Part shown: positions 1 to 64,000 of the stretch, one piece after another
How positions within the stretch are numbered: the first letter of the stretch is position 1
Layout: the number at the start of each line of letters is the position of its first letter
NCBI GenBank assembly: GCA_946500895.1
Contig: CAMMXG010000001.1
Location: 705-64,704 of the forward strand
DNA: 64,000 nucleotides
Origin: an uncultured Mycoplasma sp.
GTDB taxonomy: Bacteria; Bacillota_I; Bacilli_A; RF39; UBA660
Direction: 5' to 3'
Notes under the pieces: model-generated
What the model was told of the DNA's origin: nothing
Seen by the model: only the letters and a program-made list of their open reading frames with translations
The model's database searches: none
Made by a program: the position numbers and the translations under genes

Positions 1-37
1 AGCACTTATAGTTCATTTTTATTAAGCCATACTAATA

Positions 38-1318
38 TTGGTGAATTTTATGAACAATTTTAATCAAGAATTAATGAACTTTTTAAAAGAAGGAACCTGT
101 ATTTTTACATGTATCAAAAAAATTAAAGAAATACTTTTAAATAATGATTATATAGAATTAAAAGAAAATGAAAAATGGAATTTAGATAATAAAAAATATT
201 TTATCATTAGAAATGATGCTTCCCTAATTGCATTCAATATAAATAAAAATAATGCTGATAAATTTAAAATAGTATGTACACATGGTGATACACCATCATT
301 TATTATCAAACCAAATCCCGAATATTATGAAAATGGTTATCAAAAATTAAATATTGCTCCCTATGGTGGAATTCTAAATTATGGGTTCATGGATAGGCCT
401 ATGTCAATTGCTGGAAGAATTATTACCAAAAAGGAAGAAAAATATCAAAGTCATATTATCGATTTAAAAAAAGCAGTTGCCATTATTCCTAGTATTGCTA
501 TTCATCAAAATGATTCTGCAAATTCAAATTTAGACTTAAATACCGAGGTTGATTTAATACCAATGATTTCTGTAAATCAAAAAGAAACAATAGAAAATTT
601 AATAAAAAATTATACAAATTTACCAGGAAAATTATTTGAATATGATTTATTTTTATATAATAATGAAGAACCAGTAATAATAAATAATGAATTTTTAGCA
701 AGTCCTAGAATTGACAATCTATCTTGTACCTATGCTGGATTAGAAGCTTTTTTAAAATCTAAAGGAAAAGATATTGACATACTAGTTATTTTTAACAGTG
801 AAGAAATTGGCTCTAACACCTTAGAAGGTGCTGATTCTAACTTTCTAATTGATACATTAAAAAAAATAAGTGCCAATTTAAATTTAGACCTACCAATTAC
901 ATTAAATAATTCTATTGTTATTAGTGCCGATAATACTCATGCAAGACATCCGAATCATGATGAATTATCCGATCATACAAACACTCCACCCCTAGATAGT
1001 GGCATTATGATTATGAAAGAAACAAGTAGTAGCACCAACAGTATTTCTTCTACTATTATGAAACATATTTGCGAAAGTAAAAAGATTAAATATTCTTATT
1101 ATACATCAAGAAACGATTATGCAACTGGTTCTACTCTAGCTGGACCCAATCTAAAACATTTAAGTATTAATTCTTTAGATATAGGCTTAGTTATGCTTGC
1201 TATGCATTCAAGTTTCGAAATTGTCGGCTTAAAAGATATTTACTTACTATATAAAGCATTACAAAAATTCTACGAAATAAAATACACATTAAATAATAAT
1301 GAAATAAATTTTCTATAA
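38..1318 (+). CDS. M18-family (aspartyl/aminopeptidase I-like) zinc aminopeptidase
   Basis: 426 aa. Segments 'IIRNDASLIAF' and 'HGDTPSF' resemble the conserved N-terminal block and metal-ligand block (HTDSP) of M18 aminopeptidases. Length is typical (~430 aa). Confidence 0.6.
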   Translation: MVNFMNNFNQELMNFLKEGTCIFTCIKKIKEILLNNDYIELKENEKWNLDNKKYFIIRNDASLIAFNINKNNADKFKIVCTHGDTPSFIIKPNPEYYENGYQKLNIAPYGGILNYGFMDRPMSIAGRIITKKEEKYQSHIIDLKKAVAIIPSIAIHQNDSANSNLDLNTEVDLIPMISVNQKETIENLIKNYTNLPGKLFEYDLFLYNNEEPVIINNEFLASPRIDNLSCTYAGLEAFLKSKGKDIDILVIFNSEEIGSNTLEGADSNFLIDTLKKISANLNLDLPITLNNSIVISADNTHARHPNHDELSDHTNTPPLDSGIMIMKETSSSTNSISSTIMKHICESKKIKYSYYTSRNDYATGSTLAGPNLKHLSINSLDIGLVMLAMHSSFEIVGLKDIYLLYKALQKFYEIKYTLNNNEINFL

Positions 1319-1352
1319 TATGATATAATAGAATCACCTAAAGAGGTTTGAT

Positions 1353-2390
1353 ATGAATATTATAGATTATATAAAAAAGAACAAAGATAAAACTTTTAAT
1401 GATTACCATTTTAATGAAATAGACAATTTAATTTTTTCTCTTTTAACATACATAGATTTTACGGGTATTGTCCCTGCTTTTAAAAATGGCAAAATAACTT
1501 TAAAGGAAGCAGCTGAAAAACTAAGTAATAAAAAGAAATATTATCGCGGTATGTTTATCAGCAATACTTTTAAAATGCTCCAAATAATGAAAGATACGAA
1601 AAGATATAAGGATACCCTACTTTATAATTATATGAAAGTAGTAAACGATGACATGCAATTTGGAGCTATAACAATGAAGTTACCTGATAAAAGTATATAT
1701 ATTTCTTTCGCTGGTACCGACTCATCTATTATTGGTTGGGAAGAAGATTTTAAAATGACTTATCTTTATCCCGGAGCTTCTCAAAAATATGCATCTGTTT
1801 ATTTAAATAAAGCAATTGGTTTATTAGATAAAACCGTACGAGTTGGTGGACACTCAAAAGGCGGTAATTTAGCTATTTGTGCTGTTATGAACGCTCACTT
1901 TTGGGTTAGAAAAAAAGTTGTAAAAATAAACAATTTTGATGGACCAGGTTTCTTAAAAAAAGAAATAGAATCTAAACCCTACAAAAAAATAGAACCAAGA
2001 ATAAAAATGTATGTTCCCAAAGAAAGTATTATTGGCATGCTTCTTTATAATACTCCTGAATATATTGTCATAAAATCAAAAGGACTAAATATATTGCAAC
2101 ATGATGCCTTTAACTGGCAAATAAAAGAAAAATCATTAATACGTGACACCCAAAGTAAAAGAAGTAAATCCCTGCAAAAAAAACTAACAAAAAAACTAGA
2201 AGAACTCTCTTTAGAAGAAAGAATTAATCTAGTTAAAAATTTATTTAATATCTTTAAAAACAACAATATTAAAGATACAAAAGAAATAAAAATAAGAGAA
2301 ATATTTAAGTTAATAAAAGAATTCAAAAAATTAGATAAAGAAGCACAAAATTTATTAACAGAATTATTAATCATTATTTTTATTAAATAA
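1353..2390 (+). CDS. lipase class-3-like alpha/beta hydrolase (DUF2974 / Mbeg1-like)
   Basis: 345 aa with nucleophile elbow 'GGHSKGG'. Lys-rich C-terminal tail. Confidence 0.5.
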   Translation: MNIIDYIKKNKDKTFNDYHFNEIDNLIFSLLTYIDFTGIVPAFKNGKITLKEAAEKLSNKKKYYRGMFISNTFKMLQIMKDTKRYKDTLLYNYMKVVNDDMQFGAITMKLPDKSIYISFAGTDSSIIGWEEDFKMTYLYPGASQKYASVYLNKAIGLLDKTVRVGGHSKGGNLAICAVMNAHFWVRKKVVKINNFDGPGFLKKEIESKPYKKIEPRIKMYVPKESIIGMLLYNTPEYIVIKSKGLNILQHDAFNWQIKEKSLIRDTQSKRSKSLQKKLTKKLEELSLEERINLVKNLFNIFKNNNIKDTKEIKIREIFKLIKEFKKLDKEAQNLLTELLIIIFIK

Positions 2391-2825
2391 CTATCTTGTT
2401 TTTTCTGTAAGTTTAATATTCTGTAATTCTATCTGCTTCAACATTAATTTTTTCTTTTCTAATGCTCTTTCTTGCATCTTTAATTCTTCCTCTTCAACTT
2501 TAACAAACATGTCTAAAATAAAATCATCAGAATATAATAACTTTAAAACATCAATAGGTAAATATCCTTCAAATCTTCCTAATATATCAGATAAATGCAA
2601 TCCCTCTTTCATAACATAACAGCCATGACTTCCCTGATAAGTAAAATAATCATCCAAATCATCTTGTGAAACACAAACTAAAGAGATATCCAATTCTTTT
2701 TCTTTTTGATACAACTCTTGCTCAAACCGCCGTAATTCCGAATTTGTTACAAAGTATTCATGAAAATATTTTATCTTCATTTTTAATAAACTAGCAAGTA
2801 AATAACCCTCTTCAACTCGATACAT
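2391..2825 (-). CDS. hypothetical protein
   Basis: 144-aa ORF, no recognisable motif. Start is 1 nt from the upstream gene's stop. Confidence 0.35.
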   Translation of the reverse strand: MYRVEEGYLLASLLKMKIKYFHEYFVTNSELRRFEQELYQKEKELDISLVCVSQDDLDDYFTYQGSHGCYVMKEGLHLSDILGRFEGYLPIDVLKLLYSDDFILDMFVKVEEEELKMQERALEKKKLMLKQIELQNIKLTEKTR

Positions 2826-2871
2826 TTTATCACTTCCTCAAAATAATATTAACACAATTATCTATATTAAA

Positions 2872-3759
2872 TCAATTTTTTCTAACACTTATTTTATCAT
2901 CACTTTCTAAATAACCAATAAGCATGGTTGAATCATTGTAATGTTTTCTTACGTTATCTTTTATTTGTTCTTCATCATAATTTGCATAACAATATTTGCA
3001 ATAATGCATACATGTATTATAACTTCCTATATCCACCATGCTAGCACAAGAACAATACTTATTATTTCTCCCTTTCCATTTTGGATAATTTTTTCCTGTT
3101 ATTTTTTTTACAAGACATCTAGGCACACAATCACCAACTCTAAATCCATATTCTTCAAGCGTATTATACTCCCCACAAGTTTGCACAGTCATATGATGAG
3201 TATGAGCTATTTTACTAAAAGATAAACCTAATTTTTTAAAATCTTCATTCGTAAAATTTTTAATACGTAAAGCATTCATATTTTTCCTAACATTTTTATA
3301 ATCGTCAATAAAAGATACAATAATATGAGCTATATACCCATCTAACTCTTTACATAATTTTTCAAATGCTCTTAGGTGATAATCCAAAGTATAGTAATTA
3401 TTTAAAAATATAGGGTCATACCGAACATATACATTTTCTTTACCAAGTAAATTAGCTATTTTTTTGATATCTAAAATTACTTGTTTCTTATCAAAAACAT
3501 TTGGTTCTATATCTATTTTATATGGTGTTAAAGTAACTTGAAATAAGATAGGCTTATTCATTTCTTTTAAATATGGTAGAATGGGATGAGGATTTTTCGT
3601 ACAAAAAACAATTAAATCAACATCATTAAAATAAATACGGCTAACAAGTTTAGGATAAATAGGATTTCTAACATCAACAAATCCCTCATGATATCGATTG
3701 ATAAACCATGGTGTATAAAAAGCTACAATATCGGTTCTACCACTAACATTCAAAATCAT
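2872..3759 (-). CDS. DUF1848-family protein with Cys-rich C-terminus
   Basis: N-terminus 'MILNVSGRTDIVAFYTPWFINR' matches the characteristic DUF1848 start. C-terminal Cys cluster (CSCASM...CMHYCKYC). Confidence 0.5.
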   Translation of the reverse strand: MILNVSGRTDIVAFYTPWFINRYHEGFVDVRNPIYPKLVSRIYFNDVDLIVFCTKNPHPILPYLKEMNKPILFQVTLTPYKIDIEPNVFDKKQVILDIKKIANLLGKENVYVRYDPIFLNNYYTLDYHLRAFEKLCKELDGYIAHIIVSFIDDYKNVRKNMNALRIKNFTNEDFKKLGLSFSKIAHTHHMTVQTCGEYNTLEEYGFRVGDCVPRCLVKKITGKNYPKWKGRNNKYCSCASMVDIGSYNTCMHYCKYCYANYDEEQIKDNVRKHYNDSTMLIGYLESDDKISVRKN

Positions 3760-3781
3760 ACTTCATCACAAGAATATTATA

Positions 3782-3812
3782 GCAAAAAAAAGAGAACTTA
3801 TTAAGCTCTCTT
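3782..3812 (-). terminator. rho-independent terminator of the surface-protein gene
   Basis: Stem AAGAGA/TCTCTT overlapping the stop codon, followed on the minus strand by a U-run (TTTTTTTTGC). Confidence 0.45.
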
Positions 3813-5435
3813 TGTTTGTTTTTTAATGTATAATGTTGCACCAACAATAGCAATGATACTAACTATTCCAGCAGCTACATAAGTAACTAAACTATCGAAT
3901 GTTTGTGGAACTTCTGGAGTTTCTTCACTAGGAGTTTCTGGAGTCGTTGGTGTATCTGTACCATCGCCAATTACATCGTCACCGTCTTCAGTTAAAGTAA
4001 CAGTATTATAACCAATTATTGCATATGTACTTAAGTGCGTAGTTTCAAATGTAATAACACCATTTGCTAATACTGCATCAAGTATTTCAGCAACTTCGCC
4101 TTCATCATTAATATAAACAACTTTAAAAGCATTATATCCTTTTACTTGATCCTCTGTTACTTTAATAGAAATAGCATAATTACCATTTGCTAATTTAACA
4201 ACTTGATCACTACTATCTTTAACAGATATATCATAAGTAGCTACTAATTTAGAATCTAATAACTCTTCCTTAGCTTCTTCTAAAGCAGTATTAATTTGTT
4301 TATTAACACTTTCCATTACCGCTTCCTCATTAGCAAGCTCTTCTTTCTCAACAACTAATTTATAGTCGTTAGAAATAGGTTCATCACTTTCAAAGGTAAC
4401 ATCTTCATCATCAGTACTAATTGTTAAATTAGGACCAACTACATAAGACTCACCATCTTGAGTTAATAAATAACCATCTGGAATATAGTTTTCATCAACC
4501 GTTACTGTATATGTACCACCTGTAATTTCTGTAGATACTTTTGAGCTAGCAGCTACCACTAGTCCTGTTCCTAAATTAAATGTTCCCCCAGTAACAGTTA
4601 CTTCTCCTATACCATCTGCTCTATACAAATATTGAGCATTAAACGTACCATCACTAATTGTTAATATACCAGGTTCAAATTCTGGACCAAATTCGTTTTC
4701 AAGTCCATAAATGGTTGCAATAGCATTATAACCTGTGAATGTTCCACCACTTACATTAACAGTACCAGTTGCTTGAATTAAAAATCCATTTTGACTTTCA
4801 AATGTTCCTTCAGTAATAGTTGTCTTTGACCAGTCATCACTTTTGATTGTTGAAGTTGTTGTTTTATGAACAAATTCACCACCATTAATAGTTAAAATGG
4901 CTACTGCGCTTGATCCCTTTTCTGGTGGTACAACTCCTAAATCATTAACAGAACCATTCACTTCCTTGCCGTCAAACCAACCATTAGCAATTAAACTAGA
5001 ATTAGCTTTATTCTCATCGCCTTGTGTAAATGTTCCGCCGTTAATATTCATAACGCTAAAGTTTTTAACAGTATACCAGTTTGCTGAATTAAATGAACCA
5101 CTTTCAACAGTAAGGGTACCCTCATTTACAATAGCAGCACGAACACTACCAGTTGCATTAATACTACCATCACCAGTAATTACTACTTCAGCACCACTTT
5201 CAACATAAATACCATGCCCATCTGTTGTTAAGCTATGACCTGCAAAATCAATGGTAATATCTTTGCTAATAGTTACTGAATCTGTGTAGTTAGCATCTAA
5301 TACTAATGTTCCTCCTTCCTCTGTAGCATCAATTTTTGATTGTAGAGTCGTTGACTCTGCATGAACAACACCCATGCTACCAAGTGTTAATCCAATTGAT
5401 ATTAAGAAAGCCCACATTACTTTCTTCATACTCAT
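3801..5435 (-). CDS. cell-surface protein: signal peptide, beta-helix-like repeats, C-terminal membrane anchor
   Basis: N-terminal signal peptide ending VHAES. Repeated 'GGTF/NGGEF/SGGTFTG' strands. Thr/Pro/Glu-rich stalk then hydrophobic helix plus KKQTKRA at the C-terminus. No LPXTG. Confidence 0.5.
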   Translation of the reverse strand: MSMKKVMWAFLISIGLTLGSMGVVHAESTTLQSKIDATEEGGTLVLDANYTDSVTISKDITIDFAGHSLTTDGHGIYVESGAEVVITGDGSINATGSVRAAIVNEGTLTVESGSFNSANWYTVKNFSVMNINGGTFTQGDENKANSSLIANGWFDGKEVNGSVNDLGVVPPEKGSSAVAILTINGGEFVHKTTTSTIKSDDWSKTTITEGTFESQNGFLIQATGTVNVSGGTFTGYNAIATIYGLENEFGPEFEPGILTISDGTFNAQYLYRADGIGEVTVTGGTFNLGTGLVVAASSKVSTEITGGTYTVTVDENYIPDGYLLTQDGESYVVGPNLTISTDDEDVTFESDEPISNDYKLVVEKEELANEEAVMESVNKQINTALEEAKEELLDSKLVATYDISVKDSSDQVVKLANGNYAISIKVTEDQVKGYNAFKVVYINDEGEVAEILDAVLANGVITFETTHLSTYAIIGYNTVTLTEDGDDVIGDGTDTPTTPETPSEETPEVPQTFDSLVTYVAAGIVSIIAIVGATLYIKKQTKRA

Positions 5436-5513
5436 TCTCCTTTCTATGAATAAATCATATCATGATTTAATTTAAAAATCAATCTCAAAACATAAATTAG
5501 TTAAAAATTGACA

Positions 5514-6617
5514 TTAATTTTCACCATAAAAAATACTAATCGTACTAACAAACCGAACTCCAAATAGTTTATCATAATACATTTTCTTATTTTTAAGTAA
5601 TAAAATAAAGTGAATGAGATAAAAAAGGAAAATCACCAAAAGTCCTCCGCCATATAAAAGAAAGGTAATTCCTTGTAAATTATAATAACTTCGTATGTAA
5701 CTGATAAGCATAATAAATCCAAGTGGCAAAGCAAAATAATAAAGATACAAAAAGAAATATCTTAAAGTATTAAATAAAAGTCCAAGTCTAATAAATTCCA
5801 TTTTTACATTCAAAAATCTCATTCCAATTGTTGCATTTCCTCTTATTAATGGAATCAAAACATAATAGATTCCAAAAGAAATGAAAAACAACCAACGATT
5901 ATGAGTAAAAATAGATAATAAAACCGTAAAGATGAAATATAAAACCAAATCTAAGAAAAAGACGGTAATGCGGCGCAATCCAGAAACCTGTTCTCCCATT
6001 TTCAAAGATTCTTCATCTATTTTTTCTCTTGTAGGTAAATAATGATCTAAAGCTCCCATAATTAAAAATCCCAAAACTCCTCCTAAAGTATTTTGAATTA
6101 AATCGTCTATATCACACAAACGATATGGATTTGGATAAATAAAATATAATCCTGTAAGTTGTGTTAATTCAAAAAATAAACTTAACAAAAGTGAATAAAG
6201 AACAGTTTTCTTAAAACTACACTTAAAATAATATCTTAAATACATTCCAAAAGGAACAAACATCACAATATTAAATACAACAACATAAAAACTCGGATCG
6301 ATGATTGCTTTTATATAGGTTGATAGATCATTCCATACAAATGGTGTTTCATGAATTAAATCTACTATAAACTTAAAAGGTATCGTATTAATATAAGGAC
6401 CTGTATTTTTAAGTGCTTCTTCAAATGTTGGTAGTGGTAATATAACTAGAAAATAAATTGTAATCAAATATAAAATAAAAGTATAAATAATAAAGACTCT
6501 TAAAAAATGAATCGAACCATATTTATGATAATTATGTAACATAAAAGGAATCGTAAATAAAAAGGCAATAAAAGGAAAAGCAATAAATGCCGTAGTAATT
6601 GATTCAACATAACTCAT
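5514..6617 (-). CDS. polytopic membrane protein (VanZ-like N-terminal half, RDD-like C-terminal half)
   Basis: 367 aa, ~9 predicted TM helices. Composition and spacing resemble a VanZ+RDD fusion. The call rests on pattern only. Confidence 0.4.
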   Translation of the reverse strand: MSYVESITTAFIAFPFIAFLFTIPFMLHNYHKYGSIHFLRVFIIYTFILYLITIYFLVILPLPTFEEALKNTGPYINTIPFKFIVDLIHETPFVWNDLSTYIKAIIDPSFYVVVFNIVMFVPFGMYLRYYFKCSFKKTVLYSLLLSLFFELTQLTGLYFIYPNPYRLCDIDDLIQNTLGGVLGFLIMGALDHYLPTREKIDEESLKMGEQVSGLRRITVFFLDLVLYFIFTVLLSIFTHNRWLFFISFGIYYVLIPLIRGNATIGMRFLNVKMEFIRLGLLFNTLRYFFLYLYYFALPLGFIMLISYIRSYYNLQGITFLLYGGGLLVIFLFYLIHFILLLKNKKMYYDKLFGVRFVSTISIFYGEN

Positions 6618-6665
6618 AATTCTAACCTCTCTATTTCTTTTCTATTATAACATATATCTTTTATT

Positions 6666-8159
6666 TTATTTCTTACAATTTAGTAACAAATCATTTTCAT
6701 TTAAATTAATAACTTTTGTTGCTACATTACACCCAAATGTCTCATCATGACAAACAAAAATAAGAGTAGGTTGATATTCCAGCAACACTTCTTCAATTTG
6801 AATACGTGAAAATAGATCAATATAATTTAATGGCTCATCCCATACATATAAATGGGCTTCTTCACTTAAACTCTTAGCAATTAATACTTTCTTTTTCATA
6901 CCTTCACTATATTCATCAAGCCTCATTTCAAAATATTCTCTTTTAAAATCCAATTTTCTTAATATGGTTTTAAATAAAGATTCATTAATTTCATATTCAT
7001 CAATAAAATTTTGTAATGTTCCCTTTAAAAAAGAAGTATCTTCTGGTATATAAGAAATTTTCAAATGATCATGTCCATTTATTTTCCCACAATATTTTAA
7101 ATGAAAATCTCCAACTATTAATTTTAAAATACTAGACTTACCACTACCATTATTTCCTATTAACCAAATTCGATCATGAGGTTGAATTTGAAAACTAATA
7201 GAATCTATAATTTTTTTATGATCATTGAATATAGACACATCTTCTAAAGTAAATAAACTTTGATAATTACTTTCTAAAGACTGCATTTTTAATGACTCCG
7301 TTTCTTCAATATCTTGCAATAATTTCTTCTTTTCGCTAATAAGATTTTCTTGTCTTCTTTCAATATTTTTTGATAACTGCATCATTTTAGCTGCTTTATG
7401 ACCAATATATCCCTTATCGCCTTTCGAACCAATCTTACTTTTTTCTACAATGTTTGACCATATTACTTTTTCATTTTTAGAATCATTCAAACGCTTCATT
7501 TCTTTTTTAATTTTTAAATTTTTTTCCAACTCATAATGGTCTTTTAACTGTTTATTATGATACCAACTAGAAAAATTTCCTTGAACAACTTCAATCGTCG
7601 ACCGATTAATCGCTAAAATATGATCAACTACCTGATCTAATAAATACCGATCATGAGATACAAGAATAAACCCTTGTTTCCCTTTTAAATATTCACAAAT
7701 TAATTTCTTTCCTTCAATATCCAAATAATTAGTTGGTTCATCTAGTAATAAAAAACGATCTTCATTTAAAAACATCAAAGCAATCAAAACCTTAGTCTGT
7801 TCACCATTAGACAAAGTATTAAATGGTTGATATAAAACTTCTTCTTTTAATTTCAACTTAGAAAATTCTTGAATAATTTGCCATTCATAAACATTTGGAC
7901 ATATATTATCAGCAATATTAATAACCAAATCCTCTTTCTGTTCCACTTGATAAGGAAAATAAGAGAATTCTTCTTTACTAAAAATAGTTCCTTGATAATC
8001 AAACTCTCTTAAAAGCAATTTTAAAAAGGTTGTTTTCCCTTTTCCATTTCGACCGATTAATCCCAATTTCCAAGACGTATCTAAATTAAGAGAAACATGA
8101 TCAAATATAAGATCAGTTCCATAAGAAAAAGTTAAATCTTTTACTTGTATTATACTCAT
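6666..8159 (-). CDS. ABC-F family ATPase (tandem NBDs, no membrane domain), ARE-like size
   Basis: Two Walker A motifs (GRNGKGKTT; GNNGSGKSS), two signature motifs (LSNGEQTK; YSEGMKKK), and a charged inter-domain linker. 497 aa, close to Lsa/Vga/Sal-type ribosomal-protection ABC-Fs. Confidence 0.7.
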   Translation of the reverse strand: MSIIQVKDLTFSYGTDLIFDHVSLNLDTSWKLGLIGRNGKGKTTFLKLLLREFDYQGTIFSKEEFSYFPYQVEQKEDLVINIADNICPNVYEWQIIQEFSKLKLKEEVLYQPFNTLSNGEQTKVLIALMFLNEDRFLLLDEPTNYLDIEGKKLICEYLKGKQGFILVSHDRYLLDQVVDHILAINRSTIEVVQGNFSSWYHNKQLKDHYELEKNLKIKKEMKRLNDSKNEKVIWSNIVEKSKIGSKGDKGYIGHKAAKMMQLSKNIERRQENLISEKKKLLQDIEETESLKMQSLESNYQSLFTLEDVSIFNDHKKIIDSISFQIQPHDRIWLIGNNGSGKSSILKLIVGDFHLKYCGKINGHDHLKISYIPEDTSFLKGTLQNFIDEYEINESLFKTILRKLDFKREYFEMRLDEYSEGMKKKVLIAKSLSEEAHLYVWDEPLNYIDLFSRIQIEEVLLEYQPTLIFVCHDETFGCNVATKVINLNENDLLLNCKK

Positions 8160-8363
8160 AATTTTTTCTCCTCACATAAAATAAAACCATAAGAAAGCTA
8201 TATCTCATGGTTTTTAATTTAATAATTTAATCCAAACAAAAATATAACTTTCTTGATAAAAGCATATAAAAACTTATTTTGCTTTCTATACTTATAAAAT
8301 ATCAAAAAAGTTATATTCTCATTTTATCACATCCGCCTACATTTTAGCATAAAGAAAGAAAGA
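8160..8363 (-). promoter_or_regulatory. 204-nt leader of the ABC-F gene with hairpin+U-tract adjacent to RBS (possible attenuator)
   Basis: On the minus strand: AAAACCAT-16nt loop-ATGGTTTT followed by ATTTTATG, then GGAGG and the ATG. Tiny uORFs sit upstream. ARE ABC-F genes are commonly attenuator-controlled. Confidence 0.3.
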
Positions 8364-8834
8364 TTACAAGCTGTTAATCCAAGCACTAATTTCTACATCA
8401 CTAGTAACCAAATCGTTTTCATTAAACTTTATACTAATTGGATTCTCTACTTGACTATTAGGACTATATTTCTTAATATCATCAAAAGTTGTACCTAGCC
8501 ATCCTCCATTGGTAGCAAATGGCACAATTACTTTACCACTCAAATCATATTTTTTTAAAAATGTCCGAATGGGAGGAGTCATAGTATACCACCAAACTGG
8601 AGTACCTAAAATAATGGTATCATAATTACTTAAATCAACATGAATTGGTTCAATTTCAACGATCTCTTCTTGATGCATTTTATTTTCTTCCTCATCTACT
8701 AACTTTTGATAATCATTTGTATAAGGAGTAACTGGCTTTATTTCCACCATATCATACCCTTTTTTCTCATGAATGAGTTCTGCTATTCTCTTAGTATTTC
8801 CACCATAAGAATAATAAATAATAATTGATTTCAT
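8364..8834 (-). CDS. flavodoxin
   Basis: 156 aa. N-terminal 'IIYYSYGGNTKRIAE' is a flavodoxin phosphate-binding loop. Confidence 0.6.
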   Translation of the reverse strand: MKSIIIYYSYGGNTKRIAELIHEKKGYDMVEIKPVTPYTNDYQKLVDEEENKMHQEEIVEIEPIHVDLSNYDTIILGTPVWWYTMTPPIRTFLKKYDLSGKVIVPFATNGGWLGTTFDDIKKYSPNSQVENPISIKFNENDLVTSDVEISAWINSL

Positions 8835-8837
8835 AAA

Positions 8838-9113
8838 TCATTCCTCCATTTTTTTAAAATTTGCTGCTACACTAGGAATATCTTGCAATTCAAAGCGATA
8901 TTTTTGTGTTACATTCGGATACTTTTCATGGTCCACTTCACTTAAAAACATTTTGAGTGGTCGAACCCATAATTTATGTTCCCCGTACAAAGCACGATAC
9001 ACAACACACTCTTCATCGGTTTCTGAAAAAGTACCAATGTCTTCTACCAAATAGTAATCGCCTTTAAAATGCTTATAGATTCCTTTAATTTTAACTTCTC
9101 TCATAATCATCAA
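8838..9113 (-). CDS. DUF1653-family small protein
   Basis: 91 aa with 'YKHFKGDYY' block typical of DUF1653. Confidence 0.5.
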   Translation of the reverse strand: MMIMREVKIKGIYKHFKGDYYLVEDIGTFSETDEECVVYRALYGEHKLWVRPLKMFLSEVDHEKYPNVTQKYRFELQDIPSVAANFKKMEE

Positions 9114-9115
9114 AC

Positions 9116-9529
9116 CTATAATTTAAAATATTCCTCATCACTTACAGGTTCTAACCATTCATTTTTGGTTTCCTCACCTGGTACTTCAACAGAAAGATGA
9201 GCAAACCATGAATCCTTCTTAGCCCCATGCCAATGTTTTGTATTCGGCTGGATTACCACGACATCACCAGTTTTTAAAGCTTGTGCCGGTTTACCCCATT
9301 CTTGATACCAACCTTCACCACCAGTAACAAGTAAAATTTGACCACCACCACTTTTCGCATGATGAATATGCCAGTTATTCCTACATCCTGGCTCAAACGT
9401 TACATTACCAATACCTACTCCTTCTGTTGTAAGCATCTTTAAATAACTAGTTCCAATAAAAAACTTACCAAAAGGATTAACCTCTCCTACTGGAAAAATT
9501 CCCTTATCCCTTAAATACTCATTCTTCAT
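9116..9529 (-). CDS. cupin-domain protein
   Basis: 137 aa. 'NWHIHH...GGQILLVTGGEGW...HWHGA' is a two-motif cupin His signature. Confidence 0.6.
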   Translation of the reverse strand: MKNEYLRDKGIFPVGEVNPFGKFFIGTSYLKMLTTEGVGIGNVTFEPGCRNNWHIHHAKSGGGQILLVTGGEGWYQEWGKPAQALKTGDVVVIQPNTKHWHGAKKDSWFAHLSVEVPGEETKNEWLEPVSDEEYFKL

Positions 9530-9842
9530 CTTGATACACCTCTCTTACTAAGCCAAATACTGCCCATGCCTTAGGCCAACCTACATAAAATGATAAATGA
9601 GTAATCATTTCTACTATTTCTTCCTTGGTAATTCCATTCTTCTTTCCTAATTCCAAATGACTCTTTAAAGAACTATCAACGATTCCCATCGCCATTAAAG
9701 CTGAAATTGTAATCATCGAACGATGTTTTAAAGAAAGTTTATCCTCTCTACTCCATACTTCACCAAATAATACATCATCATTTAATTCAGCAAATTTAGG
9801 TGCTAAATCACCTAAACGATCTCTTCCTGCTGTTTGTTTCAT
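9519..9842 (-). CDS. carboxymuconolactone decarboxylase / AhpD-like family protein
   Basis: 107 aa. Matches the CMD-family core; 11-nt overlap with the downstream cupin gene. Confidence 0.6.
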   Translation of the reverse strand: MKQTAGRDRLGDLAPKFAELNDDVLFGEVWSREDKLSLKHRSMITISALMAMGIVDSSLKSHLELGKKNGITKEEIVEMITHLSFYVGWPKAWAVFGLVREVYQDEE

Positions 9843-9868
9843 TTTAAAAATTCCTCCTTTATATTACC

Positions 9869-9899
9869 AGTATAAGACTTGAAGCATACTCCAAGTCAA
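9869..9899 (-). promoter_or_regulatory. MerR-type promoter: TTGACT-19 bp dyad spacer-TATACT upstream of the AhpD-like/cupin/DUF1653/flavodoxin operon
   Basis: Minus strand TTGACT (9894-9899 rc), 19-bp spacer TGGAGTATGCTTCAAGTCT, then TATACT. The spacer dyad is shared with two other promoters in the window. Confidence 0.45.
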
Positions 9900-9968
9900 T
9901 TCTTTTTCTAAAATTTGACAAAGAAATTGACAAACAAAAAGATAGAATTTTACTTTTCTATCCTTCTA

Positions 9969-11951
9969 TTATATATTTCTATTTTTAATATATTCAACAA
10001 TTGCTTTAACAACCCGTTCATTACCAATTTCACAATTAATACATAGATCATAATTTTCTTTAGCACCCCAAGTTTGATTTGAAATAAGTGCATAATACAT
10101 TGATCTAGATTTCATTGACTTAACAATATTTTTTTCAGCTTCTTGCTTAGAATCTTTATAGTTATGGCGAATATTATTAATTTTATAATCCATTCCTGCA
10201 TATAAGAAAATCTTAATTAATCTTGGATTGTCTTTCAAAATATAATCCGCAGCTCGCCCCACAATAACAGCATCTGTAGTCTTAGCAATTTCTTTAATAA
10301 TGGTAGATTGATGAATAATAGCGTCTTTATTTGCATCTAAAGACAAGAAATTATCATATAAATCTTGCTCACTTAAATTTCGGGTTAACTTATGGTCTAT
10401 GGCAAACTTCATAATTTCTTCTTTATCAAAGAAAGAAACATTTAAAGCTTTAGCTACTTCTTCAGCAATTCTCTTACCATTTGTTCCGTGTTCCCTAGAA
10501 ATACTAATAATGAAATGATAGTCCCCTTCACTCTTTTCATCAGTTGTTTCTAATCCCTTAATTTTACGATTATAAGAATCTTTCAAAATGAATAAAGAAA
10601 TAATTGCAGTAATAACTTCCGCAATTGGGAATGTCCACCAAACAAGACTTGTTACATTACTTGATTTTGTAAATAAATAAGCAATTGGAAAGACAAATAT
10701 TACTAAACGCAACAAAGAAATAATAAGAGGTCTTAAAGCATATCGAATAGATTGTAATACTCCTTGAATAGCAACCGAAACACCCATAAAGATATAACCA
10801 ATACTAGCAATTCTAAGAGCTGTTGTACATACGTCAATAATTTCGGTAGTAGATTCGCCAGCAAGACCAAATAAACTGGATAATGGTCTAGCAAATATTT
10901 CAAAAGCAATAGTAATAATGAAAGTTACAATAATGGTATCAATAATTCCATATTTAATACAATCATCAATTCTCTCTTTATCTTTCATACCATAATTGAA
11001 CGATAAAATAGAAATAATAGTATTCGATAATCCAAAAGCAGAGAATAAGGCAATTTGTTGAACTTTATAATAAATACCAAATGATCCAACTAACACTGTT
11101 GTATTTGTATTAGCAAGTCCTAAAATAGCGTTCATACCAACCATCATTACTGCAAGTAATCCTTGCATGAAAGCAGCAGACATACCAATCGAATAAATTC
11201 CTTTAATTAAACTGAAATCAGGTTTAATATATTTTAAGTTTCCATTAATCTCGTGATTATACTTATAATGGAAAAACATTGCCATCAAAAGTGAAACGAT
11301 TTGACCAATAATGGTTGCCCATGCAGCTCCAGCAACACCCATGCCCATTGGGAAAATAAAAACATAGTCTAAAACAATATTGACTAAAGCACCTGTAATT
11401 TGGGCAATCGTTGAAAGCATCGTTCTACCTGTAGCTTGCAAAAATCTTTCATATACAGTAAAACCTATAGCTCCAATTGAAAAACAAGTACAGATTTGCA
11501 AGTATGTTGTTCCCATTTCTATTACTTCCACATTTACCTGTGCAAATAAAGAAATAAACCATCTTGAACCAAACAAACCAAAAATTAAAAAGATAATATA
11601 AATACAAATACTTAAGAAAATACCATTACCAGCAATTTTATTAACTTTTTCCTGATTATTTTCACCCAAGCTTTTGGATAATAATGAATTTAATCCTACC
11701 CCTGTTCCTACACCTATCGCAATAATTAAAATTTGAATTGGAAATGCTAAAGTAAGTGCTTGATTAGCAATTGCTCCAATCTCTCCCATATTCGTAACAA
11801 AAATACTATCTACCACATTATATAAGGCTTGCAAAACCATGGATATAATCATTGGTAACCCCATCTTCCAAAAAAGTTTCTTCATTGGAAAAGTAGCCAT
11901 TTTGTTCTTTTCATTTTTTTCCATATAAATTCTCCTCTCCTTTAAACGCAA
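9969..11951 (-). CDS. MATE-family efflux transporter fused to C-terminal cytidylate-kinase-like (PF13189-type) domain
   Basis: About 450 aa of 12-TM MATE-like sequence, then a ~200-aa soluble domain starting 'HFIISISREHGTNGKRIAEEVAKALNVSFFDKE' (P-loop-like CMP-kinase-like family). Confidence 0.6.
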   Translation of the reverse strand: MRLKERRIYMEKNEKNKMATFPMKKLFWKMGLPMIISMVLQALYNVVDSIFVTNMGEIGAIANQALTLAFPIQILIIAIGVGTGVGLNSLLSKSLGENNQEKVNKIAGNGIFLSICIYIIFLIFGLFGSRWFISLFAQVNVEVIEMGTTYLQICTCFSIGAIGFTVYERFLQATGRTMLSTIAQITGALVNIVLDYVFIFPMGMGVAGAAWATIIGQIVSLLMAMFFHYKYNHEINGNLKYIKPDFSLIKGIYSIGMSAAFMQGLLAVMMVGMNAILGLANTNTTVLVGSFGIYYKVQQIALFSAFGLSNTIISILSFNYGMKDKERIDDCIKYGIIDTIIVTFIITIAFEIFARPLSSLFGLAGESTTEIIDVCTTALRIASIGYIFMGVSVAIQGVLQSIRYALRPLIISLLRLVIFVFPIAYLFTKSSNVTSLVWWTFPIAEVITAIISLFILKDSYNRKIKGLETTDEKSEGDYHFIISISREHGTNGKRIAEEVAKALNVSFFDKEEIMKFAIDHKLTRNLSEQDLYDNFLSLDANKDAIIHQSTIIKEIAKTTDAVIVGRAADYILKDNPRLIKIFLYAGMDYKINNIRHNYKDSKQEAEKNIVKSMKSRSMYYALISNQTWGAKENYDLCINCEIGNERVVKAIVEYIKNRNI

Positions 11952-12090
11952 AAAAGCGTAAACCCATCATCTGGACTTACGCTTTTCGCTACACGACAAG
12001 TATCATTTTAACACAATTTTTAAAATTATGTAAGAAAAAATTTCTCATTAAATTATATTTTTATTTTCTAAAAATGTTCATCAAAAAAGC

Positions 12091-12585
12091 CTATTTATAT
12101 ATTGTAACATTAACATTTTCACTTCCAACAATTTCTCTTAAATCACCTGGATAATCAATAGATCCAATCTTTGTATAACGATAACTAGTTTGAAAATTAT
12201 CATAAAATAAAACCAAACAATTATTTCCATAAAGCATAATATCACCCATATAAATTTCCTCTACCCGATTAGGATTACTAGGGAATATCTCATCAAAATA
12301 ATAATATTTTTCATTCCCATTTAATTCATTCAATGTTATAGTAAGTGGAAGCCTATTAAGTAGTTCCCTAGTTGTTACATTATCAATTAATGTTGCCACA
12401 TAACTAACTCCGTTAATATCCAACTTAATTGTTAATTCAGAATCATCCATATTACCGCTGTCTCCTTCCAAATTCTCGTTTGTATCCAAAGTTTGCTCGT
12501 CTCTTCCCTTTAAAAAATATATAATTAGTCCAATACTAATTACTAAAAAAATTACAGCTACTAATAAAATAGCTCTCCTTTTCAT
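12091..12585 (-). CDS. secreted/membrane-anchored hypothetical protein (cyclophilin-like-fold family?)
   Basis: N-terminal signal-anchor. C-terminal ~110 aa resemble small cyclophilin-like-fold proteins. Overlaps the upstream gene by 4 nt. Confidence 0.3.
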   Translation of the reverse strand: MKRRAILLVAVIFLVISIGLIIYFLKGRDEQTLDTNENLEGDSGNMDDSELTIKLDINGVSYVATLIDNVTTRELLNRLPLTITLNELNGNEKYYYFDEIFPSNPNRVEEIYMGDIMLYGNNCLVLFYDNFQTSYRYTKIGSIDYPGDLREIVGSENVNVTIYK

Positions 12586-13241
12586 TTCCGACTTTCCTTT
12601 CTATTTACGAAAGAAATAATCCCATAAGTAATAAAAGATAAACCAAATATAATAGCAAATTGTTCTAAATAAAACATAAGTGAGCTTTGATCATAATCAA
12701 AAAATTTAAAATCAGTTAGAAGAAGCATATCGCTCCAATATTGATTTTTAACAAAAGCATAAACCCCAAAAGGAATAATTAAAAAGATCAAAAGATAAAC
12801 GAAATATTCCAAACTAGAATTTTTAAGCTTTTTAAAACTTTTACCAAGCATCATTTTAAAATGTAATCCCAAGTGTATTCCCATAAGAACAAAGCCCCAA
12901 GCAGTAGAAAACAAATGAAGTTGTCTAGCAAAACTCGTTGTTGGAACATTTAGAAACTCAAATACATGAGCTGAAATCAAAACACCACTAATAAATATTC
13001 CTAATATAGCAAAGAGCAACATAAAATTAACAACAATAAACAGTATTTTTGTAAAAGTATATTTTCCTTTCAATAATGTTTTATACCACTTATAATTTAG
13101 AATATGATGAAGAATAAATAACAAGAATAAACATAACCCTAGTATTTCATGATACTCATCACTAATAATATGATACCCCATAAGTATTATAAATAATAGA
13201 AACATAACAAGATCAACAATAATTCTAAGTTTCTTTTTCAA
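12582..13241 (-). CDS. DUF4405-like membrane protein
   Basis: 219 aa, 4-5 TM helices, His-rich 'HHILNYKWY' block. The track starts it at TTG. Confidence 0.4.
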   Translation of the reverse strand: MKKKLRIIVDLVMFLLFIILMGYHIISDEYHEILGLCLFLLFILHHILNYKWYKTLLKGKYTFTKILFIVVNFMLLFAILGIFISGVLISAHVFEFLNVPTTSFARQLHLFSTAWGFVLMGIHLGLHFKMMLGKSFKKLKNSSLEYFVYLLIFLIIPFGVYAFVKNQYWSDMLLLTDFKFFDYDQSSLMFYLEQFAIIFGLSFITYGIISFVNRKESRK

Positions 13242-13258
13242 TTTTTATCACCATCAAA

Positions 13259-13289
13259 ATTATAATATTTAGAGTGCACTCTAAGTCAA
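13259..13289 (-). promoter_or_regulatory. MerR-type promoter: TTGACT-19 bp-TATAAT with perfect palindrome TTAGAGTGCACTCTAA
   Basis: Minus strand TTGACT, spacer TAGAGTGCACTCTAAATAT (19 bp, contains a 16-bp perfect palindrome), then TATAAT. Upstream of the DUF4405 operon. Confidence 0.45.
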
Positions 13290-13664
13290 GCTAAATAATT
13301 CCATTATCTTAGGAACAAAAATAATAAGGCCTACAATCGCTGATGCAACAGCAAAAACAAGCACCGCCCCAGCCGAAACATCTTTGGCAAGCTTTGCCTG
13401 AGGGCTTTTCTCTAAACTAATCATATCTACAACGGTTTCTATAGCTGTATTAAATAATTCAGCTCCAATTACCAAACCAAATAAAATAATACAAATAATC
13501 CATTCTCTCAAATTAATATGAAGAAGAAAACCAAACAAAATAACAAGTGCCATCATAAAAACATGAATCTTCATATTTCTCTCCTTCTTAAAAGATACCC
13601 AAATCCCCTCACCGGCATATTTAAAGCTATGTCCTAAACTTTTAATTTCTTTTTTGTACTTCAT
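13281..13664 (-). CDS. dgkA: diacylglycerol/undecaprenol kinase (DgkA family)
   Basis: 127 aa, three TM helices. N-terminal amphipathic region and conserved 'E..N' block typical of DgkA-family prokaryotic lipid kinases. Confidence 0.6.
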   Translation of the reverse strand: MKYKKEIKSLGHSFKYAGEGIWVSFKKERNMKIHVFMMALVILFGFLLHINLREWIICIILFGLVIGAELFNTAIETVVDMISLEKSPQAKLAKDVSAGAVLVFAVASAIVGLIIFVPKIMELFSLT

Positions 13665-14298
13665 ATAAATTCTCCATTCCCATTCTCTTAACCAATTTAA
13701 TATATAAAATTAAATAAGCAAAACTAATAATATAACCACCAATAATATCACTAAAATGATGTACTCCTAAATAAATTCTACTAAAACCAATAAATAATAT
13801 TAATAAAATAAGAAAAATAATGATTACTTTTTTTAAAATAGAAGGCTTCATATTCTTATCGATTAAATAAATTAAATAGCCATAAAAAGCAAAACTAATC
13901 ATTGCATGTCCAGAAGGAAAACTATATCCACTCTCATCAATTAAAGTTATCGTATCTGGTCTAGAAATCATAAAAATATTTTTTAAAAATAAATTAAAGA
14001 GGGAAACTAAAAAAAGATTAATTCCCATACTAATTCCAACATATTTATTCCTAATAAAAAGTAAACTAATTAAAACGATCCCAATTAAAACGATTGCACT
14101 TCCCATTTGTGTAATAATTTTAAAAAAAGAGATTAAAAAAGGATTTATCAAATAATGGTGAATCTCATCAAATATTTGATAATCAAAAGAAATGAATCTT
14201 CCTTGTAAAACCAAAATACTCCATATAATAAAGAAAATAATAAAAACCACCAAAAGTATCCAACTAAAATCAAACTTTATTTTTTTCATATCCATCAC
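13642..14298 (-). CDS. PAP2-family lipid phosphatase
   Basis: 218 aa membrane protein with 'PSGHA' and 'SRIYLGVHHFSD' phosphatase motifs. Overlaps dgkA by 23 nt. Confidence 0.65.
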   Translation of the reverse strand: MMDMKKIKFDFSWILLVVFIIFFIIWSILVLQGRFISFDYQIFDEIHHYLINPFLISFFKIITQMGSAIVLIGIVLISLLFIRNKYVGISMGINLFLVSLFNLFLKNIFMISRPDTITLIDESGYSFPSGHAMISFAFYGYLIYLIDKNMKPSILKKVIIIFLILLILFIGFSRIYLGVHHFSDIIGGYIISFAYLILYIKLVKRMGMENLYEVQKRN

Positions 14299-14339
14299 AA
14301 ATTTATTGTAACAAAAAAGAAGATTTTCGTAAACCTTCT

Positions 14340-15239
14340 TTAATCAATTTCTATTAATTCATATTCTCTTGAACCAAGTCCAATTTCTTCCGCATAAGGT
14401 AAAATATGACGACCATTTTGTCTTTCTACTCTCTCGATAAAATGAGCTCTACCTGGATCAGTAGAATTCCAAATCATATCAATACAAGCTTGATCAACAG
14501 CAACAGGATCAACACTCGCAAGAATACCAATATCTTTCATACAAGGATCTTCTGGATTTGAATCACAGTCACAATCAACAGACAAATTATTCATCACATC
14601 AATATATAAAATATTTCCTTTCATATAATCACGAACAGCTTTAGCAGCCTCAGCCATAGATTCTAAAAAGGCATTTTGTTCTGGTAACTTATTCCAAAGC
14701 TCTCCAGGATTTCTTGTAGCTCCTGCTGTATGAATATAAGCTTTACCATTACTTGAAGCAACACCAATGGACTGATTTTTAAGTACTCCACCAAATCCTC
14801 CCATCGCATGACCTTTAAAGTGAGCTAAGTTAATCATAAAATCATAATTAGAGAGATTCTTACCTACAATATCCACATCCAAATGTTTACCATTTGCAGG
14901 AATTTCCATTTCCCCGTCTTGATCCATTAAATCAACCGTAGCAATGGCATCAAAACCATGATCATGAATTGCTTTTAAGTGATCTTCAGAAGCCATTCTC
15001 TTACCACCATAAGCGGTATTGCACTCCAAAATATTAGCATTTAACTTTCCAACTAAATCTTTAATCAATTCTGGTTTTAAATAATTATGTCCTCCAGGTT
15101 CTCCAGTTGAAATTTTAACACCTACTTTTCCAGTTACTTCTACTCCTAGTGCCTCATAAATCTTAATTAAAGATTCTGGTGTAATTTCTTTTGTAAAATA
15201 AACTTTTGCTTTTTCCATTATAAATCCTCTCCTATCCAA
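14340..15239 (-). CDS. DUF362-domain protein
   Basis: 299 aa. N-terminal 'VYFTKEITPESL...KISTGEPGGHNYLKPELIK' fits DUF362. Confidence 0.5.
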   Translation of the reverse strand: MDRRGFIMEKAKVYFTKEITPESLIKIYEALGVEVTGKVGVKISTGEPGGHNYLKPELIKDLVGKLNANILECNTAYGGKRMASEDHLKAIHDHGFDAIATVDLMDQDGEMEIPANGKHLDVDIVGKNLSNYDFMINLAHFKGHAMGGFGGVLKNQSIGVASSNGKAYIHTAGATRNPGELWNKLPEQNAFLESMAEAAKAVRDYMKGNILYIDVMNNLSVDCDCDSNPEDPCMKDIGILASVDPVAVDQACIDMIWNSTDPGRAHFIERVERQNGRHILPYAEEIGLGSREYELIEID

Positions 15240-15727
15240 TTTTTAATTTCTTCATCTGATTCATATACATCACTACCCCGAATTAATAAACCCTTTTTTA
15301 TAATCGCTTGGGGAAAATATTTTTTTAAATCTTCTTCACTGTGCCCCATACCACTACCCTCATGAGTACAAAAAGGTTTTATTACTATACCACTTAAATC
15401 AATACTTTCCAAGAAAGTAAAAACTGCCATCGGCATCGTACCCCACCAATTAGGATACCTTAAATAAATTGTATCATAATTACCACTATTTTCTAAATAT
15501 TTTTTTAAGATTGGGCGTAAATGATCTCTAAGCTCCTCCTGAGCGATTCTTGTTGTTTCATAATAATCCACTGGATACTCTTTAATCGTTTCTATTTTAA
15601 ATAAATCGGCACTGGTAAGCTCACTAATCTTTTTAGCAACTACCTCAGTATTTCCAACACTTAAATTTTCAATCCCATTTCTTGTATAGTTTTCTCCATT
15701 CCGTGAAAAATAAGCGACTAATTTCAT
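15218..15727 (-). CDS. flavodoxin-family protein
   Basis: 169 aa. 'LVAYFSRNGENYTRNG' is a flavodoxin-like FMN phosphate-binding loop. Confidence 0.55.
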   Translation of the reverse strand: MKLVAYFSRNGENYTRNGIENLSVGNTEVVAKKISELTSADLFKIETIKEYPVDYYETTRIAQEELRDHLRPILKKYLENSGNYDTIYLRYPNWWGTMPMAVFTFLESIDLSGIVIKPFCTHEGSGMGHSEEDLKKYFPQAIIKKGLLIRGSDVYESDEEIKNWIGEDL

Positions 15728-16086
15728 TTTTCTCCCCTCTTATAATAATCTATCTTATATTCCAATTTTTGATAAGCTTCTTTCATACAATCAATTTTTC
15801 CTTTTAAAGCAACTCTTTCTTTTTCTAAAAGCTTAATTCTTGCTTCTTTTGTATGTTCTCCTTCATCATATAACTGTATATATTTCTTTAAAACAGCAAT
15901 CGATAAACCTGCATTACGCATACACTTAACAAATCCTATTCGATCTAAATCTTCTTTAGAATATTCTCTCATACCACTTTCATTCTTCTTTATCGGACCA
16001 ATTAATCCTTCTTTTTCATAATACCTTAAGGTATCTTTACTCAAATCATAATTACTTGCCACTTCTTGTATAGTTATTTTTACCAC
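15724..16086 (-). CDS. MerR-family transcriptional regulator (NmlR/AdhR-like, single conserved Cys)
   Basis: 120 aa. N-terminal MerR HTH (YYEKEGLI), a coiled-coil dimerisation helix, and a Cys in 'FVKCMRNAGL' positioned like the redox-sensing Cys of AdhR/NmlR. Confidence 0.7.
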   Translation of the reverse strand: MVKITIQEVASNYDLSKDTLRYYEKEGLIGPIKKNESGMREYSKEDLDRIGFVKCMRNAGLSIAVLKKYIQLYDEGEHTKEARIKLLEKERVALKGKIDCMKEAYQKLEYKIDYYKRGEK

Positions 16087-16095
16087 CTCAAGTTA

Positions 16096-16126
16096 ATCAT
16101 ACTACTTAAAGTACACTCCAAGTCAA
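16096..16126 (-). promoter_or_regulatory. MerR-type promoter of the MerR-flavodoxin-DUF362 operon (TTGACT-19 bp-TATGAT)
   Basis: Minus strand TTGACT, spacer TGGAGTGTACTTTAAGTAG (19 bp, same dyad family as 9869 and 13259), then TATGAT. ATG of merR is ~10 nt downstream. Confidence 0.45.
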
Positions 16127-16157
16127 GTGTTTTTTTAAAAGAAAAAAGAGAAATTTA

Positions 16158-18122
16158 CTACAATTCTCCTTTATAAAAATAAATCTTCATAGCATCTTCA
16201 CCATATACAGGCTTAGAAATATCTATGTTCAAAAAATTCGCAATATAATATATTAAATATTGAGAAGCAATTAATAAATCATATTCACATAATATTCCAT
16301 CATATCTACTTTCAATAATGAAATTTTGACTATTTTCTAAATATTTTAATAATTGTTTTTCATATAAACTAGTAGTTTTTTGTTTAAAATAAAAGTTTTT
16401 TTTACTACTCAAGTGTTCATAATTAATAAATCGTCCATGTGAAAAATTTTTCTTTTCATGAATTAAAGAGTTGTATATACCAGATTCAATTATCTTACTT
16501 TCCAAATCAACACAAGCCGATTCTGTAAAATCTCCCATAAAAATATTAAAACTACTCCCAATAGCCAAAAATTCTTTTAACATTTTTCCATTTTCCTTAA
16601 AATAATTGGTAAAGTAATTTTTCCAATAATTTATACTATCTCTAATAAATTCAACAATATCACTATTTACTTTTTCATCAAAATATAATTTCAAAAACAA
16701 ACTTGCCGGAGCTAAAGCACCCTCAAATGATAAAAAGCCCCTTTCTTTTCCTTTATTTACTCCTGAGCGATAAGAAATAATATGTTCTTTAGATATTCCA
16801 GTTTTTGTCACAACTTTTTGTAATTCTCCTTTAGTTATAATATATTTCTTTCCTCCACTAATTAAACTTGTTGCAACACATAAATCGTCAGTCGTTCCAG
16901 AATAAGTAAATAAAAATACTGCCTCTAAACACTTATTATTTCTATAATATAAATCTCTAGGGTACAAAGAAATCGTATTTACCCCATATAATTGATTAAT
17001 AACTTTTGATGCGAATTTTGCCCCAGCAAAAGAACCACCTGTACCAACAAAAATAATATTATTTAAATTATCAAAATTAATTTTAACCAATTTATCATAA
17101 GCTCCACTATTAACAGCATTAATAACTCTTGTTTCTAGATTATTAATATTGATATTGCATCTTTTTATTTGCTTTCTAACCACTAAATCAAAATTATTAC
17201 AAGTACAATTATCCCCAGACTTTTTTATTTTATATAAATTTTGAATATGTCCCCTTGCTCCCATTTTTTTAACAACTTTTTTCGTAAGTTTAGTAGCCTT
17301 ATCAAAAGTAGAATCAATAAATTTATAATCAATAATATAATCATTTTTTATATATTCACTAATAAATACAGCAAAAAAAGCATCTCCTGCACCTGTTGGG
17401 TCAACTTCAACCTCTGGATTAACTAGCGCTTTACTAACTTTATGATGATTAAAAACAAAATCAGATCCTTTGCTTCCTCTCGTAACAATTATCATTTTAG
17501 GTTGTAATAAACCATATACATCTTCTAATAATTTCAAAGAAAATCTATTCTTTAAATATTTTTCTACACGTTCATTCAAGTTTATAATATCAAATTTACC
17601 TTTTATCTTGTTTAATATTTCTTGATTACTCAAACTCTCTAATTCAAAATATTGCCCTAAATCCAACATCTTTTTACTATTACAATTATCAATAATAATT
17701 TGATTTTTATCATTTAAATTATCAAAAACCAAAACATCATCCTCATTAATTTGCTTTAAAATATTATTTACTTCGATTTCACTTTCTAAATACCATCTTT
17801 TTGTATTACAAAAAGGGCATCTTTTCTTAGAAATAAACTCAAGTTTACCATTTGCTTCTTGATAAAGAACGTGAAAAGAGCGAGTATGTATATCTTTCTT
17901 AATTTTGACTCCATCAATATTTACCCCAACATCTTTTAAACTATCAATAGCTACTTTACCTAAAGTATCATCACCACAAACTCCATAAACAGCTGTATTC
18001 AAACCTAACTTAGCAATATTAAAAATGATATTATGTGAGCTCATTCCTCCACTTACTCCTATAAGTTTACCGTTTTTATAATAAAAATCAGTAACCAAAT
18101 CGCCTATACTAATTACCTTCAT
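16158..18122 (-). CDS. PfkB-family carbohydrate/nucleoside kinase fused to SIS (phosphosugar-binding/isomerase) domain
   Basis: 654 aa. N-terminal ribokinase-like region with 'DPTGAGDAF' anion-hole motif. Central SIS-like 'IIFVGTGGSFAGAKFAS'. C-terminal ~130 aa unassigned. Confidence 0.55.
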   Translation of the reverse strand: MKVISIGDLVTDFYYKNGKLIGVSGGMSSHNIIFNIAKLGLNTAVYGVCGDDTLGKVAIDSLKDVGVNIDGVKIKKDIHTRSFHVLYQEANGKLEFISKKRCPFCNTKRWYLESEIEVNNILKQINEDDVLVFDNLNDKNQIIIDNCNSKKMLDLGQYFELESLSNQEILNKIKGKFDIINLNERVEKYLKNRFSLKLLEDVYGLLQPKMIIVTRGSKGSDFVFNHHKVSKALVNPEVEVDPTGAGDAFFAVFISEYIKNDYIIDYKFIDSTFDKATKLTKKVVKKMGARGHIQNLYKIKKSGDNCTCNNFDLVVRKQIKRCNININNLETRVINAVNSGAYDKLVKINFDNLNNIIFVGTGGSFAGAKFASKVINQLYGVNTISLYPRDLYYRNNKCLEAVFLFTYSGTTDDLCVATSLISGGKKYIITKGELQKVVTKTGISKEHIISYRSGVNKGKERGFLSFEGALAPASLFLKLYFDEKVNSDIVEFIRDSINYWKNYFTNYFKENGKMLKEFLAIGSSFNIFMGDFTESACVDLESKIIESGIYNSLIHEKKNFSHGRFINYEHLSSKKNFYFKQKTTSLYEKQLLKYLENSQNFIIESRYDGILCEYDLLIASQYLIYYIANFLNIDISKPVYGEDAMKIYFYKGEL

Positions 18123-19429
18123 TTTTTTATCACCCTTTTTACTAATAGTACTTCACTTTTTGGAGAATAATCTCCATTTTTTATTAAACATTCTAAGATT
18201 TTTCTTCTGTTTAAATCAAAGATTCCTAAAGAATCCTCATATAGATTTTCACTATATCTATCTCTCCAACTATATGGACTAGGAAAATATAAACCCTCTA
18301 TAAAATTAAAGAAATGTCTATAATCAACTGCCCCATGGTTTGGTAAAAACATTTGACTAATTCTATTCACTCCTGGATATCTTACAGCAACTATTTTGTC
18401 AACATCTATGCCTATATCAAAAAAAGTAGTTAAAACTAATTGCATTGTTTTCCCTGTCAATAAATTATCATCTAAAATAATATATTTCTTTTGTTTATCT
18501 ATTCCCAAAAGTTCAATCCCACCAGCCTCAGAAATATCAAAAAATCTTAATTCTAATGACTGTTTTTTAGCATACCCTGTTACATTTCTATTAAATTTCA
18601 ATACAGAAACATCATTCAATCTATTATCAATCGCTTTCATTATAATTGGTAATTCTAAGCCCCCATAGCACACTCCACAAATACCTTTATCAAAAATATT
18701 AGAATCTTTTTGCATAGTCAAATAACAAGTAATAAAATTTTCAGCAAAATTATCTATCTCTCTATACGCTCTAAAATCTTTAGAATAATTGCCTTTATCT
18801 TTGTACTTTGTAAATTCTGCGATAAACTCATTAGTAATTAAAATAACACTTTTAATTAAATTTGTAATATCAACACAATTAATTTTATAACTTTCATTAA
18901 ATGAAATATTTTTCATCAAATCTTCTGTAATTACTAAAGCATGATAAAGTTTATTCAATAACGATTCTTGAATGGATGCCTCTAAATTAACTATTACACT
19001 TTTTAAAATATCATTACTAATAATTTGTTGATTCAACAAAACTAACAAATAATTTCTGATATTATCAATTAAACCTAATATCATTTTAGTATTATTTAAA
19101 TCATTTACATCAAAAAGTTGATTAATTGCTATGAAAGCTTTTGAAAAGAAATCTACATTATTATTTAACCATTCATACACCATTTCCCTAGTAGTTAAAT
19201 CTTCTTGCGTATTTTCGTCATGAAGTCTTTGTGATAAAAAATAGTAATAAGTTTTTGAACCTCTTAATAAAATATTTTCATTATCATACATTGAATAACA
19301 CAGACTAAAATCATTACATATAAGCCATAACTGCTTTAATGGATTATCATCTGGTATTGTAATCCAATCATACATAGGAATTTTAACACTTCCACTCGAA
19401 GAATCAAATACAACTAGAAATTCCATCAA
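18119..19429 (-). CDS. two-domain protein: unassigned N-terminal domain (~250 aa) + type-I phosphoribosyltransferase domain
   Basis: 436 aa. PRPP-binding motif 'KYIILDDNLLTGKTM' near residue 320. 4-nt overlap (ATGA) with the downstream PfkB-SIS gene. Confidence 0.55.
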   Translation of the reverse strand: MMEFLVVFDSSSGSVKIPMYDWITIPDDNPLKQLWLICNDFSLCYSMYDNENILLRGSKTYYYFLSQRLHDENTQEDLTTREMVYEWLNNNVDFFSKAFIAINQLFDVNDLNNTKMILGLIDNIRNYLLVLLNQQIISNDILKSVIVNLEASIQESLLNKLYHALVITEDLMKNISFNESYKINCVDITNLIKSVILITNEFIAEFTKYKDKGNYSKDFRAYREIDNFAENFITCYLTMQKDSNIFDKGICGVCYGGLELPIIMKAIDNRLNDVSVLKFNRNVTGYAKKQSLELRFFDISEAGGIELLGIDKQKKYIILDDNLLTGKTMQLVLTTFFDIGIDVDKIVAVRYPGVNRISQMFLPNHGAVDYRHFFNFIEGLYFPSPYSWRDRYSENLYEDSLGIFDLNRRKILECLIKNGDYSPKSEVLLVKRVIKK

Positions 19430-20444
19430 TAGTTTGAAACTTATTATTAATCAAATTATTAAAATAGATAATTTTATTATTTTTACCTTGATTCATTTTC
19501 TTTTCAATTATAGCATATGCTCTTGCATATTCACTTTGAATAGCATGCTCTAAACAGATTGTTGGCAATAATTTTGCTTTTTTTAGTAAACTTAAAGTTC
19601 CATTAACACCCGTTATTATTTTGCCATTTTCAATAATTGGAAAACACTTATCAACATCTCCACTAGTTTTCCCAACACTAAACCCCTGAGAACATTGTAA
19701 CATAGAATAATCATTTCCGAATTTATCTCCGCAATCTCCAATTCGAAGCATTGAATTCTGAGGAATTCCTATTATTTTTTCGGCAATTTTTATAGCTTTA
19801 TCTTTAGTTGCAGTACCTATTTGTAAAACTTGTTTACCATTATGCATTCCTATTGTCAAATTTAAATTAGAATTTTTATAACTTCCTATTAATAAATTAA
19901 TGAAATCAAATACTTTATTATTATATTCTATATCATCACTTAAAACCATTATTCTTATATTTATTATAGTATTTGTTTTAGAATCGGTTGAGTAAGTAAG
20001 CTTACAATTTTTATCAAAGTTAAGAGCTTTAAATAAAGTAACAATTTTTTTGTTTAATTCTTCCAATTGAATAAGGTCTTCTTTAGAGGATATATATTCA
20101 CTAACATTAAACAATTGTTTACTTTCATTACCAGTCATGAATAACCTTGCACCATCATTTGTAAGAGCATACATTCTTAACAATTGTTTATCAGTAACGT
20201 CATATTTATTCTTTAAATCATTAACAATATCGCTTAATAAATCACTTAAACCGGTTTCTCCTCTACCAGTAATAAAAAGAATTGGAATATGTTTCTTTAA
20301 TAGATTAGCTAATATTGGCAAAATACGAGAATCTATTTTTGTAGAATGTTCTATAGTTAAAGTACCATCAATATCAAAACATACAGCATTATATTTTTGT
20401 TGCAATGCTCTCTTATAATTATTTAACAATTCTTGACTTACCAT
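19404..20444 (-). CDS. HAD-superfamily (IIB/Cof-like) phosphatase
   Basis: 346 aa. Motif I 'CFDIDGTLT'. Later 'GDCGDKFGNDYSMLQ' resembles HAD motif IV. Confidence 0.55.
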   Translation of the reverse strand: MVSQELLNNYKRALQQKYNAVCFDIDGTLTIEHSTKIDSRILPILANLLKKHIPILFITGRGETGLSDLLSDIVNDLKNKYDVTDKQLLRMYALTNDGARLFMTGNESKQLFNVSEYISSKEDLIQLEELNKKIVTLFKALNFDKNCKLTYSTDSKTNTIINIRIMVLSDDIEYNNKVFDFINLLIGSYKNSNLNLTIGMHNGKQVLQIGTATKDKAIKIAEKIIGIPQNSMLRIGDCGDKFGNDYSMLQCSQGFSVGKTSGDVDKCFPIIENGKIITGVNGTLSLLKKAKLLPTICLEHAIQSEYARAYAIIEKKMNQGKNNKIIYFNNLINNKFQTIDGISSCI

Positions 20445-20453
20445 ACTATTCTC

Positions 20454-20942
20454 CTATAAAATTCTACGCAAACTTTTCACGACTTCAAATTGATTGGAAA
20501 AATCTAAATTTTCACTAAAATAAAGACCTCTTCCTCCCTTTTGTTCCCAATCAATTAAATTTTTAATACTATCATCAATTAAAATTTCGCCATTATTCGG
20601 CAAATATATTTGGCTTTTTTTAATATGTGGTGGAACAAATAAAATTGGTATCTCAATATTTCTACTTCTTAAGGCTCTCACCTTTGCTTCCATTTCAAGC
20701 AAAGTATGAATTTTAGTTAAAATAGCGATTTGCTTAGATTTGCTTTGTGCTTCTAATATATAATCAATAGCATTATTTATTACTTTGGCTTCTTCTAATA
20801 ATTCAAACCAGTCTAACTCTTCAAAAAAAGCATTCCAACTTATATCAGGTCTTAACTTTTTTCTGTCAACAACTCTTTTCTCTGTATCAAATATTACTCC
20901 ATCAAAATCAATAAAAATATTCTCTTTGGACATAGCTAACAC
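20454..20942 (-). CDS. small HAD-like hydrolase (5'-nucleotidase-like)
   Basis: 162 aa. Motif I 'FIDFDGVIFDT', C-terminal 'ILIDDS'. Size and motifs recall NT5C-type 5'(3')-deoxyribonucleotidases. Confidence 0.45.
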   Translation of the reverse strand: MLAMSKENIFIDFDGVIFDTEKRVVDRKKLRPDISWNAFFEELDWFELLEEAKVINNAIDYILEAQSKSKQIAILTKIHTLLEMEAKVRALRSRNIEIPILFVPPHIKKSQIYLPNNGEILIDDSIKNLIDWEQKGGRGLYFSENLDFSNQFEVVKSLRRIL

Positions 20943-20989
20943 CTCAATAAACTTATTATATCACACTAATAGGAAATATTTTGTCTAAA

Positions 20990-21583
20990 TTATTTACTAT
21001 TTAATTTTATTCTATCTATCTCAAAATGTCTAATATCATTTCTTAATTCACAATAAGAAGTTACATAGAATGTGCTATCATAATTAAATATTTGTAAAGG
21101 ATGAATTATTCTTTCTTGCCATTCCTGATTTAAATTTCTATATAATATTTTTAATGGTGTTTTATTAGAAATTGCATCATTTAAAGCAAAGTACAATTCA
21201 GATTTATCAATAATACCATTATCTAAAAAAAATTTACTTTTTTCTTCCTCTACATCACTTGCAAATTGAATTCTATTAATTAATTTTCTATATTTTATAA
21301 TATCTTTATATCCTATTTTTTCTAATATCACATTAATATTTTCTAACAATTGAATATCATATTTATTAAAATGATTATACTGGTTTTTAACATTTATAAT
21401 ATAATATCCTCCATTAGGTCCCATAAAAGTTTCAATTGGAATTCCTGCTTGTTCTAATTCACATTTGTAATACCTTATCATTCGCTCAGTAATGCCTATT
21501 TTTTCTGATAATTCCTTTACACTATATTTATTTCCTGTATTTAAATAGTTTAACATTTGAATAGCATTTGATATTTTACCCAT
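20990..21583 (-). CDS. HTH + WYL-domain transcriptional regulator (BrxR/CapW-like architecture, short form)
   Basis: 197 aa. N-terminal HTH_11-like 'SVKELSEKIGITERMIRYYK'. C-terminal WYL-like block 'LKILYRNLNQEWQERIIHPLQIFNYDSTFYVTSYC'. First gene of the minus-strand operon. Confidence 0.55.
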   Translation of the reverse strand: MGKISNAIQMLNYLNTGNKYSVKELSEKIGITERMIRYYKCELEQAGIPIETFMGPNGGYYIINVKNQYNHFNKYDIQLLENINVILEKIGYKDIIKYRKLINRIQFASDVEEEKSKFFLDNGIIDKSELYFALNDAISNKTPLKILYRNLNQEWQERIIHPLQIFNYDSTFYVTSYCELRNDIRHFEIDRIKLNSK

Positions 21584-21644
21584 TTCTTCACTTCCTCATC
21601 TTATTTTATCATATTAATATACTTTTTTCATTTCTAATAAATAT

Positions 21645-21680
21645 TTATTTTAAAGAAAAAAAGAGAAATAACTTCTCTTA
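21645..21680 (-). terminator. rho-independent terminator after the arylsulfotransferase gene
   Basis: AAGAGAA-ATAAC-TTCTCTT hairpin overlapping the stop, followed on the minus strand by TTTTTTTCTTTAAAA. Confidence 0.45.
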
Positions 21681-23645
21681 AAATTCTACATACTCTCCTG
21701 TATCATAAATAACACCATCAATTTCTAAATAAATAGAATATTTACCAGTTAGTCCTTCAGCATTAATATATTTATTAACGACAATTCCATTTTCTGTTTC
21801 ATCTTCTGTAAATATATCTAAGCACATTGCCGTATAAGGTCTTCTACTAACAGATACATGATATTCTTTGATATTCATATTTTGATATAAAAGAATATTA
21901 ACATCTTCTCCTTGTTTGTATCTTCCACTAACCACAATTCGGTCAACCTCTTGTGTAACTGAAAATTCTCTATCAAATTCACTGATATCAGTTGTGCCAA
22001 GAACAAAGCCAAATCTTTCTTCCGTTACATCAGAACCACCAAGAGAACCAATTCTTTTTGCTGCGCCCATTTCATAATTTTCATTATCTGTATACAAACT
22101 CATTTTCTCAACTCGGTAATTATTAGTTGGTAAAATGATTTCAAAAACGACTTCATCATCGATTAATTCAACAGTATCACTAACTAATCTATCGGCTCCA
22201 CCTATTCCGGCTGGTTGATTGGAATTAACACCATCAACATAAACAATTCCTCCAGAGTGAACAATATAATGTTCTGCATCTATATAATCTACATCAGAAA
22301 TATATGGAGAATAAAATTCACTACCACGTTCTTTTCCATATTCCCAAATTTGTTCAATGGTCATATTATCGGTATCAATTTTATACATAACACCTCTAGT
22401 ATAACTATCTTCTGCCGGTACATATTCGGATTCTATTTTTGACTTATTATTACCATTATCTAAAATAAATACATAACCTTCCGGTGTAATCATCGCTGCA
22501 TGTTGACTCCATTGCCATTCAAAGTCATCTCCAACTGGTGTAAAGAAATACTTTTGATACTCCTCACTCCAGTTTGTAGGATCGCCAATAATCCAATTAA
22601 GTTCACCTGTATCATAATCTATATTAATAACAGCATCTTGATGTCTTCCTGATAAAGTTATGGAATCAGTCGCTTCATCATACCAAACCGAATTATTATG
22701 GAACCAATCATACTCTACCCAGTTTTCACTTTTACCATCTTCCATATTTAAGATGTCCTTTAAATCCCAAGTCTTAACAATCTCACCGGTATTCATATCC
22801 ACTTCCACAATGTAATCTTCAACTGTTCCATAATCATTATAAAAATCATCACTAGCTACTAACAAATTACCATTAGGCATTTCAAAATAATCATGGTGAT
22901 ATCCACCCTCTAGACTAATCTCTTTATAAATCTTGCCTAATAAATCCATTTCATACAAACCAGTCATATAATATGGCGAATTAATCAGTCTTTCAGTTGA
23001 AACGAGTAAATGACCATTATCTAAACGATTAATTTCCCATAAAGCATTAATCGTTAAATACCATCTTACATCTCCATTTACATCATAAGCACTAGTATAC
23101 CCGCTACTAGATGGTGTAAAAAAGTATAATTCATTTCCAAGTTCACTTTTATCTGCCTCTACACTAGTAGATAAGACAAAATCATCTGGTAATGCTTCTG
23201 TTTCAATAGTGATGGTTTTCTCTGTATCTCCAAATTCAATAATAACTTCATTGGCCTCACCAGCATATAAACCATAAATAGGTAAATAATGAACTGTATT
23301 ACGATCAAATTCATGAGTAAAAGTAGTATTGTCATCTTTACCAACAATTGTAATAGTCGGTGCTACTTCCTCCTTTGTTTCAAATATTACCAAAGCAGTT
23401 AAAGGTGATATTTCATAAGGATTAACAATGATATTAGGATTATCAATAGTATAGCCTTCACTAACAAACTCTTTTTCAAGCTCTACTTGCGTATCTACTA
23501 AACTAATTGTTTGTTCTACTTCTTCATTATTTGTTGACAAACTGTTTAAAACAAATAATGAAACGACAACTAAAACTATAACAATTAATAAAGTAATTAA
23601 AATTATTTTCTTTTTGTTTTTCATTTTTCTTCCCTCCAAAAACAA
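21678..23645 (-). CDS. arylsulfate sulfotransferase (ASST) family beta-propeller protein
   Basis: 655 aa with N-terminal signal-anchor. 'WFHNNSVWYDEATDSITLSGRHQDAVINIDYDTGELNWIIG' matches ASST-family blocks. Confidence 0.55.
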   Translation of the reverse strand: MFLEGRKMKNKKKIILITLLIVIVLVVVSLFVLNSLSTNNEEVEQTISLVDTQVELEKEFVSEGYTIDNPNIIVNPYEISPLTALVIFETKEEVAPTITIVGKDDNTTFTHEFDRNTVHYLPIYGLYAGEANEVIIEFGDTEKTITIETEALPDDFVLSTSVEADKSELGNELYFFTPSSSGYTSAYDVNGDVRWYLTINALWEINRLDNGHLLVSTERLINSPYYMTGLYEMDLLGKIYKEISLEGGYHHDYFEMPNGNLLVASDDFYNDYGTVEDYIVEVDMNTGEIVKTWDLKDILNMEDGKSENWVEYDWFHNNSVWYDEATDSITLSGRHQDAVINIDYDTGELNWIIGDPTNWSEEYQKYFFTPVGDDFEWQWSQHAAMITPEGYVFILDNGNNKSKIESEYVPAEDSYTRGVMYKIDTDNMTIEQIWEYGKERGSEFYSPYISDVDYIDAEHYIVHSGGIVYVDGVNSNQPAGIGGADRLVSDTVELIDDEVVFEIILPTNNYRVEKMSLYTDNENYEMGAAKRIGSLGGSDVTEERFGFVLGTTDISEFDREFSVTQEVDRIVVSGRYKQGEDVNILLYQNMNIKEYHVSVSRRPYTAMCLDIFTEDETENGIVVNKYINAEGLTGKYSIYLEIDGVIYDTGEYVEF

Positions 23646-23693
23646 TTTATCATAAAAAAAATGAAAAACAAATAAATTACAAGTTGAAAAAAC

Positions 23694-24410
23694 TCAACTT
23701 GAAGTTGAGCTACAATTTTCATTTAAAGTTAAAGGTATTTCATAAGTAATGGTATCACCATCTGAATTAACCGCTCTAAGTTCAATACTTAAGCTATCTT
23801 CTGTATAATTACTACAAGTACTTTCATAATTATCAATATTAAATTCCACAGTATTTAAATAATCATTTAAAGTAACAGCTTCTCCCTCATAAGTATCTCT
23901 ACTAATCTCTGTTTTTGTATTACCTACTTGTTCATATAAAACACAAGTAATATTAGAATACTTTTCTTTATCATCACTTAAACAACTAATACTAGAAATA
24001 TTAATAGATGTTTTATTATCATTATACGCCATGCTTCCAAGTACTGTAAAATCATCGCAATTACTACGAACATTTCTAAAAACAAAATCATGGTTATGCG
24101 TAAACTGATAAATTAGAACAAAACCTATAATAAAAAAAATGCAAAGAGAAGCAAAAATATACTTACCAATTTTTTTCTTTTTGGGTTTAGATCCACCCTC
24201 TAAAAGTTCATTAATATCAACATGAAACTGATTACTAATTTCTTTTAAAACTGCTATATCAGGAATGTTTAAACCATTTTCCCATTTACTAACAGCTTGA
24301 TAAGTAACCCCAAAAAGTTCTGCAAATTCTTTTTGTGTTAAATGATTATCTTTTCTAAGTTTCTTAATAAATTCACCAATTTTATTTTGATCCATAGCAT
24401 CATTCCTCAA
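23694..24410 (-). CDS. membrane-anchored Xre-family HTH regulator with extracytoplasmic domain
   Basis: 238 aa. N-terminal HTH_XRE ('LTQKEFAELFGVTYQAVSKWENG'), one TM helix near residue 85, then a ~140-aa outside domain. Confidence 0.6.
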   Translation of the reverse strand: MRNDAMDQNKIGEFIKKLRKDNHLTQKEFAELFGVTYQAVSKWENGLNIPDIAVLKEISNQFHVDINELLEGGSKPKKKKIGKYIFASLCIFFIIGFVLIYQFTHNHDFVFRNVRSNCDDFTVLGSMAYNDNKTSINISSISCLSDDKEKYSNITCVLYEQVGNTKTEISRDTYEGEAVTLNDYLNTVEFNIDNYESTCSNYTEDSLSIELRAVNSDGDTITYEIPLTLNENCSSTSS

Positions 24411-24440
24411 AAAATATTACTACCTAAGTATAACATATTT

Positions 24441-25712
24441 TTAAGAAATTGTGTAGGGATTACTACTTGTTCCGCTTCCAGTAATTGTAACATCAGCACG
24501 TAAATTGATAGCTGGGCGCACACCCCACGCGTTATCCACGCTGTTGTAGTTGAGGTTGCCAGGCGAATTCACAATGAACACCCAAGCCCAACCGTAGTCA
24601 AAGTAATACGGAGACATGGTCCAGTATCCGCTATTTGTATATAGGTAATAACTACTATTACTTGTTGCGTATACTCCTCCGGCATAGGATACTTCATCGG
24701 CTGTGATTAATCCTATTGGATATTGTAATGCTTTATTTCCTTTACTTGCTCCGCTTACTGTGAACAAGTCACTACTATTACTACATTTGAAACTTGGTGT
24801 TTTGTTTGTTACCAATCTATTATATACTGCATAAATGGTCGCTGTTTTTCCTGTTCCACTTCCACTATATGGTGTCCTATCATTACAGAATCCTGCATTC
24901 ATATCTATATCATCGGCATAACTTGCTAAATTGTTTTGGTACCATGTATTCAGTACTCCTAGTATTGTACTATTTGTTCCTGTTCCATGCACATTATTGG
25001 TCGTGTATTTAAATCCTACGTATGCATTATTATTATATGAACTATTGAATGTACTGGTTTGAATCTGTGTTCCGGTTCCGGTTGTTGTATTATTTGTTCC
25101 ATTATAGATTAATCTTATCGTTCCATCTCCATTAATCCTTATGATGCGCCAATAATATCCTGCCCAACGCACCCAGTTATCACTTGGGTTTCCTGCAAAG
25201 TAGTATGTTGTTCCATCATCATCTTCTGCTTGGTAGATTGTTCCTGTAGTGTTGGTTGTTAATGTTGATGAAAAGTTTGGTCTTGTTGTTATGTTTTTTC
25301 CTGCTAAGATTGTATCTCTTGCAAATACCTTCTCATTAAAATACAATGTACATTTTGTTCCTTTCATTGTAAAAGGTGTAATTGTCAAATTTCCTGTTTC
25401 ACTATCATAGCTGATACTTAAATTCTCTATTTCACTACCATCTTTATAAGTACAAGTACTTTGGGTTGTATCTAGTGTATATGTTTTACTACTATCAAGT
25501 TTATCTGCTTCTACTCCATCAATATATAATCCTATGATATTTAAGTCTGGTAGTGTATAGTTTATTGTTCCATTAACGAGTGGTATACTTTCTGTTACTC
25601 TGTATTTTGCTCTGGTAAAATTTAGTATTACTGCACTTATTATTAGTACTGCTATTACTCCTATAATGATATTTCTTTTTAAATGGCTTCTTTTTAATAC
25701 CTCAAATTTCAT
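24441..25712 (-). CDS. exported Thr/Gly-rich protein with N-terminal signal-anchor; C-terminal domain of foreign codon usage
   Basis: 423 aa. TM near the N-terminus. TGT-rich low-complexity stretch. Last ~50 codons (24441-24600) use GC-rich codons (CGC, GCG, GTG, CTC) unlike the rest of the window. Confidence 0.4.
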   Translation of the reverse strand: MKFEVLKRSHLKRNIIIGVIAVLIISAVILNFTRAKYRVTESIPLVNGTINYTLPDLNIIGLYIDGVEADKLDSSKTYTLDTTQSTCTYKDGSEIENLSISYDSETGNLTITPFTMKGTKCTLYFNEKVFARDTILAGKNITTRPNFSSTLTTNTTGTIYQAEDDDGTTYYFAGNPSDNWVRWAGYYWRIIRINGDGTIRLIYNGTNNTTTGTGTQIQTSTFNSSYNNNAYVGFKYTTNNVHGTGTNSTILGVLNTWYQNNLASYADDIDMNAGFCNDRTPYSGSGTGKTATIYAVYNRLVTNKTPSFKCSNSSDLFTVSGASKGNKALQYPIGLITADEVSYAGGVYATSNSSYYLYTNSGYWTMSPYYFDYGWAWVFIVNSPGNLNYNSVDNAWGVRPAINLRADVTITGSGTSSNPYTIS

Positions 25713-25909
25713 AATCTAGCCTCTTTCATGATGCTAGGCTTCATTTTAAATTTCATTAAAATAATCTATCATAGACATATGATAACTTTCCTAGCTTATA
25801 GTTAAATTATAATTTGAGCTATACCAAAAGTCAAGAAAAAGTTTGGTATTTCCGACAAAACGTTTTGATTAAAAGTCATTAATGAGAAAATACATTTAGG
25901 TGAAAGATT

Positions 25910-26356
25910 ATGTTTAGTGCAGAAAATATAAAGAAAATAAGAATTCAAAACAATAAAACCCAAGAAGAAACAGCACAATTATTAAACGTTAGTAGAAGTA
26001 GCTATGCTATGTGGGAAAGTAACAATGAAATAATACCAATAAAAAGATTAACTGAATTTTGTGATTTATTCAAAGTTTCAGTAGACTACGTCTTAGGTTT
26101 AACTGATAACTTATATAAAACATCAAAATATAAAAAAGAAATTTCAGCAACCAGACTTAAAGATTTTAGAAAAGAGAATAAACTAACGCAAGAAAAACTA
26201 GCCAAAATATTAAATACAAATAAAAGTGTTATTTGCGGATATGAAAAAGGAAGATACTTAATTGCTACCCCTTTTCTATATACAATATGCAAAAAATATA
26301 ATATATCCGCTGACTATCTTTTAGGAAAAACAGATAATCCCAAGTATTTAAAATAA
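25910..26356 (+). CDS. transcriptional regulator with two tandem Xre-family HTH domains
   Basis: 148 aa. Two repeats of 'NKTQEETAQLLNVSRSSYAMWE' / 'NKLTQEKLAKILNTNKSVICGYE', each followed by 'VDYVLGLTDN/ADYLLGKTDN'. Divergent from the 24441/23694 operon. Confidence 0.65.
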   Translation: MFSAENIKKIRIQNNKTQEETAQLLNVSRSSYAMWESNNEIIPIKRLTEFCDLFKVSVDYVLGLTDNLYKTSKYKKEISATRLKDFRKENKLTQEKLAKILNTNKSVICGYEKGRYLIATPFLYTICKKYNISADYLLGKTDNPKYLK

Positions 26357-26384
26357 CTTGGAAATTTTTATTTTTGACACAAAT

Positions 26385-26430
26385 GCAAGAAAGCGTCGAA
26401 CTTTGCCGAACGCTTTTTCTTGCTTTTTTA
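26385..26430 (+). terminator. rho-independent terminator of the tandem-HTH gene
   Basis: GCAAGAAAGCG...CGCTTTTTCTTGC extended hairpin followed by TTTTTT. Confidence 0.5.
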
Positions 26431-26456
26431 AATACTATCACTCATAATAATAACTC

Positions 26457-27362
26457 GAGCATTGGGGCTAATGCTTTCACTTATATAATAACTATTTCTT
26501 ACCTCCTTACTCTTAGGGGTTTTGGTTGTAGAAAGTAGGTGATTATATGGAGTTGCGTTTAATAGTAATATTACCGCTTAAATAAATTTCCACCAGCGTA
26601 GCTGGTGGTTTTTCTGTTTCGCCTAAAAGGCTTTACTACTGGCTTCTACTGAAGTAGCCTGTTTCGACTGCCATTCGCATCTTTTACTTGCTACCCTTTG
26701 AAAGGGTCAAAATCTTCTATTGTCATCTGTTGACTTAATCTATCTTCTTTTAATTGATTTGCTATATATTCTTTTATCTTTTTCGTATTTTTTCCTACTG
26801 TATCTACATAATATCCTCTGCACCAAAATTCTCTATTTCGATATTGATACCGCATATTCGCCCATTTACTATATATCATGATACTACTCTTGCCTTTCAA
26901 AAATCCCATGAAATCTGAAACACTATATTTCGGTGGTATCTCTATCAACATATGGATATGGTCTGGACATACTTCTGCCTCTATTATTGTTACTCCTTTC
27001 CATTCACATAATTGTCTCAAAATCTGACCGATTTCTAATCTCTTACTTTCATAAAATACCTTTCTTCTATATTTTGGCGCGAATACAACGTGGTATTTGC
27101 AATTCCACGTTGTATGTGCTAAACTTTTAATATCATTTATTTTGATTTCTTTCATTATAAATGTCCTCCTTCTAATATTTTTGTTGCTTCTTGGCAGTCG
27201 CAACAAATATTATATTAGAAGGAGTTTTACTTTTCAACTCATCGCTAAAGCTATACTGAACCCCCAGACTATCTGGGGGTTTTCTCTAACAAAAAACATT
27301 AGTCATAACGATACGACTAATGTCCCACAAAAATAGGCATTAGATCGCACCCCAATGCTCTA
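26457..27362 (-). mobile_element. IS200/IS605-family insertion sequence (TnpA only) with hairpin ends
   Basis: Single HUH transposase gene. Both ends carry GAGCATTGGGG...AATGC hairpins in inverted orientation (26458-26476 and 27338-27361). Internal hairpins CCACCAGC-GTA-GCTGGTGG (26591-26609) and CCCCCAGA-CTAT-CTGGGGG (27254-27272). Boundaries approximate. Confidence 0.45.
26691..27155 (-). CDS. tnpA: IS200/IS605-family transposase TnpA (HUH Y1)
   Basis: HUH motif 'CPDHIHMLIEI', catalytic Tyr region 'ANQLKED'. Likely start at MKEIKIND (GGAGG 8 nt upstream), giving ~154 aa. Confidence 0.8.
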   Translation of the reverse strand: MKEIKINDIKSLAHTTWNCKYHVVFAPKYRRKVFYESKRLEIGQILRQLCEWKGVTIIEAEVCPDHIHMLIEIPPKYSVSDFMGFLKGKSSIMIYSKWANMRYQYRNREFWCRGYYVDTVGKNTKKIKEYIANQLKEDRLSQQMTIEDFDPFKG

Positions 27363-27424
27363 CAAATTAAGTATATAATAATTTTTAAATAAATACAATT
27401 GACATTTCATTTACAACATTTAAA

Positions 27425-28441
27425 CTATCTACCATCGCTAATAATTTCCTTTAGCATCACTACTAATTCCTCTTGATTAATATTAGTACTTTCAATAATA
27501 TAATAAAAATTATTATTTTCAAATGATACAAAATGTCTATTTTCATATTGATTAATAATCATACATACTCCATTAATATAGCTCGCTTGACTATCACTTT
27601 TAAAAGAATAATCTTTAAGGGGTTCTCCTCTTTCTGACCTAGCAAGAATAAGTTTCTTATTATCTTTACTATATACATAACGAATATCTCTAATATCTTT
27701 AATATCATTAGAATCTTCATAAACTAAATAAGCTTCATCAAAATCTAGATTATCAAAAATCCAAGGTACATTTAAATTAATAGTTGAATCTGTTGAAGAT
27801 ACCACTCTAACATTATCATCAAAAGAAACATCTTGAAAGTCACTTACTTGATTAATAACAATATAATCTTCCCTATCATCAAATATCCCCTCTATCAAAG
27901 TAAGCAACTCTTTCTCATTTAAATATTCAGTTTCAATATCATAAAACACATTTTCATATTCAAACTCTACTAAATACATATTCTTATATTGATGAATAAT
28001 AACTTCATTACCAGAAACTTTACTTATTCCATTATCACTCATAATTAAATAATCTCGAAATGGTTTTTCTATTTTAGAAAAAACAACATTAACTTTTCTA
28101 TTATTATCTCCAATAAATTCATAACCAATATCATGTAAAACATTATACTCTCCACTACTATTTTTAACATATATACCATAATCATTATTTATTTTTAAAT
28201 CATCAGGCAAATTGTAACCTACATGTTCACTCCAAATACAATCACATAAATGATCGACCCTTTTGATATCCAAATCTTTACTTATTTCCTCATAACGAGT
28301 TAACTCATTAATAACAATATTATTTTCTTGATAAATATGATGTTTTTCATCATTATTTTGATAAATAACAACTCCTATTAAAACTCCTAAAACTATCACT
28401 ACCAGAACAATACCATATTTTAAATATTTTTTCATATACAC
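27425..28441 (-). CDS. membrane-anchored protein, paralog of the adjacent anti-sigma-like protein (DUF4367-like ectodomain)
   Basis: 338 aa. N-terminal TM. 'GEYNVLHDIGYEFIGDNNRKVNVVFS' block is shared with the upstream gene ('GRYDILHDVVQIYRDENRRVNVAYS'). Confidence 0.4.
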   Translation of the reverse strand: MYMKKYLKYGIVLVVIVLGVLIGVVIYQNNDEKHHIYQENNIVINELTRYEEISKDLDIKRVDHLCDCIWSEHVGYNLPDDLKINNDYGIYVKNSSGEYNVLHDIGYEFIGDNNRKVNVVFSKIEKPFRDYLIMSDNGISKVSGNEVIIHQYKNMYLVEFEYENVFYDIETEYLNEKELLTLIEGIFDDREDYIVINQVSDFQDVSFDDNVRVVSSTDSTINLNVPWIFDNLDFDEAYLVYEDSNDIKDIRDIRYVYSKDNKKLILARSERGEPLKDYSFKSDSQASYINGVCMIINQYENRHFVSFENNNFYYIIESTNINQEELVVMLKEIISDGR

Positions 28442-28443
28442 CC

Positions 28444-29112
28444 CTATTCTATAATACTTTTAATAATATCTAAAAACTCATCAACTGTTAAACCATACGA
28501 CTCAATATCATAATAAACATTCAAATACTCAAACTGTCCAATCAAAGTTTGATCATTTTTACTAATCATAACTTCTATTCCTTCTATAATAGAATAATTA
28601 CCCTTAGGTATGTCCATATCTCGAAGCACTTCACCAACAGAAGAATAAGCAACATTAACCCTTCGGTTTTCATCTCTATAGATTTGAACAACATCATGTA
28701 AAATATCATATCTTCCACTTTGATTTTCTTTAACAAAAACATAATATATTTCATCAAGTATTATATCCTCAGGAATATTCACTTCTATTGGCTGAATTGA
28801 AAGACTAGAGTTATCACTGCTAGTAACACGCACGTCTAAATTAGATACACTATCATACATAGTATTATCTATTTCATTAATATAAATTTCATCTTTTACT
28901 TCATCTAATACATTTGGATCTTCTTTCTTATCAAACAAGTTTTTACTAACGAAAAATCCTGATACAATCAAAATTAGAAGAATAGAAGCAAAACTATATT
29001 TCATAACTATTTGTTTTCTTTTTTTCTTTTTTAACTTATCTGTTATTTTTTGATACATGTCATCTTTATTAAACTGACAATCAAAAACTTGATAGACATC
29101 ATTCTTCTTCAT
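28444..29112 (-). CDS. putative anti-sigma factor (cytoplasmic N-terminus, one TM, DUF4367-like ectodomain)
   Basis: 222 aa. Start overlaps the sigma-factor stop by 1 nt. Single TM near residue 50. Confidence 0.4.
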   Translation of the reverse strand: MKKNDVYQVFDCQFNKDDMYQKITDKLKKKKRKQIVMKYSFASILLILIVSGFFVSKNLFDKKEDPNVLDEVKDEIYINEIDNTMYDSVSNLDVRVTSSDNSSLSIQPIEVNIPEDIILDEIYYVFVKENQSGRYDILHDVVQIYRDENRRVNVAYSSVGEVLRDMDIPKGNYSIIEGIEVMISKNDQTLIGQFEYLNVYYDIESYGLTVDEFLDIIKSIIE

Positions 29113-29618
29113 TATTCGCCCTCACTCCCTAAAAACAAATTGATTTCTTGTAAAGTACGATATAAATAATGTTTCACATTAGATTCAGTGATATTTAAAA
29201 TATTTGCTATTTCTTTTATAGAATAGTTTTTATAATAATAAAGAAAAAAGATTTTACCAATAATATTTTTTTTATTCTTTAAATAATTCCATACCAAATC
29301 TATTTGATCTTTATAAATTACCAATTCTAACAAATTAATATGATCCGGCACTTCATCAATAAATTCAGAATCAAAAATATGATCTTTATGATTATAACGA
29401 AAACGATAATAATCTTTAATCTTATGTTTAGCAATTCCCAAAACATACTCTTTCGTAATATCTTTCTTTATCTTTTTATAAACTGCTAAATAAATTTCCT
29501 GAATAATATCAGATACATCTTGAATAGATGAAACATTACAAACCACATACTTTAAAATATCATCATAAGTTGTATCATACACTTCTTGAAATTTATCTAA
29601 GGCTTCTTGAGTACTCAT
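29112..29618 (-). CDS. ECF-type RNA polymerase sigma-70 family factor
   Basis: 168 aa. Region-2-like 'DVSDIIQEIYLAVYKK'. Region-4 HTH 'YSIKEIANILNITESNVKHYLYRTLQEI'. Confidence 0.65.
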   Translation of the reverse strand: MSTQEALDKFQEVYDTTYDDILKYVVCNVSSIQDVSDIIQEIYLAVYKKIKKDITKEYVLGIAKHKIKDYYRFRYNHKDHIFDSEFIDEVPDHINLLELVIYKDQIDLVWNYLKNKKNIIGKIFFLYYYKNYSIKEIANILNITESNVKHYLYRTLQEINLFLGSEGE

Positions 29619-29668
29619 TTAATCCACCTCTATTTAAATAATCGCAATAATTTAAAAAAAGTTCCAAT

Positions 29669-29995
29669 TTAACCTAACTTTTCACCATTATTTACATGTT
29701 TATTAGGTTCAATTAGAACTACTCCATCTTTACTATATACACCCAAAACTAAAACTTCCGACATAAAATCAGCAACTTGCTTTTTGGGAAAGTTAACTAC
29801 TGCCAAAATCTGTTTTCCAACTAATTCACTTTTTTGATACAAATCAGTAATTTGTGCAGAAGATTTTTTTATTCCTAACTCTCCAAAATCAATTTCCAAT
29901 TTATAAGCAGGTCTTTTTGCTTTAGGAAAATCTTCAACCTTTATAATTGTACCAGCTCGAATATCAAGTTTTAAAAAATCATCAAATGTTACCAT
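29669..29995 (-). CDS. tRNA-binding domain protein (CsaA-like)
   Basis: 108 aa. 'LDIRAGTIIKVEDFPKAKRPAYKLEIDFGE...QILAVVNFPKKQVADFMSEVLVLG' matches the Myf/EMAP-like tRNA-binding fold of CsaA. Confidence 0.65.
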   Translation of the reverse strand: MVTFDDFLKLDIRAGTIIKVEDFPKAKRPAYKLEIDFGELGIKKSSAQITDLYQKSELVGKQILAVVNFPKKQVADFMSEVLVLGVYSKDGVVLIEPNKHVNNGEKLG

Positions 29996-29997
29996 AT

Positions 29998-30522
29998 TTA
30001 TTCTCCATCGACCGAAAGAACAACAATCTCTTTTTCTTTCAAATACTTCTTTACTTCTTCATTATAGGAACTTTCACCATATATAACAATTTTTCTGCGC
30101 ACAAAAAAGTATATACCATACTCTCCAAAATAAACAAAATCAATTAAATTCCAAGGAGCAAAAAAACGTAATCCATCTTTTTCTTTATCTTCTACTCCTT
30201 CTATACTAATATTTACTTCTCCACCTAATCTTTTACTTGTAAAATAATAGCCAATCAAGAAAAGAAGTGTCATTGCCAGTATAATAAAAATTAGAAAAAA
30301 CAAAAGAATTTGAACAATCATAAATAACAATTTGTATTTTTGCAAGAATAAAATAGCTAAAAGAGCAAGAACTAGAGTAGCAATAAAATAGAACAATATA
30401 TATGTTGTATAATGATATACTTTAGCATCTCTTTTTCTACATAATTTACTTGCTTGAAATCCAACTCCTTGCATCTCATTATATATTTTAAAGAAATTTT
30501 TACTCTCACATTTAATTTTCAT
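29998..30522 (-). CDS. YcxB-like two-TM membrane protein
   Basis: 174 aa, two adjacent TM helices and a C-terminal soluble region. Family call is tentative. Confidence 0.3.
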   Translation of the reverse strand: MKIKCESKNFFKIYNEMQGVGFQASKLCRKRDAKVYHYTTYILFYFIATLVLALLAILFLQKYKLLFMIVQILLFFLIFIILAMTLLFLIGYYFTSKRLGGEVNISIEGVEDKEKDGLRFFAPWNLIDFVYFGEYGIYFFVRRKIVIYGESSYNEEVKKYLKEKEIVVLSVDGE

Positions 30523-30524
30523 TA

Positions 30525-31385
30525 CTATTCACTCCTTATCTTTTTGATTGCATCTGGAATACTCTCTATCGTATCACTAGCAATCATACTAATATCAGTA
30601 TTTTTTCCCTCCGCAAGTTCACCAGCAAGACCATTTAATAACACTCCCGCACTAACACTTAAAGAATTATATTCTAAATATCCGAGCATACCAGTTAAAA
30701 TACCTGATAAAACATCTCCACTGCCACTAGTTGCCATACCTGGAGTTCCGCATTTACATAAATAAACATCTTCACCATCTGTAACAATAGTTGTATGTCC
30801 TTTAAGCACTAAGATGACATGATTGTTTCTAGCAAATTTTTTAGCAATACCAACCTCATCATTTAAAATATCATCCATAGATAATCCTGTTAATCTAGAA
30901 AATTCTTTTAAATGAGGAGTCAAAACAATTTTAGCATTGCTTTCTTTTAATAACTCCAAATGCCCTACCAGTGTATTAAGCCCATCAGCATCAAGAATGA
31001 GATTACCATTAAAATTTTCTAAAACATATTCTAAAATAGCTAAATGTTCTTCATCATAATCCCAACCCATACCAATAGCAAGAGAATCCAAATCTTTTAC
31101 TGCTTCTTTAATATCTTCCAAAGTATCATAAGGATGCATAGTTTGTTCTAAAAGATAAGGAGTAACAGATGAAACAATTGCTTTAGGCACAATTACTCGA
31201 ACTAGTCCACATCCACTTCTTAAAGTACACAAACTCATATTAGCAAGTTTAACAGCTCCACTATACTTAATAGAACCACCAAGTATACCTACTTTACCAA
31301 AATCACCCTTATTAGAATTGATATTTCTTTTTTCAAACAAACATTTAACATCTTCTAATTTAATTTCTTTTACCATAACTATCAC
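30525..31385 (-). CDS. ADP-dependent NAD(P)H-hydrate dehydratase (YjeF C-terminal / Nnr2 domain)
   Basis: 286 aa. 'GTPGMATSGSGDVLSGI' and 'LVLKGHTTIV' motifs are conserved in YjeF-C carbohydrate-kinase-like dehydratases. Confidence 0.7.
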   Translation of the reverse strand: MIVMVKEIKLEDVKCLFEKRNINSNKGDFGKVGILGGSIKYSGAVKLANMSLCTLRSGCGLVRVIVPKAIVSSVTPYLLEQTMHPYDTLEDIKEAVKDLDSLAIGMGWDYDEEHLAILEYVLENFNGNLILDADGLNTLVGHLELLKESNAKIVLTPHLKEFSRLTGLSMDDILNDEVGIAKKFARNNHVILVLKGHTTIVTDGEDVYLCKCGTPGMATSGSGDVLSGILTGMLGYLEYNSLSVSAGVLLNGLAGELAEGKNTDISMIASDTIESIPDAIKKIRSE

Positions 31386-31513
31386 TAAAATAATTGTATC
31401 AAAAAAGAGTGTATGAATAAAGATTAATTTCTATTTATTTCGAAAGTTTTTTATTTTCATCTTTATAGTGATAGCTAAGTTTATTTTCGTTATTTACTAC
31501 TGACTTACCAAGT

Positions 31514-32296
31514 CTACTTTCTATTTCTTTTGGTAATATTAGCTATTTCCCCACCAGAGGCAGCAATTTTCTTATTTTCTTCCAAGCCATAAGGTTTATG
31601 TTCTTTGGCAAGTTCTCTTGTAGTTACTTCTCCAATATCAGTAAGAAGTATTTCTAAATCTGACATATTATCACGAAGTGACTCTTTTCTAATTCCTTTA
31701 AATTCTTTGTATTCACTTGCTTTCATTCCCGACCAACCTTGATAAATTTCATTAGTAAGGATACCAAATTCATAATCTTCATGAATACCACTATCCATCC
31801 AAACATCCGTAAGTTTATTTCGATCAACAATTCCTGCTAGTCTAAGTTTAATCCACTCATCATCATACCCACGCATCTTATAATAATGAACTGCTCTTTT
31901 AACTGCCTTCTCTGGATCAAATACTTCATCAACTCTTTCACTACCTAAATTTGCTAACCAAACTTTAAAAGGCTCAGCTTTAGGACTAGGAATGGACTCA
32001 ATAAGTCTAAAGATTCCTTTCGTATCAAGTGTATCCGTCCCTCTGAACTTTCCATCAGATGCTTTCATCTTCAACCGTACACATTTTGTGGACAGTTCAC
32101 TTTTCTCTTCTTCAGTCATTCTTTTCTTTAACATATTCCAATAATTTCTAGGATTTGAACTATCCGTCAATGCTTTCACTACATCTACTACACTAAAGTA
32201 ATATTCTTCTTTCTCAGAATCCCAAATGCTTCGAATCTCAATCCCTTCAAATAAATTTGATATTGTTGCTAATTTACTATCTTTCATTAAAACCAC
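31514..32296 (-). CDS. Bro-N domain protein (phage antirepressor-like), probable prophage remnant
   Basis: 260 aa. N-terminal 'FEGIEIRSIWDSEKEEYYFSVVDVVKAL' is the Bro-N signature. Confidence 0.55.
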   Translation of the reverse strand: MVLMKDSKLATISNLFEGIEIRSIWDSEKEEYYFSVVDVVKALTDSSNPRNYWNMLKKRMTEEEKSELSTKCVRLKMKASDGKFRGTDTLDTKGIFRLIESIPSPKAEPFKVWLANLGSERVDEVFDPEKAVKRAVHYYKMRGYDDEWIKLRLAGIVDRNKLTDVWMDSGIHEDYEFGILTNEIYQGWSGMKASEYKEFKGIRKESLRDNMSDLEILLTDIGEVTTRELAKEHKPYGLEENKKIAASGGEIANITKRNRK

Positions 32297-32373
32297 CCTT
32301 CCTTACTCGTAAATTTTTTACAATTTTTACTTGTTAATTTTTTTGAATTATGCTATATTTAATATGTAAGTGT

Positions 32374-32387
32374 TATCCAATTGGATA
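32374..32387. repeat. perfect 14-bp palindrome TATCCAATTGGATA (putative operator)
   Basis: Read directly. Lies between the Bro-N gene start and the upstream ABC operon end. A second imperfect inverted repeat GGATAGCA...TGCTATC flanks 32383-32448. Confidence 0.4.
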
Positions 32388-32692
32388 GCACCTGCGATTT
32401 TTTGTCGAGGCGCTACATCAGCGTCTTTTTTCGTTGCTATCTCTAGAGATAAGCAAGATTATTATAATAAGTAATAAGGTCATATCACTCATTTACATCC
32501 CTCCTACTTTCATAAAACCCCCTGAATAAAATCCAAGTAGTCATTACTACTCATAAAAAGAAAGCAGGCACTTTACCAAATTGAATAACACCATTAGTGT
32601 ACCATAAACCAAGACAAAACTCAAGAACAAAAGTTCGACAAAATTGGACATTTTAATAAATGAAAAAAGCAAATCTTTTTTAAGACTTGCTT

Positions 32693-34756
32693 CTATTTAT
32701 CTTTAATAATATTCTTACTACAATAATAAGTAATAAGGAAATATCCACCATAAATAATAATTAAGAATACTGCAGTCATTGTAATTGATCTAGTCATTTC
32801 CTCATCACCAAAAGTCATTAAAATATATCTACAAAATTCTAATCCGAATATTGAGTGAATAATAGCCAAAATTAAAGGAACACTGAAGAAGATCGCAATT
32901 TGTTTAAATAATGCTCGGTTAATCATTTTCTCATCAGTACCAATCTTTCTAAGCATAGCATATCTTTCTTTATTATCAGTACTTTCAGATAATTCTTTTA
33001 AAGCAAGGATAGCTGCACTAGAAATAAGGAATATAATACCAAGATATAAACCAATGAATGTTACCATTGCACCTAATCCTACACTAGCTTCATAAATACT
33101 AATTTTTGTACTAGCATTTATTGAAATATTACCACTATTTGGATGATTTTCAATAGCAATTAAAGTATCTTCAACTGCTTGTTTACCCTCATCAGTATCT
33201 GCTTTATAATTAGCAAGTAGTACTTCACTTTCCAAATAAGTTTCACTAACTACATAATCAGGAACAACAATAATACCGGTATTAATATGATTATTTGAAA
33301 TTCGAACAAATCCATCTTGACATTCATCATATTTTGGTATTAATGTGACACCAAAAACATTGATAGAAGGTTTTGTCTTCAAAGCAACATTGCGCATTTC
33401 AATGGAACTTTCAAAATCTGCAACAATCATATATTCATTATCTGCTAAAGTATATTCAGTATTTCCATAAAGTCTAGCTACTTTATTATAATCGGAAATT
33501 GTCATTACTTCCTCAGGAGCATGATAAGTATAAATTGGATATTGTGATTTGATTGTTTCTCCAGCACTACCTAAGGTATCTTCAAAAGTAAAGTCATTGC
33601 TAGCATAAGTATAAACAGTTATAATATCTTTAAAATAATTATTCACATCAAAATCTACTAACTTTAAACTTTCTTCTAAACTACGATAAGAATCTTGACG
33701 TAAAACTTCGCTATAACCAGTTTGATATGCATAATCTTCACTAATATTCCTCGTTTTTGATAGTTCTACATCAACAGGAGCTAATTCCAACAAATTAGCC
33801 GTCATGGAATTTTTGATAGATAAAGAACTAGAGAATACACAAATCGTTACAAAAAGCATTAAACAAATAACAGTCATGGAGAACACCATCGTATTTACTT
33901 TACTACTAATTTGTCTTAACACAAAACTATTAAGTCCTTTATAATAAAGATTCTTGAAACTCATAACAATCTTTAATATTAAACCTGATAAAGACCAGAA
34001 AATAAAGAAAGTAGAAACACATCCTAAAATAATCGGAATAAAAATATCATTTGCACCTGTTAAAGTATCAACTCCAGCAGTAACCAAATAATAAGCATAG
34101 CCTAGAGCGCACACTGAAATAATAAATACAATCGTACATATAACAGGATTTTTCATTTTTACTTCTTCGCTTTTTCGGTTAGCATAAATCAAATCAATTA
34201 ATTTACAACGTCCCACATTAATAACATTAAAGATCATAACTAAAAGATACATAATACCAAAATAAATAATGGTTTTAATCATAGCACTACTAGAAAAAAC
34301 AAAGGTAAACTGAGTAAGATCTGCCTCAAAACTGTTGGCAACAAGTACACTCATAAGCTGTGATGCACCGACACCTACAATAAGACCAATAACTAAAGAG
34401 ATAATTCCAATAATAAGAGTTTCCAAAAGTAAAATCTTCGAAATTTTTCCTTTACTCATACCTAAAGTTAAGTAAATTCCAAACTCTTTATTTCTTCTTT
34501 TCATTAAAAACCGACTAGCATAAATAATTAAAAAACCTAGAATGAATGATACAAATACGCTAACACCCGAAAGCATATTAACCATTAAATCAATAATTTC
34601 TCTAGTACTAGATGTAACATTTAATAAAACAGTTTGACTACCAATCGCATTAAAAACATAAAATATGGCAACACCCAAAATAAGAGTGAAAAAATAAATG
34701 GCATAATCTTTAAAGCTTTTCCTAATATTTTTTAAAGATAACTTAAAGAGCATCAT
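32693..34756 (-). CDS. BceB-like ABC permease (FtsX-domain, 10 TM with large extracellular loop)
   Basis: 687 aa. Two FtsX-like 4-TM bundles separated by a ~200-aa extracellular domain. Overlaps the ATPase gene by 14 nt. Confidence 0.65.
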   Translation of the reverse strand: MMLFKLSLKNIRKSFKDYAIYFFTLILGVAIFYVFNAIGSQTVLLNVTSSTREIIDLMVNMLSGVSVFVSFILGFLIIYASRFLMKRRNKEFGIYLTLGMSKGKISKILLLETLIIGIISLVIGLIVGVGASQLMSVLVANSFEADLTQFTFVFSSSAMIKTIIYFGIMYLLVMIFNVINVGRCKLIDLIYANRKSEEVKMKNPVICTIVFIISVCALGYAYYLVTAGVDTLTGANDIFIPIILGCVSTFFIFWSLSGLILKIVMSFKNLYYKGLNSFVLRQISSKVNTMVFSMTVICLMLFVTICVFSSSLSIKNSMTANLLELAPVDVELSKTRNISEDYAYQTGYSEVLRQDSYRSLEESLKLVDFDVNNYFKDIITVYTYASNDFTFEDTLGSAGETIKSQYPIYTYHAPEEVMTISDYNKVARLYGNTEYTLADNEYMIVADFESSIEMRNVALKTKPSINVFGVTLIPKYDECQDGFVRISNNHINTGIIVVPDYVVSETYLESEVLLANYKADTDEGKQAVEDTLIAIENHPNSGNISINASTKISIYEASVGLGAMVTFIGLYLGIIFLISSAAILALKELSESTDNKERYAMLRKIGTDEKMINRALFKQIAIFFSVPLILAIIHSIFGLEFCRYILMTFGDEEMTRSITMTAVFLIIIYGGYFLITYYCSKNIIKDK

Positions 34757-35510
34757 TTAAATCTCCCCCAAGAATAGTTACCACATCAATAATTTCATCA
34801 AAAAATTCTTTTCTCGATTTATCAGCTTTCACTAACTCATTAAATATTTTCCCATCTTTAATAAATATAACCCGACTTGCATAAGAAGCACTAAAAGCAT
34901 CATGCGTAACCATTAAAATAGTTGTTTTAAGTTCGGTATTTAAGTAGTTAAAGCTTTCAAGTAACATTCTCGATGACTTTGAATCTAATGCTCCCGTTGG
35001 TTCATCAGCAAGCACTAATTTAGGATTTGTAATAATAGCTCTCGCACTTGCTACTCTCTGCTTTTCTCCTCCACTCATTTGATAAGGATATTTTTTTAAT
35101 ACATGTTTGATATTGAGTCTACTTGCAATATCCTCTATTTTTTTATTCATGAGTTTAACCGGAACATTTTGAATAGATAAAGCAAGGGAAATATTTTCAT
35201 AACCAGTTAAGGTATCAAGTAAATTAAAATCTTGAAAAATAAAACCTAATTCTTCTCTCCTGAAACGATTTAATTCATTTCCCTTTAATTTCGTAATATC
35301 ATCACCTGCTACATAAATATGTCCACTGGTAACTTTATCAATCGTCGAAATACAGTTAAGAAGCGTTGTCTTACCACTACCACTTGCACCCATAATAGCA
35401 ACAAATTCACCCTTATTAACACTAAAGCTAATATTATCAATCGCTTTTGTTAAGTTAGATTTATTACCATAATACTTTTCTATTTTTTCTATTTTTAAAA
35501 TTTCTTCCAT
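34743..35510 (-). CDS. BceA-like ABC ATP-binding protein
   Basis: 255 aa. Walker A 'GASGSGKTT', signature '[14 protein letters not shown]', Walker B '[12 protein letters not shown]'. Confidence 0.8.
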
Positions 35511-35597
35511 AAAATCTTTCCTTTCGTTTGGTATTATATACGAAAAAAAGAAAAAAATCGTAAGTTTAATCTTACATAACCTTACAATTTTGTAATC

Positions 35598-36611
35598 TTA
35601 CTTAACTTCTTTATAAAATAAATTATTATCAAAAATAAATTTAACTTTCGTATATTCTCCTTCAATAGAATCTATCTCTAATTTATGTCCAAGCTTTTTA
35701 CATAAATTATTAACGATATATAAACCCATACCAGTAGAACCCGGAACTTTTCTGCCATTTTGTCCTGTAAACGTTTTATTTAAGACTCTCCCAATATCAG
35801 ATGCCGGAATACCCATACCATTATCCAGTATTTCTAAAACAATATGCTTATTTTGTTTATAGGCTTTAATTTCAATTTTTTTATCATCTATATCTCGCAT
35901 ATATTTCATACTATTACTAATCACTTGATTAATCATAAATTCTAACCATTTGTAATCAGTTAAAACTTTAATATTATTAACATCACTTATAATATCAATA
36001 TTCCTTTCTAATAAAACATCTTTATTTTTAAGCATAACTTCACGAATGACTTTATTTAAATCTACTTCTTTAATGATATAATCTACCTCAGTATTTTCGA
36101 CTCTAATATAATAAAGAATTTGTTCTAAATAGTTATCTACTTTATTAATTTCTTTCACTAAAGCTTTACTAGTTTTTTTATTATGAGTATATAAAATTAA
36201 TGCTGATAAAGGAATTTTAACTTCATGAATCCAAAGCTCAACATACTCTTTAAAATCATTAATCTTACTCCGATAATCTCTAATATTTTCATTCATGGAT
36301 TTATTTATTTCATATAACATTTGATAAAGTATTTCTCCATCTAAAAAGTTTGGTTTACTAACTAGTTCACATATTAAGTATTTTTCATCTAATAACTCTA
36401 ACTTAGATAATATCTCTTTATAAAAAAAGTTTTTCCTGAAATAATCATACAAAAAGAGAGTAATAAAAAGCAAAAAGTAAATAACTGTAAAACACCATCT
36501 AAATTCATCAATTATTTTAAAACCGATCATAAAGGATAAAAGAATAAAATAAGTTAAAATAACGAGAATAATGATAATAATTTTATCTTTTAAATAATCT
36601 CTTAATTTCAT
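35598..36611 (-). CDS. intramembrane-sensing histidine kinase (BceS-like)
   Basis: 337 aa. Two N-terminal TM helices with no extracellular loop. H-box 'HEVKIPLSAL'. G-box 'GMGLYIV'. Confidence 0.7.
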   Translation of the reverse strand: MKLRDYLKDKIIIIILVILTYFILLSFMIGFKIIDEFRWCFTVIYFLLFITLFLYDYFRKNFFYKEILSKLELLDEKYLICELVSKPNFLDGEILYQMLYEINKSMNENIRDYRSKINDFKEYVELWIHEVKIPLSALILYTHNKKTSKALVKEINKVDNYLEQILYYIRVENTEVDYIIKEVDLNKVIREVMLKNKDVLLERNIDIISDVNNIKVLTDYKWLEFMINQVISNSMKYMRDIDDKKIEIKAYKQNKHIVLEILDNGMGIPASDIGRVLNKTFTGQNGRKVPGSTGMGLYIVNNLCKKLGHKLEIDSIEGEYTKVKFIFDNNLFYKEVK

Positions 36612-37282
36612 AACAAAATATAACCTTGTCCTTTTCTTGTTTCAATCGCGTCCTCTACTCCAAGTTCTCTAAATTTATTTCTAAGTCTACTAATATTAAC
36701 AGTTAAAGCATTATCATTGATATACTCATCATTATTCCAAAGTTCTGTCATTAACTCATCTCGAGAAACAATACTTCCCATTCTTTCATACAAATAAAGA
36801 AAAATAATCATTTCATTTTTCGTTAAAATTACTTCTTCCTTCTCTTTCTTCACAATTCCCCTTTTTACCTCGATAGTAAGATCATGATAAAGAATGACAT
36901 CCATAATATTTTTCTCAAATCTTTTTAAAACTGCTCCTATTCTTAAAAGTAAAATAGTTGGATTATAAGGTTTCGTAATATAGTCATCTGCACCATAACT
37001 CATCGATAAAACCTCATCTATCTCCGTATTTTTACTAGTTACCATAATTACTGGAATATTACTTACCTTTCTTAAATTTTTAAGTAATATCTCTCCATTC
37101 ATATAAGGAATATTAATATCAAGCAAAATTAAATCAGGGTGAATACTTAAAATATCATCTAACATATTAGTATAACTATCTAAAATTAAAGCATCATATC
37201 CGGCATTACTAAGAAGTTCTTTTAATTCTCCTCTAACACTTTCATCATCTTCAATAATTAAAATCTTTTTCATATCAATCAC
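36608..37282 (-). CDS. OmpR-family response regulator (BceR-like)
   Basis: 224 aa. Receiver 'ILIIEDDESV...LILLDINIP'. Winged-helix C-terminal 'LTKNEMIIFLYL...GYIL'. 4-nt overlap with the kinase gene. Confidence 0.8.
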   Translation of the reverse strand: MIDMKKILIIEDDESVRGELKELLSNAGYDALILDSYTNMLDDILSIHPDLILLDINIPYMNGEILLKNLRKVSNIPVIMVTSKNTEIDEVLSMSYGADDYITKPYNPTILLLRIGAVLKRFEKNIMDVILYHDLTIEVKRGIVKKEKEEVILTKNEMIIFLYLYERMGSIVSRDELMTELWNNDEYINDNALTVNISRLRNKFRELGVEDAIETRKGQGYILL

Positions 37283-37302
37283 TTCCTTAGTATACCATAT
37301 TT

Positions 37303-38313
37303 TTAAGATTTTTGTATTTCTTCATAAACTTTACTTTTAGGAAACACAAAACTAACTTTGGTATATTCTTCATATTTAGAATCAATAAAAACTTTAATAT
37401 CTAATTTTTCACTTAACTTTTTAACTAAATATAAGCCAATCCCCGTTGCATACTCCTTCTTTCTATTACTACCTGTAAATCCTTTATCAAAAACTCTTGG
37501 TACGTCCGATGCACGTATTCCACAACCATTATCTAATATTACTAAAACCACTTGATTATCTTTTCCTTCACTATAAATTTCAATAGTCTTTTCCTCTTTA
37601 TCTAAATATTTTATTGCATTATTAAGGACTTGACGAATCATAAAAGATACCCACTTTTCATCCGTATAAACGATTACTTCCAAATCATGAACATTTATAA
37701 TAATATGTTTACTAAGTAAAAGATCTTTATTCTTCAAGACTAATGGATGAATAAGTTCATTTAATTTAATTTTTTTGACAAAATAATCTTTTTCTGTCGC
37801 ATCACTTCTCGCATAATATAAAATTTGCTCTACATATTCTTCTATTTTTCTTATCTCATATTTTAAAGAAGCATCTTTCATATTATCAGCATATAAGGAT
37901 AATGCGGCAATCGGTGCTTTTATTTCATGAGCAAAGCTTTCAATGTATTCTTGGTAATCTCTTTCTTCTCTTTCTATATCACCAATCTTATCATTCATCG
38001 CTTTAGAGGCTTCTTTTAAAGCATAATAATAAGGATACCCCTCAATAGATTGATCTTTTGAAATTATTTCAGAAATATAATACTTTTCTCCAAGTTCATT
38101 ACAACTTTGAATAATTTGTAATGCTCTTTTCTTCTTCATAAAATAAATACAATACAAGTATAAAAAAGTAAAAAGTAAAATAAAAAGAATAAGTAGGATA
38201 GAAAAAATAAGTGGTATTTCTAAAAGAAAGAAAACAAAGAAAAGAATAACACACAAGCTAAATTGAAAAAGAATAAAAGCAATATTTTTCTCTAAAAATG
38301 TTCCAAAACTCAT
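37303..38313 (-). CDS. intramembrane-sensing histidine kinase (second BceS-like paralog)
   Basis: 336 aa. Two N-terminal TM helices. H-box 'HEIKAPIAAL'. 'GIGLYLV' G-box. Confidence 0.7.
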   Translation of the reverse strand: MSFGTFLEKNIAFILFQFSLCVILFFVFFLLEIPLIFSILLILFILLFTFLYLYCIYFMKKKRALQIIQSCNELGEKYYISEIISKDQSIEGYPYYYALKEASKAMNDKIGDIEREERDYQEYIESFAHEIKAPIAALSLYADNMKDASLKYEIRKIEEYVEQILYYARSDATEKDYFVKKIKLNELIHPLVLKNKDLLLSKHIIINVHDLEVIVYTDEKWVSFMIRQVLNNAIKYLDKEEKTIEIYSEGKDNQVVLVILDNGCGIRASDVPRVFDKGFTGSNRKKEYATGIGLYLVKKLSEKLDIKVFIDSKYEEYTKVSFVFPKSKVYEEIQKS

Positions 38314-38969
38314 ACGAAATAGCCAACTCCTCTTTTAGTTTGTACAAAATCAACTAATCCAATGTCTTCTAATTTTTTTCTTAAACGATTAATATTAACA
38401 AGCAAAATAGTTTCATCTAAGTAATACTGATCATTCCAAAGATACTCAATTAATTTTTCTTTACTTAAAACTTGACCTGCATTTAAAAACAAATAATATA
38501 AAATCCGAAATTCATTTCGAGTTAATTCTACTTCTTGATCATGATATTTAACAACAGAAAAATGAAGATCGAGCACAACGTCATGAACAACTAACTCTTT
38601 ATAACGAGTTGGATCATGTAGTTTTAATGCTCTTCTTATCTTTTCAAGTAAAATATATTTATTATATGGCTTGGTAACAAAATCATCACCACCAGAAAGA
38701 ATACTATTTAACTCATCTTCTTCGGTATTTCTACTCGTAACAAAAATAATCGGTGTTTGTTTATATTTCTTTACCTCTTTGCAAATCATAAACCCATTTT
38801 CATTTGGCAAATTAATATCTAATAATAATAAATCATATTCTTGTTTAGTAATGTCTTGAACAACATTTTGAAAAGAAGACAATGCCTCTACTTGATAACC
38901 TTCACTCTCTAAAAGAATTTTTAGTTCCTCACGAATTTTAGGTTCATCTTCCACAATAAATATTTTCAT
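38310..38969 (-). CDS. OmpR-family response regulator (second BceR-like paralog)
   Basis: 219 aa. 'IFIVEDEPKI...LLLLDINLP' receiver. C-terminal winged helix 'LTRNEFRILYYL...GYFV'. Confidence 0.8.
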   Translation of the reverse strand: MKIFIVEDEPKIREELKILLESEGYQVEALSSFQNVVQDITKQEYDLLLLDINLPNENGFMICKEVKKYKQTPIIFVTSRNTEEDELNSILSGGDDFVTKPYNKYILLEKIRRALKLHDPTRYKELVVHDVVLDLHFSVVKYHDQEVELTRNEFRILYYLFLNAGQVLSKEKLIEYLWNDQYYLDETILLVNINRLRKKLEDIGLVDFVQTKRGVGYFV

Positions 38970-39937
38970 TTTTTCACTCTCCTACAAAAGAGAAGAGTAG
39001 CTAAAAATATTAAAACAACAGCAATTATTATAGTTTCATAATGAACTGAAAATAAAGGAGCATCTACATCACTGACAACCGAAGGCTCACTAACCACTGC
39101 AACTTCTTCAACTGGAATCTCATAATTCAAATTCACATAATCAATAAGGGAAAGAGTATCCATCAAATTATAAGGAACGTCTTCAATTACTTCCGCACCT
39201 AGTGTAATTAGTAACATTTCATGATCTTCATGATAAAATAAAGCAGACATACATAAACCAGCATTGGTAGTATTACCTGTTTTACTACCAATAATCTTAG
39301 AAGTATCTAAATTAAGAGCTCTATTATATTTATTCACTGATGCTTCTACCTGAAGTCCATTTGTTAAAGTATAATTTTTCGTTGTATAAACGGTTCTAAA
39401 AATAGGATTTTCTAAAGCATAAGATAAAATGAGCAATTGATCATAAGCTGTGGAATAAGCACCATCTTGATCAAGTCCGGTTGTGTTAACATAATGAGTA
39501 TTTGTTGCACCTATCCTAGTTGCAAGTTCATTCATTTTTGTAACAAAATCACTAACATTTCCACTTACAACATAAGCTAGAACTTGTGTCGCATCTGCGC
39601 CACTTGGAAGGATTGCTGCATATAACAAATCCATATAAGTAACGGTATCACCGGGCTTTAATCCAGCAACCGAAGCATTCCAATAAATACCCGCAAGCAT
39701 TTCACTTGTAATGGTAACAGTAGCACTAAAGTCATTTATATTTTCTATAGCAGTAAAAACAGTCATAATTTTAGTTAAACTAGCAATACTACGTACTTCA
39801 TCACTATTTTTATCTAATATAACAGTATCAGCATCCATATCATAAACAATAGCAGCTTGACTATTAATATCAGGCATATCAAGTGCATAAACACCAATTG
39901 GAAAGAAACAAACGAATAATAAAAGTATCTTTTTCAT
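38966..39937 (-). CDS. D-alanyl-D-alanine carboxypeptidase (S11, low-MW PBP) with C-terminal membrane anchor
   Basis: 323 aa. Signal peptide, active-site 'SLTKIMT' (SxxK), 'SGN' and 'KTG' boxes, C-terminal hydrophobic helix. Confidence 0.65.
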   Translation of the reverse strand: MKKILLLFVCFFPIGVYALDMPDINSQAAIVYDMDADTVILDKNSDEVRSIASLTKIMTVFTAIENINDFSATVTITSEMLAGIYWNASVAGLKPGDTVTYMDLLYAAILPSGADATQVLAYVVSGNVSDFVTKMNELATRIGATNTHYVNTTGLDQDGAYSTAYDQLLILSYALENPIFRTVYTTKNYTLTNGLQVEASVNKYNRALNLDTSKIIGSKTGNTTNAGLCMSALFYHEDHEMLLITLGAEVIEDVPYNLMDTLSLIDYVNLNYEIPVEEVAVVSEPSVVSDVDAPLFSVHYETIIIAVVLIFLATLLFCRRVKK

Positions 39938-39996
39938 AGTATCCCTCTTCGTACTCTCTTATTATAACAAATAAAATAGAGATTTAAAACTAACAT

Positions 39997-41016
39997 TTAT
40001 TCCATCTTTTTGGTTTCTTCTAGTAACAAATCAAAATCTGATTTATATAATCTATCTTGCTTAACACGATATTTTTCAAATTCACTTAAAGCTTTATCAC
40101 AAGCTATTTTCTTTGATATTTTACCAGCATCTTTTAATATATCTCTGTTATCTAATAATAAATATTTATCCAATAAATTGCTCCAATCTTCCATAGTCAT
40201 TGGAATATTTCTTCTAGCTCTAGATTCAGCTAAATCTAAGAATGAAGAAACGATCAATTCTAATTCTTTAATTTCTTCTTTCGATAAATAATTTTTAGCA
40301 ATAACAACATCTGTTTCTAAAATTTTTCCATCAGGTGCATTTCTCCAAGAAGTAAGTCCCATATGTTCTTTTTTATGATCTACACGATTATATATAAGTT
40401 CAGCTGCAGTTTGATAAGATACAGAATAATGCATTTTATTCTGCACTTTCTTAAAGAATATAATAGTTATAGGAGAATTTCTATCATAATCAATACTAGT
40501 TGCATAAATATCCGTAATTTTTTGATAAAATCTTCTTTCAGATAATCTTATTTCTCTAATTTCAGCAAGCAACTTATCAAAATAATCCTGGTTAATGAAA
40601 GAACCGTTTTTCATTCTTTCCTTATCTAAAACATAACCTTGAATTGTAAATGTTCTTAAAACTCCAGTTGCCCATCTTCTAAATTGGGTTGCTCTCACAG
40701 AATTTACTCTATATCCTACTGAAATGATAGCATCTAAATTATAAAACTCTACATTTCTTTTAACGTTTCTATTACCTTCTTTTTGAACTAATTCCATTTT
40801 GGAATAAGTTGAATCCTTCTCTAATTCTTTTTCATTATAAATATTAATTAAATGTTTAGCAATAGCAGGTTGCTCAACATCAAATAACTCCGCCATTGCT
40901 TTTTGTGTCATCCATAAAGTTTCATTTTCATAACGAACTTGAATCCCTTTTTCTTTTTCATCTACCTTAAATGTAAGAAATTCCTCTGCACTACTTCTAA
41001 TCATTAAATCTTTCAC
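39997..41016 (-). CDS. RhuM-family protein (virulence/Fic-DOC-associated family)
   Basis: 339 aa. N-terminal 'FLTFKVDEKEKGIQVRYENETLWMTQKAMAELFDV' is the characteristic RhuM start. Confidence 0.55.
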   Translation of the reverse strand: MKDLMIRSSAEEFLTFKVDEKEKGIQVRYENETLWMTQKAMAELFDVEQPAIAKHLINIYNEKELEKDSTYSKMELVQKEGNRNVKRNVEFYNLDAIISVGYRVNSVRATQFRRWATGVLRTFTIQGYVLDKERMKNGSFINQDYFDKLLAEIREIRLSERRFYQKITDIYATSIDYDRNSPITIIFFKKVQNKMHYSVSYQTAAELIYNRVDHKKEHMGLTSWRNAPDGKILETDVVIAKNYLSKEEIKELELIVSSFLDLAESRARRNIPMTMEDWSNLLDKYLLLDNRDILKDAGKISKKIACDKALSEFEKYRVKQDRLYKSDFDLLLEETKKME

Positions 41017-41185
41017 TTTATCATCTCCGTTCTTTTAAATTTTATTTTTTTATCAATCTCTATCATATTCACATAAATATAATTTGCCTACTACCTAAAT
41101 CAAGTATACCACCCAAGAAAGAAAAGATAAAGCTTTTTAACGGCAAAGGATTAATAATTCTCAGTAATAATTTAGAATATTAGGC

Positions 41186-41213
41186 ATGGAAAAAGCTACC
41201 AATAAAGTAGCTT
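41186..41213 (-). terminator. rho-independent terminator after the second BceAB-like operon
   Basis: AAGCTACC-AATAA-AGTAGCTT hairpin followed on the minus strand by TTTTTCC. Confidence 0.45.
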
Positions 41214-41247
41214 CTGAAGCAGATGTTTTTTAAGATACCTACTTTTT

Positions 41248-43212
41248 TCATTCCATAATATTTTTCTTAAATCCAAAGTAAGTTGCCATAAAATAAATCG
41301 CATAAATCATTAAAAATAAAATTAAATTACTAAAGAAATAAACTAAATAAACTGTATCATTTGCTAAAATTAATTTAAATAAATCATTGAGTGATGTAAT
41401 GGTACAAATACTTACAACGATTGGATAAACTAAAGGAAATAAGAAAAATAATAATAATTGTTTACGAACAGTTTTAAATAACTCTTTATCTCTAACTCCG
41501 AGCTTTCGGAGAACTGTATAACGATATTTATATTTAGTAGAATCACTTAAAGATTGTATAGCTAAAATTGTACCTACTACTGCTGTAAAAATAAATGCTA
41601 CATAATAAAATACAAAACTAGTAATTGTCATAAATCCATTATTATTCGCTTCTTCTTGTCCTCTTACCACAATATTAGATAAAGAATAACACACTTGATA
41701 ACCATATTCATTCTCTTCGCAAAAATCAGGTGATGCAAAAGCAATTAATTCATTTGCTAACTCTTCGGTTGTATCTTCTTCAGTATCAATAATTAAATGA
41801 GATTCACTAACAAGTAACCCTTCTGTTGCTCTATCAGGAACCACAATAATATAACCATATCCATAAGCCCACGAAGAAGTATACCCTTCGGTTCGAAATT
41901 CTTTTAAATGAAGATTTACCCCATTTGATAAAGTAATATTTTCTATCTCTTCAACATCTAAAGTATCCTTATATTCTCTTGTCGCATGTAAAAGATATTC
42001 CCCTTCATCTAAAGAAACAGGATCCATTCCCCTCATTTCTAATAATTTATTATAAGAACTAAGAGAAATGACTAAATCAGACGTTCTCCAAGTATCACCA
42101 ATTAAATTTAAAATATTATTCGCTGAATCTACGTAAGCATCATATTCGAATGTTTCAAGTATGGTATAATCTTCATCTACTAAATTGACATATTCTGAAA
42201 ATTTTGCTTTATCATCATTGATATTAATATCATAAGGTGCAGCAAGTTCTATTTGATAATCAAACATTCCTTTAAATAAACTAGACATATTAAGTGATAC
42301 AAGTGTTAATGTAATAAGAAGTGTAAGTGTACCCAAAGTAAAACTCATTGTTTTCACTTTCGAACGAAATGTTCTTGCTACAAACAAATTATCAGAAGTA
42401 TATTTTAATCTTTTATTTTTCAATACAAAATTTAAAATAAAATCAGCAAGCGTAAAAGTAATACCATAAATACTAACAGCAAGCATACCTATACATAAAA
42501 AGATTGTACCCATATTAGGTTCCGTTCCTATATGAAATTCTCCATCAAACAAACAAATGGCATAAATTCCTAAAGCTAAAGAAATAATAAATCCAATATT
42601 TCTAATATTTTTATGCTTTATCATATTCTTTTCATTTTGACGTTCAAAATATAATAAATCATACACTTTCATCTTCTTTATTCTTCTATTCGATAAAAAT
42701 AATACAATTAAATAAATAATACCAAAATAGAGCATGGATAAAAACAAAGCATTACTATTGAAATCCATTAAAACTTGATAAGGAAGATCAAAAATGTTCA
42801 TAATAATCGCTGAAAACAAAATACTAAAAAGATATCCAATAGGAATAGAAACTAAAAAAGCAAAAACACCTAAAAACAAATTTTCTAAAGTAAACATTCT
42901 AGATATTTGCCTCTTCTTAATTCCTAAAACCATATAAGTGCCAAATTCATGACTTCTTTTACTAAACATAAACTTTGTCGTATAATTTATTAGGAAACAA
43001 ACAACTAAAATAATAAAAGCATTAACAAAATACATCACATACTTAAAATTATCCATCACACTACTTAAATTAAGTACATCTTCACTATTTGAAATTAAAT
43101 TAAAAGCAAAGATAAAAGAAAAAGCAAGAGTTACTGTAATTAAATAGATAATGTAATCTTTAATACTTCTTTTAGCATTACGAACCCCCAACTTACTTAG
43201 CAAGAGAATCAT
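41248..43212 (-). CDS. BceB-like ABC permease (second copy)
   Basis: 654 aa, same FtsX 4TM-loop-4TM architecture as 32693-34756. Confidence 0.6.
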   Translation of the reverse strand: MILLLSKLGVRNAKRSIKDYIIYLITVTLAFSFIFAFNLISNSEDVLNLSSVMDNFKYVMYFVNAFIILVVCFLINYTTKFMFSKRSHEFGTYMVLGIKKRQISRMFTLENLFLGVFAFLVSIPIGYLFSILFSAIIMNIFDLPYQVLMDFNSNALFLSMLYFGIIYLIVLFLSNRRIKKMKVYDLLYFERQNEKNMIKHKNIRNIGFIISLALGIYAICLFDGEFHIGTEPNMGTIFLCIGMLAVSIYGITFTLADFILNFVLKNKRLKYTSDNLFVARTFRSKVKTMSFTLGTLTLLITLTLVSLNMSSLFKGMFDYQIELAAPYDININDDKAKFSEYVNLVDEDYTILETFEYDAYVDSANNILNLIGDTWRTSDLVISLSSYNKLLEMRGMDPVSLDEGEYLLHATREYKDTLDVEEIENITLSNGVNLHLKEFRTEGYTSSWAYGYGYIIVVPDRATEGLLVSESHLIIDTEEDTTEELANELIAFASPDFCEENEYGYQVCYSLSNIVVRGQEEANNNGFMTITSFVFYYVAFIFTAVVGTILAIQSLSDSTKYKYRYTVLRKLGVRDKELFKTVRKQLLLFFLFPLVYPIVVSICTITSLNDLFKLILANDTVYLVYFFSNLILFLMIYAIYFMATYFGFKKNIME

Positions 43213-43960
43213 CTCCTCCTAAAAAAGTTAATACATCTAGTATTTCATTAAAAAATTCTTTTCTAGACTTTTCTCCTTTTAATATTTCATTAAATATTTT
43301 TCCATCTTTAATAAATATAACTCTTTTACAAAAACTAGCACTAAAAGAATCATGAGTAACCATTAAAATAGTTGCATTTAATCTTTCATTCATTTCATCC
43401 ATAGTTTCCAAAAGCATTCTTGAAGACTTAGAGTCTAAGGCACCCGTTGGTTCATCAGCTAAAATAAGTTTAGGTTCATTAATCAAAGCTCTTGCACACG
43501 CACACCTTTGTTTTTGACCACCACTGACTTCATAAGGAAATTTATCAAGAATGTCACTAATTCCTAATTTTTTTGCAATATCATCAACTTTTTTATCAAC
43601 CTTTAAAACATCTTCATGATTAATAATTAAAGATAAAGCAATATTTTCCTCGATAGTAAGAGTATCGAGTAAATTAAAATCTTGAAAGATAAAGCCTAAA
43701 TTTTCTCTTCGAAAATCTGCTAACTCTTCTTCTTTCAATGTTGTGATATCGACTCCATCTAAATAAATATTACCACTAGTAACCATATCAATAGTTGATA
43801 TTGTATTTAAAAGGGTTGTTTTACCACTACCACTTGCACCCATGATAGCAACAAACTCTCCCTCACTAACTAGAAAACTAATGCCATCAACAGCTTTCGT
43901 AATATTACCATGACTACCATAATATTTTTTTAAATTTTGAACTTCCAAAATTTTTTTCAT
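43193..43960 (-). CDS. BceA-like ABC ATP-binding protein (second copy)
   Basis: Walker A 'GASGSGKTT', signature 'VSGGQKQRCACARA'. Start placed at MKKILEV, which has a GGTGATGG RBS. The ORF track's longer N-terminus is unlikely. Confidence 0.75.
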   Translation of the reverse strand: MKKILEVQNLKKYYGSHGNITKAVDGISFLVSEGEFVAIMGASGSGKTTLLNTISTIDMVTSGNIYLDGVDITTLKEEELADFRRENLGFIFQDFNLLDTLTIEENIALSLIINHEDVLKVDKKVDDIAKKLGISDILDKFPYEVSGGQKQRCACARALINEPKLILADEPTGALDSKSSRMLLETMDEMNERLNATILMVTHDSFSASFCKRVIFIKDGKIFNEILKGEKSRKEFFNEILDVLTFLGGDDSLAK

Positions 43961-44018
43961 TTTTCCATCACCACTACCATTATAGCAAACAAAAACTGTA
44001 AAAAATATTACAGTTTTG

Positions 44019-44942
44019 TTATAAAGCAATTAAAGTAATCTCGGTTGGATAAACATTACCACCATGATAACGTAAATAAAACTTATAAGTAGGATCAATC
44101 TCTTTAATCATTTTTGGAATTTTCCACAAATCTTCATTCTTATGATAAACAGAAATTAATAATTTAGGATGATCATTCTTAATATGATTGATAGCTCCCT
44201 TCAAAGCTTCTTGTTCCATTCCTTCAATATCTGCTTTAATGATGGTAATCGCTTCTCCTATATCTTCATCTAACGTAACCATCGGTATCATTCCGTCTGT
44301 AGAAATAAGAACCGTATTCGCTGATGCATCAACCCCACTATTTATAACTGTTATAGCGCCTTTCTTATCACCAACACCTTTTAAATAGCAAACAACATTC
44401 GGATAATCTTTCAAATTAGATACTAACACTTGATAAGTTTCAGGAGTTATTTCATAGGCATAAATTTTTTTGTAAGAATCTCCATAATTACGTAAAAAAG
44501 AAATAGTAGAATCACCTGTATAAGCACCTAAATCAACAAATATCTCATTGTTACATGATGGAATTAAATCCAAATCAAAATAATCATCATAACATTTTTC
44601 TATTACTTCACTAAGTGTATTAAAATCATAATGAACCCAATTATTAAGTACTCCATAAAGTAATTTTTTAGAGCGATAATCTTCTAAATTTAAATACAAT
44701 TCTTCAAAATCATCTACATGTTCCTTTAATTCTTTTACCTTTAACTCAATTTCTTCATAATTGTTATTTTCTATATCCATACTACCCCAATAAAGAAATA
44801 GATTAAAAAATTTCATCATATTTTTCTTAGCAACGTCATCAATTTTATCAAATGAAGAACGTATTTGATGATATAATTCTTCCTTACTTAAACTCCTAAT
44901 TTCTTGAAGCAACAATGCAAACTTCAAATCTATTTGATTCAT
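44019..44942 (-). CDS. FkbM-family methyltransferase
   Basis: 307 aa. C-terminal half has a Rossmann-like 'VDLGAYTGDSTISFL' SAM-binding motif. Overlaps the upstream ATPase gene by 11 nt. Confidence 0.5.
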   Translation of the reverse strand: MNQIDLKFALLLQEIRSLSKEELYHQIRSSFDKIDDVAKKNMMKFFNLFLYWGSMDIENNNYEEIELKVKELKEHVDDFEELYLNLEDYRSKKLLYGVLNNWVHYDFNTLSEVIEKCYDDYFDLDLIPSCNNEIFVDLGAYTGDSTISFLRNYGDSYKKIYAYEITPETYQVLVSNLKDYPNVVCYLKGVGDKKGAITVINSGVDASANTVLISTDGMIPMVTLDEDIGEAITIIKADIEGMEQEALKGAINHIKNDHPKLLISVYHKNEDLWKIPKMIKEIDPTYKFYLRYHGGNVYPTEITLIAL

Positions 44943-44987
44943 ATATTTAAATCCTCCAGTTAAATATATGAAAAAATCGTTATAAAA

Positions 44988-47612
44988 TTACTCATCCCTA
45001 AAATATTTATTTAATACTGGTTTTAATAACTCAATAATAGCAAAACTAAATATATTAACAATAATAACAAAAAGAAACTCACCCATAGAAATGGAGGTTA
45101 ACGAAAATATTTTTCCAATCGGTGTTAAAAATACAAGTAGTTGTACAACCAGTAAAACAGCGATTCCAACATTTAAATATTTATTAGAGAAGAATCCTCT
45201 ATCTTTAATTTGTTCTTTTAAACTTCGACAATTATAAGCAAAAATAAATTCATTTATTACAATACTAAGTAAAGCAAGTGTTTGAGCAAGTTCTACAGAC
45301 TCACCTACAAATAAAGCATAAACAATCATCGATATTCCAGCCTCAACAATAACCGAAGTAATTAAAAAGGATATAAAGTATGGCGTAAAAATTGGTTTAT
45401 TAAGCCCATTTGGTTTCCTTTTCATATTATTTTTAGAAGCACTCTCAAAAGCAAGCATAATAGACGGAACAGTATCCGCTACCAAATCAATATACAAAAC
45501 ATGAAGAGGTAAAATAATATTCTGACTCAAAAACATGCCAACAATAATAATGACAATTTCGGTAAAATTACTAGATAAATTATAAAAAACATTACTAATT
45601 ACATTATCATATATTCTTCTACCTTCATCAACCGCTGTAACAATCGTTGAAAAAGAATCATCTAAAAGAAGAATATCTGCCACATTTTTTGTTACATCAG
45701 TACCATTTTTGCCCATTCCTACTGCTACACTGGCAAGCTTCATCGCTGGAGCATCATTGACACCATCTCCAGTCATCGCAACAACTTTGCCCTCACTCTT
45801 TAATGATTCAATAATTTGATATTTCTGCTCTGGTGTAACTCTAGCAAAAACACGATAATTTTTAACAAGTTCTTTCATTTCTTTATCAGTTATATGCTCA
45901 AATGAGGTAAGTTCTATTCCCATATTATCACTATCTACAATTCCTACTTCTTTAGCGATAGCCCGACCTGTTTCAATATTATCACCCGTAATCATATAAA
46001 CATCAATATGTGCATTTTTACAAATCTTGATAGCTTCTTTAACATCATTACGCGCCGGATCTTTAAAACCGATAAGACCAACAAAGACAAGATCATTTTC
46101 TTCTTTCTGATAATCTTCGTCATCTTTAATATTCTTATCATTTTTTTTATAAGCAAAAGCTAATACTTTTAAAGCATGATTAGAATACTCTTTTTCTTTT
46201 TCCTCCAATTTTTTTTTATCGTCTTTCCCAAGTTTCTTTTCTTTTCCGTCTATCAAAATAGAAGAACTTCTACTTAAAACGGAATCCAAACTTCCTTTAA
46301 CATACTTATATCTTTCTTGACCATTTTGATTAATTGTACTCATCATTTTTCTTTCCGAATCAAAAGGAATTTCCATAACTCTTGGATTTTCTTTTTCTAG
46401 ATTTTCTTTTAAAATATTGTGTTTTGCTAAATAGTTAGCAACTGCTACTTCTACTGCATCTCCATAATATTTTTTATGTTCATCTAACACAGCATTATTA
46501 CACAAACCAATAATACGTACAAGCAATGGATAACGATGAAAATCAAAATGATCTGGTTGATAATCTTCATAATTTACAAAAAGACGAATAACTTCCATTT
46601 GATTGGTTGTAATTGTTCCTGTTTTATCCGAACAAATAATTTCTGTTGCACCTAAAGTTTCAATTGCCGCCATATTTCTTACCACTGCTTTCTTCTTGGC
46701 CATGGCACTAACTCCAATTGATAAAGTAGCAGTAATCGCAATTGGTAAAGACTCCGGTACACTTGCAACAATCATAGAAATAGAAAGCATAATTAAAGAT
46801 AAAACATCATAATCTTTTACAATTCCAAAAATAAGAACAAATATTACTAAAAAAATAGCTAAAACCGAAATAAAAGTACTAATTTTTTTAACCTTTACTT
46901 GTAAAGGCGTAATCGGTTCTTCATTTTTATTTAAAGAATTAGCAATTTTTCCCATTTCGGTAGACATTCCAGTACTAGTTACAACTGCTATAACTTTGCC
47001 TGTAACGAGATTTGTTCCCGCAAAAATCATATTGCTTATTTCATGAATATTTTTCTTACCCATGATTACTTCATCACTTTTACTAACATAACCACTTTCA
47101 CCAGTTAAAATAGATTCATCTACTTTCGCAAACATCGCATCTATCACTCTTGCATCAGCAGGAACTTTATCACCAGCCTCTAAAACCAAGATATCACCAA
47201 CTACTAAATATCGAGAATCAACTTCTTTTTGTATGCCATCTCTTTTTACTGTTACTTTCGTTGTAGTATATTGTTTTAATTTTTCAATGGCATCTTCTGC
47301 TTTACTTTCTTGAAAATACCCCATCAAAATATTAACAAAGGTACAACCTAAAATAACAATCGGATCCAAATAATCCCCATCACCAAGAATAGCATAAATA
47401 AGTGATAAAACACCTACTACAAGTAACAAAATAATCATTAAGTTTTGAAATTGTTTTAAAAAAATACTGATTTTTGTTTTCTTTTTTCCCTCTTCTAATA
47501 TATTAAGTCCATTTTGATTTAATCTAGACTTTGCTTCTTCTTCGGTTAGACCATTTTCACAAGTATTTAAATCTTGATAAATTTCTTTTATTTCCAGATT
47601 ATAATATTTCAT
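44988..47612 (-). CDS. P-type cation-transporting ATPase (Ca2+-ATPase, type IIA-like)
   Basis: 'CSDKTGTITTNQM' phosphorylation motif, 'TGDN', 'GDGVNDAPAMK', 10 TM. Start chosen at MKYYNL (AGGTGA RBS). Confidence 0.85.
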   Translation of the reverse strand: MKYYNLEIKEIYQDLNTCENGLTEEEAKSRLNQNGLNILEEGKKKTKISIFLKQFQNLMIILLLVVGVLSLIYAILGDGDYLDPIVILGCTFVNILMGYFQESKAEDAIEKLKQYTTTKVTVKRDGIQKEVDSRYLVVGDILVLEAGDKVPADARVIDAMFAKVDESILTGESGYVSKSDEVIMGKKNIHEISNMIFAGTNLVTGKVIAVVTSTGMSTEMGKIANSLNKNEEPITPLQVKVKKISTFISVLAIFLVIFVLIFGIVKDYDVLSLIMLSISMIVASVPESLPIAITATLSIGVSAMAKKKAVVRNMAAIETLGATEIICSDKTGTITTNQMEVIRLFVNYEDYQPDHFDFHRYPLLVRIIGLCNNAVLDEHKKYYGDAVEVAVANYLAKHNILKENLEKENPRVMEIPFDSERKMMSTINQNGQERYKYVKGSLDSVLSRSSSILIDGKEKKLGKDDKKKLEEKEKEYSNHALKVLAFAYKKNDKNIKDDEDYQKEENDLVFVGLIGFKDPARNDVKEAIKICKNAHIDVYMITGDNIETGRAIAKEVGIVDSDNMGIELTSFEHITDKEMKELVKNYRVFARVTPEQKYQIIESLKSEGKVVAMTGDGVNDAPAMKLASVAVGMGKNGTDVTKNVADILLLDDSFSTIVTAVDEGRRIYDNVISNVFYNLSSNFTEIVIIIVGMFLSQNIILPLHVLYIDLVADTVPSIMLAFESASKNNMKRKPNGLNKPIFTPYFISFLITSVIVEAGISMIVYALFVGESVELAQTLALLSIVINEFIFAYNCRSLKEQIKDRGFFSNKYLNVGIAVLLVVQLLVFLTPIGKIFSLTSISMGEFLFVIIVNIFSFAIIELLKPVLNKYFRDE

Positions 47613-47705
47613 ATCATCACCTAATCTAGTATAGCACAAATCATAACAAGTTTCTTAAAAAGCCAAAAAGGTATACTAAATTTGACAAAAAAAAGGACTT
47701 ACGTC

Positions 47706-48257
47706 CTAAATATAAATATTCTCTTCTCTTCTTTTTGGTGCCTCATAATTAATTGGATCTTTATATTTTTCCACCAAGCAAACTTTATTTTCTGCTAAAC
47801 TCTTTGGTACATCAATAACCCTTTGATTTTTAGAACCTTTAAAATATAAAGAAAGACTTTTTTCTTTTAAGATAAATTTTCCATCGACTAAAACATCGAT
47901 ATAATTAAGAAACTCTCTTCTATCCTTATCTTCTAGCATCTCTTCATATAAAAAGCCGGTATAACACCAAACATTAAGACCTATGCTTTTAGCATATTTA
48001 GCAATAACAGCACATTCTTTAGACTGATAAACGGGATCTCCTCCAGAGAATGTTATTCCATCTTGACCTTCTAATTCATCTAAGGCTAGTAGCACATCCT
48101 CAACATCTACAAGCATACCACCATCAAAAGACCAAGTAGATGGATTTTGACATCCAGGGCAATGATGACCACAACCTTGAGTCCATAATACTGCTCGGAT
48201 ACCTTCTCCATCTACAATCGAATCTCTTTGAATATCGCTAGCTAAACGAATTTGCAT
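47706..48257 (-). CDS. nrdG: anaerobic ribonucleoside-triphosphate reductase activating protein (radical-SAM)
   Basis: 183 aa. 'CGHHCPGCQN' radical-SAM Cys cluster. Immediately downstream of nrdD. Confidence 0.8.
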   Translation of the reverse strand: MQIRLASDIQRDSIVDGEGIRAVLWTQGCGHHCPGCQNPSTWSFDGGMLVDVEDVLLALDELEGQDGITFSGGDPVYQSKECAVIAKYAKSIGLNVWCYTGFLYEEMLEDKDRREFLNYIDVLVDGKFILKEKSLSLYFKGSKNQRVIDVPKSLAENKVCLVEKYKDPINYEAPKRREENIYI

Positions 48258-48427
48258 TATGCTGCCTTATCGTTTAAAATACCTTTAACAGAATGTTTTA
48301 CACGATCTCTTTCTTCGGCTTTTTTACCATTATTAAATCTATCAGTTGTGCCAACCAAATAACCAGTTATTCTTCTAATTCTTTCAAATTTAACCCCTTC
48401 ACCAACAATTCTTTCACTATCTTTCAT
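48257..48427 (-). CDS. stand-alone 56-aa glycyl-radical motif protein (NrdD C-terminal domain homolog)
   Basis: Not in the supplied ORF track (<60 aa). Translation MKDSERIVGEGVKFERIRRITGYLVGTTDRFNNGKKAEERDRVKHSVKGILNDKAA. 'RRITGYLVG' matches the RVxGY glycyl-radical motif and 'NGKK..E..DR..H' matches the NrdD C-terminal tail. Own RBS AAGGGAAGGA 7 nt upstream. Confidence 0.5.
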   Translation of the reverse strand: MKDSERIVGEGVKFERIRRITGYLVGTTDRFNNGKKAEERDRVKHSVKGILNDKAA

Positions 48428-48442
48428 TTTTATCCTTCCCTT

Positions 48443-50725
48443 CTAATTTCCATAATAAGATAGACTTGCATTTTTTACTCTCTCAACCGTTACACCCTCA
48501 GATTCATGTCTACCACAACCTGGGCAAACATCATTAATAACCCCTGTATATCCACATACTGGATCACGATCTACTGGATGATTAATTGCTCCATATCCAA
48601 TATCATTATCATGCATCAAACGTACAATTGCTTCAAACGCTTCTAAATTATTCGCTGTATCTCCATCAAGTTCAATATAACTAATATGACCTCCATTTGT
48701 ATATTTATGATATTTACCCTCAATTTTAAGTTTATCTGCAACACTAATATCATAATATACTGGAACATGGAATGAATTTGTATAATACTCTCTATCTGTT
48801 ACACCTGGAATAATACCATAAATAGATTGATCAATTCTTGTAAATCTACCACTTAAACCTTCCGCAGGTGTAGCAATAAGGGAGAAGTTAAGTTTATATT
48901 CTTCTATATATTCATCACACTTATCTCTCATAAATTTAATAATTTCAAGTCCTAACTTCCCGGCTTTCTCATCTTCACCATGATGATGACCACATAAAGC
49001 TTTCAAACATTCAGCAAGACCAATGAAACCAATCGTAAGTGTTCCATTTTTAAGAACTGGCTTTAATCTTGAATTTGGTTTTAATCCTTTCGAATCAATC
49101 CACACACCTTGACCAAGCAAGAATGGGAAATTATAAACTTTTTTACTACATTGAAGTTCAAATCTCTCTAATAATTGATCTTTAACCATATCCATAATAC
49201 TTTCAAGTTCTTCGTAGAACCCTTTCATATCAGCCTTTTTACCATCCAAAATTCCATGCTTAATACCAAGTCTTGGTAGATTAATCGTTGTAAATGATAA
49301 ATTCCCTCTTCCCGGAACCACTTCATTATCTGGATTAGCTGGATTAGCCATTACTCTTGTACGGCATCCCATATAAGCAATTTCCGTTTTATAATCTCCA
49401 GGTTTATAATATGGTAAATTAAATGACGCATCAATAAATGAGAAATTTGGAAATAATCTTTTCGCAGAAACCTTACAAGATAACCTAAACAAATCATAGT
49501 TAGGTTCCCCAGGATTATAATTAAGTCCTTCTTTAACCTTAAAGATTGAAATTGGGAATATTGGTGTTTCTCCCTTTCCTAACCCAGCATCAGCGGCAAG
49601 CAAATAATTTTTCGTAACCATTCTTCCTTCAGGAGAAACATCTGTACCAAAATTAATAGATGAAAATGGTACTTGTGCTCCTGCTCTAGAATGCATTGTA
49701 TTTAAATTATGAATAAATGCTTCCATTGCTTGATAAGTCATTCTATTTGTTTTAGCCATCGCTTTATCATAAGAAACTCTAAATATTCTTTCTACTTCAC
49801 TACTATCTTTATAATACTCTTCAAAATCACTTATATCAAATTCAATAGACTTTAATTTGTCAATATCTTTAACAATATGATCCCATTTAATCAAATTAAC
49901 AAATCCCATTAAATCAAAGTAATCATATAAAGTTTGTTTAAATTGTTTTCTAAATGTTTTTAAAACGCCAGGTGCTAAAAAATAATCAAACGCTGGAATA
50001 CTTTGTCCACCATGTTGATCATTTTGATTAGATTGAATTGCTATTGCTGCAAGTGCAGAATAACTCATAATGTCTTGTGGACAACGTAAGAACCCATGCC
50101 CTGTTGAAAAACCATCTTTAAACAACTCTAATAAATCAATTTGACAACAAGTAGTAGTACCCATTGGTAAGAAATCCATATCATGAATATGAATCGTTCC
50201 ATTATCATGTGCCTCTGCAAATTTTGGATCCATCATATAAGATTTAGCAAATTCTTTTGATAAATTACTTCCGTATTGAAGCATTGTACCCATCGCTGAA
50301 TTTCCATCAATGTTACCATTTTCTCTTTTATTATCATCTTCTAAAGCTGTCTTCAAAGATAAAGATTCAACAATTTTCATTAATTTATGATATCTTTTTT
50401 GAAAAACATCTCTTGATTCCGCTCTTCTTTTACGATAACTTGAAAATGATTTTAATACATCATCATAACCAAGTTCTGAAAGTTTAGATTCAATTAAATC
50501 TTGAATATCCTCAATTTTAATAATTTCTAAACCAGCATATTTTTCTTTAATAGTATCAATAACGCTATTAAAAACCTTATTGCTATCTTCCGGATTATAG
50601 TTTTCATTTAATGCACTATCAAATCCTTTTTTAACAGCTATAGCAATCTTTTCTTCATTAAAAGGTACTTTCTTCCCATCTCTTTTAATAACTTTTAACG
50701 ATTCTAACTTCGTATCCGTTTTCAT
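48443..50725 (-). CDS. nrdD: anaerobic ribonucleoside-triphosphate reductase large chain (class III RNR), lacking the terminal glycyl-radical motif
   Basis: 760 aa. N-terminal ATP-cone, class III RNR core, C-terminal Zn-ribbon Cys (CGYTG...CPGC). Ends 15 nt before the mini-ORF. Confidence 0.85.
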   Translation of the reverse strand: MKTDTKLESLKVIKRDGKKVPFNEEKIAIAVKKGFDSALNENYNPEDSNKVFNSVIDTIKEKYAGLEIIKIEDIQDLIESKLSELGYDDVLKSFSSYRKRRAESRDVFQKRYHKLMKIVESLSLKTALEDDNKRENGNIDGNSAMGTMLQYGSNLSKEFAKSYMMDPKFAEAHDNGTIHIHDMDFLPMGTTTCCQIDLLELFKDGFSTGHGFLRCPQDIMSYSALAAIAIQSNQNDQHGGQSIPAFDYFLAPGVLKTFRKQFKQTLYDYFDLMGFVNLIKWDHIVKDIDKLKSIEFDISDFEEYYKDSSEVERIFRVSYDKAMAKTNRMTYQAMEAFIHNLNTMHSRAGAQVPFSSINFGTDVSPEGRMVTKNYLLAADAGLGKGETPIFPISIFKVKEGLNYNPGEPNYDLFRLSCKVSAKRLFPNFSFIDASFNLPYYKPGDYKTEIAYMGCRTRVMANPANPDNEVVPGRGNLSFTTINLPRLGIKHGILDGKKADMKGFYEELESIMDMVKDQLLERFELQCSKKVYNFPFLLGQGVWIDSKGLKPNSRLKPVLKNGTLTIGFIGLAECLKALCGHHHGEDEKAGKLGLEIIKFMRDKCDEYIEEYKLNFSLIATPAEGLSGRFTRIDQSIYGIIPGVTDREYYTNSFHVPVYYDISVADKLKIEGKYHKYTNGGHISYIELDGDTANNLEAFEAIVRLMHDNDIGYGAINHPVDRDPVCGYTGVINDVCPGCGRHESEGVTVERVKNASLSYYGN

Positions 50726-51154
50726 ACTCTTCCCTCCACTTAATACATCTACGATTTACAACTTGATTATAAATTCATATATAGAAAAAAACAAGTGCTT
50801 TTTTAGACAAATTTTTGCCATTTTTTTAAGATGCCCATAAACACTTAGAAGAATGAAAAAAATTTTTTTGTTCGCTTTACGACAATTGACAATTATTTAA
50901 CAAAATGAACATTCGTGATTTCAAAAAAATCTTAAAAGGTGTTTTTTGAAAAAAGTAGGAACTCATTTTTTGGCTTAAATTAAGCAAATAGTAAAAAATA
51001 TTTTTCTAAAAAAACGAAGTTTGACTATTTTTTTAAAATACAAAAGGTGTTTTTTTAAAAGAAATATTATTTAGAAATTAAACCACAAAATACCTAGAAA
51101 TTAGTAAAAGACTTGCAAGGAATTACATTTTTTAATATAATTGATATATCAAAT

Positions 51155-51197
51155 GTCCTCGTAGCTCAGTAGGATAGAGCAATTGCCTCCTAAGCAA
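51155..51197 (+). tRNA. 5' half of a disrupted host tRNA-Arg(CCT) (acceptor, D-arm, anticodon stem-loop up to the att core)
   Basis: GTCCTCG-TA-GCTC-AGTAGGATA-GAGC-A-ATTGC-CTCCTAA-GCAA, then diverges. Pairs perfectly with the 3' half at 60814-60847. Confidence 0.55.
51186..51197 (+). repeat. attL core (CCTCCTAAGCAA), identical to 60802-60813
   Basis: 12-bp exact direct repeat at both junctions. Corresponds to the tRNA anticodon loop plus 3' stem. Confidence 0.5.
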
Positions 51198-51247
51198 AGG
51201 GTGACGTTTGAAAAATGATAAAAACCCCAATAAAATCGGGAAAATTT

Positions 51248-51324
51248 GTTCTCGTAACTCAGTTGGATAGAGTATCCCTCTCCTAAAGGGAAAGTCGGCA
51301 GTTCGAGCCTGCCCGAGAACACCA
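51248..51324 (+). tRNA. tRNA-Arg (anticodon CCT), complete, element-encoded
   Basis: Manual fold: acceptor GTTCTCG/CGAGAAC, D-stem ACTC/GAGT, anticodon stem TCCCT/AGGGA with loop CTCCTAA, T-stem GGCAG/CTGCC with loop TTCGAGC, discriminator A, encoded CCA. Confidence 0.85.
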
Positions 51325-51436
51325 TTATTGTATATAGAAGTCTTGTAAATAAAGCATTTACAAGATTTTTTTGTATTTTTAAAAGTGTTACAAAGTATCA
51401 CAATTTAACATCATATGGCACCTAATTCGGCACTTT

Positions 51437-51478
51437 TTTCGGCACCAATTTCGGCACTCGGTAAAACACTTCAAATTG
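51437..51478 (+). repeat. four direct GGCAC(C) repeats at ~12-bp spacing (putative integrase arm-type sites, left end)
   Basis: ATGGCACC / TTCGGCAC / TTCGGCACC / TTCGGCAC. Three more copies at the right end (60634-60671) in the same orientation. Confidence 0.4.
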
Positions 51479-51565
51479 TCTATAAAAATCAAGTAAAATA
51501 TGAGCAAATACAGAGCGAGGAATTTCGTGTTGGAACAAACCAAAATTAAAGATAAGGAGTAAAAA

Positions 51566-51796
51566 ATGAGAGAAGAATTTAAAAACATGAGGTTTAATAT
51601 CACAGAGGATATGTATAATACTATGCTTGAAATGTTAGTCATACATCAAATGCTAGAAGATTTTAACCCAACTAAAAAAGAAAAGAGAATGCTTAATAAA
51701 AAGTTGAAAAACTTGCAATATCATTTTACGTATGAGCTACAACTTCATAACCCCATGCAAATACACATTTATAATAAATTTATGAAAGACGAATAG
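51566..51796 (+). CDS. small hypothetical protein (76 aa)
   Basis: ORF with AAGGAG RBS 8 nt upstream. No recognisable domain. Confidence 0.3.
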   Translation: MREEFKNMRFNITEDMYNTMLEMLVIHQMLEDFNPTKKEKRMLNKKLKNLQYHFTYELQLHNPMQIHIYNKFMKDE

Positions 51797-51851
51797 ATAG
51801 GCATAACACCCTATCTTTTTATCTACTTTAATACTATATATATGAGGACAA

Positions 51852-52379
51852 TTATTTTTTCCAAACATTAAATATCGAATCTTCAAACTTTTCATATAAT
51901 GTTCGGGGTATTTCTGTACCTTTTGCAAATATAAAAGGGTTTACCAAAATGTATTGTTCCTCACTTTCTACTTGTATAATTTCTTTTTCTATTAAGCCAT
52001 TAATGGCTCTATCAAAAGTTTTTGAGTTCATATTTAATATTTTACGTAAATCTCTTTTATTTAAAAAGCCTGCAAACATATTGCATTGTATTTTGATTAA
52101 ATAACCACTATACTCGCCAAAACCAATATGACTTAGCATAGCAAATATAATTTGTGCCTCGCTACCTGTAAAACGCATTATTGATAAAATATCGCTTGTT
52201 TTACAAAATAACTTAGTGAAGGTTATATTTTGGTTTAGCTTTATATATTGTTTATCATGTTCTACTTGCGAGGCACGTCTAATACGCACCTCATCACCTG
52301 CATTTATTTCTTTACAAACATTGTAGTCTTTATCGACAATATAACCCTCGTGAGGCATTTGTTTTGGTAAATTTAACAT
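51852..52379 (-). CDS. RepL-like replication initiator / winged-helix DNA-binding protein
   Basis: 175 aa. C-terminal pattern 'IGFGEYSGYLI...FLNKRDLRKILNMNSKTFDRAINGLIEKEIIQV...YILVNPFIFAKG' parallels Firmicute plasmid RepL ('...IGGKKLKIVNYIL...IAKATGTSLQTVITTLKILEEGNIIKR...MLNPELLMRG'). Confidence 0.45.
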   Translation of the reverse strand: MLNLPKQMPHEGYIVDKDYNVCKEINAGDEVRIRRASQVEHDKQYIKLNQNITFTKLFCKTSDILSIMRFTGSEAQIIFAMLSHIGFGEYSGYLIKIQCNMFAGFLNKRDLRKILNMNSKTFDRAINGLIEKEIIQVESEEQYILVNPFIFAKGTEIPRTLYEKFEDSIFNVWKK

Positions 52380-52531
52380 TTAAAATCATCTCCTTTTTGT
52401 TAAAAATGTCTCACATCTGTAAATAATTAGGACAAAAATGGCATATATTAAATAGCCATTTTTTCTTTTATATAAAGGGAAAGTTCACTAAAAAATGATT
52501 TTATCTATCTAATATCTTATTTCAACATTCG

Positions 52532-52879
52532 CTAACACCTACCGCTAGAGCAGTAATCTCTACTTGCATTATACATACAAGTAGGACAATTTCTCTCGAA
52601 GCCTTGGTATTCAAGAGCCTTTGTGAATTGGCTACCAAACACACCTGAACCAAAACGTATCTTTGCTATCTCTTCTCTTATGACTTCTCTAACTATCTTT
52701 TCTACAAGTTGTTCGAGTTCACTTTTCTCGAACGGCTTGTTTCTTTTGGTATCTTTTTCTTTCATAGCCTTAACATTGACTTCGTTTATCATTTCAGCAA
52801 TGTCGTATTCAAGCACTTCGCCAAAGCCTTTCCTAATACTCTCTAAGTCAAACAAGTCTTTAAACTCGTATTGTCTCAT
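52532..52879 (-). CDS. hypothetical protein with C-terminal Cys cluster (CPTCMYNASRDYCSSGRC)
   Basis: Start placed at MRQYEF (GGAGG 8 nt upstream), not the longer track ORF. No domain assignment. Confidence 0.35.
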   Translation of the reverse strand: MRQYEFKDLFDLESIRKGFGEVLEYDIAEMINEVNVKAMKEKDTKRNKPFEKSELEQLVEKIVREVIREEIAKIRFGSGVFGSQFTKALEYQGFERNCPTCMYNASRDYCSSGRC

Positions 52880-52945
52880 GAATATCGCCTCCATTGATTT
52901 TTTTTTACAATTACATTTTAAACGTTTTTGGTACGTTCTGTTATC

Positions 52946-53110
52946 TCTAAACAATTCTTTTTTTCAAAAATTCTTTGAAATCTTCGTCTTTAACTAAGTA
53001 CCTACCGCTCAAACGTATAGCAGGAAGATGTCTATCACGAATTAGCTTTTGGATAGTCTTAACGTTAATTCCCGTCATGCAACTTATTTCCTTAGTGGAA
53101 TAAAATTTCA
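52946..53110 (-). CDS. excisionase/AlpA-like HTH_17 small DNA-binding protein (54 aa)
   Basis: Not in the ORF track. MKFYSTKEISCMTGINVKTIQKLIRDRHLPAIRLSGRYLVKDEDFKEFLKKRIV. CCTAGGAGGTG RBS. Similar to the xis-like protein at 59198. Confidence 0.45.
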
Positions 53111-53383
53111 TGTACTCACACCTCCTAGGACTTATATTCCTTTGCCCTTACTTGTTAGGAGTGAAAAGGCGGCTGCACTCCACTAAAAGAACCGCAAAAA
53201 AACAAGCCTGTTAAATAAGCCTGTTTTAGCCTTTTAGAGAAACAAATATCCGAGAGCATATAATCAATGTTATGGGAAGAAAAAAAGCTCCCACGCATGA
53301 CTACTCAAAGAATAATCAGTACAATGGGGGCATAGTTTTGCGGTTTTTCTCTTGACTTTCTTAAAAAAGGGGCGGTTGTTCCT

Positions 53384-54097
53384 TTACTCACTTTGCGTTT
53401 TCAATTTGCACATAGTAAATAGATATATTACAAGTATATAGATACTATCTCCAAAACCACCAAAAGTAATAGTTGATATTACACATAATATTACGATTAA
53501 AACGTGTAAAATTATGCTTTTATAACCAAATTTGTTTAGCATATTAATTATCACGCATGATATAATACCTACAATAAAAGCAATACCCTGATAAAGCCCA
53601 TGGGAAATCAAAGAAAAACTTTCTAAAACACTTGGCCATCTAATTATAATGGCAAGTATTAATAGCATAATTATAGCTATATCATATAGATTTATTTTTT
53701 TACCTTTTTTATTAATTATAATCAAAGTGGTATAAATTAAAACAATTGCATTATATAAGCTAAAGTTTTTAAGTAGAACTACCAGTAGTAATATCGTTAA
53801 AATTGCTGCGAAAATAGGAATGATTTTATATTCTTCTTTTAACTTTATTGCCAAATACCAAAATACATATATTAAACAAAGTGGAATTAATCCAACTCCC
53901 TCCATAACAAGTAGCAAAAGCAGTAGAATGAATAACCCTATTAAAATATAATCGAATATTCCTATATTATACTTTTGTTTTATTTCTTTAAAACTAGTAC
54001 TCTCATTTGTTGTTTGAAGCTCGATACCACAATGAGGACATTCTGTTGCAGTATCACTTACTTTTTTACCACATTCTTTACATTTAATTAATGCCAT
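53384..54097 (-). CDS. zinc-ribbon (CxxC...CxxC) N-terminus fused to polytopic membrane domain; paralog 3 of 3
   Basis: Starts MALIKCKECG...CPHCG, then ~6 TM helices. The track uses an upstream GTG start. Confidence 0.5.
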   Translation of the reverse strand: MALIKCKECGKKVSDTATECPHCGIELQTTNESTSFKEIKQKYNIGIFDYILIGLFILLLLLLVMEGVGLIPLCLIYVFWYLAIKLKEEYKIIPIFAAILTILLLVVLLKNFSLYNAIVLIYTTLIIINKKGKKINLYDIAIIMLLILAIIIRWPSVLESFSLISHGLYQGIAFIVGIISCVIINMLNKFGYKSIILHVLIVILCVISTITFGGFGDSIYILVIYLFTMCKLKTQSE

Positions 54098-54102
54098 ATC
54101 TA

Positions 54103-54627
54103 TCACTCTTTCTCATACATATCTCCATCACTTTCTCTTAGGCTATTTCCAACTATTGTAAATCTTTTCAAAACTTCGCCATCCGAGTAAACCCTTAAAG
54201 TATTTCCGCTTCTTTCATAAGTACAATCAAAAGTTATCGCACCTGTATAATAAGAACAAGTCTTATCTTTATACAATGTTATACTACTTCTGAAAGTATA
54301 TCCATATCTCGTACTTTCATGAACGTAAGTTCCCTCAAGTGAAGATGTGCTAAATATAAAGATAATCGCTACCACAAGTATTATTGCAACAATACCAATA
54401 ATTATCTTTTTCTTTTTATCAAGATGGTTAATAATATTTTTTCCCTTTATTTTTTCTTTCAAAAGATTATAACCACATTCAGGACAAACTTTGCTATCAG
54501 CTTTGACTTTTTCTCCACATTCAGGGCATTCTATTTTTAATTCTTCGTTTGGTGCTTTGCATTTTGGACAAGCCTTTGCTTTATCGCTCATTTCTGCTCC
54601 ACATTCTTTACATTTAATTAATGCCAT
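54103..54627 (-). CDS. double zinc-ribbon + single-TM + extracytoplasmic domain protein; paralog 2 of 3
   Basis: Starts MALIKCKECG...CPKC, second ribbon CPECG...CPECG. One TM, C-terminal ~80-aa domain. AGGAGA RBS before the MALIKC start. Confidence 0.5.
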   Translation of the reverse strand: MALIKCKECGAEMSDKAKACPKCKAPNEELKIECPECGEKVKADSKVCPECGYNLLKEKIKGKNIINHLDKKKKIIIGIVAIILVVAIIFIFSTSSLEGTYVHESTRYGYTFRSSITLYKDKTCSYYTGAITFDCTYERSGNTLRVYSDGEVLKRFTIVGNSLRESDGDMYEKE

Positions 54628-54643
54628 TTTTATTCTCCTAACC

Positions 54644-55240
54644 TTACTCCACAACTAAATTTTGATTTAACCAAGCTATTTGTTCTTCTGAAAAAGTATA
54701 GAATGTATCTTTAACACCATCTCTATTATCTTCAAGACAATGCTGATTACCATAAAAATTATCAAGCATGTCAAGATAATCTCTACCACTGTATGTCATT
54801 CCATCTTGGTTTCCATCATATACTGTAGGATTTACTAATTCACCAGTATCTGCATTTGTTAACAACCATTGAGTGGTATATTTATTGTTGTAATCATAAT
54901 ACCAAAAGTCAACAGAATACCTATCATCACATTTGCTTACATTAGTAATATATACTTTATTATTACGATGAAGGTTTGGGGCATCTATATCCCAATCTAC
55001 TTCCATTAACATATTTAAAACTTCTTGCGTTTCTTCATCTATCTCATTTTCGCTATCCTTAGAATTAGGGCTAAATGCAAATAAACATGTAAATCCTATA
55101 GCAATTATTCCAATAATTACCATTAGTATTTTCCCAACATTTTCATTTTTATTTTTTTCTATTTTTTTGCCACAATTGGGGCAGTTTTTTTCTTGATTGC
55201 TTATATCTGCACCACATTCACTACATTTAATTAATGCCAT
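54644..55240 (-). CDS. zinc-ribbon + single-TM + Cys-containing extracytoplasmic domain protein; paralog 1 of 3
   Basis: Starts MALIKCSECG...CPNCG. One TM, then a ~140-aa outside domain rich in D/N/Y/W. Confidence 0.5.
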   Translation of the reverse strand: MALIKCSECGADISNQEKNCPNCGKKIEKNKNENVGKILMVIIGIIAIGFTCLFAFSPNSKDSENEIDEETQEVLNMLMEVDWDIDAPNLHRNNKVYITNVSKCDDRYSVDFWYYDYNNKYTTQWLLTNADTGELVNPTVYDGNQDGMTYSGRDYLDMLDNFYGNQHCLEDNRDGVKDTFYTFSEEQIAWLNQNLVVE

Positions 55241-55246
55241 TTGAAA

Positions 55247-55477
55247 TTACACTCCTTTATCATATTTAAAAATTATCTTTTTTTGCAAATGTATTTCAGG
55301 AATTACCTCGTAAGTAAAACCTTTATTTAATAATTCTTGTCTCAAGACAGATTTTTTACTATCGATATTTTTAGGTATATCAAAACCAGTTAGCTTTTTA
55401 AACTCTTCATTGCTTAACTCAAAATCTTGTTTCTTGTCAAGTTTCTCATAAAGTGGTTCATATCTTTTCTTAGCCAT
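55247..55477 (-). CDS. small hypothetical protein (76 aa), first gene of the zinc-ribbon operon
   Basis: ORF 6 nt upstream of paralog 1. Divergent from the Xre gene. Confidence 0.3.
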   Translation of the reverse strand: MAKKRYEPLYEKLDKKQDFELSNEEFKKLTGFDIPKNIDSKKSVLRQELLNKGFTYEVIPEIHLQKKIIFKYDKGV

Positions 55478-55583
55478 TTTCTCAAACTCCTTTCTTGCTT
55501 AATATTATAACATAAAACCCCACCTATTGGTAGGGGTATTTGTTTATAAAAATATAAGATAATTATTAAAAGGCAGGTGGACT

Positions 55584-55847
55584 ATGGAACATTCTAAAGA
55601 CGATAATAATTACGTTTATTATTGGGTGGGAAAAAACATCAGAAAGCAAAGGAAATTAAAAGGTTGGACGCAAAGACAACTTGCCGAGAAGTGTAGTTTT
55701 AGTGAAAACTTTATCGGCGACTTAGAGAATGAAACATTTAAGACTTGCTCTCTAAACACTTTGTATCACATTTCCAAAGTGCTTGGTGTTCCTTTAAAAG
55801 TATTCTTTGAAGAATTAGACGAGAGCGATATTAAGCCAAAGAAATAA
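55584..55847 (+). CDS. Xre/cI-family HTH regulator of the element
   Basis: 87 aa. 'LKGWTQRQLAEKCSFSENFIGDLENE' HTH_XRE. Divergent arrangement with a 106-bp control region. Confidence 0.65.
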   Translation: MEHSKDDNNYVYYWVGKNIRKQRKLKGWTQRQLAEKCSFSENFIGDLENETFKTCSLNTLYHISKVLGVPLKVFFEELDESDIKPKK

Positions 55848-55924
55848 GATATGCAAAACACATATCTTTTTTATATCCTAATTGTATGATTTTATATTGG
55901 AGAATTATTAAATAAAAAAGAGGA

Positions 55925-56698
55925 CTATTCTTCCTCTTGCAAATGATTTTCAAAATAATCTTCTTCACTTACGATTTTAAGTTTAGCACCTGTATATTCG
56001 CCAAAGTTAGTTTCGTCTAATTTCTTAAAGTCAATGGAGTTAATATTCTCATTGATAAAATTATAAAGCAAATTAGCAAAGTTTTGCTTAGCTTCCATAT
56101 TATCATTAAAAATAAAGCCAAATAGTTCTTGGTATTCACTAGGTAAAATATTTTTATACAAAGGATATGTTATATTCATTTCCAAACTATCTTTTAAGAA
56201 TTTATCTACTAACTTATCTATTTTTTTGGTAGGTATTTTGGTTTTATTATCAAGTGCATTTCTATCATAAGTGATTATATTTTCTTGTACTAATTTTTCT
56301 AAAATAGGTATGATGTATTCTTCTTTGTATTGATTAATTTTTTCGGGATAAGTTTTAATTCTTCGCATTACTTCTACAAAATCACGAGCAATTCTTTTTT
56401 TAGAGCTTGGTGTTGCAGTACCTAAATAATCATAATCTTTTCCAAATATTAGTTCTCGCTCATTTAAGGAAAGGTTAATGTTTTCAAATTGTCTGATGTA
56501 ATTAAGAATATCTATTTTAAAATCGTATTCCTCGGTTTCGTCCTCAAGTCCGAGCTTTAGTATTTCGGGCATTACATAATCACTTACAAATTTTTGTATT
56601 TTTTCTAATTCTTTTCTTTCTGATGTATTATCTTTTCTTTTGAAAATATCCTCTTTTCTATTTTCTTTTAACATTTTCATAGTATTAATTGATTTCAT
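55925..56698 (-). CDS. hypothetical protein (257 aa), cargo gene
   Basis: No recognisable motif. Start is 2 nt after the stop of the 387-aa gene. Confidence 0.35.
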   Translation of the reverse strand: MKSINTMKMLKENRKEDIFKRKDNTSERKELEKIQKFVSDYVMPEILKLGLEDETEEYDFKIDILNYIRQFENINLSLNERELIFGKDYDYLGTATPSSKKRIARDFVEVMRRIKTYPEKINQYKEEYIIPILEKLVQENIITYDRNALDNKTKIPTKKIDKLVDKFLKDSLEMNITYPLYKNILPSEYQELFGFIFNDNMEAKQNFANLLYNFINENINSIDFKKLDETNFGEYTGAKLKIVSEEDYFENHLQEEE

Positions 56699-56699
56699 T

Positions 56700-57863
56700 T
56701 TAACTCACTCTTTCAAATAATTTTTGGTTTCTTTCAATAATCTTTTGTATTTTGATTAAAGCCTCTTGAACTTGGCTTTTGTCGTTCATTGTTGGAACGT
56801 TATCATATATTAAGGCATATACCTCTTTTAAATCTCGGACTATCTTTAAAAGCAAATCGGATCGTATTGTAAAAGTTAAATCATTCGTTGTAATTCTATC
56901 CATATTTATATAGAAAAAATATAAGTCAGAGTTAGACACATACTCATCAGGTTTAAAAAGGTATATCACATCAAGAATATGCTTATTCGTGCAAATATTA
57001 CTATATACATATTTTGTCAATGCTTTCATAGTTTTTGCAATTTCACTAGTATAAGCTTTACTTAATTGTTGGAAGTTTTCACTATTTTCCATATTGATAT
57101 TAAGTGTTTGTAAATAGGCATTAAAGTAATTGTCAGAGAAAGACATTTCATTTAAGCCAAACTCTTTTTTGCTATCGTCAAAAAATAATTTTACAATACC
57201 ATTATTTCCACAGGCAATTAGTTTATAAATTAAGCAAACGTCATTCATTTCTTGTTCTTGCAATTCCACTCCATATATATCATAAAACTCTTGCTTGTAC
57301 TTGATTATTTCTTCTTGTTGGTTAGGATATAGGTAATCAAGTTTACTTATATAGATTTTATAATCACTATCTTTGTTTTTCTTATAACTTATATTTTCTT
57401 TTACAACACTATCAAACTCAACACTTTCCAAGTCGCTCATTTCTTCTTCTACTTCTTTTTTTACGAAGTCAAGCTCATTGATATTAGATAGATAATCATA
57501 CCACTCAATAAACTTATTAAAAAGGTGTCGTGTATGGCTATCAATTAGATTTTTAATTGTTCTCGTGCTATATTTATACTTTCCTGTGTCTACATCATCA
57601 CTTTCAAGACTACCATATAAGGCAATAGTTAGAGTATCCAATATCTCTATTTTTTTATCATAGAGGTTTTTGTTACTATCGGCAAAGAGAATGTTATTGA
57701 TTTTAATTAGTGTTTTAAACACATCAAGCATAATGTCATATTGCTCTTTGTATTCCTTTCTAAAATCAGTTATTTCAAGAGTGTGTTCTAACGCATTAAT
57801 ATACTTGCTATTTCTAAAAATATTGTCCGATAAGGTATTATGTCTATATCCCATTAAAATCAC
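56700..57863 (-). CDS. hypothetical protein (387 aa), cargo gene
   Basis: No recognisable motif, acidic. Forms a tight pair with the 257-aa gene. Confidence 0.35.
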   Translation of the reverse strand: MILMGYRHNTLSDNIFRNSKYINALEHTLEITDFRKEYKEQYDIMLDVFKTLIKINNILFADSNKNLYDKKIEILDTLTIALYGSLESDDVDTGKYKYSTRTIKNLIDSHTRHLFNKFIEWYDYLSNINELDFVKKEVEEEMSDLESVEFDSVVKENISYKKNKDSDYKIYISKLDYLYPNQQEEIIKYKQEFYDIYGVELQEQEMNDVCLIYKLIACGNNGIVKLFFDDSKKEFGLNEMSFSDNYFNAYLQTLNINMENSENFQQLSKAYTSEIAKTMKALTKYVYSNICTNKHILDVIYLFKPDEYVSNSDLYFFYINMDRITTNDLTFTIRSDLLLKIVRDLKEVYALIYDNVPTMNDKSQVQEALIKIQKIIERNQKLFERVS

Positions 57864-57920
57864 TCCTACAAGCCAAATTATAGCATAAAAAAAGGCTATC
57901 TCAAACAGGATAGCAACGTT

Positions 57921-58265
57921 TTATTGTAATTCTTTATCAATAAAGGCTTTAATACTTTTATCAGAGCAGTCCTCTACGTTTTGTTTGTCTAAGCTATCAA
58001 ACTTTAAGCTAAGTTCTTCGGCATAGCTTGAAGCCTTTTCCTTATCCATATTCTTTTCGCTAATTAAATATTTTTCGATAAAGTCAAAAAGATATTCTTC
58101 CCACATCATTTGCCTGTCTTTATTAGAATAATCATTCGTTAAATAAAGATACATAAGATAGTCGCCTTTATCAGAAGAATAGTTTTGTAAAAAGCCTTTG
58201 TATTCTTCTCGCTCTTTCTCTAACTTTTTAAGCTCGTTTGTCAGTTCTTGCATTTTCATATACAT
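57921..58265 (-). CDS. hypothetical charged/coiled-coil protein (114 aa)
   Basis: ORF only. Confidence 0.3.
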   Translation of the reverse strand: MYMKMQELTNELKKLEKEREEYKGFLQNYSSDKGDYLMYLYLTNDYSNKDRQMMWEEYLFDFIEKYLISEKNMDKEKASSYAEELSLKFDSLDKQNVEDCSDKSIKAFIDKELQ

Positions 58266-58380
58266 ACCTCTTTTCTACATCAATATTATAGCATTAAAAA
58301 AGCTATCTTGCTATAAGATAACTTTAATTTTGTTTTTTAATAGCTTATTTTAGCTTGTTTATAGTTTAAAATAGTTTAAA

Positions 58381-58650
58381 TTAGTCTAATTCACTTAGAA
58401 TCTCGTTATACTTCATAAAATCATTGTATAGCTTTTGGATAGCAGTATATAAACTCGCTATTCTACTATCAATACTATTCTTAGAAGTATTATTCTTTTG
58501 TTGTACGCTCAAGAATTTTTGAAATTTCTTAATTGTTGCTTTAGATAACTCTTTTTCAGTATATCTATTAAGCATAACTTCAACCATAACCTCTCTAATA
58601 TCGTTTAAATCTAAAATATTTTTTGTTTTACTATCTAACATTCTAATCAC
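58381..58650 (-). CDS. hypothetical protein (89 aa)
   Basis: ORF only. First gene of the leftward cargo operon. Confidence 0.3.
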   Translation of the reverse strand: MIRMLDSKTKNILDLNDIREVMVEVMLNRYTEKELSKATIKKFQKFLSVQQKNNTSKNSIDSRIASLYTAIQKLYNDFMKYNEILSELD

Positions 58651-58950
58651 TTTCCTTTCTTTGTGGGGTTGCCACGTTTTGTTAGATTTTACAAACGTTT
58701 AAGTCGACTTGTTCGTTTGTGATTTCATTCTAGCAAAGAAAAGCGAGAAAAAAAGATACATAAAAAAAAGATAAGTGTACCATTCTTGAAAACTGCAAAC
58801 CCTTTATTTACAGGACTTTCAGAGCTTTTTGATACCGATTTTTCGAGTTAAAAGTTTAAAAATAGAATAAAATTTTTTTAACATTTATTAGCAGGAGTAC
58901 ACTCATTTTTTATCCTTATATATATTTAATAGCTGTCGCAGAAAAAAACT

Positions 58951-58996
58951 ATCATAAACTATCACAAACTATTACAAAGTATCACAAAGTGTTAAA
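58951..58996 (+). repeat. five tandem ~10-bp iteron-like direct repeats (AAACTATCAT/AAACTATCAC/AAACTATTAC/AAAGTATCAC/AAAGTGTTAA)
   Basis: Read directly. A two-unit copy (AAAGTGTTAC/AAAGTATCAC) occurs at the other end of the element (51402-51421). Confidence 0.4.
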
Positions 58997-59197
58997 TTTT
59001 TTTTAAATCTTTTTTTTAAATCTCATTCGATAAATCGGAACAGGCATTTTTAAGAAATCCCCATAAATACTAGGTTTATGACTTGAAAAACTCTTTCAAA
59101 ATTAGTGCAGAAAAAAATTTTTTTCGTTCGAGAACGTGCTTTTTTTATCTTGTATTATGTAATCACTCAAGCAAGAGAGAAAGGACGAGTGAGAACA

Positions 59198-59395
59198 ATG
59201 ACAAAAAAGATATGTGATATTACAGAGGTAGCAAGTTATTTACAGGTTTCTGTTTCCGAGGTTAGAAAGTTAGTGAGATCAAAAAGAATACCACACTTTA
59301 GAATTGGAAATAGACTAAAGTTTGACTTAATCAAAATTAATTCTTGGCTCGATGATTTAGAGGCACAAGAAAGCAAAAGAGTATTTATTTTCTAA
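59198..59395 (+). CDS. xis: excisionase-like HTH_17 DNA-binding protein
   Basis: MTKKICDITEVASYLQVSVSEVRKLVRSKRIPHFRIGNRLKFD. AAAGGA RBS. Immediately upstream of int. The track's longer N-terminus is unlikely. Confidence 0.55.
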   Translation: MTKKICDITEVASYLQVSVSEVRKLVRSKRIPHFRIGNRLKFDLIKINSWLDDLEAQESKRVFIF

Positions 59396-59499
59396 ATAAA
59401 AAAATAGCGGTTTTACTAGGAATTATGGGCAAAATATGATATAATTATATTAGATAATTTGAAGTTTTGCTCATATAAGAAAGGAGTTAAAAAAAGATT

Positions 59500-60627
59500 A
59501 TGAGCATAAAAAGATTATCAAATAATAAATATAAAATAACAATAGAACTTGGATATGATATTTTAGGTAATAGAAAGAGAAAAACAGAAACATTTAATGG
59601 TACTAAAGCGGAGGCAACTATAAGAGAGGCAGAACTTATGAAAAAGTTTTACCACATCGGTCAGTCAAGTAATATAAACGACTTAAATTTCGAGGAATAC
59701 TCTCAAATTTTTGTAGCAAAATATTGTGATAAAATTGGTCTAGTTACTAAAGATGGCTACGTAAGGTCATTAAAAATGATTATTCCAATAATAGGTAAAA
59801 TTAAACTCAATAAAATTACCCCTCTTGTTTTAGACAATATGTATCAAAAATTAAAAATTGGCGAAAAAGGACAAGAGCTTGGCTACCACTCAATGTATGC
59901 TTATTACAAACTAATAAATGTTATGTTTAATCAAGCTATCAAATGGGAGCTTATTGATAAAAACCCAAACTTGAAAGCAAATAAACCTAAAAAAGAAAAA
60001 ACAGAGCGTAGATATTATGACTTAGAGCAAGTTCACAAATTATTATCTTGCCTATCTAATGAAAGAATAAAGTATAGAACTCTGATAACTCTAGCTTTAG
60101 ATAGTGGCATGAGAAGAAGTGAAATTTGTGCTTTACGTTGGAGCGATGTTGATTTTGATACCAATACGATTAAAATCAATAAATCTTTAAAGGTTGTTAA
60201 GGGTGTTGTTGACGAGGAAACTACAAAAACAGAAAGTTCAAAAAGAGAAATTATTGTTAGTAATGCTACCATTAATCTTTTGAAAAAGTATAAAGAATGG
60301 CAAGACAATTATATTAAAGAAATGGGTAAAAAGTGGATAGGTACTGATAGAGTATTTACTTCTAAAGAGGGCAACTATATGTACCCAAGCACTTGCGACC
60401 ATACTTTAAGAAAAATAATCAAAAAATATAACCTAGACCCTATTTGCTTTCACGAACTAAGACATACATCTGCAAGCATCTTAATTCATAAAGGTATAAA
60501 CCCAAAAGCAGTAAGTCAAAGATTAGGTCATGCCGACACAAGTATTACAATGGAAATCTATTCACATACCTTTGATGTTACCAAAAAAGAAAGTGCTAAA
60601 GCATTCGACGAAGTATTAAGTTATTAA
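59500..60627 (+). CDS. int: tyrosine-type site-specific recombinase/integrase
   Basis: 375 aa. N-terminal SAM-like/arm-binding region. Catalytic 'LDSGMRRSEICALRW' (R), 'HELRHTSAS' (HxxR), 'LGHADTSITMEIYSH' (Y). Transcribed toward attR. Confidence 0.85.
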   Translation: MSIKRLSNNKYKITIELGYDILGNRKRKTETFNGTKAEATIREAELMKKFYHIGQSSNINDLNFEEYSQIFVAKYCDKIGLVTKDGYVRSLKMIIPIIGKIKLNKITPLVLDNMYQKLKIGEKGQELGYHSMYAYYKLINVMFNQAIKWELIDKNPNLKANKPKKEKTERRYYDLEQVHKLLSCLSNERIKYRTLITLALDSGMRRSEICALRWSDVDFDTNTIKINKSLKVVKGVVDEETTKTESSKREIIVSNATINLLKKYKEWQDNYIKEMGKKWIGTDRVFTSKEGNYMYPSTCDHTLRKIIKKYNLDPICFHELRHTSASILIHKGINPKAVSQRLGHADTSITMEIYSHTFDVTKKESAKAFDEVLSY

Positions 60628-60633
60628 AAAAAT

Positions 60634-60671
60634 GGCACCAAAAAAAAGAAATGGCACCAATTTTCGGCACC
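60634..60671 (+). repeat. three GGCACC direct repeats between int and attR (putative arm-type sites, right end)
   Basis: AATGGCACC...AATGGCACC...TTCGGCACC. Same motif and orientation as 51437-51478. Confidence 0.4.
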
Positions 60672-60801
60672 AACCTAAAAAATCAAGTTCTAAAAGTTAG
60701 TAATAAAGAATAATAAAATGCTAAAAAAAACCTTAAATAAAGGGAAAACAAGCCTTTCTATATATTAAAAAAATGGTGTTCTTGTTGGAATAGAACACAC
60801 C

Positions 60802-60813
60802 CCTCCTAAGCAA
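60802..60813 (+). repeat. attR core (CCTCCTAAGCAA)
   Basis: Exact copy of 51186-51197. Confidence 0.5.
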
Positions 60814-60847
60814 TAGGTCGTTGGTTCGATTCCAATCGGGGACGCCA
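60802..60847 (+). tRNA. 3' half of the disrupted host tRNA-Arg(CCT) (anticodon loop to CCA)
   Basis: CTCCTAA-GCAAT-AGGTC-GTTGG-TTCGATT-CCAAT-CGGGGAC-G-CCA. Acceptor 3' strand pairs with GTCCTCG at 51155. No 5' half is present locally. Confidence 0.55.
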
Positions 60848-60921
60848 TTAAAAGCACAAATAAGAGCATAACCACTCTTATTTTTTCATGTCGTTTTACT
60901 TCTCTTTTAAATTATGCTAAA

Positions 60922-62805
60922 ATGAACATTGTGATGTTTATGAAAGAACTACTTAATAAACTTAAAAACTTTTTCAAATGGCTATTTAGATGGCTAAAAT
61001 ATATTATCATAATTATAATTAGTTTTATTTACTCACTATTAAAAAAAGAAGAAACGTCAAAAATAGAAAAAATCAAAAAAGAACTAAAACCAATCAAAAA
61101 AGAAAATAGAAACAATATAATAGAAATACCCAATGAAAATCCAAATAATTTAACCAAAAATTCTATTTTTAAGCCAACCAAAGAAATATTAAAGGAAGAA
61201 ATCCTTATATTTTATTGCAAAGAAAAAAATATTAAAAAATACGAACTAGAAAAACAAGATGAAAAAATAATAGAATATCTTGAAGAAAAATTAATTCTTA
61301 TTCTAGAAAAAGAAATTCTAGAAAAACATATAGAAACAAAAGAATTATTGGAAGAACAAATCAAAAAATTAGGAACAGATGAACTTTTAGTTTTAGAAGA
61401 GAAAAAGAAGATACCCACTCTTCTCATTAATGAAACATTAGAAAAGCAAAATGAAAATAGTTCTAACTTAATATTTTCTAACCCTACTTACCAATCCTAT
61501 AAAGAAAAGACAATTACCCAACAAATAGAAAAAGCAACAAGCATATCAGCAGAAAATCTTAAACCTAAAACAAATCAAGAAGCATCAACTATCAATATGA
61601 ATCCTTTCAATCCATCTTTTAATTTAGAAAAAGAAGAAAAATATCCGAATCAAGAAATAGAAACTCTAGTTCAAACAACACCCTTAATTATTTCTACCGC
61701 TATTCTTAAAGAAGAATTAGAAAAACCTCAAACAGATATAAAACAATCTAATGAAGAAATAAAAGAGTATACGCTAGAAGCGATGGATTCTAAAGAAAAA
61801 GTTAAAGAAATCCAAGAAGAAAAAATTAAAACAAGTTTAAAAGAAGAAAAGCAAGAAAATAAACAAGAAAAAGCAGAAGTAAAACAAGAGGAAAAAAAGC
61901 CTGAAGAAGTAAAATTCATATCCATTAATTTATACCCAATTGAAAATGAAACCAAAAGATTAGAACTAGAACAATCGGAATTAGAAGAAAAACGAGAATT
62001 TGAAGATAAAAATTATGACGAACTATTACTAAGAGTTGAGAATCTTTTAAAAGAAATTGAAAAAATAAAAACACTAAATTTAAAACCTGAAGATAAAAAA
62101 CAAGTTTTAGCAAATGAATCTAAATTAAAAAATTTACAAAATAATATTGAAAACAAAAAAGCAGTAGATTTAGAAGCAGAAAAAACACTTTTAGAAGAAA
62201 ATATTACAGAAGAAGAAATTGCTGGACTACTAGAAAACTTAAAAAAACTACATTTAGAACACCAAATTGATTTAAACGAACATTTAATAAATAAAGCAGA
62301 AGAACTAGAAAATTTAAGCAAGGAAAAAGTAGAAAAAATTGAAAAAGAATTAATCAAAATCAAACTAAAGAAAGCAAGCCGAAGTTTAGAACTTCCCTCT
62401 TTAATCCTTCTCCCCTTTATACGTAATCGCTATTTTTTTATGTTTACCGCCGGAATATTCGTAAACAATCACTTCAAATTATTAGATCATCTCTTAAAGC
62501 ATAAATCAGTTACCTACACTCCTCCTCTACTTGAACACATAAAAAAAGGAAGTGATTCTCTAGAAGAAGCCTTAAATTTAACAATTACAAATCTTTCCTT
62601 TTTAAATTATTTAGAACAAAATATTTTATCAAAATATCCGGAATTACCTCTAGATGAAGAATATTTATTATACATAAATAAACTTCGTTATTCTCTTCTA
62701 AAAAATGAAGAAAAACTATTAAAGAAAAAGCAAACAATCGAAAAATACAATTTAAAATATCAAATAAAAATACGCAAATTAAAAAAGAAGAAAAAAGTTG
62801 CATAG
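60922..62805 (+). CDS. Lys/Glu-rich coiled-coil protein with N-terminal TM helix
   Basis: 627 aa. TM 'YIIIIIISFIYSLL'. Long KE-rich low-complexity helical region, then a less biased C-terminal ~170 aa. Confidence 0.4.
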   Translation: MNIVMFMKELLNKLKNFFKWLFRWLKYIIIIIISFIYSLLKKEETSKIEKIKKELKPIKKENRNNIIEIPNENPNNLTKNSIFKPTKEILKEEILIFYCKEKNIKKYELEKQDEKIIEYLEEKLILILEKEILEKHIETKELLEEQIKKLGTDELLVLEEKKKIPTLLINETLEKQNENSSNLIFSNPTYQSYKEKTITQQIEKATSISAENLKPKTNQEASTINMNPFNPSFNLEKEEKYPNQEIETLVQTTPLIISTAILKEELEKPQTDIKQSNEEIKEYTLEAMDSKEKVKEIQEEKIKTSLKEEKQENKQEKAEVKQEEKKPEEVKFISINLYPIENETKRLELEQSELEEKREFEDKNYDELLLRVENLLKEIEKIKTLNLKPEDKKQVLANESKLKNLQNNIENKKAVDLEAEKTLLEENITEEEIAGLLENLKKLHLEHQIDLNEHLINKAEELENLSKEKVEKIEKELIKIKLKKASRSLELPSLILLPFIRNRYFFMFTAGIFVNNHFKLLDHLLKHKSVTYTPPLLEHIKKGSDSLEEALNLTITNLSFLNYLEQNILSKYPELPLDEEYLLYINKLRYSLLKNEEKLLKKKQTIEKYNLKYQIKIRKLKKKKKVA

Positions 62806-62806
62806 G

Positions 62807-64000
62807 CTAACTCTCAAGCTTATGCAATTTTTCTTCTTCTTGAGCAAGTTTAACACGTTCTTGTTCTACCAAATTACTTGGCGCACGATTAACAAAATTT
62901 TCATTTGCAAGAAGTGCTTTTCTCTTTGCAATAGATGCTTTTAAACTTTGGATTTCCTTTTCTAAATTAAGCTTATCTTCCTCACTCATAACACTTTCAA
63001 AATAAATCGTTGCATCATACTCCCCAAAATGTACAGGATAAGCTGTAACATCAAGATTTTCTAAAGTAATATTTTCTATTTTAAGCATCTTCTTAATTAA
63101 ATCATAATCACTATCATTATTAAATTTTACTTGAACACTTTTATTCATATGATTTTCTTGATAAGTTTTACGATAAAGTTTAATAAATTCTATCATATGT
63201 TCTACCTGTGTTGCATCACTCATAAATACTTCTTTTTTATTAAATTTCGGATAATCACTAATCATAATATTTTCTACTACTCCAGGTATCATACTATAAA
63301 TCTCATCTGTTACATATGGCATAAATGGATGTAACATCTTTAAAATACCCTTAAGTACTTTAACAAGTACTTTTTTAGTAGTATCTTCATCCATATTAAA
63401 TTTAGCAAACTCAATATAATTATCACAAAAATCATTATAGATAAAATTATATATTTCTACTCCGGCATTATTAAGTTCAAACTTATCCATATATTTGGTC
63501 ACATTTTTAATGGTTTCATTATATTTAGATAAAATCCATTTATCTGTCAAAGATAGATTTTCTAATCTCTCATCACTAACAAAGCCTTCAATATTCATGA
63601 GAACAAATCGAGAAGCATTCCAAAGTTTATTAATAAAATTCCATGTAGACTTTAGTGCGTCTTCATCAAATTTCATATCAAGTCCATTTGATACGGCAGT
63701 AGTAAGGTAATAGCGTAGCGCATCTGCCCCATATTTTTCTATCATATCCATCGGATCAATACCATTACCTAAACTCTTAGACATCTTACGTCCTTCTTTA
63801 TCACGAATGAGGCCATGAATTAAACAATATTCAAAAGGTCTTTTTCCTAAAAATTCTAAACCTTGAAAAGTCATTCTGTTAACCCAGAAAGGAATAATAT
63901 CATAACCTGTTACCAAAACAGAATTAGGATAATATCTTTTTAAATCTTCAGTATCATTTGGCCAACCTAAAGTAGAAAATGGCCATAGTGCGCTGGAAAA
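62807..64000 (-). CDS. valS: valine--tRNA ligase, C-terminal ~400 aa (gene continues beyond window end)
   Basis: 'KMSKSLGN' class-I motif, anticodon-binding region, C-terminal coiled coil. Reading frame is open to the window edge ('FSTLGWP'). Confidence 0.85.
   Translation of the reverse strand, partial: FSSALWPFSTLGWPNDTEDLKRYYPNSVLVTGYDIIPFWVNRMTFQGLEFLGKRPFEYCLIHGLIRDKEGRKMSKSLGNGIDPMDMIEKYGADALRYYLTTAVSNGLDMKFDEDALKSTWNFINKLWNASRFVLMNIEGFVSDERLENLSLTDKWILSKYNETIKNVTKYMDKFELNNAGVEIYNFIYNDFCDNYIEFAKFNMDEDTTKKVLVKVLKGILKMLHPFMPYVTDEIYSMIPGVVENIMISDYPKFNKKEVFMSDATQVEHMIEFIKLYRKTYQENHMNKSVQVKFNNDSDYDLIKKMLKIENITLENLDVTAYPVHFGEYDATIYFESVMSEEDKLNLEKEIQSLKASIAKRKALLANENFVNRAPSNLVEQERVKLAQEEEKLHKLES

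What the first reader, a model, noticed from the sequence alone, without database searches (positions are those of the whole stretch)
16158..21583. WYL-regulator-headed operon of two HAD hydrolases, a novel-N-domain PRTase and a PfkB-kinase/SIS fusion
Five minus-strand genes are translationally coupled. Overlaps are ATGA at 18119-18122 and 26 nt at 19404-19429, with a 9-nt gap at 20445-20453. The first gene is an HTH+WYL ligand-sensing regulator, the class that includes BrxR and CapW, which switch defense islands.

The enzyme set is kinase, phosphosugar-binding/isomerase domain, phosphoribosyltransferase and two phosphatases. This is formally analogous to the nucleotide-heptose pathway (GmhA SIS isomerase, HldE PfkB kinase, GmhB HAD phosphatase). 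Here, however, a PRPP-dependent transferase replaces the nucleotidyltransferase, and the kinase and SIS domains are fused in one 654-aa protein. I do not recognise this combination as any described pathway or defense system.

It could make a phosphoribosylated sugar or nucleotide-like small molecule, either signal, toxin or surface-glycan precursor. The WYL domain would be a plausible sensor for it.
Basis: partly seen in the sequence, partly recalled or inferred. Interest (0 to 1): 0.75.

Follow-up and report, generated by a model that had tools for sequence, protein, structure and literature searches.

The report
WYL-controlled phosphoribosyltransferase–isomerase cassette, function unknown
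A regulator plus three enzyme genes form a tightly conserved, uncharacterised cassette in many uncultured gut bacteria; it most likely builds a ribose-derived small molecule from PRPP, and distant relatives sit among anti-phage genes.

Summary
The ORFs and domain calls are real, but there are four genes, not five. The "26-nt overlap" is a one-base insertion at about 19412/19413. It splits a single HAD-IIB::N-domain::PRTase gene that is one ORF of about 774 aa in 69 of 80 related loci.

The cassette order is HTH-WYL regulator, conserved promoter/operator box, NT5C-like HAD, HAD-IIB::PRTase, then PfkB kinase fused to a GlmS/FrlB-type double-SIS isomerase. This order is kept in at least 80 loci, and 117 species carry a relative of the PRTase. 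All are uncultured gut Bacilli. Flanking genes differ between species. Cassette DNA is far more conserved than its flanks.

PADLOC finds nothing but the WYL domain, no Pfam family covers the N-domain, and I found no paper on it.

Distant relatives keep the PRTase with the same special SIS protein and PfkB. Others replace SIS with PRAI (TrpF), sometimes fused to it, or with NADAR. One clade adds TIR, Metallophos or kinase-like domains and lies next to R-M, Abi, dGTPase-like and RT genes.

Best reading: a WYL-controlled pathway N-phosphoribosylates an amine with PRPP, isomerises the adduct Amadori-style, and resets its phosphates. The product would be a nucleoside-like metabolite used in biological conflict. 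The acceptor and the biological role are unproven.

The parts
20990..21583 (-). HTH-WYL transcription regulator, 197 aa. It is a short form that ends with the WYL domain.
   Evidence: Pfam WYL 4.5e-15 and HTH_11 1.9e-5. PADLOC WYL model 7.4e-27. Present next to the enzyme genes in 70 of 80 related loci.
20955..20986 (-). Promoter/operator of the enzyme genes. Conserved box AGACAAAATATTTCCTAT at 20969-20986, followed by an extended -10 element TGATATAAT at 20955-20963.
   Evidence: Sequence read. A GAC-N2-3-AWAYWKCM box lies in 65 of 71 WYL-to-next-gene intergenic regions. Per-column conservation is 80-99% in species whose proteins are only about 45% identical. Binding by the WYL protein is inferred.
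20454..20933 (-). Small HAD phosphatase, NT5C-like 5'-nucleotidase type, 159 aa from the ATG at 20933. The ORF lister starts it at the GTG at 20942.
   Evidence: Motifs DxDGV, TK, K and DD are invariant. Pfam NT5C matches 10 of 24 family members, best 3.1e-6. Most relatives start at the position of this ATG. RBS GAGGTG at 20940-20945.
19404..20444 (-). HAD-IIB phosphatase domain. It is the N-terminal third of the HAD-IIB::N-domain::PRTase gene, cut off here by a frameshift.
   Evidence: TIGR01484 1.1e-8. Motif I 'CFDIDGTLT'. Fused to the PRTase in 69 of 80 relatives.
19412..19413 (-). One-base insertion (extra T, AGTTGTA against AGTGTA) that splits the fusion gene.
   Evidence: blastn alignment to L006 at 98.6% identity shows a single gap inside the gene. 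Sequence read.
18695..19429 (-). Family-specific N-domain: a small beta unit plus a helical bundle. Conserved motifs are LRGSxTYYYF, LGxLDNxRN and FRxYREIDNFxEN. No known homologue.
18119..18694 (-). Type I phosphoribosyltransferase core with an intact PRPP-binding loop (D320 D321 N322 .. T325 G326 K327 T328).
17223..18122 (-). PfkB (ribokinase-family) kinase domain of the 654-aa fusion. The motifs GG, NxxE and DPTGAGDAF are present.
16158..17165 (-). Double-SIS module of the GlmS-isomerase / NagB-II / FrlB type. Invariant E546, H562 and K646 are candidate catalytic residues.

Best explanation
This is a four-gene cassette. An HTH-WYL regulator controls, through a conserved box at the promoter of the downstream genes, a three-gene operon that makes a ribose-derived, nucleoside-like small molecule from PRPP.

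**Proposed steps**
1. The PRTase core, helped by its family-specific N-domain, transfers 5-phosphoribose from PRPP to a primary or exocyclic amine of an unknown acceptor. The product is an N-(5-phosphoribosyl)amine.
2. The GlmS/FrlB-type double-SIS domain opens the ring and isomerises this adduct to the ketosamine, a 1-amino-1-deoxyribulose-5-phosphate derivative. This is an Amadori rearrangement, the step that PRAI performs in sister cassettes.
3. The fused HAD-IIB domain and the NT5C-like HAD remove phosphate groups. The PfkB kinase, fused to SIS, supplies or restores the phosphate that SIS needs, acting either on the acceptor precursor or on the intermediate.

**Proposed role.** The product is most likely used in biological conflict, as a phage-defence signal or toxin or for chemical warfare, rather than in core metabolism.

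**Shown:** gene content, domain identities, intact catalytic motifs, conservation of the cassette, alternative partners in relatives, and the contexts of those relatives.

**Inferred:** PRPP as the donor, an amine as the acceptor, the direction of the SIS step, the order of steps, binding of the WYL protein to the box, and the biological role.
For: - **Intact enzymes.** Every enzyme domain keeps its catalytic motifs across proteins that are 40-99% identical.
- **Conserved unit.** The cassette order is fixed in 80 loci, and relatives of the PRTase occur in 117 species.
- **Fusions join steps.** HAD-IIB::PRTase and PfkB::SIS fusions suggest consecutive reactions.
- **Core pair across clades.** The PRTase family keeps the same special SIS protein, and usually PfkB, across clades that are only 30-45% identical. 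This includes clades where they are separate genes: hhalign E 1e-43 for the L124 partner, and HMM hits in L122, L124 and L126.
- **Replacements for SIS point to a C1-N ribosyl bond.** SIS is replaced by PRAI/TrpF in L086, L089, L090 and L093, and PRAI is fused to the PRTase in the 1417-aa P0324. It is replaced by NADAR in L087, L088, L091, L102, L103 and L105. By established enzymology, PRAI, GlmS/FrlB-type SIS enzymes and NADAR all act on the C1-N bond of ribosyl or ketosyl amines. NADAR as a ribosyl N-glycosidase is summarised in PMC9503650.
- **SIS looks catalytic.** It keeps the GlmS-like Glu and His.
- **Accessory genes vary.** Species-specific genes are inserted in the operon or follow it: CAT plus esterase, DHH plus APH kinase, B12-radical SAM plus Cof HAD, Ham1, NUDIX, and a class-I aaRS-like fusion. 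This is typical of small-molecule clusters.
- **No transporter.** None is seen in any variant, which argues against catabolism.
- **Conflict flavour.** A WYL regulator heads the cassette in two clades. One clade has TIR, Metallophos or TCAD9-like N-terminal fusions and neighbours such as R-M systems, AbiTii, an HD dGTPase-like protein, an RT and PRTase-CE/ORC-CDC6-like genes.
- **Unusual conservation.** Cassette DNA is 93-100% identical between species whose flanks are 73-89% identical, with sharp edges at the cassette ends.
- **Recurrent breakage.** The PRTase gene is repeatedly disrupted in relatives.
Against: - No acceptor can be named and no product is known.
- SIS could run in the deglycase direction, as FrlB does. 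With the PRTase that would be a futile cycle, or a toxin-antidote pair.
- The role of the kinase is not placed with any confidence.
- In the window's own clade the neighbours are ordinary genes (arylsulfotransferase, MerR, flavodoxin, ligA, SMC, ileS), not defence genes.
- The cassette proteins evolve more slowly than their neighbours, which is unlike typical defence genes.
- The alignment to GlmS catalytic residues has a weak statistic (E 0.03).
- In this window the PRTase gene is frameshifted, so the cassette may be inactive here.
Confidence: 0.4

Rival explanations
1. Catabolic or repair (deglycation) pathway. PfkB phosphorylates a ketosamine or N-glycosyl compound taken from the gut. The FrlB-like SIS domain then splits it into a sugar phosphate and a free amine or base. 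The PRTase with the HAD phosphatases salvages or detoxifies the released base as a riboside.
For: - Kinase plus double-SIS is exactly the FrlD/FrlB arrangement, as in the E. coli frl operon.
- NCBIfam lists fructoselysine 6-kinase among the weak kinase hits.
- The host bacteria are gut organisms with small genomes.
Against: - No transporter or permease is linked in any clade.
- The PRTase consumes PRPP, which is anabolic.
- PRAI and aaRS-like fusions to the PRTase do not fit catabolism.
- WYL control, the TIR fusion and defence-island contexts in relatives do not fit.
- hhalign to FrlB itself is not significant (E 0.34).
Confidence: 0.2
2. Toxin/antidote-type abortive-infection module. The PRTase is a toxic effector. 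It either phosphoribosylates an essential amine-bearing target (a nucleotide, or guanine N2 in nucleic acid, in analogy to DarT) or drains PRPP. SIS, PRAI or NADAR and the phosphatases reverse or process the adduct. The WYL regulator releases expression on infection.
For: - PRTase-NADAR two-gene pairs mirror DarT-NADAR operons, in which NADAR is the antitoxin (abstract of PMC11125620).
- PRTase domains are toxins in Shosta and PsyrTA and are retron effectors (bioRxiv 10.1101/2022.05.11.491447).
- The PRTase gene is disrupted in 8 of 77 complete relatives and has decayed in clade E, while PfkB::SIS stays intact. That fits a costly gene.
- The TIR fusion and defence-island contexts in relatives.
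Against: - A phosphatase is fused to the PRTase in nearly all clades, and isomerases of small-molecule type accompany it.
- Cassette proteins are highly conserved.
- No nucleic-acid-binding domain was detected in the enzymes.
- PADLOC models for known PRTase systems do not hit.
Confidence: 0.15
3. Heptose/Kdo-like sugar-nucleotide or surface-glycan precursor pathway.
For: The domain classes are formally the same: SIS, PfkB kinase and HAD phosphatase. There is a weak rfaE_dom_I hit of 3e-8.
Against: - SIS is the GlmS-type double module, not GmhA.
- The kinase scores 33 bits against a 345-bit cut-off.
- No nucleotidyltransferase, glycosyltransferase or envelope gene is linked in any locus examined.
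- The alternative partners PRAI and NADAR do not fit a glycan pathway.
Confidence: 0.04
4. Ordinary purine/pyrimidine or NAD salvage operon of a reduced genome.
For: The PRTase fold is closest to OPRT, HGPRT and APRT. An NT5C-like nucleotidase and a ribokinase-family kinase are present.
Against: - NCBIfam equivalog scores are about 19 bits against cut-offs of 146-200.
- There is a 245-aa novel N-domain.
- Salvage does not need a GlmS-type isomerase.
- Flanks are variable and the cassette shows transfer-like conservation.
- Accessory genes differ by species.
Confidence: 0.05

Closest known systems
FrlD/FrlB (E. coli) and FraD/FraB (Salmonella) ketosamine kinase-deglycase pairs
   Different: Here the two are fused. 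There is no transporter and no GntR regulator. Sequence similarity to FrlB is not significant. They are obligatorily linked to a PRTase::phosphatase.
Tryptophan/histidine logic: PRPP-dependent N-ribosylation followed by Amadori rearrangement (TrpD then TrpF/PRAI)
   Same: Sister cassettes pair or fuse this PRTase family with PRAI. That implies the same two-step chemistry.
   Different: The PRTase has the type I fold rather than the TrpD fold. A phosphatase is fused to it. The window uses SIS instead of PRAI. No later tryptophan or histidine enzymes are present.
PRTase + HAD phosphatase steps of nucleoside natural-product pathways, such as the angustmycin adenine phosphopsicosyltransferase (PDB 7f06)
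   Different: There is no pyrophosphokinase for an unusual sugar. The hosts are small-genome gut Bacilli. The regulator is a WYL protein. The N-domain is unique.
Ter-system-associated PRTase/HAD module, predicted to make a nucleoside-like signal in stress or phage response (summarised in PMC7824862)
   Same: It is a predicted PRTase plus HAD phosphoesterase synthesis of a nucleoside derivative in a conflict or stress context.
   Different: No TerB, TerD or TerC and no ATP-grasp genes are present. This is a different PRTase family, and here SIS and PfkB are the core partners.
WYL regulators of defence islands (BrxR, CapW)
   Same: An HTH+WYL one-component regulator is encoded at the head of the cassette it presumably controls.
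   Different: The protein is only 197 aa and ends right after the WYL domain, so there is no room for a further C-terminal domain of the kind BrxR and CapW carry (that they carry one is from memory). The controlled genes are metabolic-type enzymes, not BREX or CBASS.
DarT-NADAR and PRTase toxins (Shosta, PsyrTA, retron effectors)
   Same: A ribosyl-transferring enzyme is paired with a NADAR hydrolase in one sister clade. PRTase domains are used as defence effectors.
   Different: The donor would be PRPP, not NAD+. There is no DprA-like or RT partner. PADLOC models do not match.

Membership tests
Nucleotide-heptose pathway (GmhA/HldE/GmhB) | GmhA-type single SIS sedoheptulose-7-P isomerase | tested here: not met
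Nucleotide-heptose pathway (GmhA/HldE/GmhB) | HldE/HldA heptose-7-P kinase and a nucleotidyltransferase | tested here: not met
   rfaE_dom_I scores 33 bits against a 345-bit cut-off. No nucleotidyltransferase lies in the cassette in any of 80 loci.
FrlD/FrlB-type ketosamine kinase + deglycase | PfkB kinase functionally joined to a double-SIS enzyme | tested here: met
   Both are in one 654-aa polypeptide. They are separate adjacent genes in L126.
FrlD/FrlB-type ketosamine kinase + deglycase | Sequence-level membership in FrlB or FrlD, with the operon's transporter | tested here: not met
   hhalign to E. coli FrlB gives E 0.34 over 67 columns. The fructoselysine 6-kinase model scores 42 bits against a 247-bit cut-off. 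No transporter is linked.
GlmS isomerase-domain superfamily (double SIS) | Two SIS subdomains with a catalytic Glu and a ring-opening His (E. coli GlmS E488 and H504; numbering from memory) | tested here: inconclusive
   The fold is met. hhalign over 261 columns puts invariant E546 on the Glu of GlmS 'KLKE' and H562 on the His of 'ELKHGP', but E is only 0.03. These residues are invariant in clades A, B and E. Activity was not tested.
Type I phosphoribosyltransferases | PRT fold with a PRPP-binding loop (acidic pair followed by T/S-G-x-T) | tested here: met
HAD superfamily, NT5C 5'(3')-deoxyribonucleotidase family (small HAD) | HAD motifs I-IV and a match to the NT5C model | tested here: inconclusive
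   The motifs are invariant. NT5C matches 10 of 24 family members, best 3.1e-6, but not the window protein itself.
BrxR/CapW-type WYL regulators | wHTH + WYL + C-terminal extension domain, next to a known defence system | tested here: not met
   HTH and WYL are present. The protein is 197 aa and ends at the WYL domain. No BREX or CBASS genes are nearby.
Known anti-phage systems (PADLOC-DB v2) | A match of any enzyme to a defence-system model | tested here: not met
   The four enzyme ORFs give 0 hits. Only the regulator hits WYL models.
Shosta / PsyrTA / retron PRTase effectors | PRTase toxin with a DprA-like antitoxin or an RT/msDNA partner | tested here: not met
   There is no PADLOC hit and no such partner in the window or in 80 loci.
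Defence-island residents (guilt by association) | Enrichment next to known defence genes | tested here: inconclusive
   In the window's clade the flanks are housekeeping or ordinary genes. In clade F, four of the five contigs examined carry R-M, Abi, HD dGTPase-like, RT or ORC-CDC6-like neighbours; the fifth (L122, 5.9 kb) is too short to tell. No statistical test was possible.

The most novel reading that the evidence does not exclude
The PRTase family, with its dedicated SIS, PRAI or NADAR partners, is the core of a new class of WYL-controlled conflict systems. These would use PRPP instead of NAD+ to ribosylate an exocyclic amine, possibly on a nucleotide or on nucleic acid. That would be a PRPP-dependent counterpart of DarT-NADAR. 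The adduct would then be locked by an enzymatic Amadori rearrangement, either creating a non-canonical nucleoside-like toxin or signal, or irreversibly 'glycating' the target.
Probability: 0.15. Interest if true: 0.9.

Novelty: categorically new. Interest (0 to 1): 0.75.

Why it matters
The cassette is a strongly conserved, apparently exchangeable gene set in at least 117 species of uncultured gut Bacilli. It belongs to a wider family of 362 cluster representatives that nobody seems to have described.

Its enzyme logic has no characterised precedent: PRPP transferase, Amadori-type isomerase, kinase and phosphatases under a ligand-sensing WYL regulator.

If the product is a new nucleoside-like metabolite, there are three possibilities:
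- It could be a signal or toxin in phage defence, as the TIR-fused, defence-island relatives suggest.
- It could be a gut-microbiome small molecule with effects on neighbouring microbes or the host.
- It could be a new route of ribosylamine/ketosamine chemistry.

The comparative data make this testable. There are defined intact alleles, predicted catalytic residues and a candidate operator.

Tried and rejected
**Searches that found nothing**
- PADLOC on all five ORFs: only WYL hits.
- Sequence search of the PRTase ORF against PDB: noise only.
- Profile of the second SIS subdomain against PDB: no hits.
- Profile of the small HAD against PDB: nothing significant.
- Viral contig scan for the PRTase family: none.
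- BFVD fold search: no hit with E at or below 0.001.
- The AFDB50 fold library was unavailable.
- Four literature searches for combinations of WYL, PRTase, PfkB, SIS, NADAR and PRAI: no description of the cassette.

**Uninformative or negative checks**
- Promoter/terminator consensus scan: uninformative in this AT-rich DNA, 46 sites found against 46.9 expected.
- A paralogue of PfkB::SIS in the window (the 654-aa ORF at 41248-43212): unrelated.
- An alternative genetic code as the explanation for the fragmented clade-E PRTase: rejected, because the pieces lie in different reading frames. It is a multiply frameshifted pseudogene.

**Ideas considered and rejected**
- Programmed frameshifting at 19412/19413: rejected, because 69 of 80 relatives encode the protein in one frame.
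- The heptose-pathway reading: rejected (see the membership test).

Full report
**1. Observation**

- 16158-18122, 654 aa
- 18119-19429, 436 aa
- 19404-20444, 346 aa
- 20454-20942, 162 aa
- 20990-21583, 197 aa

The ATGA overlap at 18119-18122 and the 9-nt gap at 20445-20453 follow from these coordinates.

Domain searches give two strong matches. PfkB scores 6e-20 over residues 31-260, and HTH+WYL scores 4.5e-15 for the WYL domain. The other matches are weak. Pribosyltran scores 0.007. HAD-IIB scores 1e-8, below its cut-off. An archaeal PGI/PMI SIS model scores 2.7e-4 over residues 347-442. PADLOC hits only the regulator.

**2. The "26-nt overlap" is a frameshift**

Homologues of the 436-aa ORF are mostly 600-780 aa long and start with the HAD-IIB domain. 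In 80 loci from a scan of one genome per species, 69 carry HAD-IIB and PRTase as one ORF of at least 760 aa. Three more are cut by contig ends, and eight are split at various positions.

Against L006, which is 98.6% identical over 5.7 kb, the window has one extra T at 19412/19413: AGTTGTA in place of AGTGTA.

The cassette therefore has four genes:
- the regulator;
- a small HAD;
- HAD-IIB::N-domain::PRTase (about 774 aa when intact);
- PfkB::SIS.

Whether the insertion is a sequencing error or a real inactivation cannot be decided here.

**3. Identities of the parts**

An hhalign alignment to the E. coli GlmS isomerase domain covers 261 columns with E 0.03. It places invariant E546 on the Glu of 'KLKE' and invariant H562 on the His of 'ELKHGP'. 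From memory, these are GlmS E488 and H504. A C-terminal invariant Lys, K646, may correspond to GlmS K603; this is my reading and is not in the alignment. The motif DLESKxxE.G...HEKKNFSHGRF is invariant in three clades.

*Other motifs.* The kinase motifs GG, NxxE and DPTGAGDAF are invariant.

*Small HAD.* It keeps all HAD motifs. Family members match Pfam NT5C, the 5'-nucleotidase family, in 10 of 24 cases, best 3e-6.

**4. Distribution and behaviour of the cassette**

The genome scan found relatives in 117 species. All are uncultured gut Bacilli, labelled Tenericutes, Mollicutes, CAG:302, CAG:451, Candidatus Onthousia, Caccenecus, Faecisoma or Scybalousia.

The order WYL - small HAD - HAD-IIB::PRTase - PfkB::SIS is constant. 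Some species have accessory genes inserted between the last two genes:
- CAT-type acetyltransferase plus an alpha/beta-hydrolase esterase (about 1.3 kb, at least 14 loci);
- the esterase alone;
- a DHH/DHHA1 phosphoesterase plus an APH-family kinase (2 kb, about 7 loci).

Flanking genes differ between species, and no integrase lies next to the cassette. The window's neighbours are ordinary genes: arylsulfotransferase, XRE, MerR, flavodoxin, DUF362, PAP2 and DAGK.

Cassette DNA is 93-100% identical to L006 and L007, while both flanks are only 73-89% identical. The change is sharp at about 16.1 and 21.6 kb. Flanking proteins are 64-85% identical, against 94-99% for cassette proteins. Either the cassette has recently been exchanged between species, or it is under exceptional constraint.

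The 47-nt spacer between the regulator and the first enzyme gene carries the box AGACAAAATATTTCCTAT directly upstream of an extended -10 element. A version of this box occurs in 65 of 71 loci, with 80-99% column conservation. It is a likely operator. Binding is inferred.

**5. What relatives elsewhere say**

An exhaustive profile search finds 362 representatives at 50% clustering, 288 of them at E of 1e-10 or better. Their contexts and fusions fall into clades.

- *Clade B.* WYL - HAD-IIB::PRTase - PfkB::SIS, in some cases followed by a B12-radical-SAM enzyme and a Cof-type HAD.
- *Clade C.* HAD-IIB::PRTase - PRAI (TrpF family) - HAD_2 - Ham1. One 1417-aa protein fuses HAD-IIB, PRTase, PRAI and a ribulose-phosphate-epimerase-like barrel.
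- *Clade D.* PRTase - NADAR pairs, or a NADAR fusion.
- *Clade E.* A multiply frameshifted PRTase pseudogene lies beside an intact 690-aa PfkB::SIS.
- *aaRS fusions.* Two representatives fuse the PRTase to a class-I (Trp/Tyr-type) aminoacyl-tRNA-synthetase domain.
- *Clade F.* Proteins of 1000-1270 aa add TIR, Metallophos or a TCAD9/APH-like kinase domain in front of HAD-IIB::PRTase. Family-specific PfkB and SIS proteins are encoded next to them. The L124 partner gives hhalign probability 100 and E 1e-43. L126 has PfkB upstream and NUDIX plus a SIS-containing protein downstream. Their neighbours include an HD/HD_assoc dGTPase-like gene, a 1044-aa reverse transcriptase, type I R-M, AbiTii, LlaJI R-M and a PRTase-CE/ORC-CDC6-like system.

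No phage contig carries the family.

**6. Mechanism**

The constant core is this PRTase together with a phosphatase and one of three partners: a special double-SIS protein, PRAI or NADAR.

By established enzymology:
- PRAI catalyses the Amadori rearrangement of an N-(5-phosphoribosyl)arylamine.
- GlmS/FrlB-type SIS enzymes interconvert aldosyl and ketosyl amines.
- NADAR hydrolyses ribose-to-exocyclic-amine N-glycosidic bonds (summarised in PMC9503650).

The simplest common denominator is that the PRTase makes an N-phosphoribosylamine on a primary or exocyclic amine. SIS in this window, or PRAI elsewhere, would convert it to the stable ketosamine. The fused HAD-IIB domain and the NT5C-like HAD would remove phosphates. 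PfkB would provide the phosphate that SIS needs.

Three observations favour synthesis of a small molecule over catabolism: the variable tailoring genes, the lack of any transporter, and the dedicated ligand-sensing regulator. Four observations favour a role in biological conflict: the TIR, NUDIX, NADAR and Ham1 associations; the defence-island contexts of clade F; the transfer-like conservation; and the recurrent loss of the PRTase gene.

I put 0.4 on this combined reading. The chemistry of steps 1-2 is the better-supported half. The biological role and the place of the kinase are the weaker half.

**7. Rivals**

- *Ketosamine/N-riboside catabolism, FrlD/FrlB-like (0.2).* It fits the kinase-SIS fusion but not the absence of a transporter or the PRPP use.
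- *Toxin/antidote or PRPP-draining abortive infection (0.15).* It fits the PRTase-NADAR pairs and the recurrent PRTase loss. It fits the fused phosphatase and the strong conservation less well.

**8. Comparison with what is known, and novelty**

The closest characterised analogues are FrlD/FrlB, the TrpD-to-TrpF logic, and the PRTase plus HAD steps of nucleoside antibiotics. The closest predicted analogue is the Ter-associated PRTase/HAD "nucleoside-like metabolite" module (PMC7824862). The cassette is a member of none of them (see the membership table).

I found no description of it in the searchable literature. No Pfam, NCBIfam or PADLOC model covers the N-domain or the system. I therefore rate it as a new kind of system built from known enzyme superfamilies. 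The function is not demonstrated, and the copy in this window carries a frameshift.

Noticed in passing
window 16100-21600 against flanks; L006, L007, L008: Nucleotide identity to three other species' genomes is 91-100% inside the cassette. For L006 and L007 it falls to 73-89% immediately outside, with sharp boundaries. This suggests recent cassette-level exchange between species.
   Followed up: partly
L010, L011, L018, L036, L038, L049, L069, L077; L107, L109-L116: The HAD-IIB::PRTase gene is split at different positions in 8 of 77 complete relatives. It is a multiply frameshifted pseudogene in a 25%-GC clade. PfkB::SIS is almost always intact (1 split in 78). The PRTase gene seems to be lost preferentially.
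   Followed up: partly
window 16158-18122 (protein residues C102, C105, C306, C308): Two invariant Cys pairs, CPxC in an insertion of the kinase domain and CxC in the linker before SIS, could form a zinc site tying the two halves together.
   Followed up: no
window 16099-16126 and 15724-16086: The downstream MerR-family gene has its own MerR-style promoter (TTGACT, long spacer, TAGTAT). MerR plus flavodoxin genes recur near the cassette in several other species, on either side of it.
   Followed up: no
L126:757-11611: One contig carries PfkB, Metallophos::HAD-IIB::PRTase, NUDIX and a SIS-containing 546-aa protein. These are followed directly by a PRTase-CE / ORC-CDC6-like gene pair (Pfam PF24390 and PF24389).
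   Followed up: partly
P0271, P0276 (representative proteins, no context available): The same N-domain+PRTase is fused at its C-terminus to a class-I Trp/Tyr-type aminoacyl-tRNA-synthetase domain. This hints at an aromatic amino-acid or aminoacylation step in some versions.
   Followed up: no
window 24441-25712: A 423-aa ORF with an N-terminal hydrophobic segment and Thr/Asn/Gly-rich repeats has no Pfam match. It lies between two XRE-type regulators and is only 55% identical in the closest relative that covers this region (L007).
   Followed up: no
window 21678-23645: A 655-aa arylsulfotransferase (ASST, Pfam 7e-101) with a signal-anchor-like N-terminus lies directly upstream of the cassette. 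It shares that position only in the nearest relatives.
   Followed up: no

Follow-up and report, generated by a model that had tools for sequence, protein, structure and literature searches.

A 9.6-kb integrative element of a gut Bacilli lineage that splits a host tRNA-Arg(CCT) gene and carries its proposed replacement

tRNA-dependent lysogeny was described in temperate actinobacteriophages (Guerrero-Bustamante and Hatfull, mBio 2024; PMC10865867), including Fionnbharth (K4), LeBron (L), Cain (K6), Gaia (X), BrutonGaster, and Mollymur, and the Lactobacillus johnsonii prophage Lj965 was also cited in that study. The common cores of these phages are 8–17 bp and hence no tRNA is rebuilt upon integration, while close phage relatives with 43–52-bp cores rebuild the tRNA and carry no extra tRNA. 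The same logic as that proposed below was shown experimentally in mycobacteriophages (PMC10865867). Genomic islands of the Islander/TIGER type have an anticodon-loop crossover and a tRNA 3' half in attP (PMC4383910, PMC7192596). Replacement of a disrupted target gene was also reported: a tmRNA-encoding element in the Rhodobacter tmRNA gene does not restore its target, and islands that inactivate hrpB bring another hrpB (Mageeney et al. 2020, PMC7192596). Here we describe an element from an uncultured low-GC gut Bacilli lineage that likely integrates into the anticodon loop of tRNA-Arg(CCT), splits the gene, and supplies its own complete tRNA-Arg(CCT) as a replacement.

The window, which is the whole 64-kb stretch of DNA analyzed, contains the element at 51198–60801 (9.6 kb), with one copy of the 12-bp core CCTCCTAAGCAA at each end. 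At attL, the 5' half of a host tRNA-Arg(CCT) gene occupies 51155–51197 on the plus strand (GTCCTCG...GCAATTGCCTCCTAAGCAA) and ends with the core at 51186–51197. At attR (60802–60850, plus strand), the core at 60802–60813 is the beginning of the host 3' half, which reads CCTCCTAAGCAATAGGTCG...CGGGGACG over 60802–60847 and is followed by CCA at 60848–60850 and by the host tRNA terminator downstream. An earlier note on this DNA had reported both halves, the core, and the acceptor and anticodon stems of the joined molecule. The sequences were confirmed, the two core copies matched exactly, and ARAGORN called a 77-nt tRNA-Arg(CCT) from the halves joined in silico, while it called no tRNA from attL alone or attR alone.

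A 12-bp repeat within 10 kb of AT-rich DNA is by itself not significant. The repeat at this locus is not due to chance, because other genomes show intact tRNAs and empty sites. Such a comparison with an uninterrupted tRNA at an empty site had been asked for in the earlier note, and its expectation held. The 5' half was uninterrupted in all 96 species-representative genomes holding it (96/96), about ten of which contained the exact joined sequence. In five sister species (L083, L078, L053, L071, and L046), an unbroken stretch ran from nrdD through the intact tRNA into the right flank, and the loci were collinear with the window after deletion of 51198–60813. The joined halves were identical to the intact gene at this nrdD-linked locus, and the empty sites had a single tRNA without the element.

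Related elements provided further junctions. The element L097, in another host and at another locus, had the same layout as that in the window and an integrase 85% identical to it. Its host tRNA was split with an 8-bp core, the host halves, which represent a different tRNA allele, also joined into a valid tRNA, and both junction types were located within a 132-kb contig. In another sample (L128), the same element, with a 98% identical integrase, was joined to a different tRNA-Arg(CCT) allele. The three host alleles differed from one another directly after CCTCCTAA(G), and judged from these junctions the crossover is in the anticodon loop across three different host tRNA alleles. Together with the intact integrase, the predicted arm-type repeats, and the empty sites, these alleles bear out the earlier proposal of an anticodon-loop crossover, and the junctions and empty sites support site-specific insertion by a tyrosine integrase through recombination of attP with attB.

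The earlier description of the insertion was correct but incomplete, having overlooked a complete tRNA-Arg(CCT) with an encoded CCA at 51248–51324 on the plus strand (ARAGORN; Rfam RF00005, 62.2 bits compared to a gathering score of 29). This tRNA lies 50 nt inside attL in the same orientation as the broken host gene, and it was not present at the sister-species empty sites. Its anticodon matches that of the split host gene, but the two genes are identical at only 50 of 80 positions and have different anticodon stems. The tRNAs of the window and L097 elements were identical at 74 of 77 positions, with all three differences in the T-loop, while the adjoining spacers were identical at 26 of 54 positions and the integrases were 85% identical, which indicates purifying selection on the element tRNA. 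We propose that it is the replacement for the split host gene, which would not need to be rebuilt because the element carries a complete tRNA-Arg(CCT).

In attP, the crossover core lies on one side of the full tRNA gene and the P' arm-type sites on the other, and the gene has a promoter-like site and a terminator. The element-side spacer (51198–51247, plus strand) includes ~13 nt left over from a decayed tRNA 3' half (AGGGTGACG...); as the earlier note had suspected, GCAAAGGGTGACG just inside attL aligns with GCGATCGGTCGTG, the start of the tRNA 3' half of classical relatives. Two promoter-like sites on the plus strand precede the element tRNA, that of the host tRNA gene (TTGCAA-17 nt-TATAAT, 51113–51141, a putative promoter with 10/12 consensus matches) and one within the spacer (TTGAAA-17 nt-TAAAAT, 51208–51236), both being consensus matches in AT-rich DNA that are no commoner than in shuffled sequence. 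The positions CTTGCA...TATAAT of the host site were kept at the sister-species empty sites, and after integration this site points into attL and the element tRNA. A hairpin with a T-run (TCTTGTAAAT-AAAGC-ATTTACAAGA-TTTTTTT, 51341–51372, plus strand), whose position is kept in relatives, was interpreted as terminating the element tRNA; it was missing from the hairpin scan because its stem has too few G-C pairs.

Beyond the terminator, a GTTACAAAGTATCACAA motif beside the P' arm (51382–51403, plus strand), which is kept in relatives, belongs to the same repeat family as the tandem 10-bp AAACTATCAC-type repeats upstream of xis (58946–58987, plus strand) and may bind Xis or a regulator. Predicted integrase-binding repeats of the arm type were found inside both ends on the plus strand, with four GGCACY at an exact 12-bp spacing in the P' arm (51417–51458) and three GGCACC in the P arm (60634–60671). 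These two clusters hold seven of the 18 GGCACY matches of the 64 kb, and the attP alignment showed that they are kept across the integrase family. Left of the right core copy, the element contains a decayed sequence resembling a tRNA 5' half (GTTCTTG..TTGGAATAGAACACACC, 60776–60801, plus strand), and the equivalent region in L115–L117 resulted in an ARAGORN pseudo-tRNA call at attR.

Relatives with 78–79% identical integrases target tRNA-Arg(TCT), where a 46-bp repeat rebuilds the tRNA, and they carry no full tRNA. These classical relatives (L099 and L103–L107), whose attP carries a tRNA fragment that regenerates the target, have the same backbone genes as the window element and the same attP order of P arm sites, anticodon-loop core, terminator, and P' arm sites. 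The full tRNA occupies the spot where the classical relatives have only the tRNA 3' half. When the attP sequences were aligned, the 94 nt by which the tRNA-carrying form is longer formed an insertion, and the two forms were in register at their arm sites, terminators, and tRNA 3' ends. The window element was also considered as a classical tRNA-restoring island and rejected, with 12 bp shared and ~13 nt of decayed 3' half on the P' side.

The remaining genes of the element begin with a 76-aa ORF (51566–51796, plus strand) that is conserved at this end of related elements (76–85 aa there). The 175-aa protein encoded on the minus strand at 51852–52379 is possibly a winged-helix replication-initiator-like or DNA-binding protein, with weak matches of its homologues to Rep3_N (P0125, 22.9 bits, E = 1.2e-4), DnaD_N, Phage_rep_O, and generic winged-helix domains, and with an AlphaFold2 model of low confidence. 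The RepL-like replication gene named in the earlier note was not upheld, since neither this protein nor six relatives matched PF05732 at E up to 1. Also on the minus strand are a 140-aa ORF (111–118 aa in relatives) with a 54-aa HTH_17 (MerR/excisionase-type) DNA-binding protein (52532–53111), and a variable cargo region (53384–55477) encoding three paralogous membrane proteins (240, 183, and 198 aa) and a 76-aa ORF. The membrane proteins have a zinc ribbon at the N terminus and vary from one to five copies among relatives, and the cargo had no match in PADLOC. Of the Xre/divergent-operon switch suggested earlier, the Xre-family HTH regulator was confirmed (55584–55847, plus strand; HTH_3, E = 1.8e-9). 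A conserved backbone operon (55925–58650, minus strand) encodes proteins of 89, 114, 387, and 257 aa, for which no homologues were detected in phages, plasmids, PHROGs, Pfam, NCBIfam, PADLOC, or PDB; the AlphaFold2 model of the 387-aa protein had a pLDDT of 53.

At the right end, the excisionase-like gene and integrase recognized in the earlier note were both verified. The Xis-like HTH_17 protein (59198–59395, plus strand) matched phrog_66 (excisionase); its longest ORF in the window begins at 59105, and the gene in relatives encodes 65 aa. The tyrosine integrase (59500–60627, plus strand) matched PF00589 (E = 1.5e-32), and its residues R205, K243, H318, R321, H344, and Y354, read as the usual tyrosine-recombinase catalytic set, were invariant in the family alignment. 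Consistent with the earlier report that capsid, terminase, and relaxase genes are lacking, the element had no matches to these or to virion and lysis genes in Pfam and PHROGs.

According to the mechanism we propose, the integrase would have recombined attP with the anticodon loop of the host tRNA-Arg(CCT) gene. attP and attB have in common the anticodon loop and only a few further bases, giving 12 bp in the window and 8 bp in L097. Because they share so little, the insertion leaves the host tRNA in two dead pieces, with the 5' half keeping the promoter-like site at attL and the 3' half keeping the terminator at attR. AGG decoding would pass to the element tRNA, which would make integration harmless without rebuilding of the target. 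Excision by the integrase and the Xis-like protein should return the host tRNA to its exact original sequence, and neither host half differs so far from intact alleles. The element probably acquired its full tRNA through aberrant excision of an ancestral classical element, which carried off the rebuilt tRNA of attL along with the promoter of that gene.

It is extremely unlikely that the split tRNA stems from faulty assembly or from an ancient rearrangement that became fixed, instead of a recent mobile insertion. The window probably came from a metagenome-assembled genome, and exactly these two junctions were found in no other contig retrieved, but the halves are 100% identical to intact sister-species alleles, empty sites exist, both junction types occur in the single L097 contig, and the same element (integrase 98% identical) was found in another sample, L128, joined to a different allele. 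It is also improbable, though less so, that integration is real and the element tRNA does not compensate, being a hitch-hiking remnant of an earlier host or serving a purpose that could be escape from an anticodon nuclease or added decoding capacity. The host would then tolerate the loss of tRNA-Arg(CCU) because tRNA-Arg(UCU) reads AGG. If the host tRNA-Arg(UCU) wobble-reads AGG, tRNA-Arg(CCU) may be dispensable, and the dependence on the element tRNA could therefore be weak; a second tRNA-Arg(CCT) copy may also exist in the genome beyond the 64 kb of host DNA at hand. AGG codons are rare in the host (2.45 per 1000 codons), being no commoner in the element genes (2.6 per 1000), the anticodon stem of the element tRNA is unlike that of the host, the same element exists without the tRNA (L119 and L121), and phage tRNAs were proposed to counter tRNA-degrading defences (PMC10865867, discussion). 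On the other hand, about half of the host genes use AGG codons, the anticodon is exactly that of the destroyed gene, and the tRNA is far more conserved than its surroundings and sits in attP at the place of the rebuilding fragment. It was found in both splitting elements seen in full (the window and L097, the only two loci where both junctions of the tRNA-carrying form are visible) and in none of the rebuilding relatives seen.

Somewhat more credible, yet still unlikely, is that the element is a PICI-like phage satellite that needs a helper phage for packaging, tRNA replacement being merely its mode of integration. Like PICI satellites it is small, encodes int, xis, and an Xre-type regulator, and has no virion genes. 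It also has no terminase or relaxase genes, and its family, with roughly 765 integrase homologues, is abundant in gut metagenomes. Unlike them, it had no detected primase-replicase, helicase, small terminase (terS), or capsid-remodelling, -redirecting or interference genes, and no helper is known. The backbone proteins matched no PHROG family or phage record, IMG/VR contained no close family member (best integrase identity of 32% or less), and the weak winged-helix initiator signals of the 175-aa homologues fit a plasmid-like replicon equally well.

The tRNA-less copy (L119 and L121) is the same element at 97–99% identity without the core-tRNA-terminator module. Homology between the window and L119 ends at the terminator hairpin, a tRNA-Leu(GAG) on the opposite strand adjoins the element, and this variant was seen without its right junction. 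Speculatively, and with a low probability in our estimation, the core-tRNA-terminator segment of attP could be an exchangeable cassette whose swap changes both the target and the replacement tRNA, the tRNA-Arg(CCT) module of L119/L121 having been exchanged for a tRNA-Leu(GAG) plus a second P' arm. Decay of the host halves after insertion would then leave the element tRNA as the sole copy, so that the element could no longer be lost. If this were true, the family would represent a novel type of small mobile element that locks itself in and has no known genes for replication, transfer, or packaging.

Returning to replacement of tRNA-Arg(CCT) as the favoured reading, the locus can be compared with the described systems. 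The classical islands among its relatives share the integrase family (78–79%), attP layout, and backbone genes, but they are marked by a direct repeat of 46 bp and rebuild a functional tRNA, whereas the window element has a 12-bp repeat, dead halves, and a separate full-length gene. Gene replacement elements likewise disrupt a target, leave it unrestored, and supply a homologue, though they act on another target RNA or gene and belong to other element families.

The closest resemblance is to tRNA-dependent lysogeny. Both have a tyrosine integrase with arm-type sites, an attB in a host tRNA gene, a short core, and a tRNA with the same anticodon on the element, and the family is similarly split into tRNA-Arg(CCT) elements and rebuilding tRNA-Arg(TCT) elements. 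They differ in that the host here is a low-GC gut Bacilli lineage and not an actinobacterium, and that it is doubtful whether the target, tRNA-Arg(CCT), is essential. The tRNA of Fionnbharth is located elsewhere in the phage genome, on the strand opposite gene 37 (PMC10865867), while the tRNA here is part of attP, points the same way as the host gene, and lies 50 nt from the crossover, behind the putative host promoter. The 9.6-kb element has no detectable phage genes, in contrast to a temperate phage, and therefore the term "lysogeny" does not apply to it; since it carries a complete tRNA, it falls into the described class as a probable case of tRNA-dependent integration (PMC10865867). The element would function like this family yet is no phage, and the tRNA replacement trick, known from temperate phages since 2024, would here be at work in a small element without detectable phage genes.

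The 5' half of a tRNA gene lies at 51155–51197 and ends in the 12-bp core CCTCCTAAGCAA. The same 12 bases begin the segment at 60802–60847, which continues as the tRNA 3' half and is followed by CCA. When the two halves were joined in silico, ARAGORN called a 77-nt tRNA-Arg(CCT), and no tRNA was called from the left junction (attL) alone or the right junction (attR) alone. The two halves and the core were where the earlier note had placed them. Since a 12-bp repeat in 10 kb of DNA with 28% GC is not significant by itself, a comparative test was needed. We scanned the GTDB set, with one genome per species, using the tRNA 5' half plus core as the query. The gene was uninterrupted in all 96 genomes that contained the 5' half and core, and the exact joined sequence was present in ~10 of them, which were MAGs of uncultured gut 'Bacilli', 'Tenericutes' or 'Mycoplasmatota'. 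The window flanks were also found in five of these genomes (L083, L078, L053, L071, and L046), in which the nrdD side was 85–92% identical to the window and the order nrdD, tRNA promoter, single intact tRNA, terminator, and next ORF was found in one piece. These five loci were collinear with the window after removal of 51198–60813. A split tRNA shared by related strains, with no empty site anywhere, had been named as a sign of an ancient fixed arrangement. This condition was not borne out: sister species have empty sites, and the insertion is real and recent.

Other arrangements were seen around this tRNA. In L017, the tRNA-Arg(CCT) was inverted relative to nrdD. In a sister species (L033, CALVQN010000001.1, positions 2800–7830), ~5 kb separated nrdD from an intact tRNA-Arg(CCT). 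This stretch encoded a D-Ala-D-Ala ligase-like protein, a VanX/VanY-like peptidase, an acyltransferase, and an alanine racemase, a gene set that looks like a van-type cluster, as well as an Xre gene whose DNA was 71% identical to that of the element's Xre gene. L047, where an element-like terminator follows an intact tRNA, was considered as a classical element (one that rebuilds its target tRNA via a long repeat) at the same empty site (attB) and was rejected because the downstream genes were unrelated.

The single intact tRNA called by ARAGORN in the 64-kb window was a tRNA-Arg(CCT) at 51248–51324, located 50 nt inside the left junction on the same strand as the host halves. It scored 62.2 bits on Rfam RF00005 (gathering score 29), has CCA encoded in the gene, and was identical to the host tRNA gene at only 50 of 80 positions. 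Its anticodon stem (TCCCT/AGGGA) differs from that of the host tRNA (ATTGC/GCAAT). A promoter-like site (TTGAAA, 17 nt, TAAAAT) was found upstream at 51208–51236, and a hairpin with a T-run was found 3' of the gene at 51341–51372. Because the empty sites contain a single tRNA, this second tRNA gene belongs to the inserted DNA. The interpretation in the earlier note therefore stands as far as integration is concerned and is incomplete in its main point, since the complete tRNA of the element had been overlooked. A single metagenome scan with the element tRNA yielded one match, an ordinary host tRNA with 90% identity (L118), which may resemble the donor lineage.

The tyrosine integrase gene (59500–60627; PF00589, E = 1.5e-32, plus SAM-like N-terminal domains) has an excisionase-like HTH_17 gene of 65 aa directly upstream, and both assignments made from the sequence alone were thus borne out. 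Residues R205, K243, H318, R321, H344, and Y354 were invariant in the alignment of integrase family members and are read as the usual catalytic residues. The hexamer GGCACY occurred 18 times in the whole window, with seven of the 18 within two clusters, all on the + strand. The cluster at 51417–51458 has four copies with an exact 12-bp spacing, and the cluster at 60634–60671 has three. Both are conserved in relatives and are best read as putative P' and P arm-type sites, respectively. Repeats of 10 bp (AAACTATCAC / GTATCACAA), which are also conserved in relatives, were found upstream of xis (58946–58987) and adjoining the P' arm (51382–51403); they are possible binding sites for Xis, a regulator or a replication protein.

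A search with the integrase gave 765 homologues (E below 1e-20), almost exclusively from gut metagenomes, and the surroundings of several were compared. In L097, a 132-kb contig from ERZ16268091 whose integrase was 85% identical, the element lies at an unrelated locus and splits a different host tRNA-Arg(CCT) allele. The left junction reads GTCTGCG...CCTCCTAA followed by ATAAGGGG, and the right junction reads ...ACACC CCTCCTAA followed by GCGGTAGG...; the two halves have only 8 bp in common and form a valid tRNA when joined. This element carries a tRNA-Arg(CCT) 54 nt inside its left junction, which was identical to the window element tRNA at 74 of 77 positions with all differences in the T-loop, whereas the spacer adjoining it was identical at only 26 of 54. 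L128 has a 98% identical integrase, and there the arm of the same element runs through CCTCCTAA(G) into yet another host allele, the third, which reads GGGAAAGGTCG.... Because the three host alleles (window, L097, and L128) diverge right after the anticodon loop, strand exchange is placed within CCTCCTAA, in agreement with the anticodon-loop crossover suggested earlier. This minimal core is found at 51186–51193 and 60802–60809. Its reverse complement, TTAGGAGG, is a strong Shine-Dalgarno sequence, so ribosome-binding sites on the opposite strand are potential secondary integration sites. One candidate for such an event, a CCTCCTAA site in L119, was rejected, as it was a reverse-complemented ribosome-binding site with flanks unlike the P' arm.

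Some other members of the integrase family use a different form of integration. Elements in a spore-forming host (L099–L107 and L113), with integrases 78–79% identical and the same backbone as the window element, target a tRNA-Arg(TCT), and a 46-bp direct repeat spans the anticodon loop to the CCA. The tRNA is rebuilt, and a full tRNA is absent from the element. The elements L108–L110 (integrase 71%) and L115–L117 (75%), which were covered at their right ends, are, like the window element, joined at the loop to tRNA-Arg(CCT) 3' halves.

Several side observations were made on these relatives. At the attR of L115 (6366–6437; also in L116 and L117), ARAGORN called a 72-nt 'tRNA-Arg(CCT)' whose 5' half is element DNA mimicking a tRNA 5' half, and the P-arm side of the window (60776–60801) has the same decayed likeness. 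Classical relatives with an identical integrase protein were found in both orientations (L099, L103, and L105 versus L100, L104, and L107) relative to the same host flanks, with Germane/GerE/SpoIIIAH on one side and nrdD on the other, which points to either inversions spanning the element or more than one tRNA-Arg(TCT) target. L108 (1–4789) adjoins a complete type I restriction-modification system (hsdR, hsdM, and hsdS) and a DUF4238 gene, which may be element cargo. L129 and L112, from other samples, have contig ends exactly at ...CCCCTCCTAAG. An assembler behaves in this way where the sequence after the core continues in two ways, such as into attR and attP or into different host alleles, and the stops hint weakly that excised forms or more than one host are present. 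When L101 and L112 were checked for circularity, the contig ends were merely bounded by the tRNA repeat and were uninformative.

To compare the two forms, the reconstructed joined ends (attP) of tRNA-carrying and classical elements were aligned. The P arm repeats, a conserved GAACACACC to the left of the core, the loop, the tRNA 3' end, the terminator, the TATCACAAAGTATCAC motif, and the P' arm repeats were in register in both. The tRNA-carrying attP has 94 nt extra, consisting of ~13 nt resembling the start of the tRNA 3' half, a promoter-like spacer, and the 5' two-thirds of the full tRNA. The ~13 nt account for the decayed similarity to the tRNA that had been noticed just inside attL. The alignment thus shows that the full tRNA occupies the place where classical relatives hold the 3' half alone. 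A simple possible origin is that a classical ancestor integrated and rebuilt the tRNA at attL, after which an aberrant excision would have linked attR, at a point a few bases past the core, with host sequence lying upstream of the tRNA promoter, thereby capturing the promoter and the whole tRNA gene. Such a capture is an inference that would explain every piece of the attP architecture.

Taken together, the sequence comparisons place integration at the anticodon loop with the host tRNA left unrebuilt, locate a cognate and well-conserved tRNA inside attP, and associate this tRNA with the non-rebuilding form. Transcription of the element tRNA could start at its own promoter-like site or at the host tRNA promoter (TTGCAA, 17 nt, TATAAT; 51113–51141), which is conserved in sister species; no + strand terminator was found between the host promoter and the element tRNA. 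The element tRNA would then replace the lost function of the host tRNA. AGG makes up 8% of Arg codons and is used by roughly one in two host genes of the window. As neither half has diverged from the intact alleles, Int and Xis should be able to excise the element and restore the host tRNA gene.

The main limit on confidence in strict tRNA dependence is the counter-example of L119 and L121, which contain the same element with 97–99% identity and come from two independent samples (this type of locus occurs in ERZ24773237 and ERR4096273) and two assemblers. In L119 (8538–9200) and L121, the core-tRNA-Arg(CCT)-terminator module, corresponding to the window left of ~51375, is missing, and homology with the window ends at the terminator of the element tRNA. 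The module is replaced by a second, diverged P' arm (TCGGCACTTTTAGGCATTTTTAGGGCACTCG), followed by a complete tRNA-Leu(GAG) on the opposite strand and then host-like genes. No tRNA-Arg half was found near that end. The variant may have arisen by a module swap, be a tandem remnant or reflect integration at another site.

The remaining genes gave few clues to the nature of the element. The gene at 51852–52379, whose 175-aa product was called RepL-like in the earlier note, had no RepL match, and that assignment does not hold; homologues of its product gave only weak matches to winged-helix initiators (best Rep3_N, 22.9 bits), and the same position in classical relatives is held by a non-homologous HTH_36 protein. 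The conserved 387-aa and 257-aa proteins and smaller ones had no match in Pfam, PHROGs, NCBIfam, PADLOC or PDB, and the backbone proteins gave no tblastn matches in phage and plasmid records and nothing usable in PDB profile searches. With AlphaFold2, the 387-aa protein reached a pLDDT of 53 and the 175-aa protein one of 59, and models of this quality are too poor for a fold search. The variable cargo comprises three tandem paralogous genes for N-terminal zinc-ribbon membrane proteins (53384–55240, − strand), which have a ~70-nt repeat common to their 5' ends and range from one to five copies among related elements. These proteins matched no defence system, and the cargo proteins had no match in PADLOC, NCBIfam or PHROGs. 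No viral contig matched the integrase, the attL/attP junction or the element tRNA. IMG/VR had no close relative, and a profile scan of it gave only integrases at 32% identity or less. No phage genes were detectable in the element, which may be a satellite, a plasmid-like element or a passive island.

The principle of target replacement is already known and was published in 2024. Phages with 'tRNA-dependent lysogeny' use 8–17-bp cores in tRNA-Lys, tRNA-Ile2 or tRNA-Leu genes and rebuild no tRNA, and the cognate tRNA that they carry was shown to be required, whereas sister phages have 43–52-bp cores, rebuild the tRNA, and lack the extra tRNA gene (Guerrero-Bustamante and Hatfull 2024, PMC10865867). 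The authors predicted the same phenomenon outside actinophages, citing prophage Lj965 (PMC10865867), and 'gene replacement' by an element at the tmRNA gene has been described (Mageeney et al. 2020, PMC7192596).

If our inference is true, the strategy of destroying a target and bringing a copy extends beyond temperate actinophages to small non-viral integrative elements of uncultured gut Firmicutes-like bacteria. The presence of rebuilding and replacing forms within one integrase family provides a clean comparison of the conversion between them, and the evidence points to conversion by capture of a whole tRNA into attP. Island finders that search for a tRNA together with a displaced fragment will map such elements wrongly, and tRNA gene counts of MAGs may include element-borne substitutes. 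In organisms whose tRNA sets are minimal, an int-attP-tRNA cassette of ~1.8 kb could serve as an integration tool that brings its own complementation.

Like the phages with tRNA-dependent lysogeny (PMC10865867), the window element has all the sequence-level defining features of the phenomenon. Unlike them, it has no detectable phage genes, so that being a phage is the only feature it lacks; it also resides in a different host lineage, uses a different target tRNA, and has its replacement tRNA embedded in attP. Judged from its sequence, it clearly exemplifies the replacement of a tRNA target by an element other than a phage.

Follow-up and report, generated by a model that had tools for sequence, protein, structure and literature searches.

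The split tRNA-Arg(CCT) gene and the element between its halves

The stretch of DNA analysed here, 64 kb in length and referred to below as the window, contains a single tRNA recognised by ARAGORN, a tRNA-Arg(CCT) at 51248-51324 on the plus strand. It sits at the left end of a 9,616-bp element (51186-60801) that lies between the two halves of a host tRNA-Arg(CCT) gene. The features of the host gene and of the element are, in order of position:

51113-51141, plus strand: TTGCAA-17-TATAAT, a promoter-like site for the host tRNA-Arg(CCT); 13 nt separate its end from the severed 5' part
51155-51197, plus strand: severed 5' part of the host tRNA-Arg(CCT), an exact unique match
51186-51197, plus strand: attL copy of the common core CCTCCTAAGCAA, comprising the anticodon loop plus 5 nt
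51198-51247, no strand assigned: element spacer of 50 nt, with a hairpin and T-run and a promoter-like site
51248-51324, plus strand: intact element-borne tRNA-Arg(CCT), called by ARAGORN, 62.2 bits with Rfam, missing from the empty site
51340-51372, plus strand: terminator-like hairpin and T-run of the intrinsic type, directly 3' of the element tRNA, read from the sequence
51416-51458, plus strand: P' arm, four GGCAC-type direct repeats, 231-267 nt after the attL core
51566-58650, both strands: element body, 13 ORFs, 11 of them on the minus strand
52947-53111, in the element body: small HTH protein, HTH_17
53384-55240, in the element body: three zinc-ribbon membrane-protein paralogues in tandem
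55584-55847, in the element body: small HTH protein, an XRE-type regulator
59105-59395, plus strand: excisionase-like HTH_17 protein upstream of the integrase (Pfam HTH_17, E = 6e-11)
59500-60627, plus strand: tyrosine integrase of 375 aa (Pfam Phage_integrase, 1.5e-32; PHROG 1, 3.8e-73)
60633-60671, plus strand: P arm, three repeats of the GGCAC type, lying 131-168 nt 5' of the attR core
60802-60847, plus strand: displaced 3' part of the host tRNA-Arg(CCT), starting with the attR core (60802-60813) and ending in CCA

The initial annotation had placed a complete tRNA-Arg(CCT) 50 nt inside the left junction, and both the ARAGORN call and the 50-nt gap between the core and the tRNA agree with this. 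The Rfam tRNA model scored the gene at 62.2 bits compared to a gathering score of 29, so that by score it is not a pseudogene. The differences from the disrupted host copy pointed out earlier were also found to be correct: the D-loop is AGTTGGATA in the element tRNA and AGTAGGATA in the host tRNA, the T-arm differs as well, and the two genes are identical at 50 of 77 positions.

The host 5' part comprises tRNA positions 1-43, beginning with the acceptor stem and running through the 3' strand of the anticodon stem, and starts 93 nt upstream of the element tRNA start. When 51155-51197 and 60802-60847 were joined in silico, the product was an ARAGORN-valid 77-nt tRNA-Arg(CCT). The longest identical block common to both junctions is the 12-bp core CCTCCTAAGCAA, placing the crossover within the anticodon loop of the host gene, and the host tRNA is rebuilt at neither attL nor attR, as had been proposed. 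ARAGORN detected no tRNA at the window attR, and permissive Rfam searches stayed under the gathering score of 29 at both junctions, with 16.3 bits for the attR hybrid and, as a truncated match, 20.1 bits for the attL fragment. A restoring attP of the classical kind would leave a chimeric tRNA at one junction, but the window element shares no more than these 12 bp with its target and has no such chimera.

The N-terminus of the integrase is a SAM-like domain, and residues R205, K231, H318, R321, H344 and Y354, which are invariant in the family alignment, are read as the catalytic set. The HTH_17 gene upstream adjoins int in all relatives and probably encodes the excisionase. The remaining proteins of the element body (387, 257, 175, 140, 114, 89 and 76 aa) are conserved but carry no annotation, and the gene set as a whole is common to related elements. 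Searches of the 9.6 kb against Pfam, PHROGs, NCBIfam and PADLOC recovered no capsid, tail, terminase, lysis, relaxase or recognisable replication genes; with a PDB profile search added, the only matches for element proteins were to HTH, zinc-ribbon and integrase families. The conserved 387-aa protein, a signature of these elements found in more than 370 sequence clusters in metagenomes, was without a match in Pfam or the PDB, and AlphaFold gave an unusable model (pLDDT 57). No relative of the integrase was found among IMG/VR viral contigs, and the closest phage integrase match is 34% identical.

In the window, with its G+C content of 28%, direct repeats of the GGCAC type are uncommon; of its 12 plus-strand occurrences of CGGCAC or GGCACC, nine fall inside the clusters at 51416-51458 and 60633-60671. 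Given that the motif flanks the cores in all relatives, these clusters are presumed to be arm-type sites to which the integrase would bind. The repeats of the P' arm lie beyond the element tRNA while the core lies on its other side, indicating that the tRNA is inside attP as reconstructed from the two junctions. An excised circular form carrying the attP junction was not found in the assemblies examined: every contig with the exact integrase that reaches the core shows attR.

Empty and occupied alleles in the same species

Looking up the neighbouring host protein NrdG provided contigs from the same species with and without the element. The empty-site contig, L037, carries nrdD, one intact tRNA-Arg(CCT) and a gene for a 621-aa protein that forms the right flank of the element in the window, with no second tRNA. 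A 220-nt probe spanning the in-silico excision junction matched L037 exactly, and the host 5' and 3' parts in the window are identical to those of the intact L037 tRNA. Two other contigs (L034 and L042) contain exact copies of window positions 51140-51330, which include the attL junction and the element tRNA, and in a third (L035) a tRNA lies at the occupied-site distance from nrdD. Insertion is both precise and polymorphic, with occupied and empty alleles present in the species. Since the intact tRNA of L037 equals the in-silico excision product, precise excision would restore the host gene.

These contigs also bear on whether the tRNA at 51248 might be a second, tandem host copy, in which case the element boundary would lie to its right and nothing would be compensated. 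Its orientation and its distance of 50 nt from the host fragment are what a tandem copy would show. However, the empty site of L037 has a single tRNA and does not contain the 51248 copy, indicating that this gene is element DNA; moreover, the P' arm repeats lie beyond it, and, as described below, it accompanies the element in species that have differing tRNAs of their own. A tandem host copy is thus exceedingly improbable, and we proceed with the reading of the tRNA as part of the element.

Recurrence of the layout in related elements

Relatives of the integrase, 46-82% identical, were taken from species-representative genomes and metagenomes; a script joined candidate junctions, and ARAGORN was then re-run on the joins. 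A layout in which an intact element tRNA accompanies a disrupted host tRNA was present in 17 distinct loci including the window, 15 of them identified by the script and two (L097 and L014) by eye. The 15 script loci share the order host 5' half, short core, spacer, intact tRNA of the same anticodon, integrase and host 3' half. By tRNA identity, the loci are:

Arg-CCT, 12 distinct loci: the window, L002, L003, L004, L006, L008 (fetched again as L050 and counted once), L045, L046, L051, L063, L072 and L077
Ser-GCT, 2 distinct loci: L013 and L069
Lys-CTT, 2 distinct loci: L078 (script) and L097 (by eye)
Met-CAT, 1 locus: L014 (by eye), with a mirrored layout and its far end off the contig

The integrase and the host 3' half are at the far end in every locus except L014, where the integrase is beside the element tRNA. 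In this mirrored locus the tRNA is flanked by the core on one side and the integrase-side arm on the other, yet it still comes immediately after the severed host 5' half. The cores of this type are 9-14 bp in the loci measured, and the spacer is about 30-77 nt in the 14 loci that were measured or read directly; for the script loci alone, spacer lengths obtained for 12 of the 15 span 42-77 nt. The separated host halves covary, both in their anticodon stems (ATTGC/GCAAT, ATCGC/GCGAT or ATCGC/GCGGT) and in their acceptor stems (GTCCTCG/CGGGGAC or GTCCTTG/CAAGGAC), which indicates that the paired fragments are truly halves of one gene.

In all 17 loci, covering four anticodons, the anticodon of the element tRNA is that of the disrupted tRNA, in line with the earlier proposal that the element brings its own tRNA of the same anticodon, and its stems appear to be under selection. 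Among six distinct variants of the element tRNA-Arg, 100% of the 21 cloverleaf pairs are kept, with compensatory double changes at 8 stem pairs, a result reached by none of 500 shuffles. This comparison shows the element tRNA to be a conserved and evidently selected part of the element, matched in identity to its target. One element tRNA, with 76-77 of 77 positions identical, recurs in six hosts; the tRNA-Arg(CCT) genes of these hosts themselves have only 53-73 of 77 positions in common. Within a locus, element and host tRNAs match at 50-63 of 77 positions, the exception being L008 with 71. A hypothetical chimera of a host 5' part and an element 3' part would be mispaired at 2-4 stem positions in 10 of the 11 combinations, and it follows that carrying a whole tRNA probably makes the sequence outside the anticodon loop of the host gene irrelevant to the element. 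Locus L044, where a 98%-identical integrase lies beside a different host tRNA-Arg(CCT), is in keeping with this. Considered as a whole, the explanation that the tRNA-Arg(CCT) at 51248-51324 is a working gene of the integrative element at 51186-60801, replacing the one that insertion destroys, is the best available, and we regard it as highly probable.

Alternatively, the tRNA might be carried for codon supply or for escape from anticodon nucleases, with the match to the disrupted tRNA being coincidental. The tRNAs of phages and other elements are often explained in such terms, and an anti-defence idea is also raised for tRNA-carrying phages (PMC10865867). In addition, the anticodon stem of the element tRNA departs from the host stems in 9 of the 12 Arg-CCT loci, where it belongs to the TCCCT/AGGGA type (ACCCT/AGGGT for L051). 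Against this stand the anticodon match in 17 of 17 loci across four anticodons and the finding that two relatives that rebuild their target, L047 and L015 (see below), carry no tRNA. The comparison of AGG usage proposed in the initial annotation was also carried out: AGG makes up 8.6% of Arg codons in the window's host genes, or 2.5 per 1000 codons, and 10% in the element genes, or 3.9 per 1000, and this similarity argues against codon supply for the genes of the element itself. While an unrelated role as the reason for carrying the tRNA is very unlikely, an anti-nuclease effect may be an added benefit of a tRNA that primarily replaces the disrupted one. The divergent anticodon stem was also considered as a form of self-immunity against the element's own integrase, an idea that was set aside as not generally true, the full core being present in the element tRNAs of L008/L072, L063, L077, L013 and L078.

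The attR junctions of these loci were examined for a usable, if unusual, tRNA-Arg that would render the element tRNA redundant. Pairing is possible between the arm beside the core and the acceptor strand of the host 3' half, the attR hybrid of the window folds more stably than shuffled sequences (z = -4.1), and ARAGORN does call a tRNA at attR in L077 and L097. The fold in question, however, is a long hairpin with no cloverleaf, its 16.3 bits with Rfam are below 29, and ARAGORN made no call in six loci tested directly, nor in the other replacement loci apart from L077 and L097. Furthermore, similarity of the attP arms to tRNA halves does not exceed that of shuffles, and the ATGGTG (or GGTG) beside the core, which could be taken for an acceptor-stem relic, is also found in the Lys-specific elements L078 and L097. 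A functional tRNA at attR is therefore very unlikely. A related reading by eye, in which the attP core lies within a decayed pseudo-tRNA (5' half in the left arm, 3' half in the spacer), was also discarded: alignment scores against the host halves were not above shuffles (p 0.03 to 0.97), and the motif beside the core recurs in the two Lys-specific elements.

Two relatives solve the problem of the disrupted target in other ways. In L047, whose integrase is 78% identical, a 46-bp core rebuilds tRNA-Arg(TCT) classically, and there is no extra tRNA. In L015 (integrase 70% identical), a reversed insertion in tRNA-Leu(GAG) provides the 5' half of the gene, preceded by promoter-like sequence, again with no extra tRNA. 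As read from these junctions, one integrase family uses three solutions, namely replacement, classical 3' restoration and reversed 5' restoration. In a neighbour-joining tree of 17 integrases, built without support values, L047 and L015 are nested in a clade whose members are otherwise of the replacement type or were not assigned a type, and the deepest Lys, Met and Ser branches fall among those members.

At one further locus, L011, an integrase-side arm and core are joined directly to the 3' half of another element's tRNA, and the contig continues with the P' arm and genes of that other element. No second integrase was found within 10 kb. This arrangement suggests that element tRNAs containing the core can serve as attB. 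It also touches on the proposal in the initial annotation that the host would become dependent on the element, which amounts to addiction: the sole tRNA-Arg(CCT) is destroyed and the host is unable to lose the element. The host gene is indeed dead during integration, and a further element landing in the element tRNA of a relative that may itself lack an integrase, as L011 suggests, could fix the replacement. However, the empty site indicates that site-specific excision regenerates the host gene exactly, and occupied and empty alleles coexist in the species, so that we give very little credence to addiction. The proposed dependence does not hold for integrase-mediated loss, of which the intact tRNA of L037 is the expected product; it is the viability or fitness of the integrated state that would depend on the element tRNA. 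It should also be considered that tRNA-Arg(UCU) may read AGG by wobble, in which case the host gene may be non-essential and compensation beneficial rather than required.

Proposed transcription and mechanism, and known systems

The element tRNA of each of the 17 loci lies a short way 3' of the severed host 5' half and shares its orientation, and a hairpin and T-run equivalent to that at 51340-51372 follows it in 15 of 15 replacement-type loci examined. The promoter-like TTGCAA-17-TATAAT upstream of the host fragment also precedes the intact tRNA in L037. The spacer contains a second promoter-like site on the plus strand, TTGAAA-17-TAAAAT (51208-51236), which is confined to the window: a scan that misses most host promoters found no consensus-like spacer promoter in any of 14 relatives. 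All of these promoter calls are consensus matches, and their number in the region is not above that in shuffles. The spacer hairpin and T-run read as a terminator on the minus strand only (51241-51225), and a hairpin occupies the same position in the related spacers that were read by eye.

These observations are consistent with the following mechanism. The integrase would act on the anticodon loop of the host tRNA-Arg(CCT), recombining it with the short attP core, CCTCCTAAG(CAA), and with 12 bp shared and no matching 3' half on the element, the host gene would be left in two dead pieces. The element tRNA of the same anticodon would then take over AGG decoding. The geometry of the locus suggests that it is transcribed from the captured promoter of the host tRNA, and perhaps from the spacer promoter too; a transcript from the host promoter would cross the 43-nt fragment and the 50-nt spacer into the element tRNA, which RNase P could then free, and the element's own terminator after the tRNA would end the cassette. 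An invariant anticodon loop would probably provide a landing site in many species, and integrase-mediated excision would restore the host gene exactly.

A broader evolutionary scenario can be offered tentatively, as possible rather than probable. The elements may be abundant small hitchhikers of gut Bacilli, with an attP that acts as a self-contained cassette of core, spacer, tRNA and terminator; by entering the transcription unit of the host tRNA, the cassette would make the element independent of the tRNA sequence of any one host and thereby widen the host range. Replacement might be ancestral, with the 3'- and 5'-restoring attP sites derived from it, for example by integrase-mediated deletion from the core to the anticodon loop of the element tRNA. 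Element tRNAs might in turn become further landing sites, and the host gene might eventually be replaced for good.

The same strategy has been described for actinobacteriophages as tRNA-dependent lysogeny, in which a tyrosine integrase uses an attB in a tRNA gene, recombination at a core of about 10 bp leaves no rebuilt tRNA, and a phage tRNA of the same isotype complements the loss (Guerrero-Bustamante and Hatfull, mBio 2024, PMC10865867). The requirement for the tRNA was shown experimentally for Fionnbharth (K4); the phages concerned also include cluster L, Gaia and the Gordonia phages BrutonGaster, OneUp and Mollymur, and cases beyond Fionnbharth use Lys-TTT, Ile2-CAT and Leu-CAA (PMC10865867). 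The term unusual, used of this strategy in the initial annotation, was in light of this 2024 work an overstatement. The common cores of these actinobacteriophages are 8-17 bp, while their close kin with related integrases have cores of 43-49 bp, which restore the tRNA, and bring no extra one (PMC10865867). The elements studied here resemble them at the level of sequence, with a tyrosine integrase and arm-type sites, an attB in a tRNA gene (in the window too), a short core (12 bp in the window) with no tRNA rebuilt at the junctions, a relative with a long core that rebuilds its target and carries no tRNA, and several tRNA identities inside one integrase family. Replacement of the tRNA by the element is, as judged from these likenesses, the same strategy and of a kind already known.

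The differences concern the hosts, the carrier and the position of the tRNA. The hosts here are low-GC uncultured Bacilli represented by MAGs from gut and rumen, and the integrase lineage is distant, the best phage match being the one at 34% identity noted above. The carrier is a 7-11-kb element without recognisable virion genes, to which the word lysogeny may not apply; tRNA-dependent lysogeny presupposes a temperate phage, whereas virion, packaging and lysis genes are absent from the window element, and the carrier appears to be an element of another kind that follows the same logic. The tRNA of Fionnbharth lies elsewhere in its genome, overlaps gene 37 and has its own demonstrated promoter (PMC10865867), whereas here the tRNA is part of attP, is separated from the core by about 30-77 nt and points the same way as the host 5' half. 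The phage system has also been proved experimentally, whereas the present comparison is one of sequence. New, then, are the low-GC uncultured gut Bacilli as hosts, the carrier without recognisable phage structural genes and the location of the tRNA inside attP, immediately after the host 5' half. Among papers using the term tRNA-dependent lysogeny, we found none that extends the concept to satellites or small integrative elements. A possible earlier case outside the actinobacteriophages, prophage Lj965 of Lactobacillus johnsonii, is mentioned as a citation in PMC10865867; its GenBank record has a tRNA at neither end.

These findings imply that disrupt-and-replace use of tRNA genes is not confined to actinobacteriophages, and that replacement predominates among the solutions used by this family of small integrative elements, which is widespread in uncultured gut Bacilli. 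A single integrase clade with classical, reversed and replacement solutions also provides a comparison set for the evolution of attP and of target choice, and the int-attP-tRNA cassette could serve as a portable integration tool across hosts with differing tRNA sequences.

Classical tRNA-targeting integrative elements and prophages are reported to restore their target by a gene segment borne on attP (Williams 2002). That islands restore the gene they split is also the rule in Islander (PMC4383910). The window element resembles the classical ones in its tyrosine integrase, anticodon-loop crossover and displaced 3' fragment at the far end, but brings a separate complete gene, whereas L047, with its 46-bp direct repeat, fits the classical pattern exactly. 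Island finders often seek a restored tRNA together with a long displaced fragment; cores of 9-14 bp would probably be missed, and the element tRNA would tend to be labelled a host gene. Recombination with the 5' part of a tRNA gene is rare (PMC6563490), and elements of this kind, as summarised there from Zhao and Williams 2002, supply the 5' half and a promoter; L015 is alike in this, the window element is not. Finally, in comparison with phage satellites of the PICI-like type (concept in PMC11389934), no primase-replicase, small terminase or capsid-remodelling protein was recognised in the element, but a size of 7-11 kb, an int-xis module, small HTH repressor-like proteins, variable cargo and a lack of structural genes are common to both.

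Relatives of the element at other host tRNA genes

Essentially the same element is also present in a second host background. At one of the fetched loci carrying relatives of the window integrase (L044), the integrase is 98% identical to that of the window and adjoins, at 2566-2620, a different host tRNA-Arg(CCT) 3' half with the anticodon-stem strand GGGAA and a different flank. Taken together, the near-identical integrase and the differing tRNA half and flank indicate that this is a second host.

Two further relatives rebuild the tRNA that they target (coordinates are those of each fetched locus):
L015, 981-1066 and about 11271-11330: tRNA-Leu(GAG) insertion
L047, 1117-1193 and 10056-10101: tRNA-Arg(TCT) insertion

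The integrase of the L015 element, whose host is represented by the complete MAG OZ007038.1, is 70% identical to that of the window, and the element lies in tRNA-Leu(GAG) with its orientation reversed. Here the element supplies a new tRNA 5' half, with a promoter-like sequence before it, and the host counterpart of this half has been displaced to a position beside the integrase gene. The plus-strand core, CCTCCTCAAAG, is similar to the Arg-CCT core, CCTCCTAAG, and this likeness may explain the reversed orientation. The L047 element, a close relative (integrase 78% identical), targets tRNA-Arg(TCT) in the classical mode, with a 46-bp direct repeat, the tRNA rebuilt at attL (one of the element ends) and no extra element tRNA. 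The distance from the core to the P' arm repeats, which are presumed to bind integrase, is about 70-80 nt shorter in L047 than in the replacement type, where the core is too short to rebuild the target and the element carries a tRNA of the same anticodon instead.

A mirrored version of the replacement layout was found in a MAG labelled Tenericutes, with an integrase 52% identical to that of the window:
L014, 1822-1985, minus strand: mirrored replacement layout

In this locus, the host tRNA-Met(CAT) 5' half is followed after about 40 nt by an intact element tRNA-Met(CAT), which has the core on one side and the integrase-side arm repeats on the other. At another locus, L011 (4245-5033), the tRNA 3' half of another element resembling that at L077 is fused to an integrase-side arm and core, and the P' arm and genes of that L077-like element lie beyond this half. 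No second integrase was detected within 10 kb. From this arrangement, L011 looks like an element inserted in the tRNA of a resident relative, itself possibly decayed.

Fold of the attR hybrid

For the hybrid sequence at attR (window 60774-60847), the fold is one long hairpin (-31.2 kcal/mol, z = -4.1). In it, an 18-nt stretch of the element arm is base-paired to the T-stem 3' strand, acceptor 3' strand and CCA of the displaced host half. Only at L077 and L097 did ARAGORN call a tRNA-like gene at attR.

Proteins of the element body and an insertion sequence elsewhere in the window

53384-55240, minus strand: three tandem paralogous zinc-ribbon genes
56700-57863, minus strand: element-family signature protein (387 aa)

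The three paralogues (240, 183 and 198 aa) have an N-terminal zinc ribbon and appear to be membrane proteins; over about the first 70 nt, their genes are conserved in DNA sequence (repeat family D1). Because related elements carry equivalent variable genes at this position, the paralogues may be cargo, and none of the three matched known defence systems. For the 387-aa protein, the PDB gave no sequence match, and AlphaFold yielded a low-confidence model (pLDDT 57). Its homologues fall into more than 370 clusters; of the 120 listed, almost all come solely from metagenome assemblies and none carries a Pfam domain or a name.

The window also contains an IS200-type insertion sequence (26691-27281, minus strand). 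Its ORF at 26691-27206 matches the Y1 transposase family (Pfam Y1_Tnp, 5.8e-40), and the start of this ORF is overlapped by a match to Rfam STnc490 (27169-27281, 64 bits), which we take to be the IS200 5' leader RNA.
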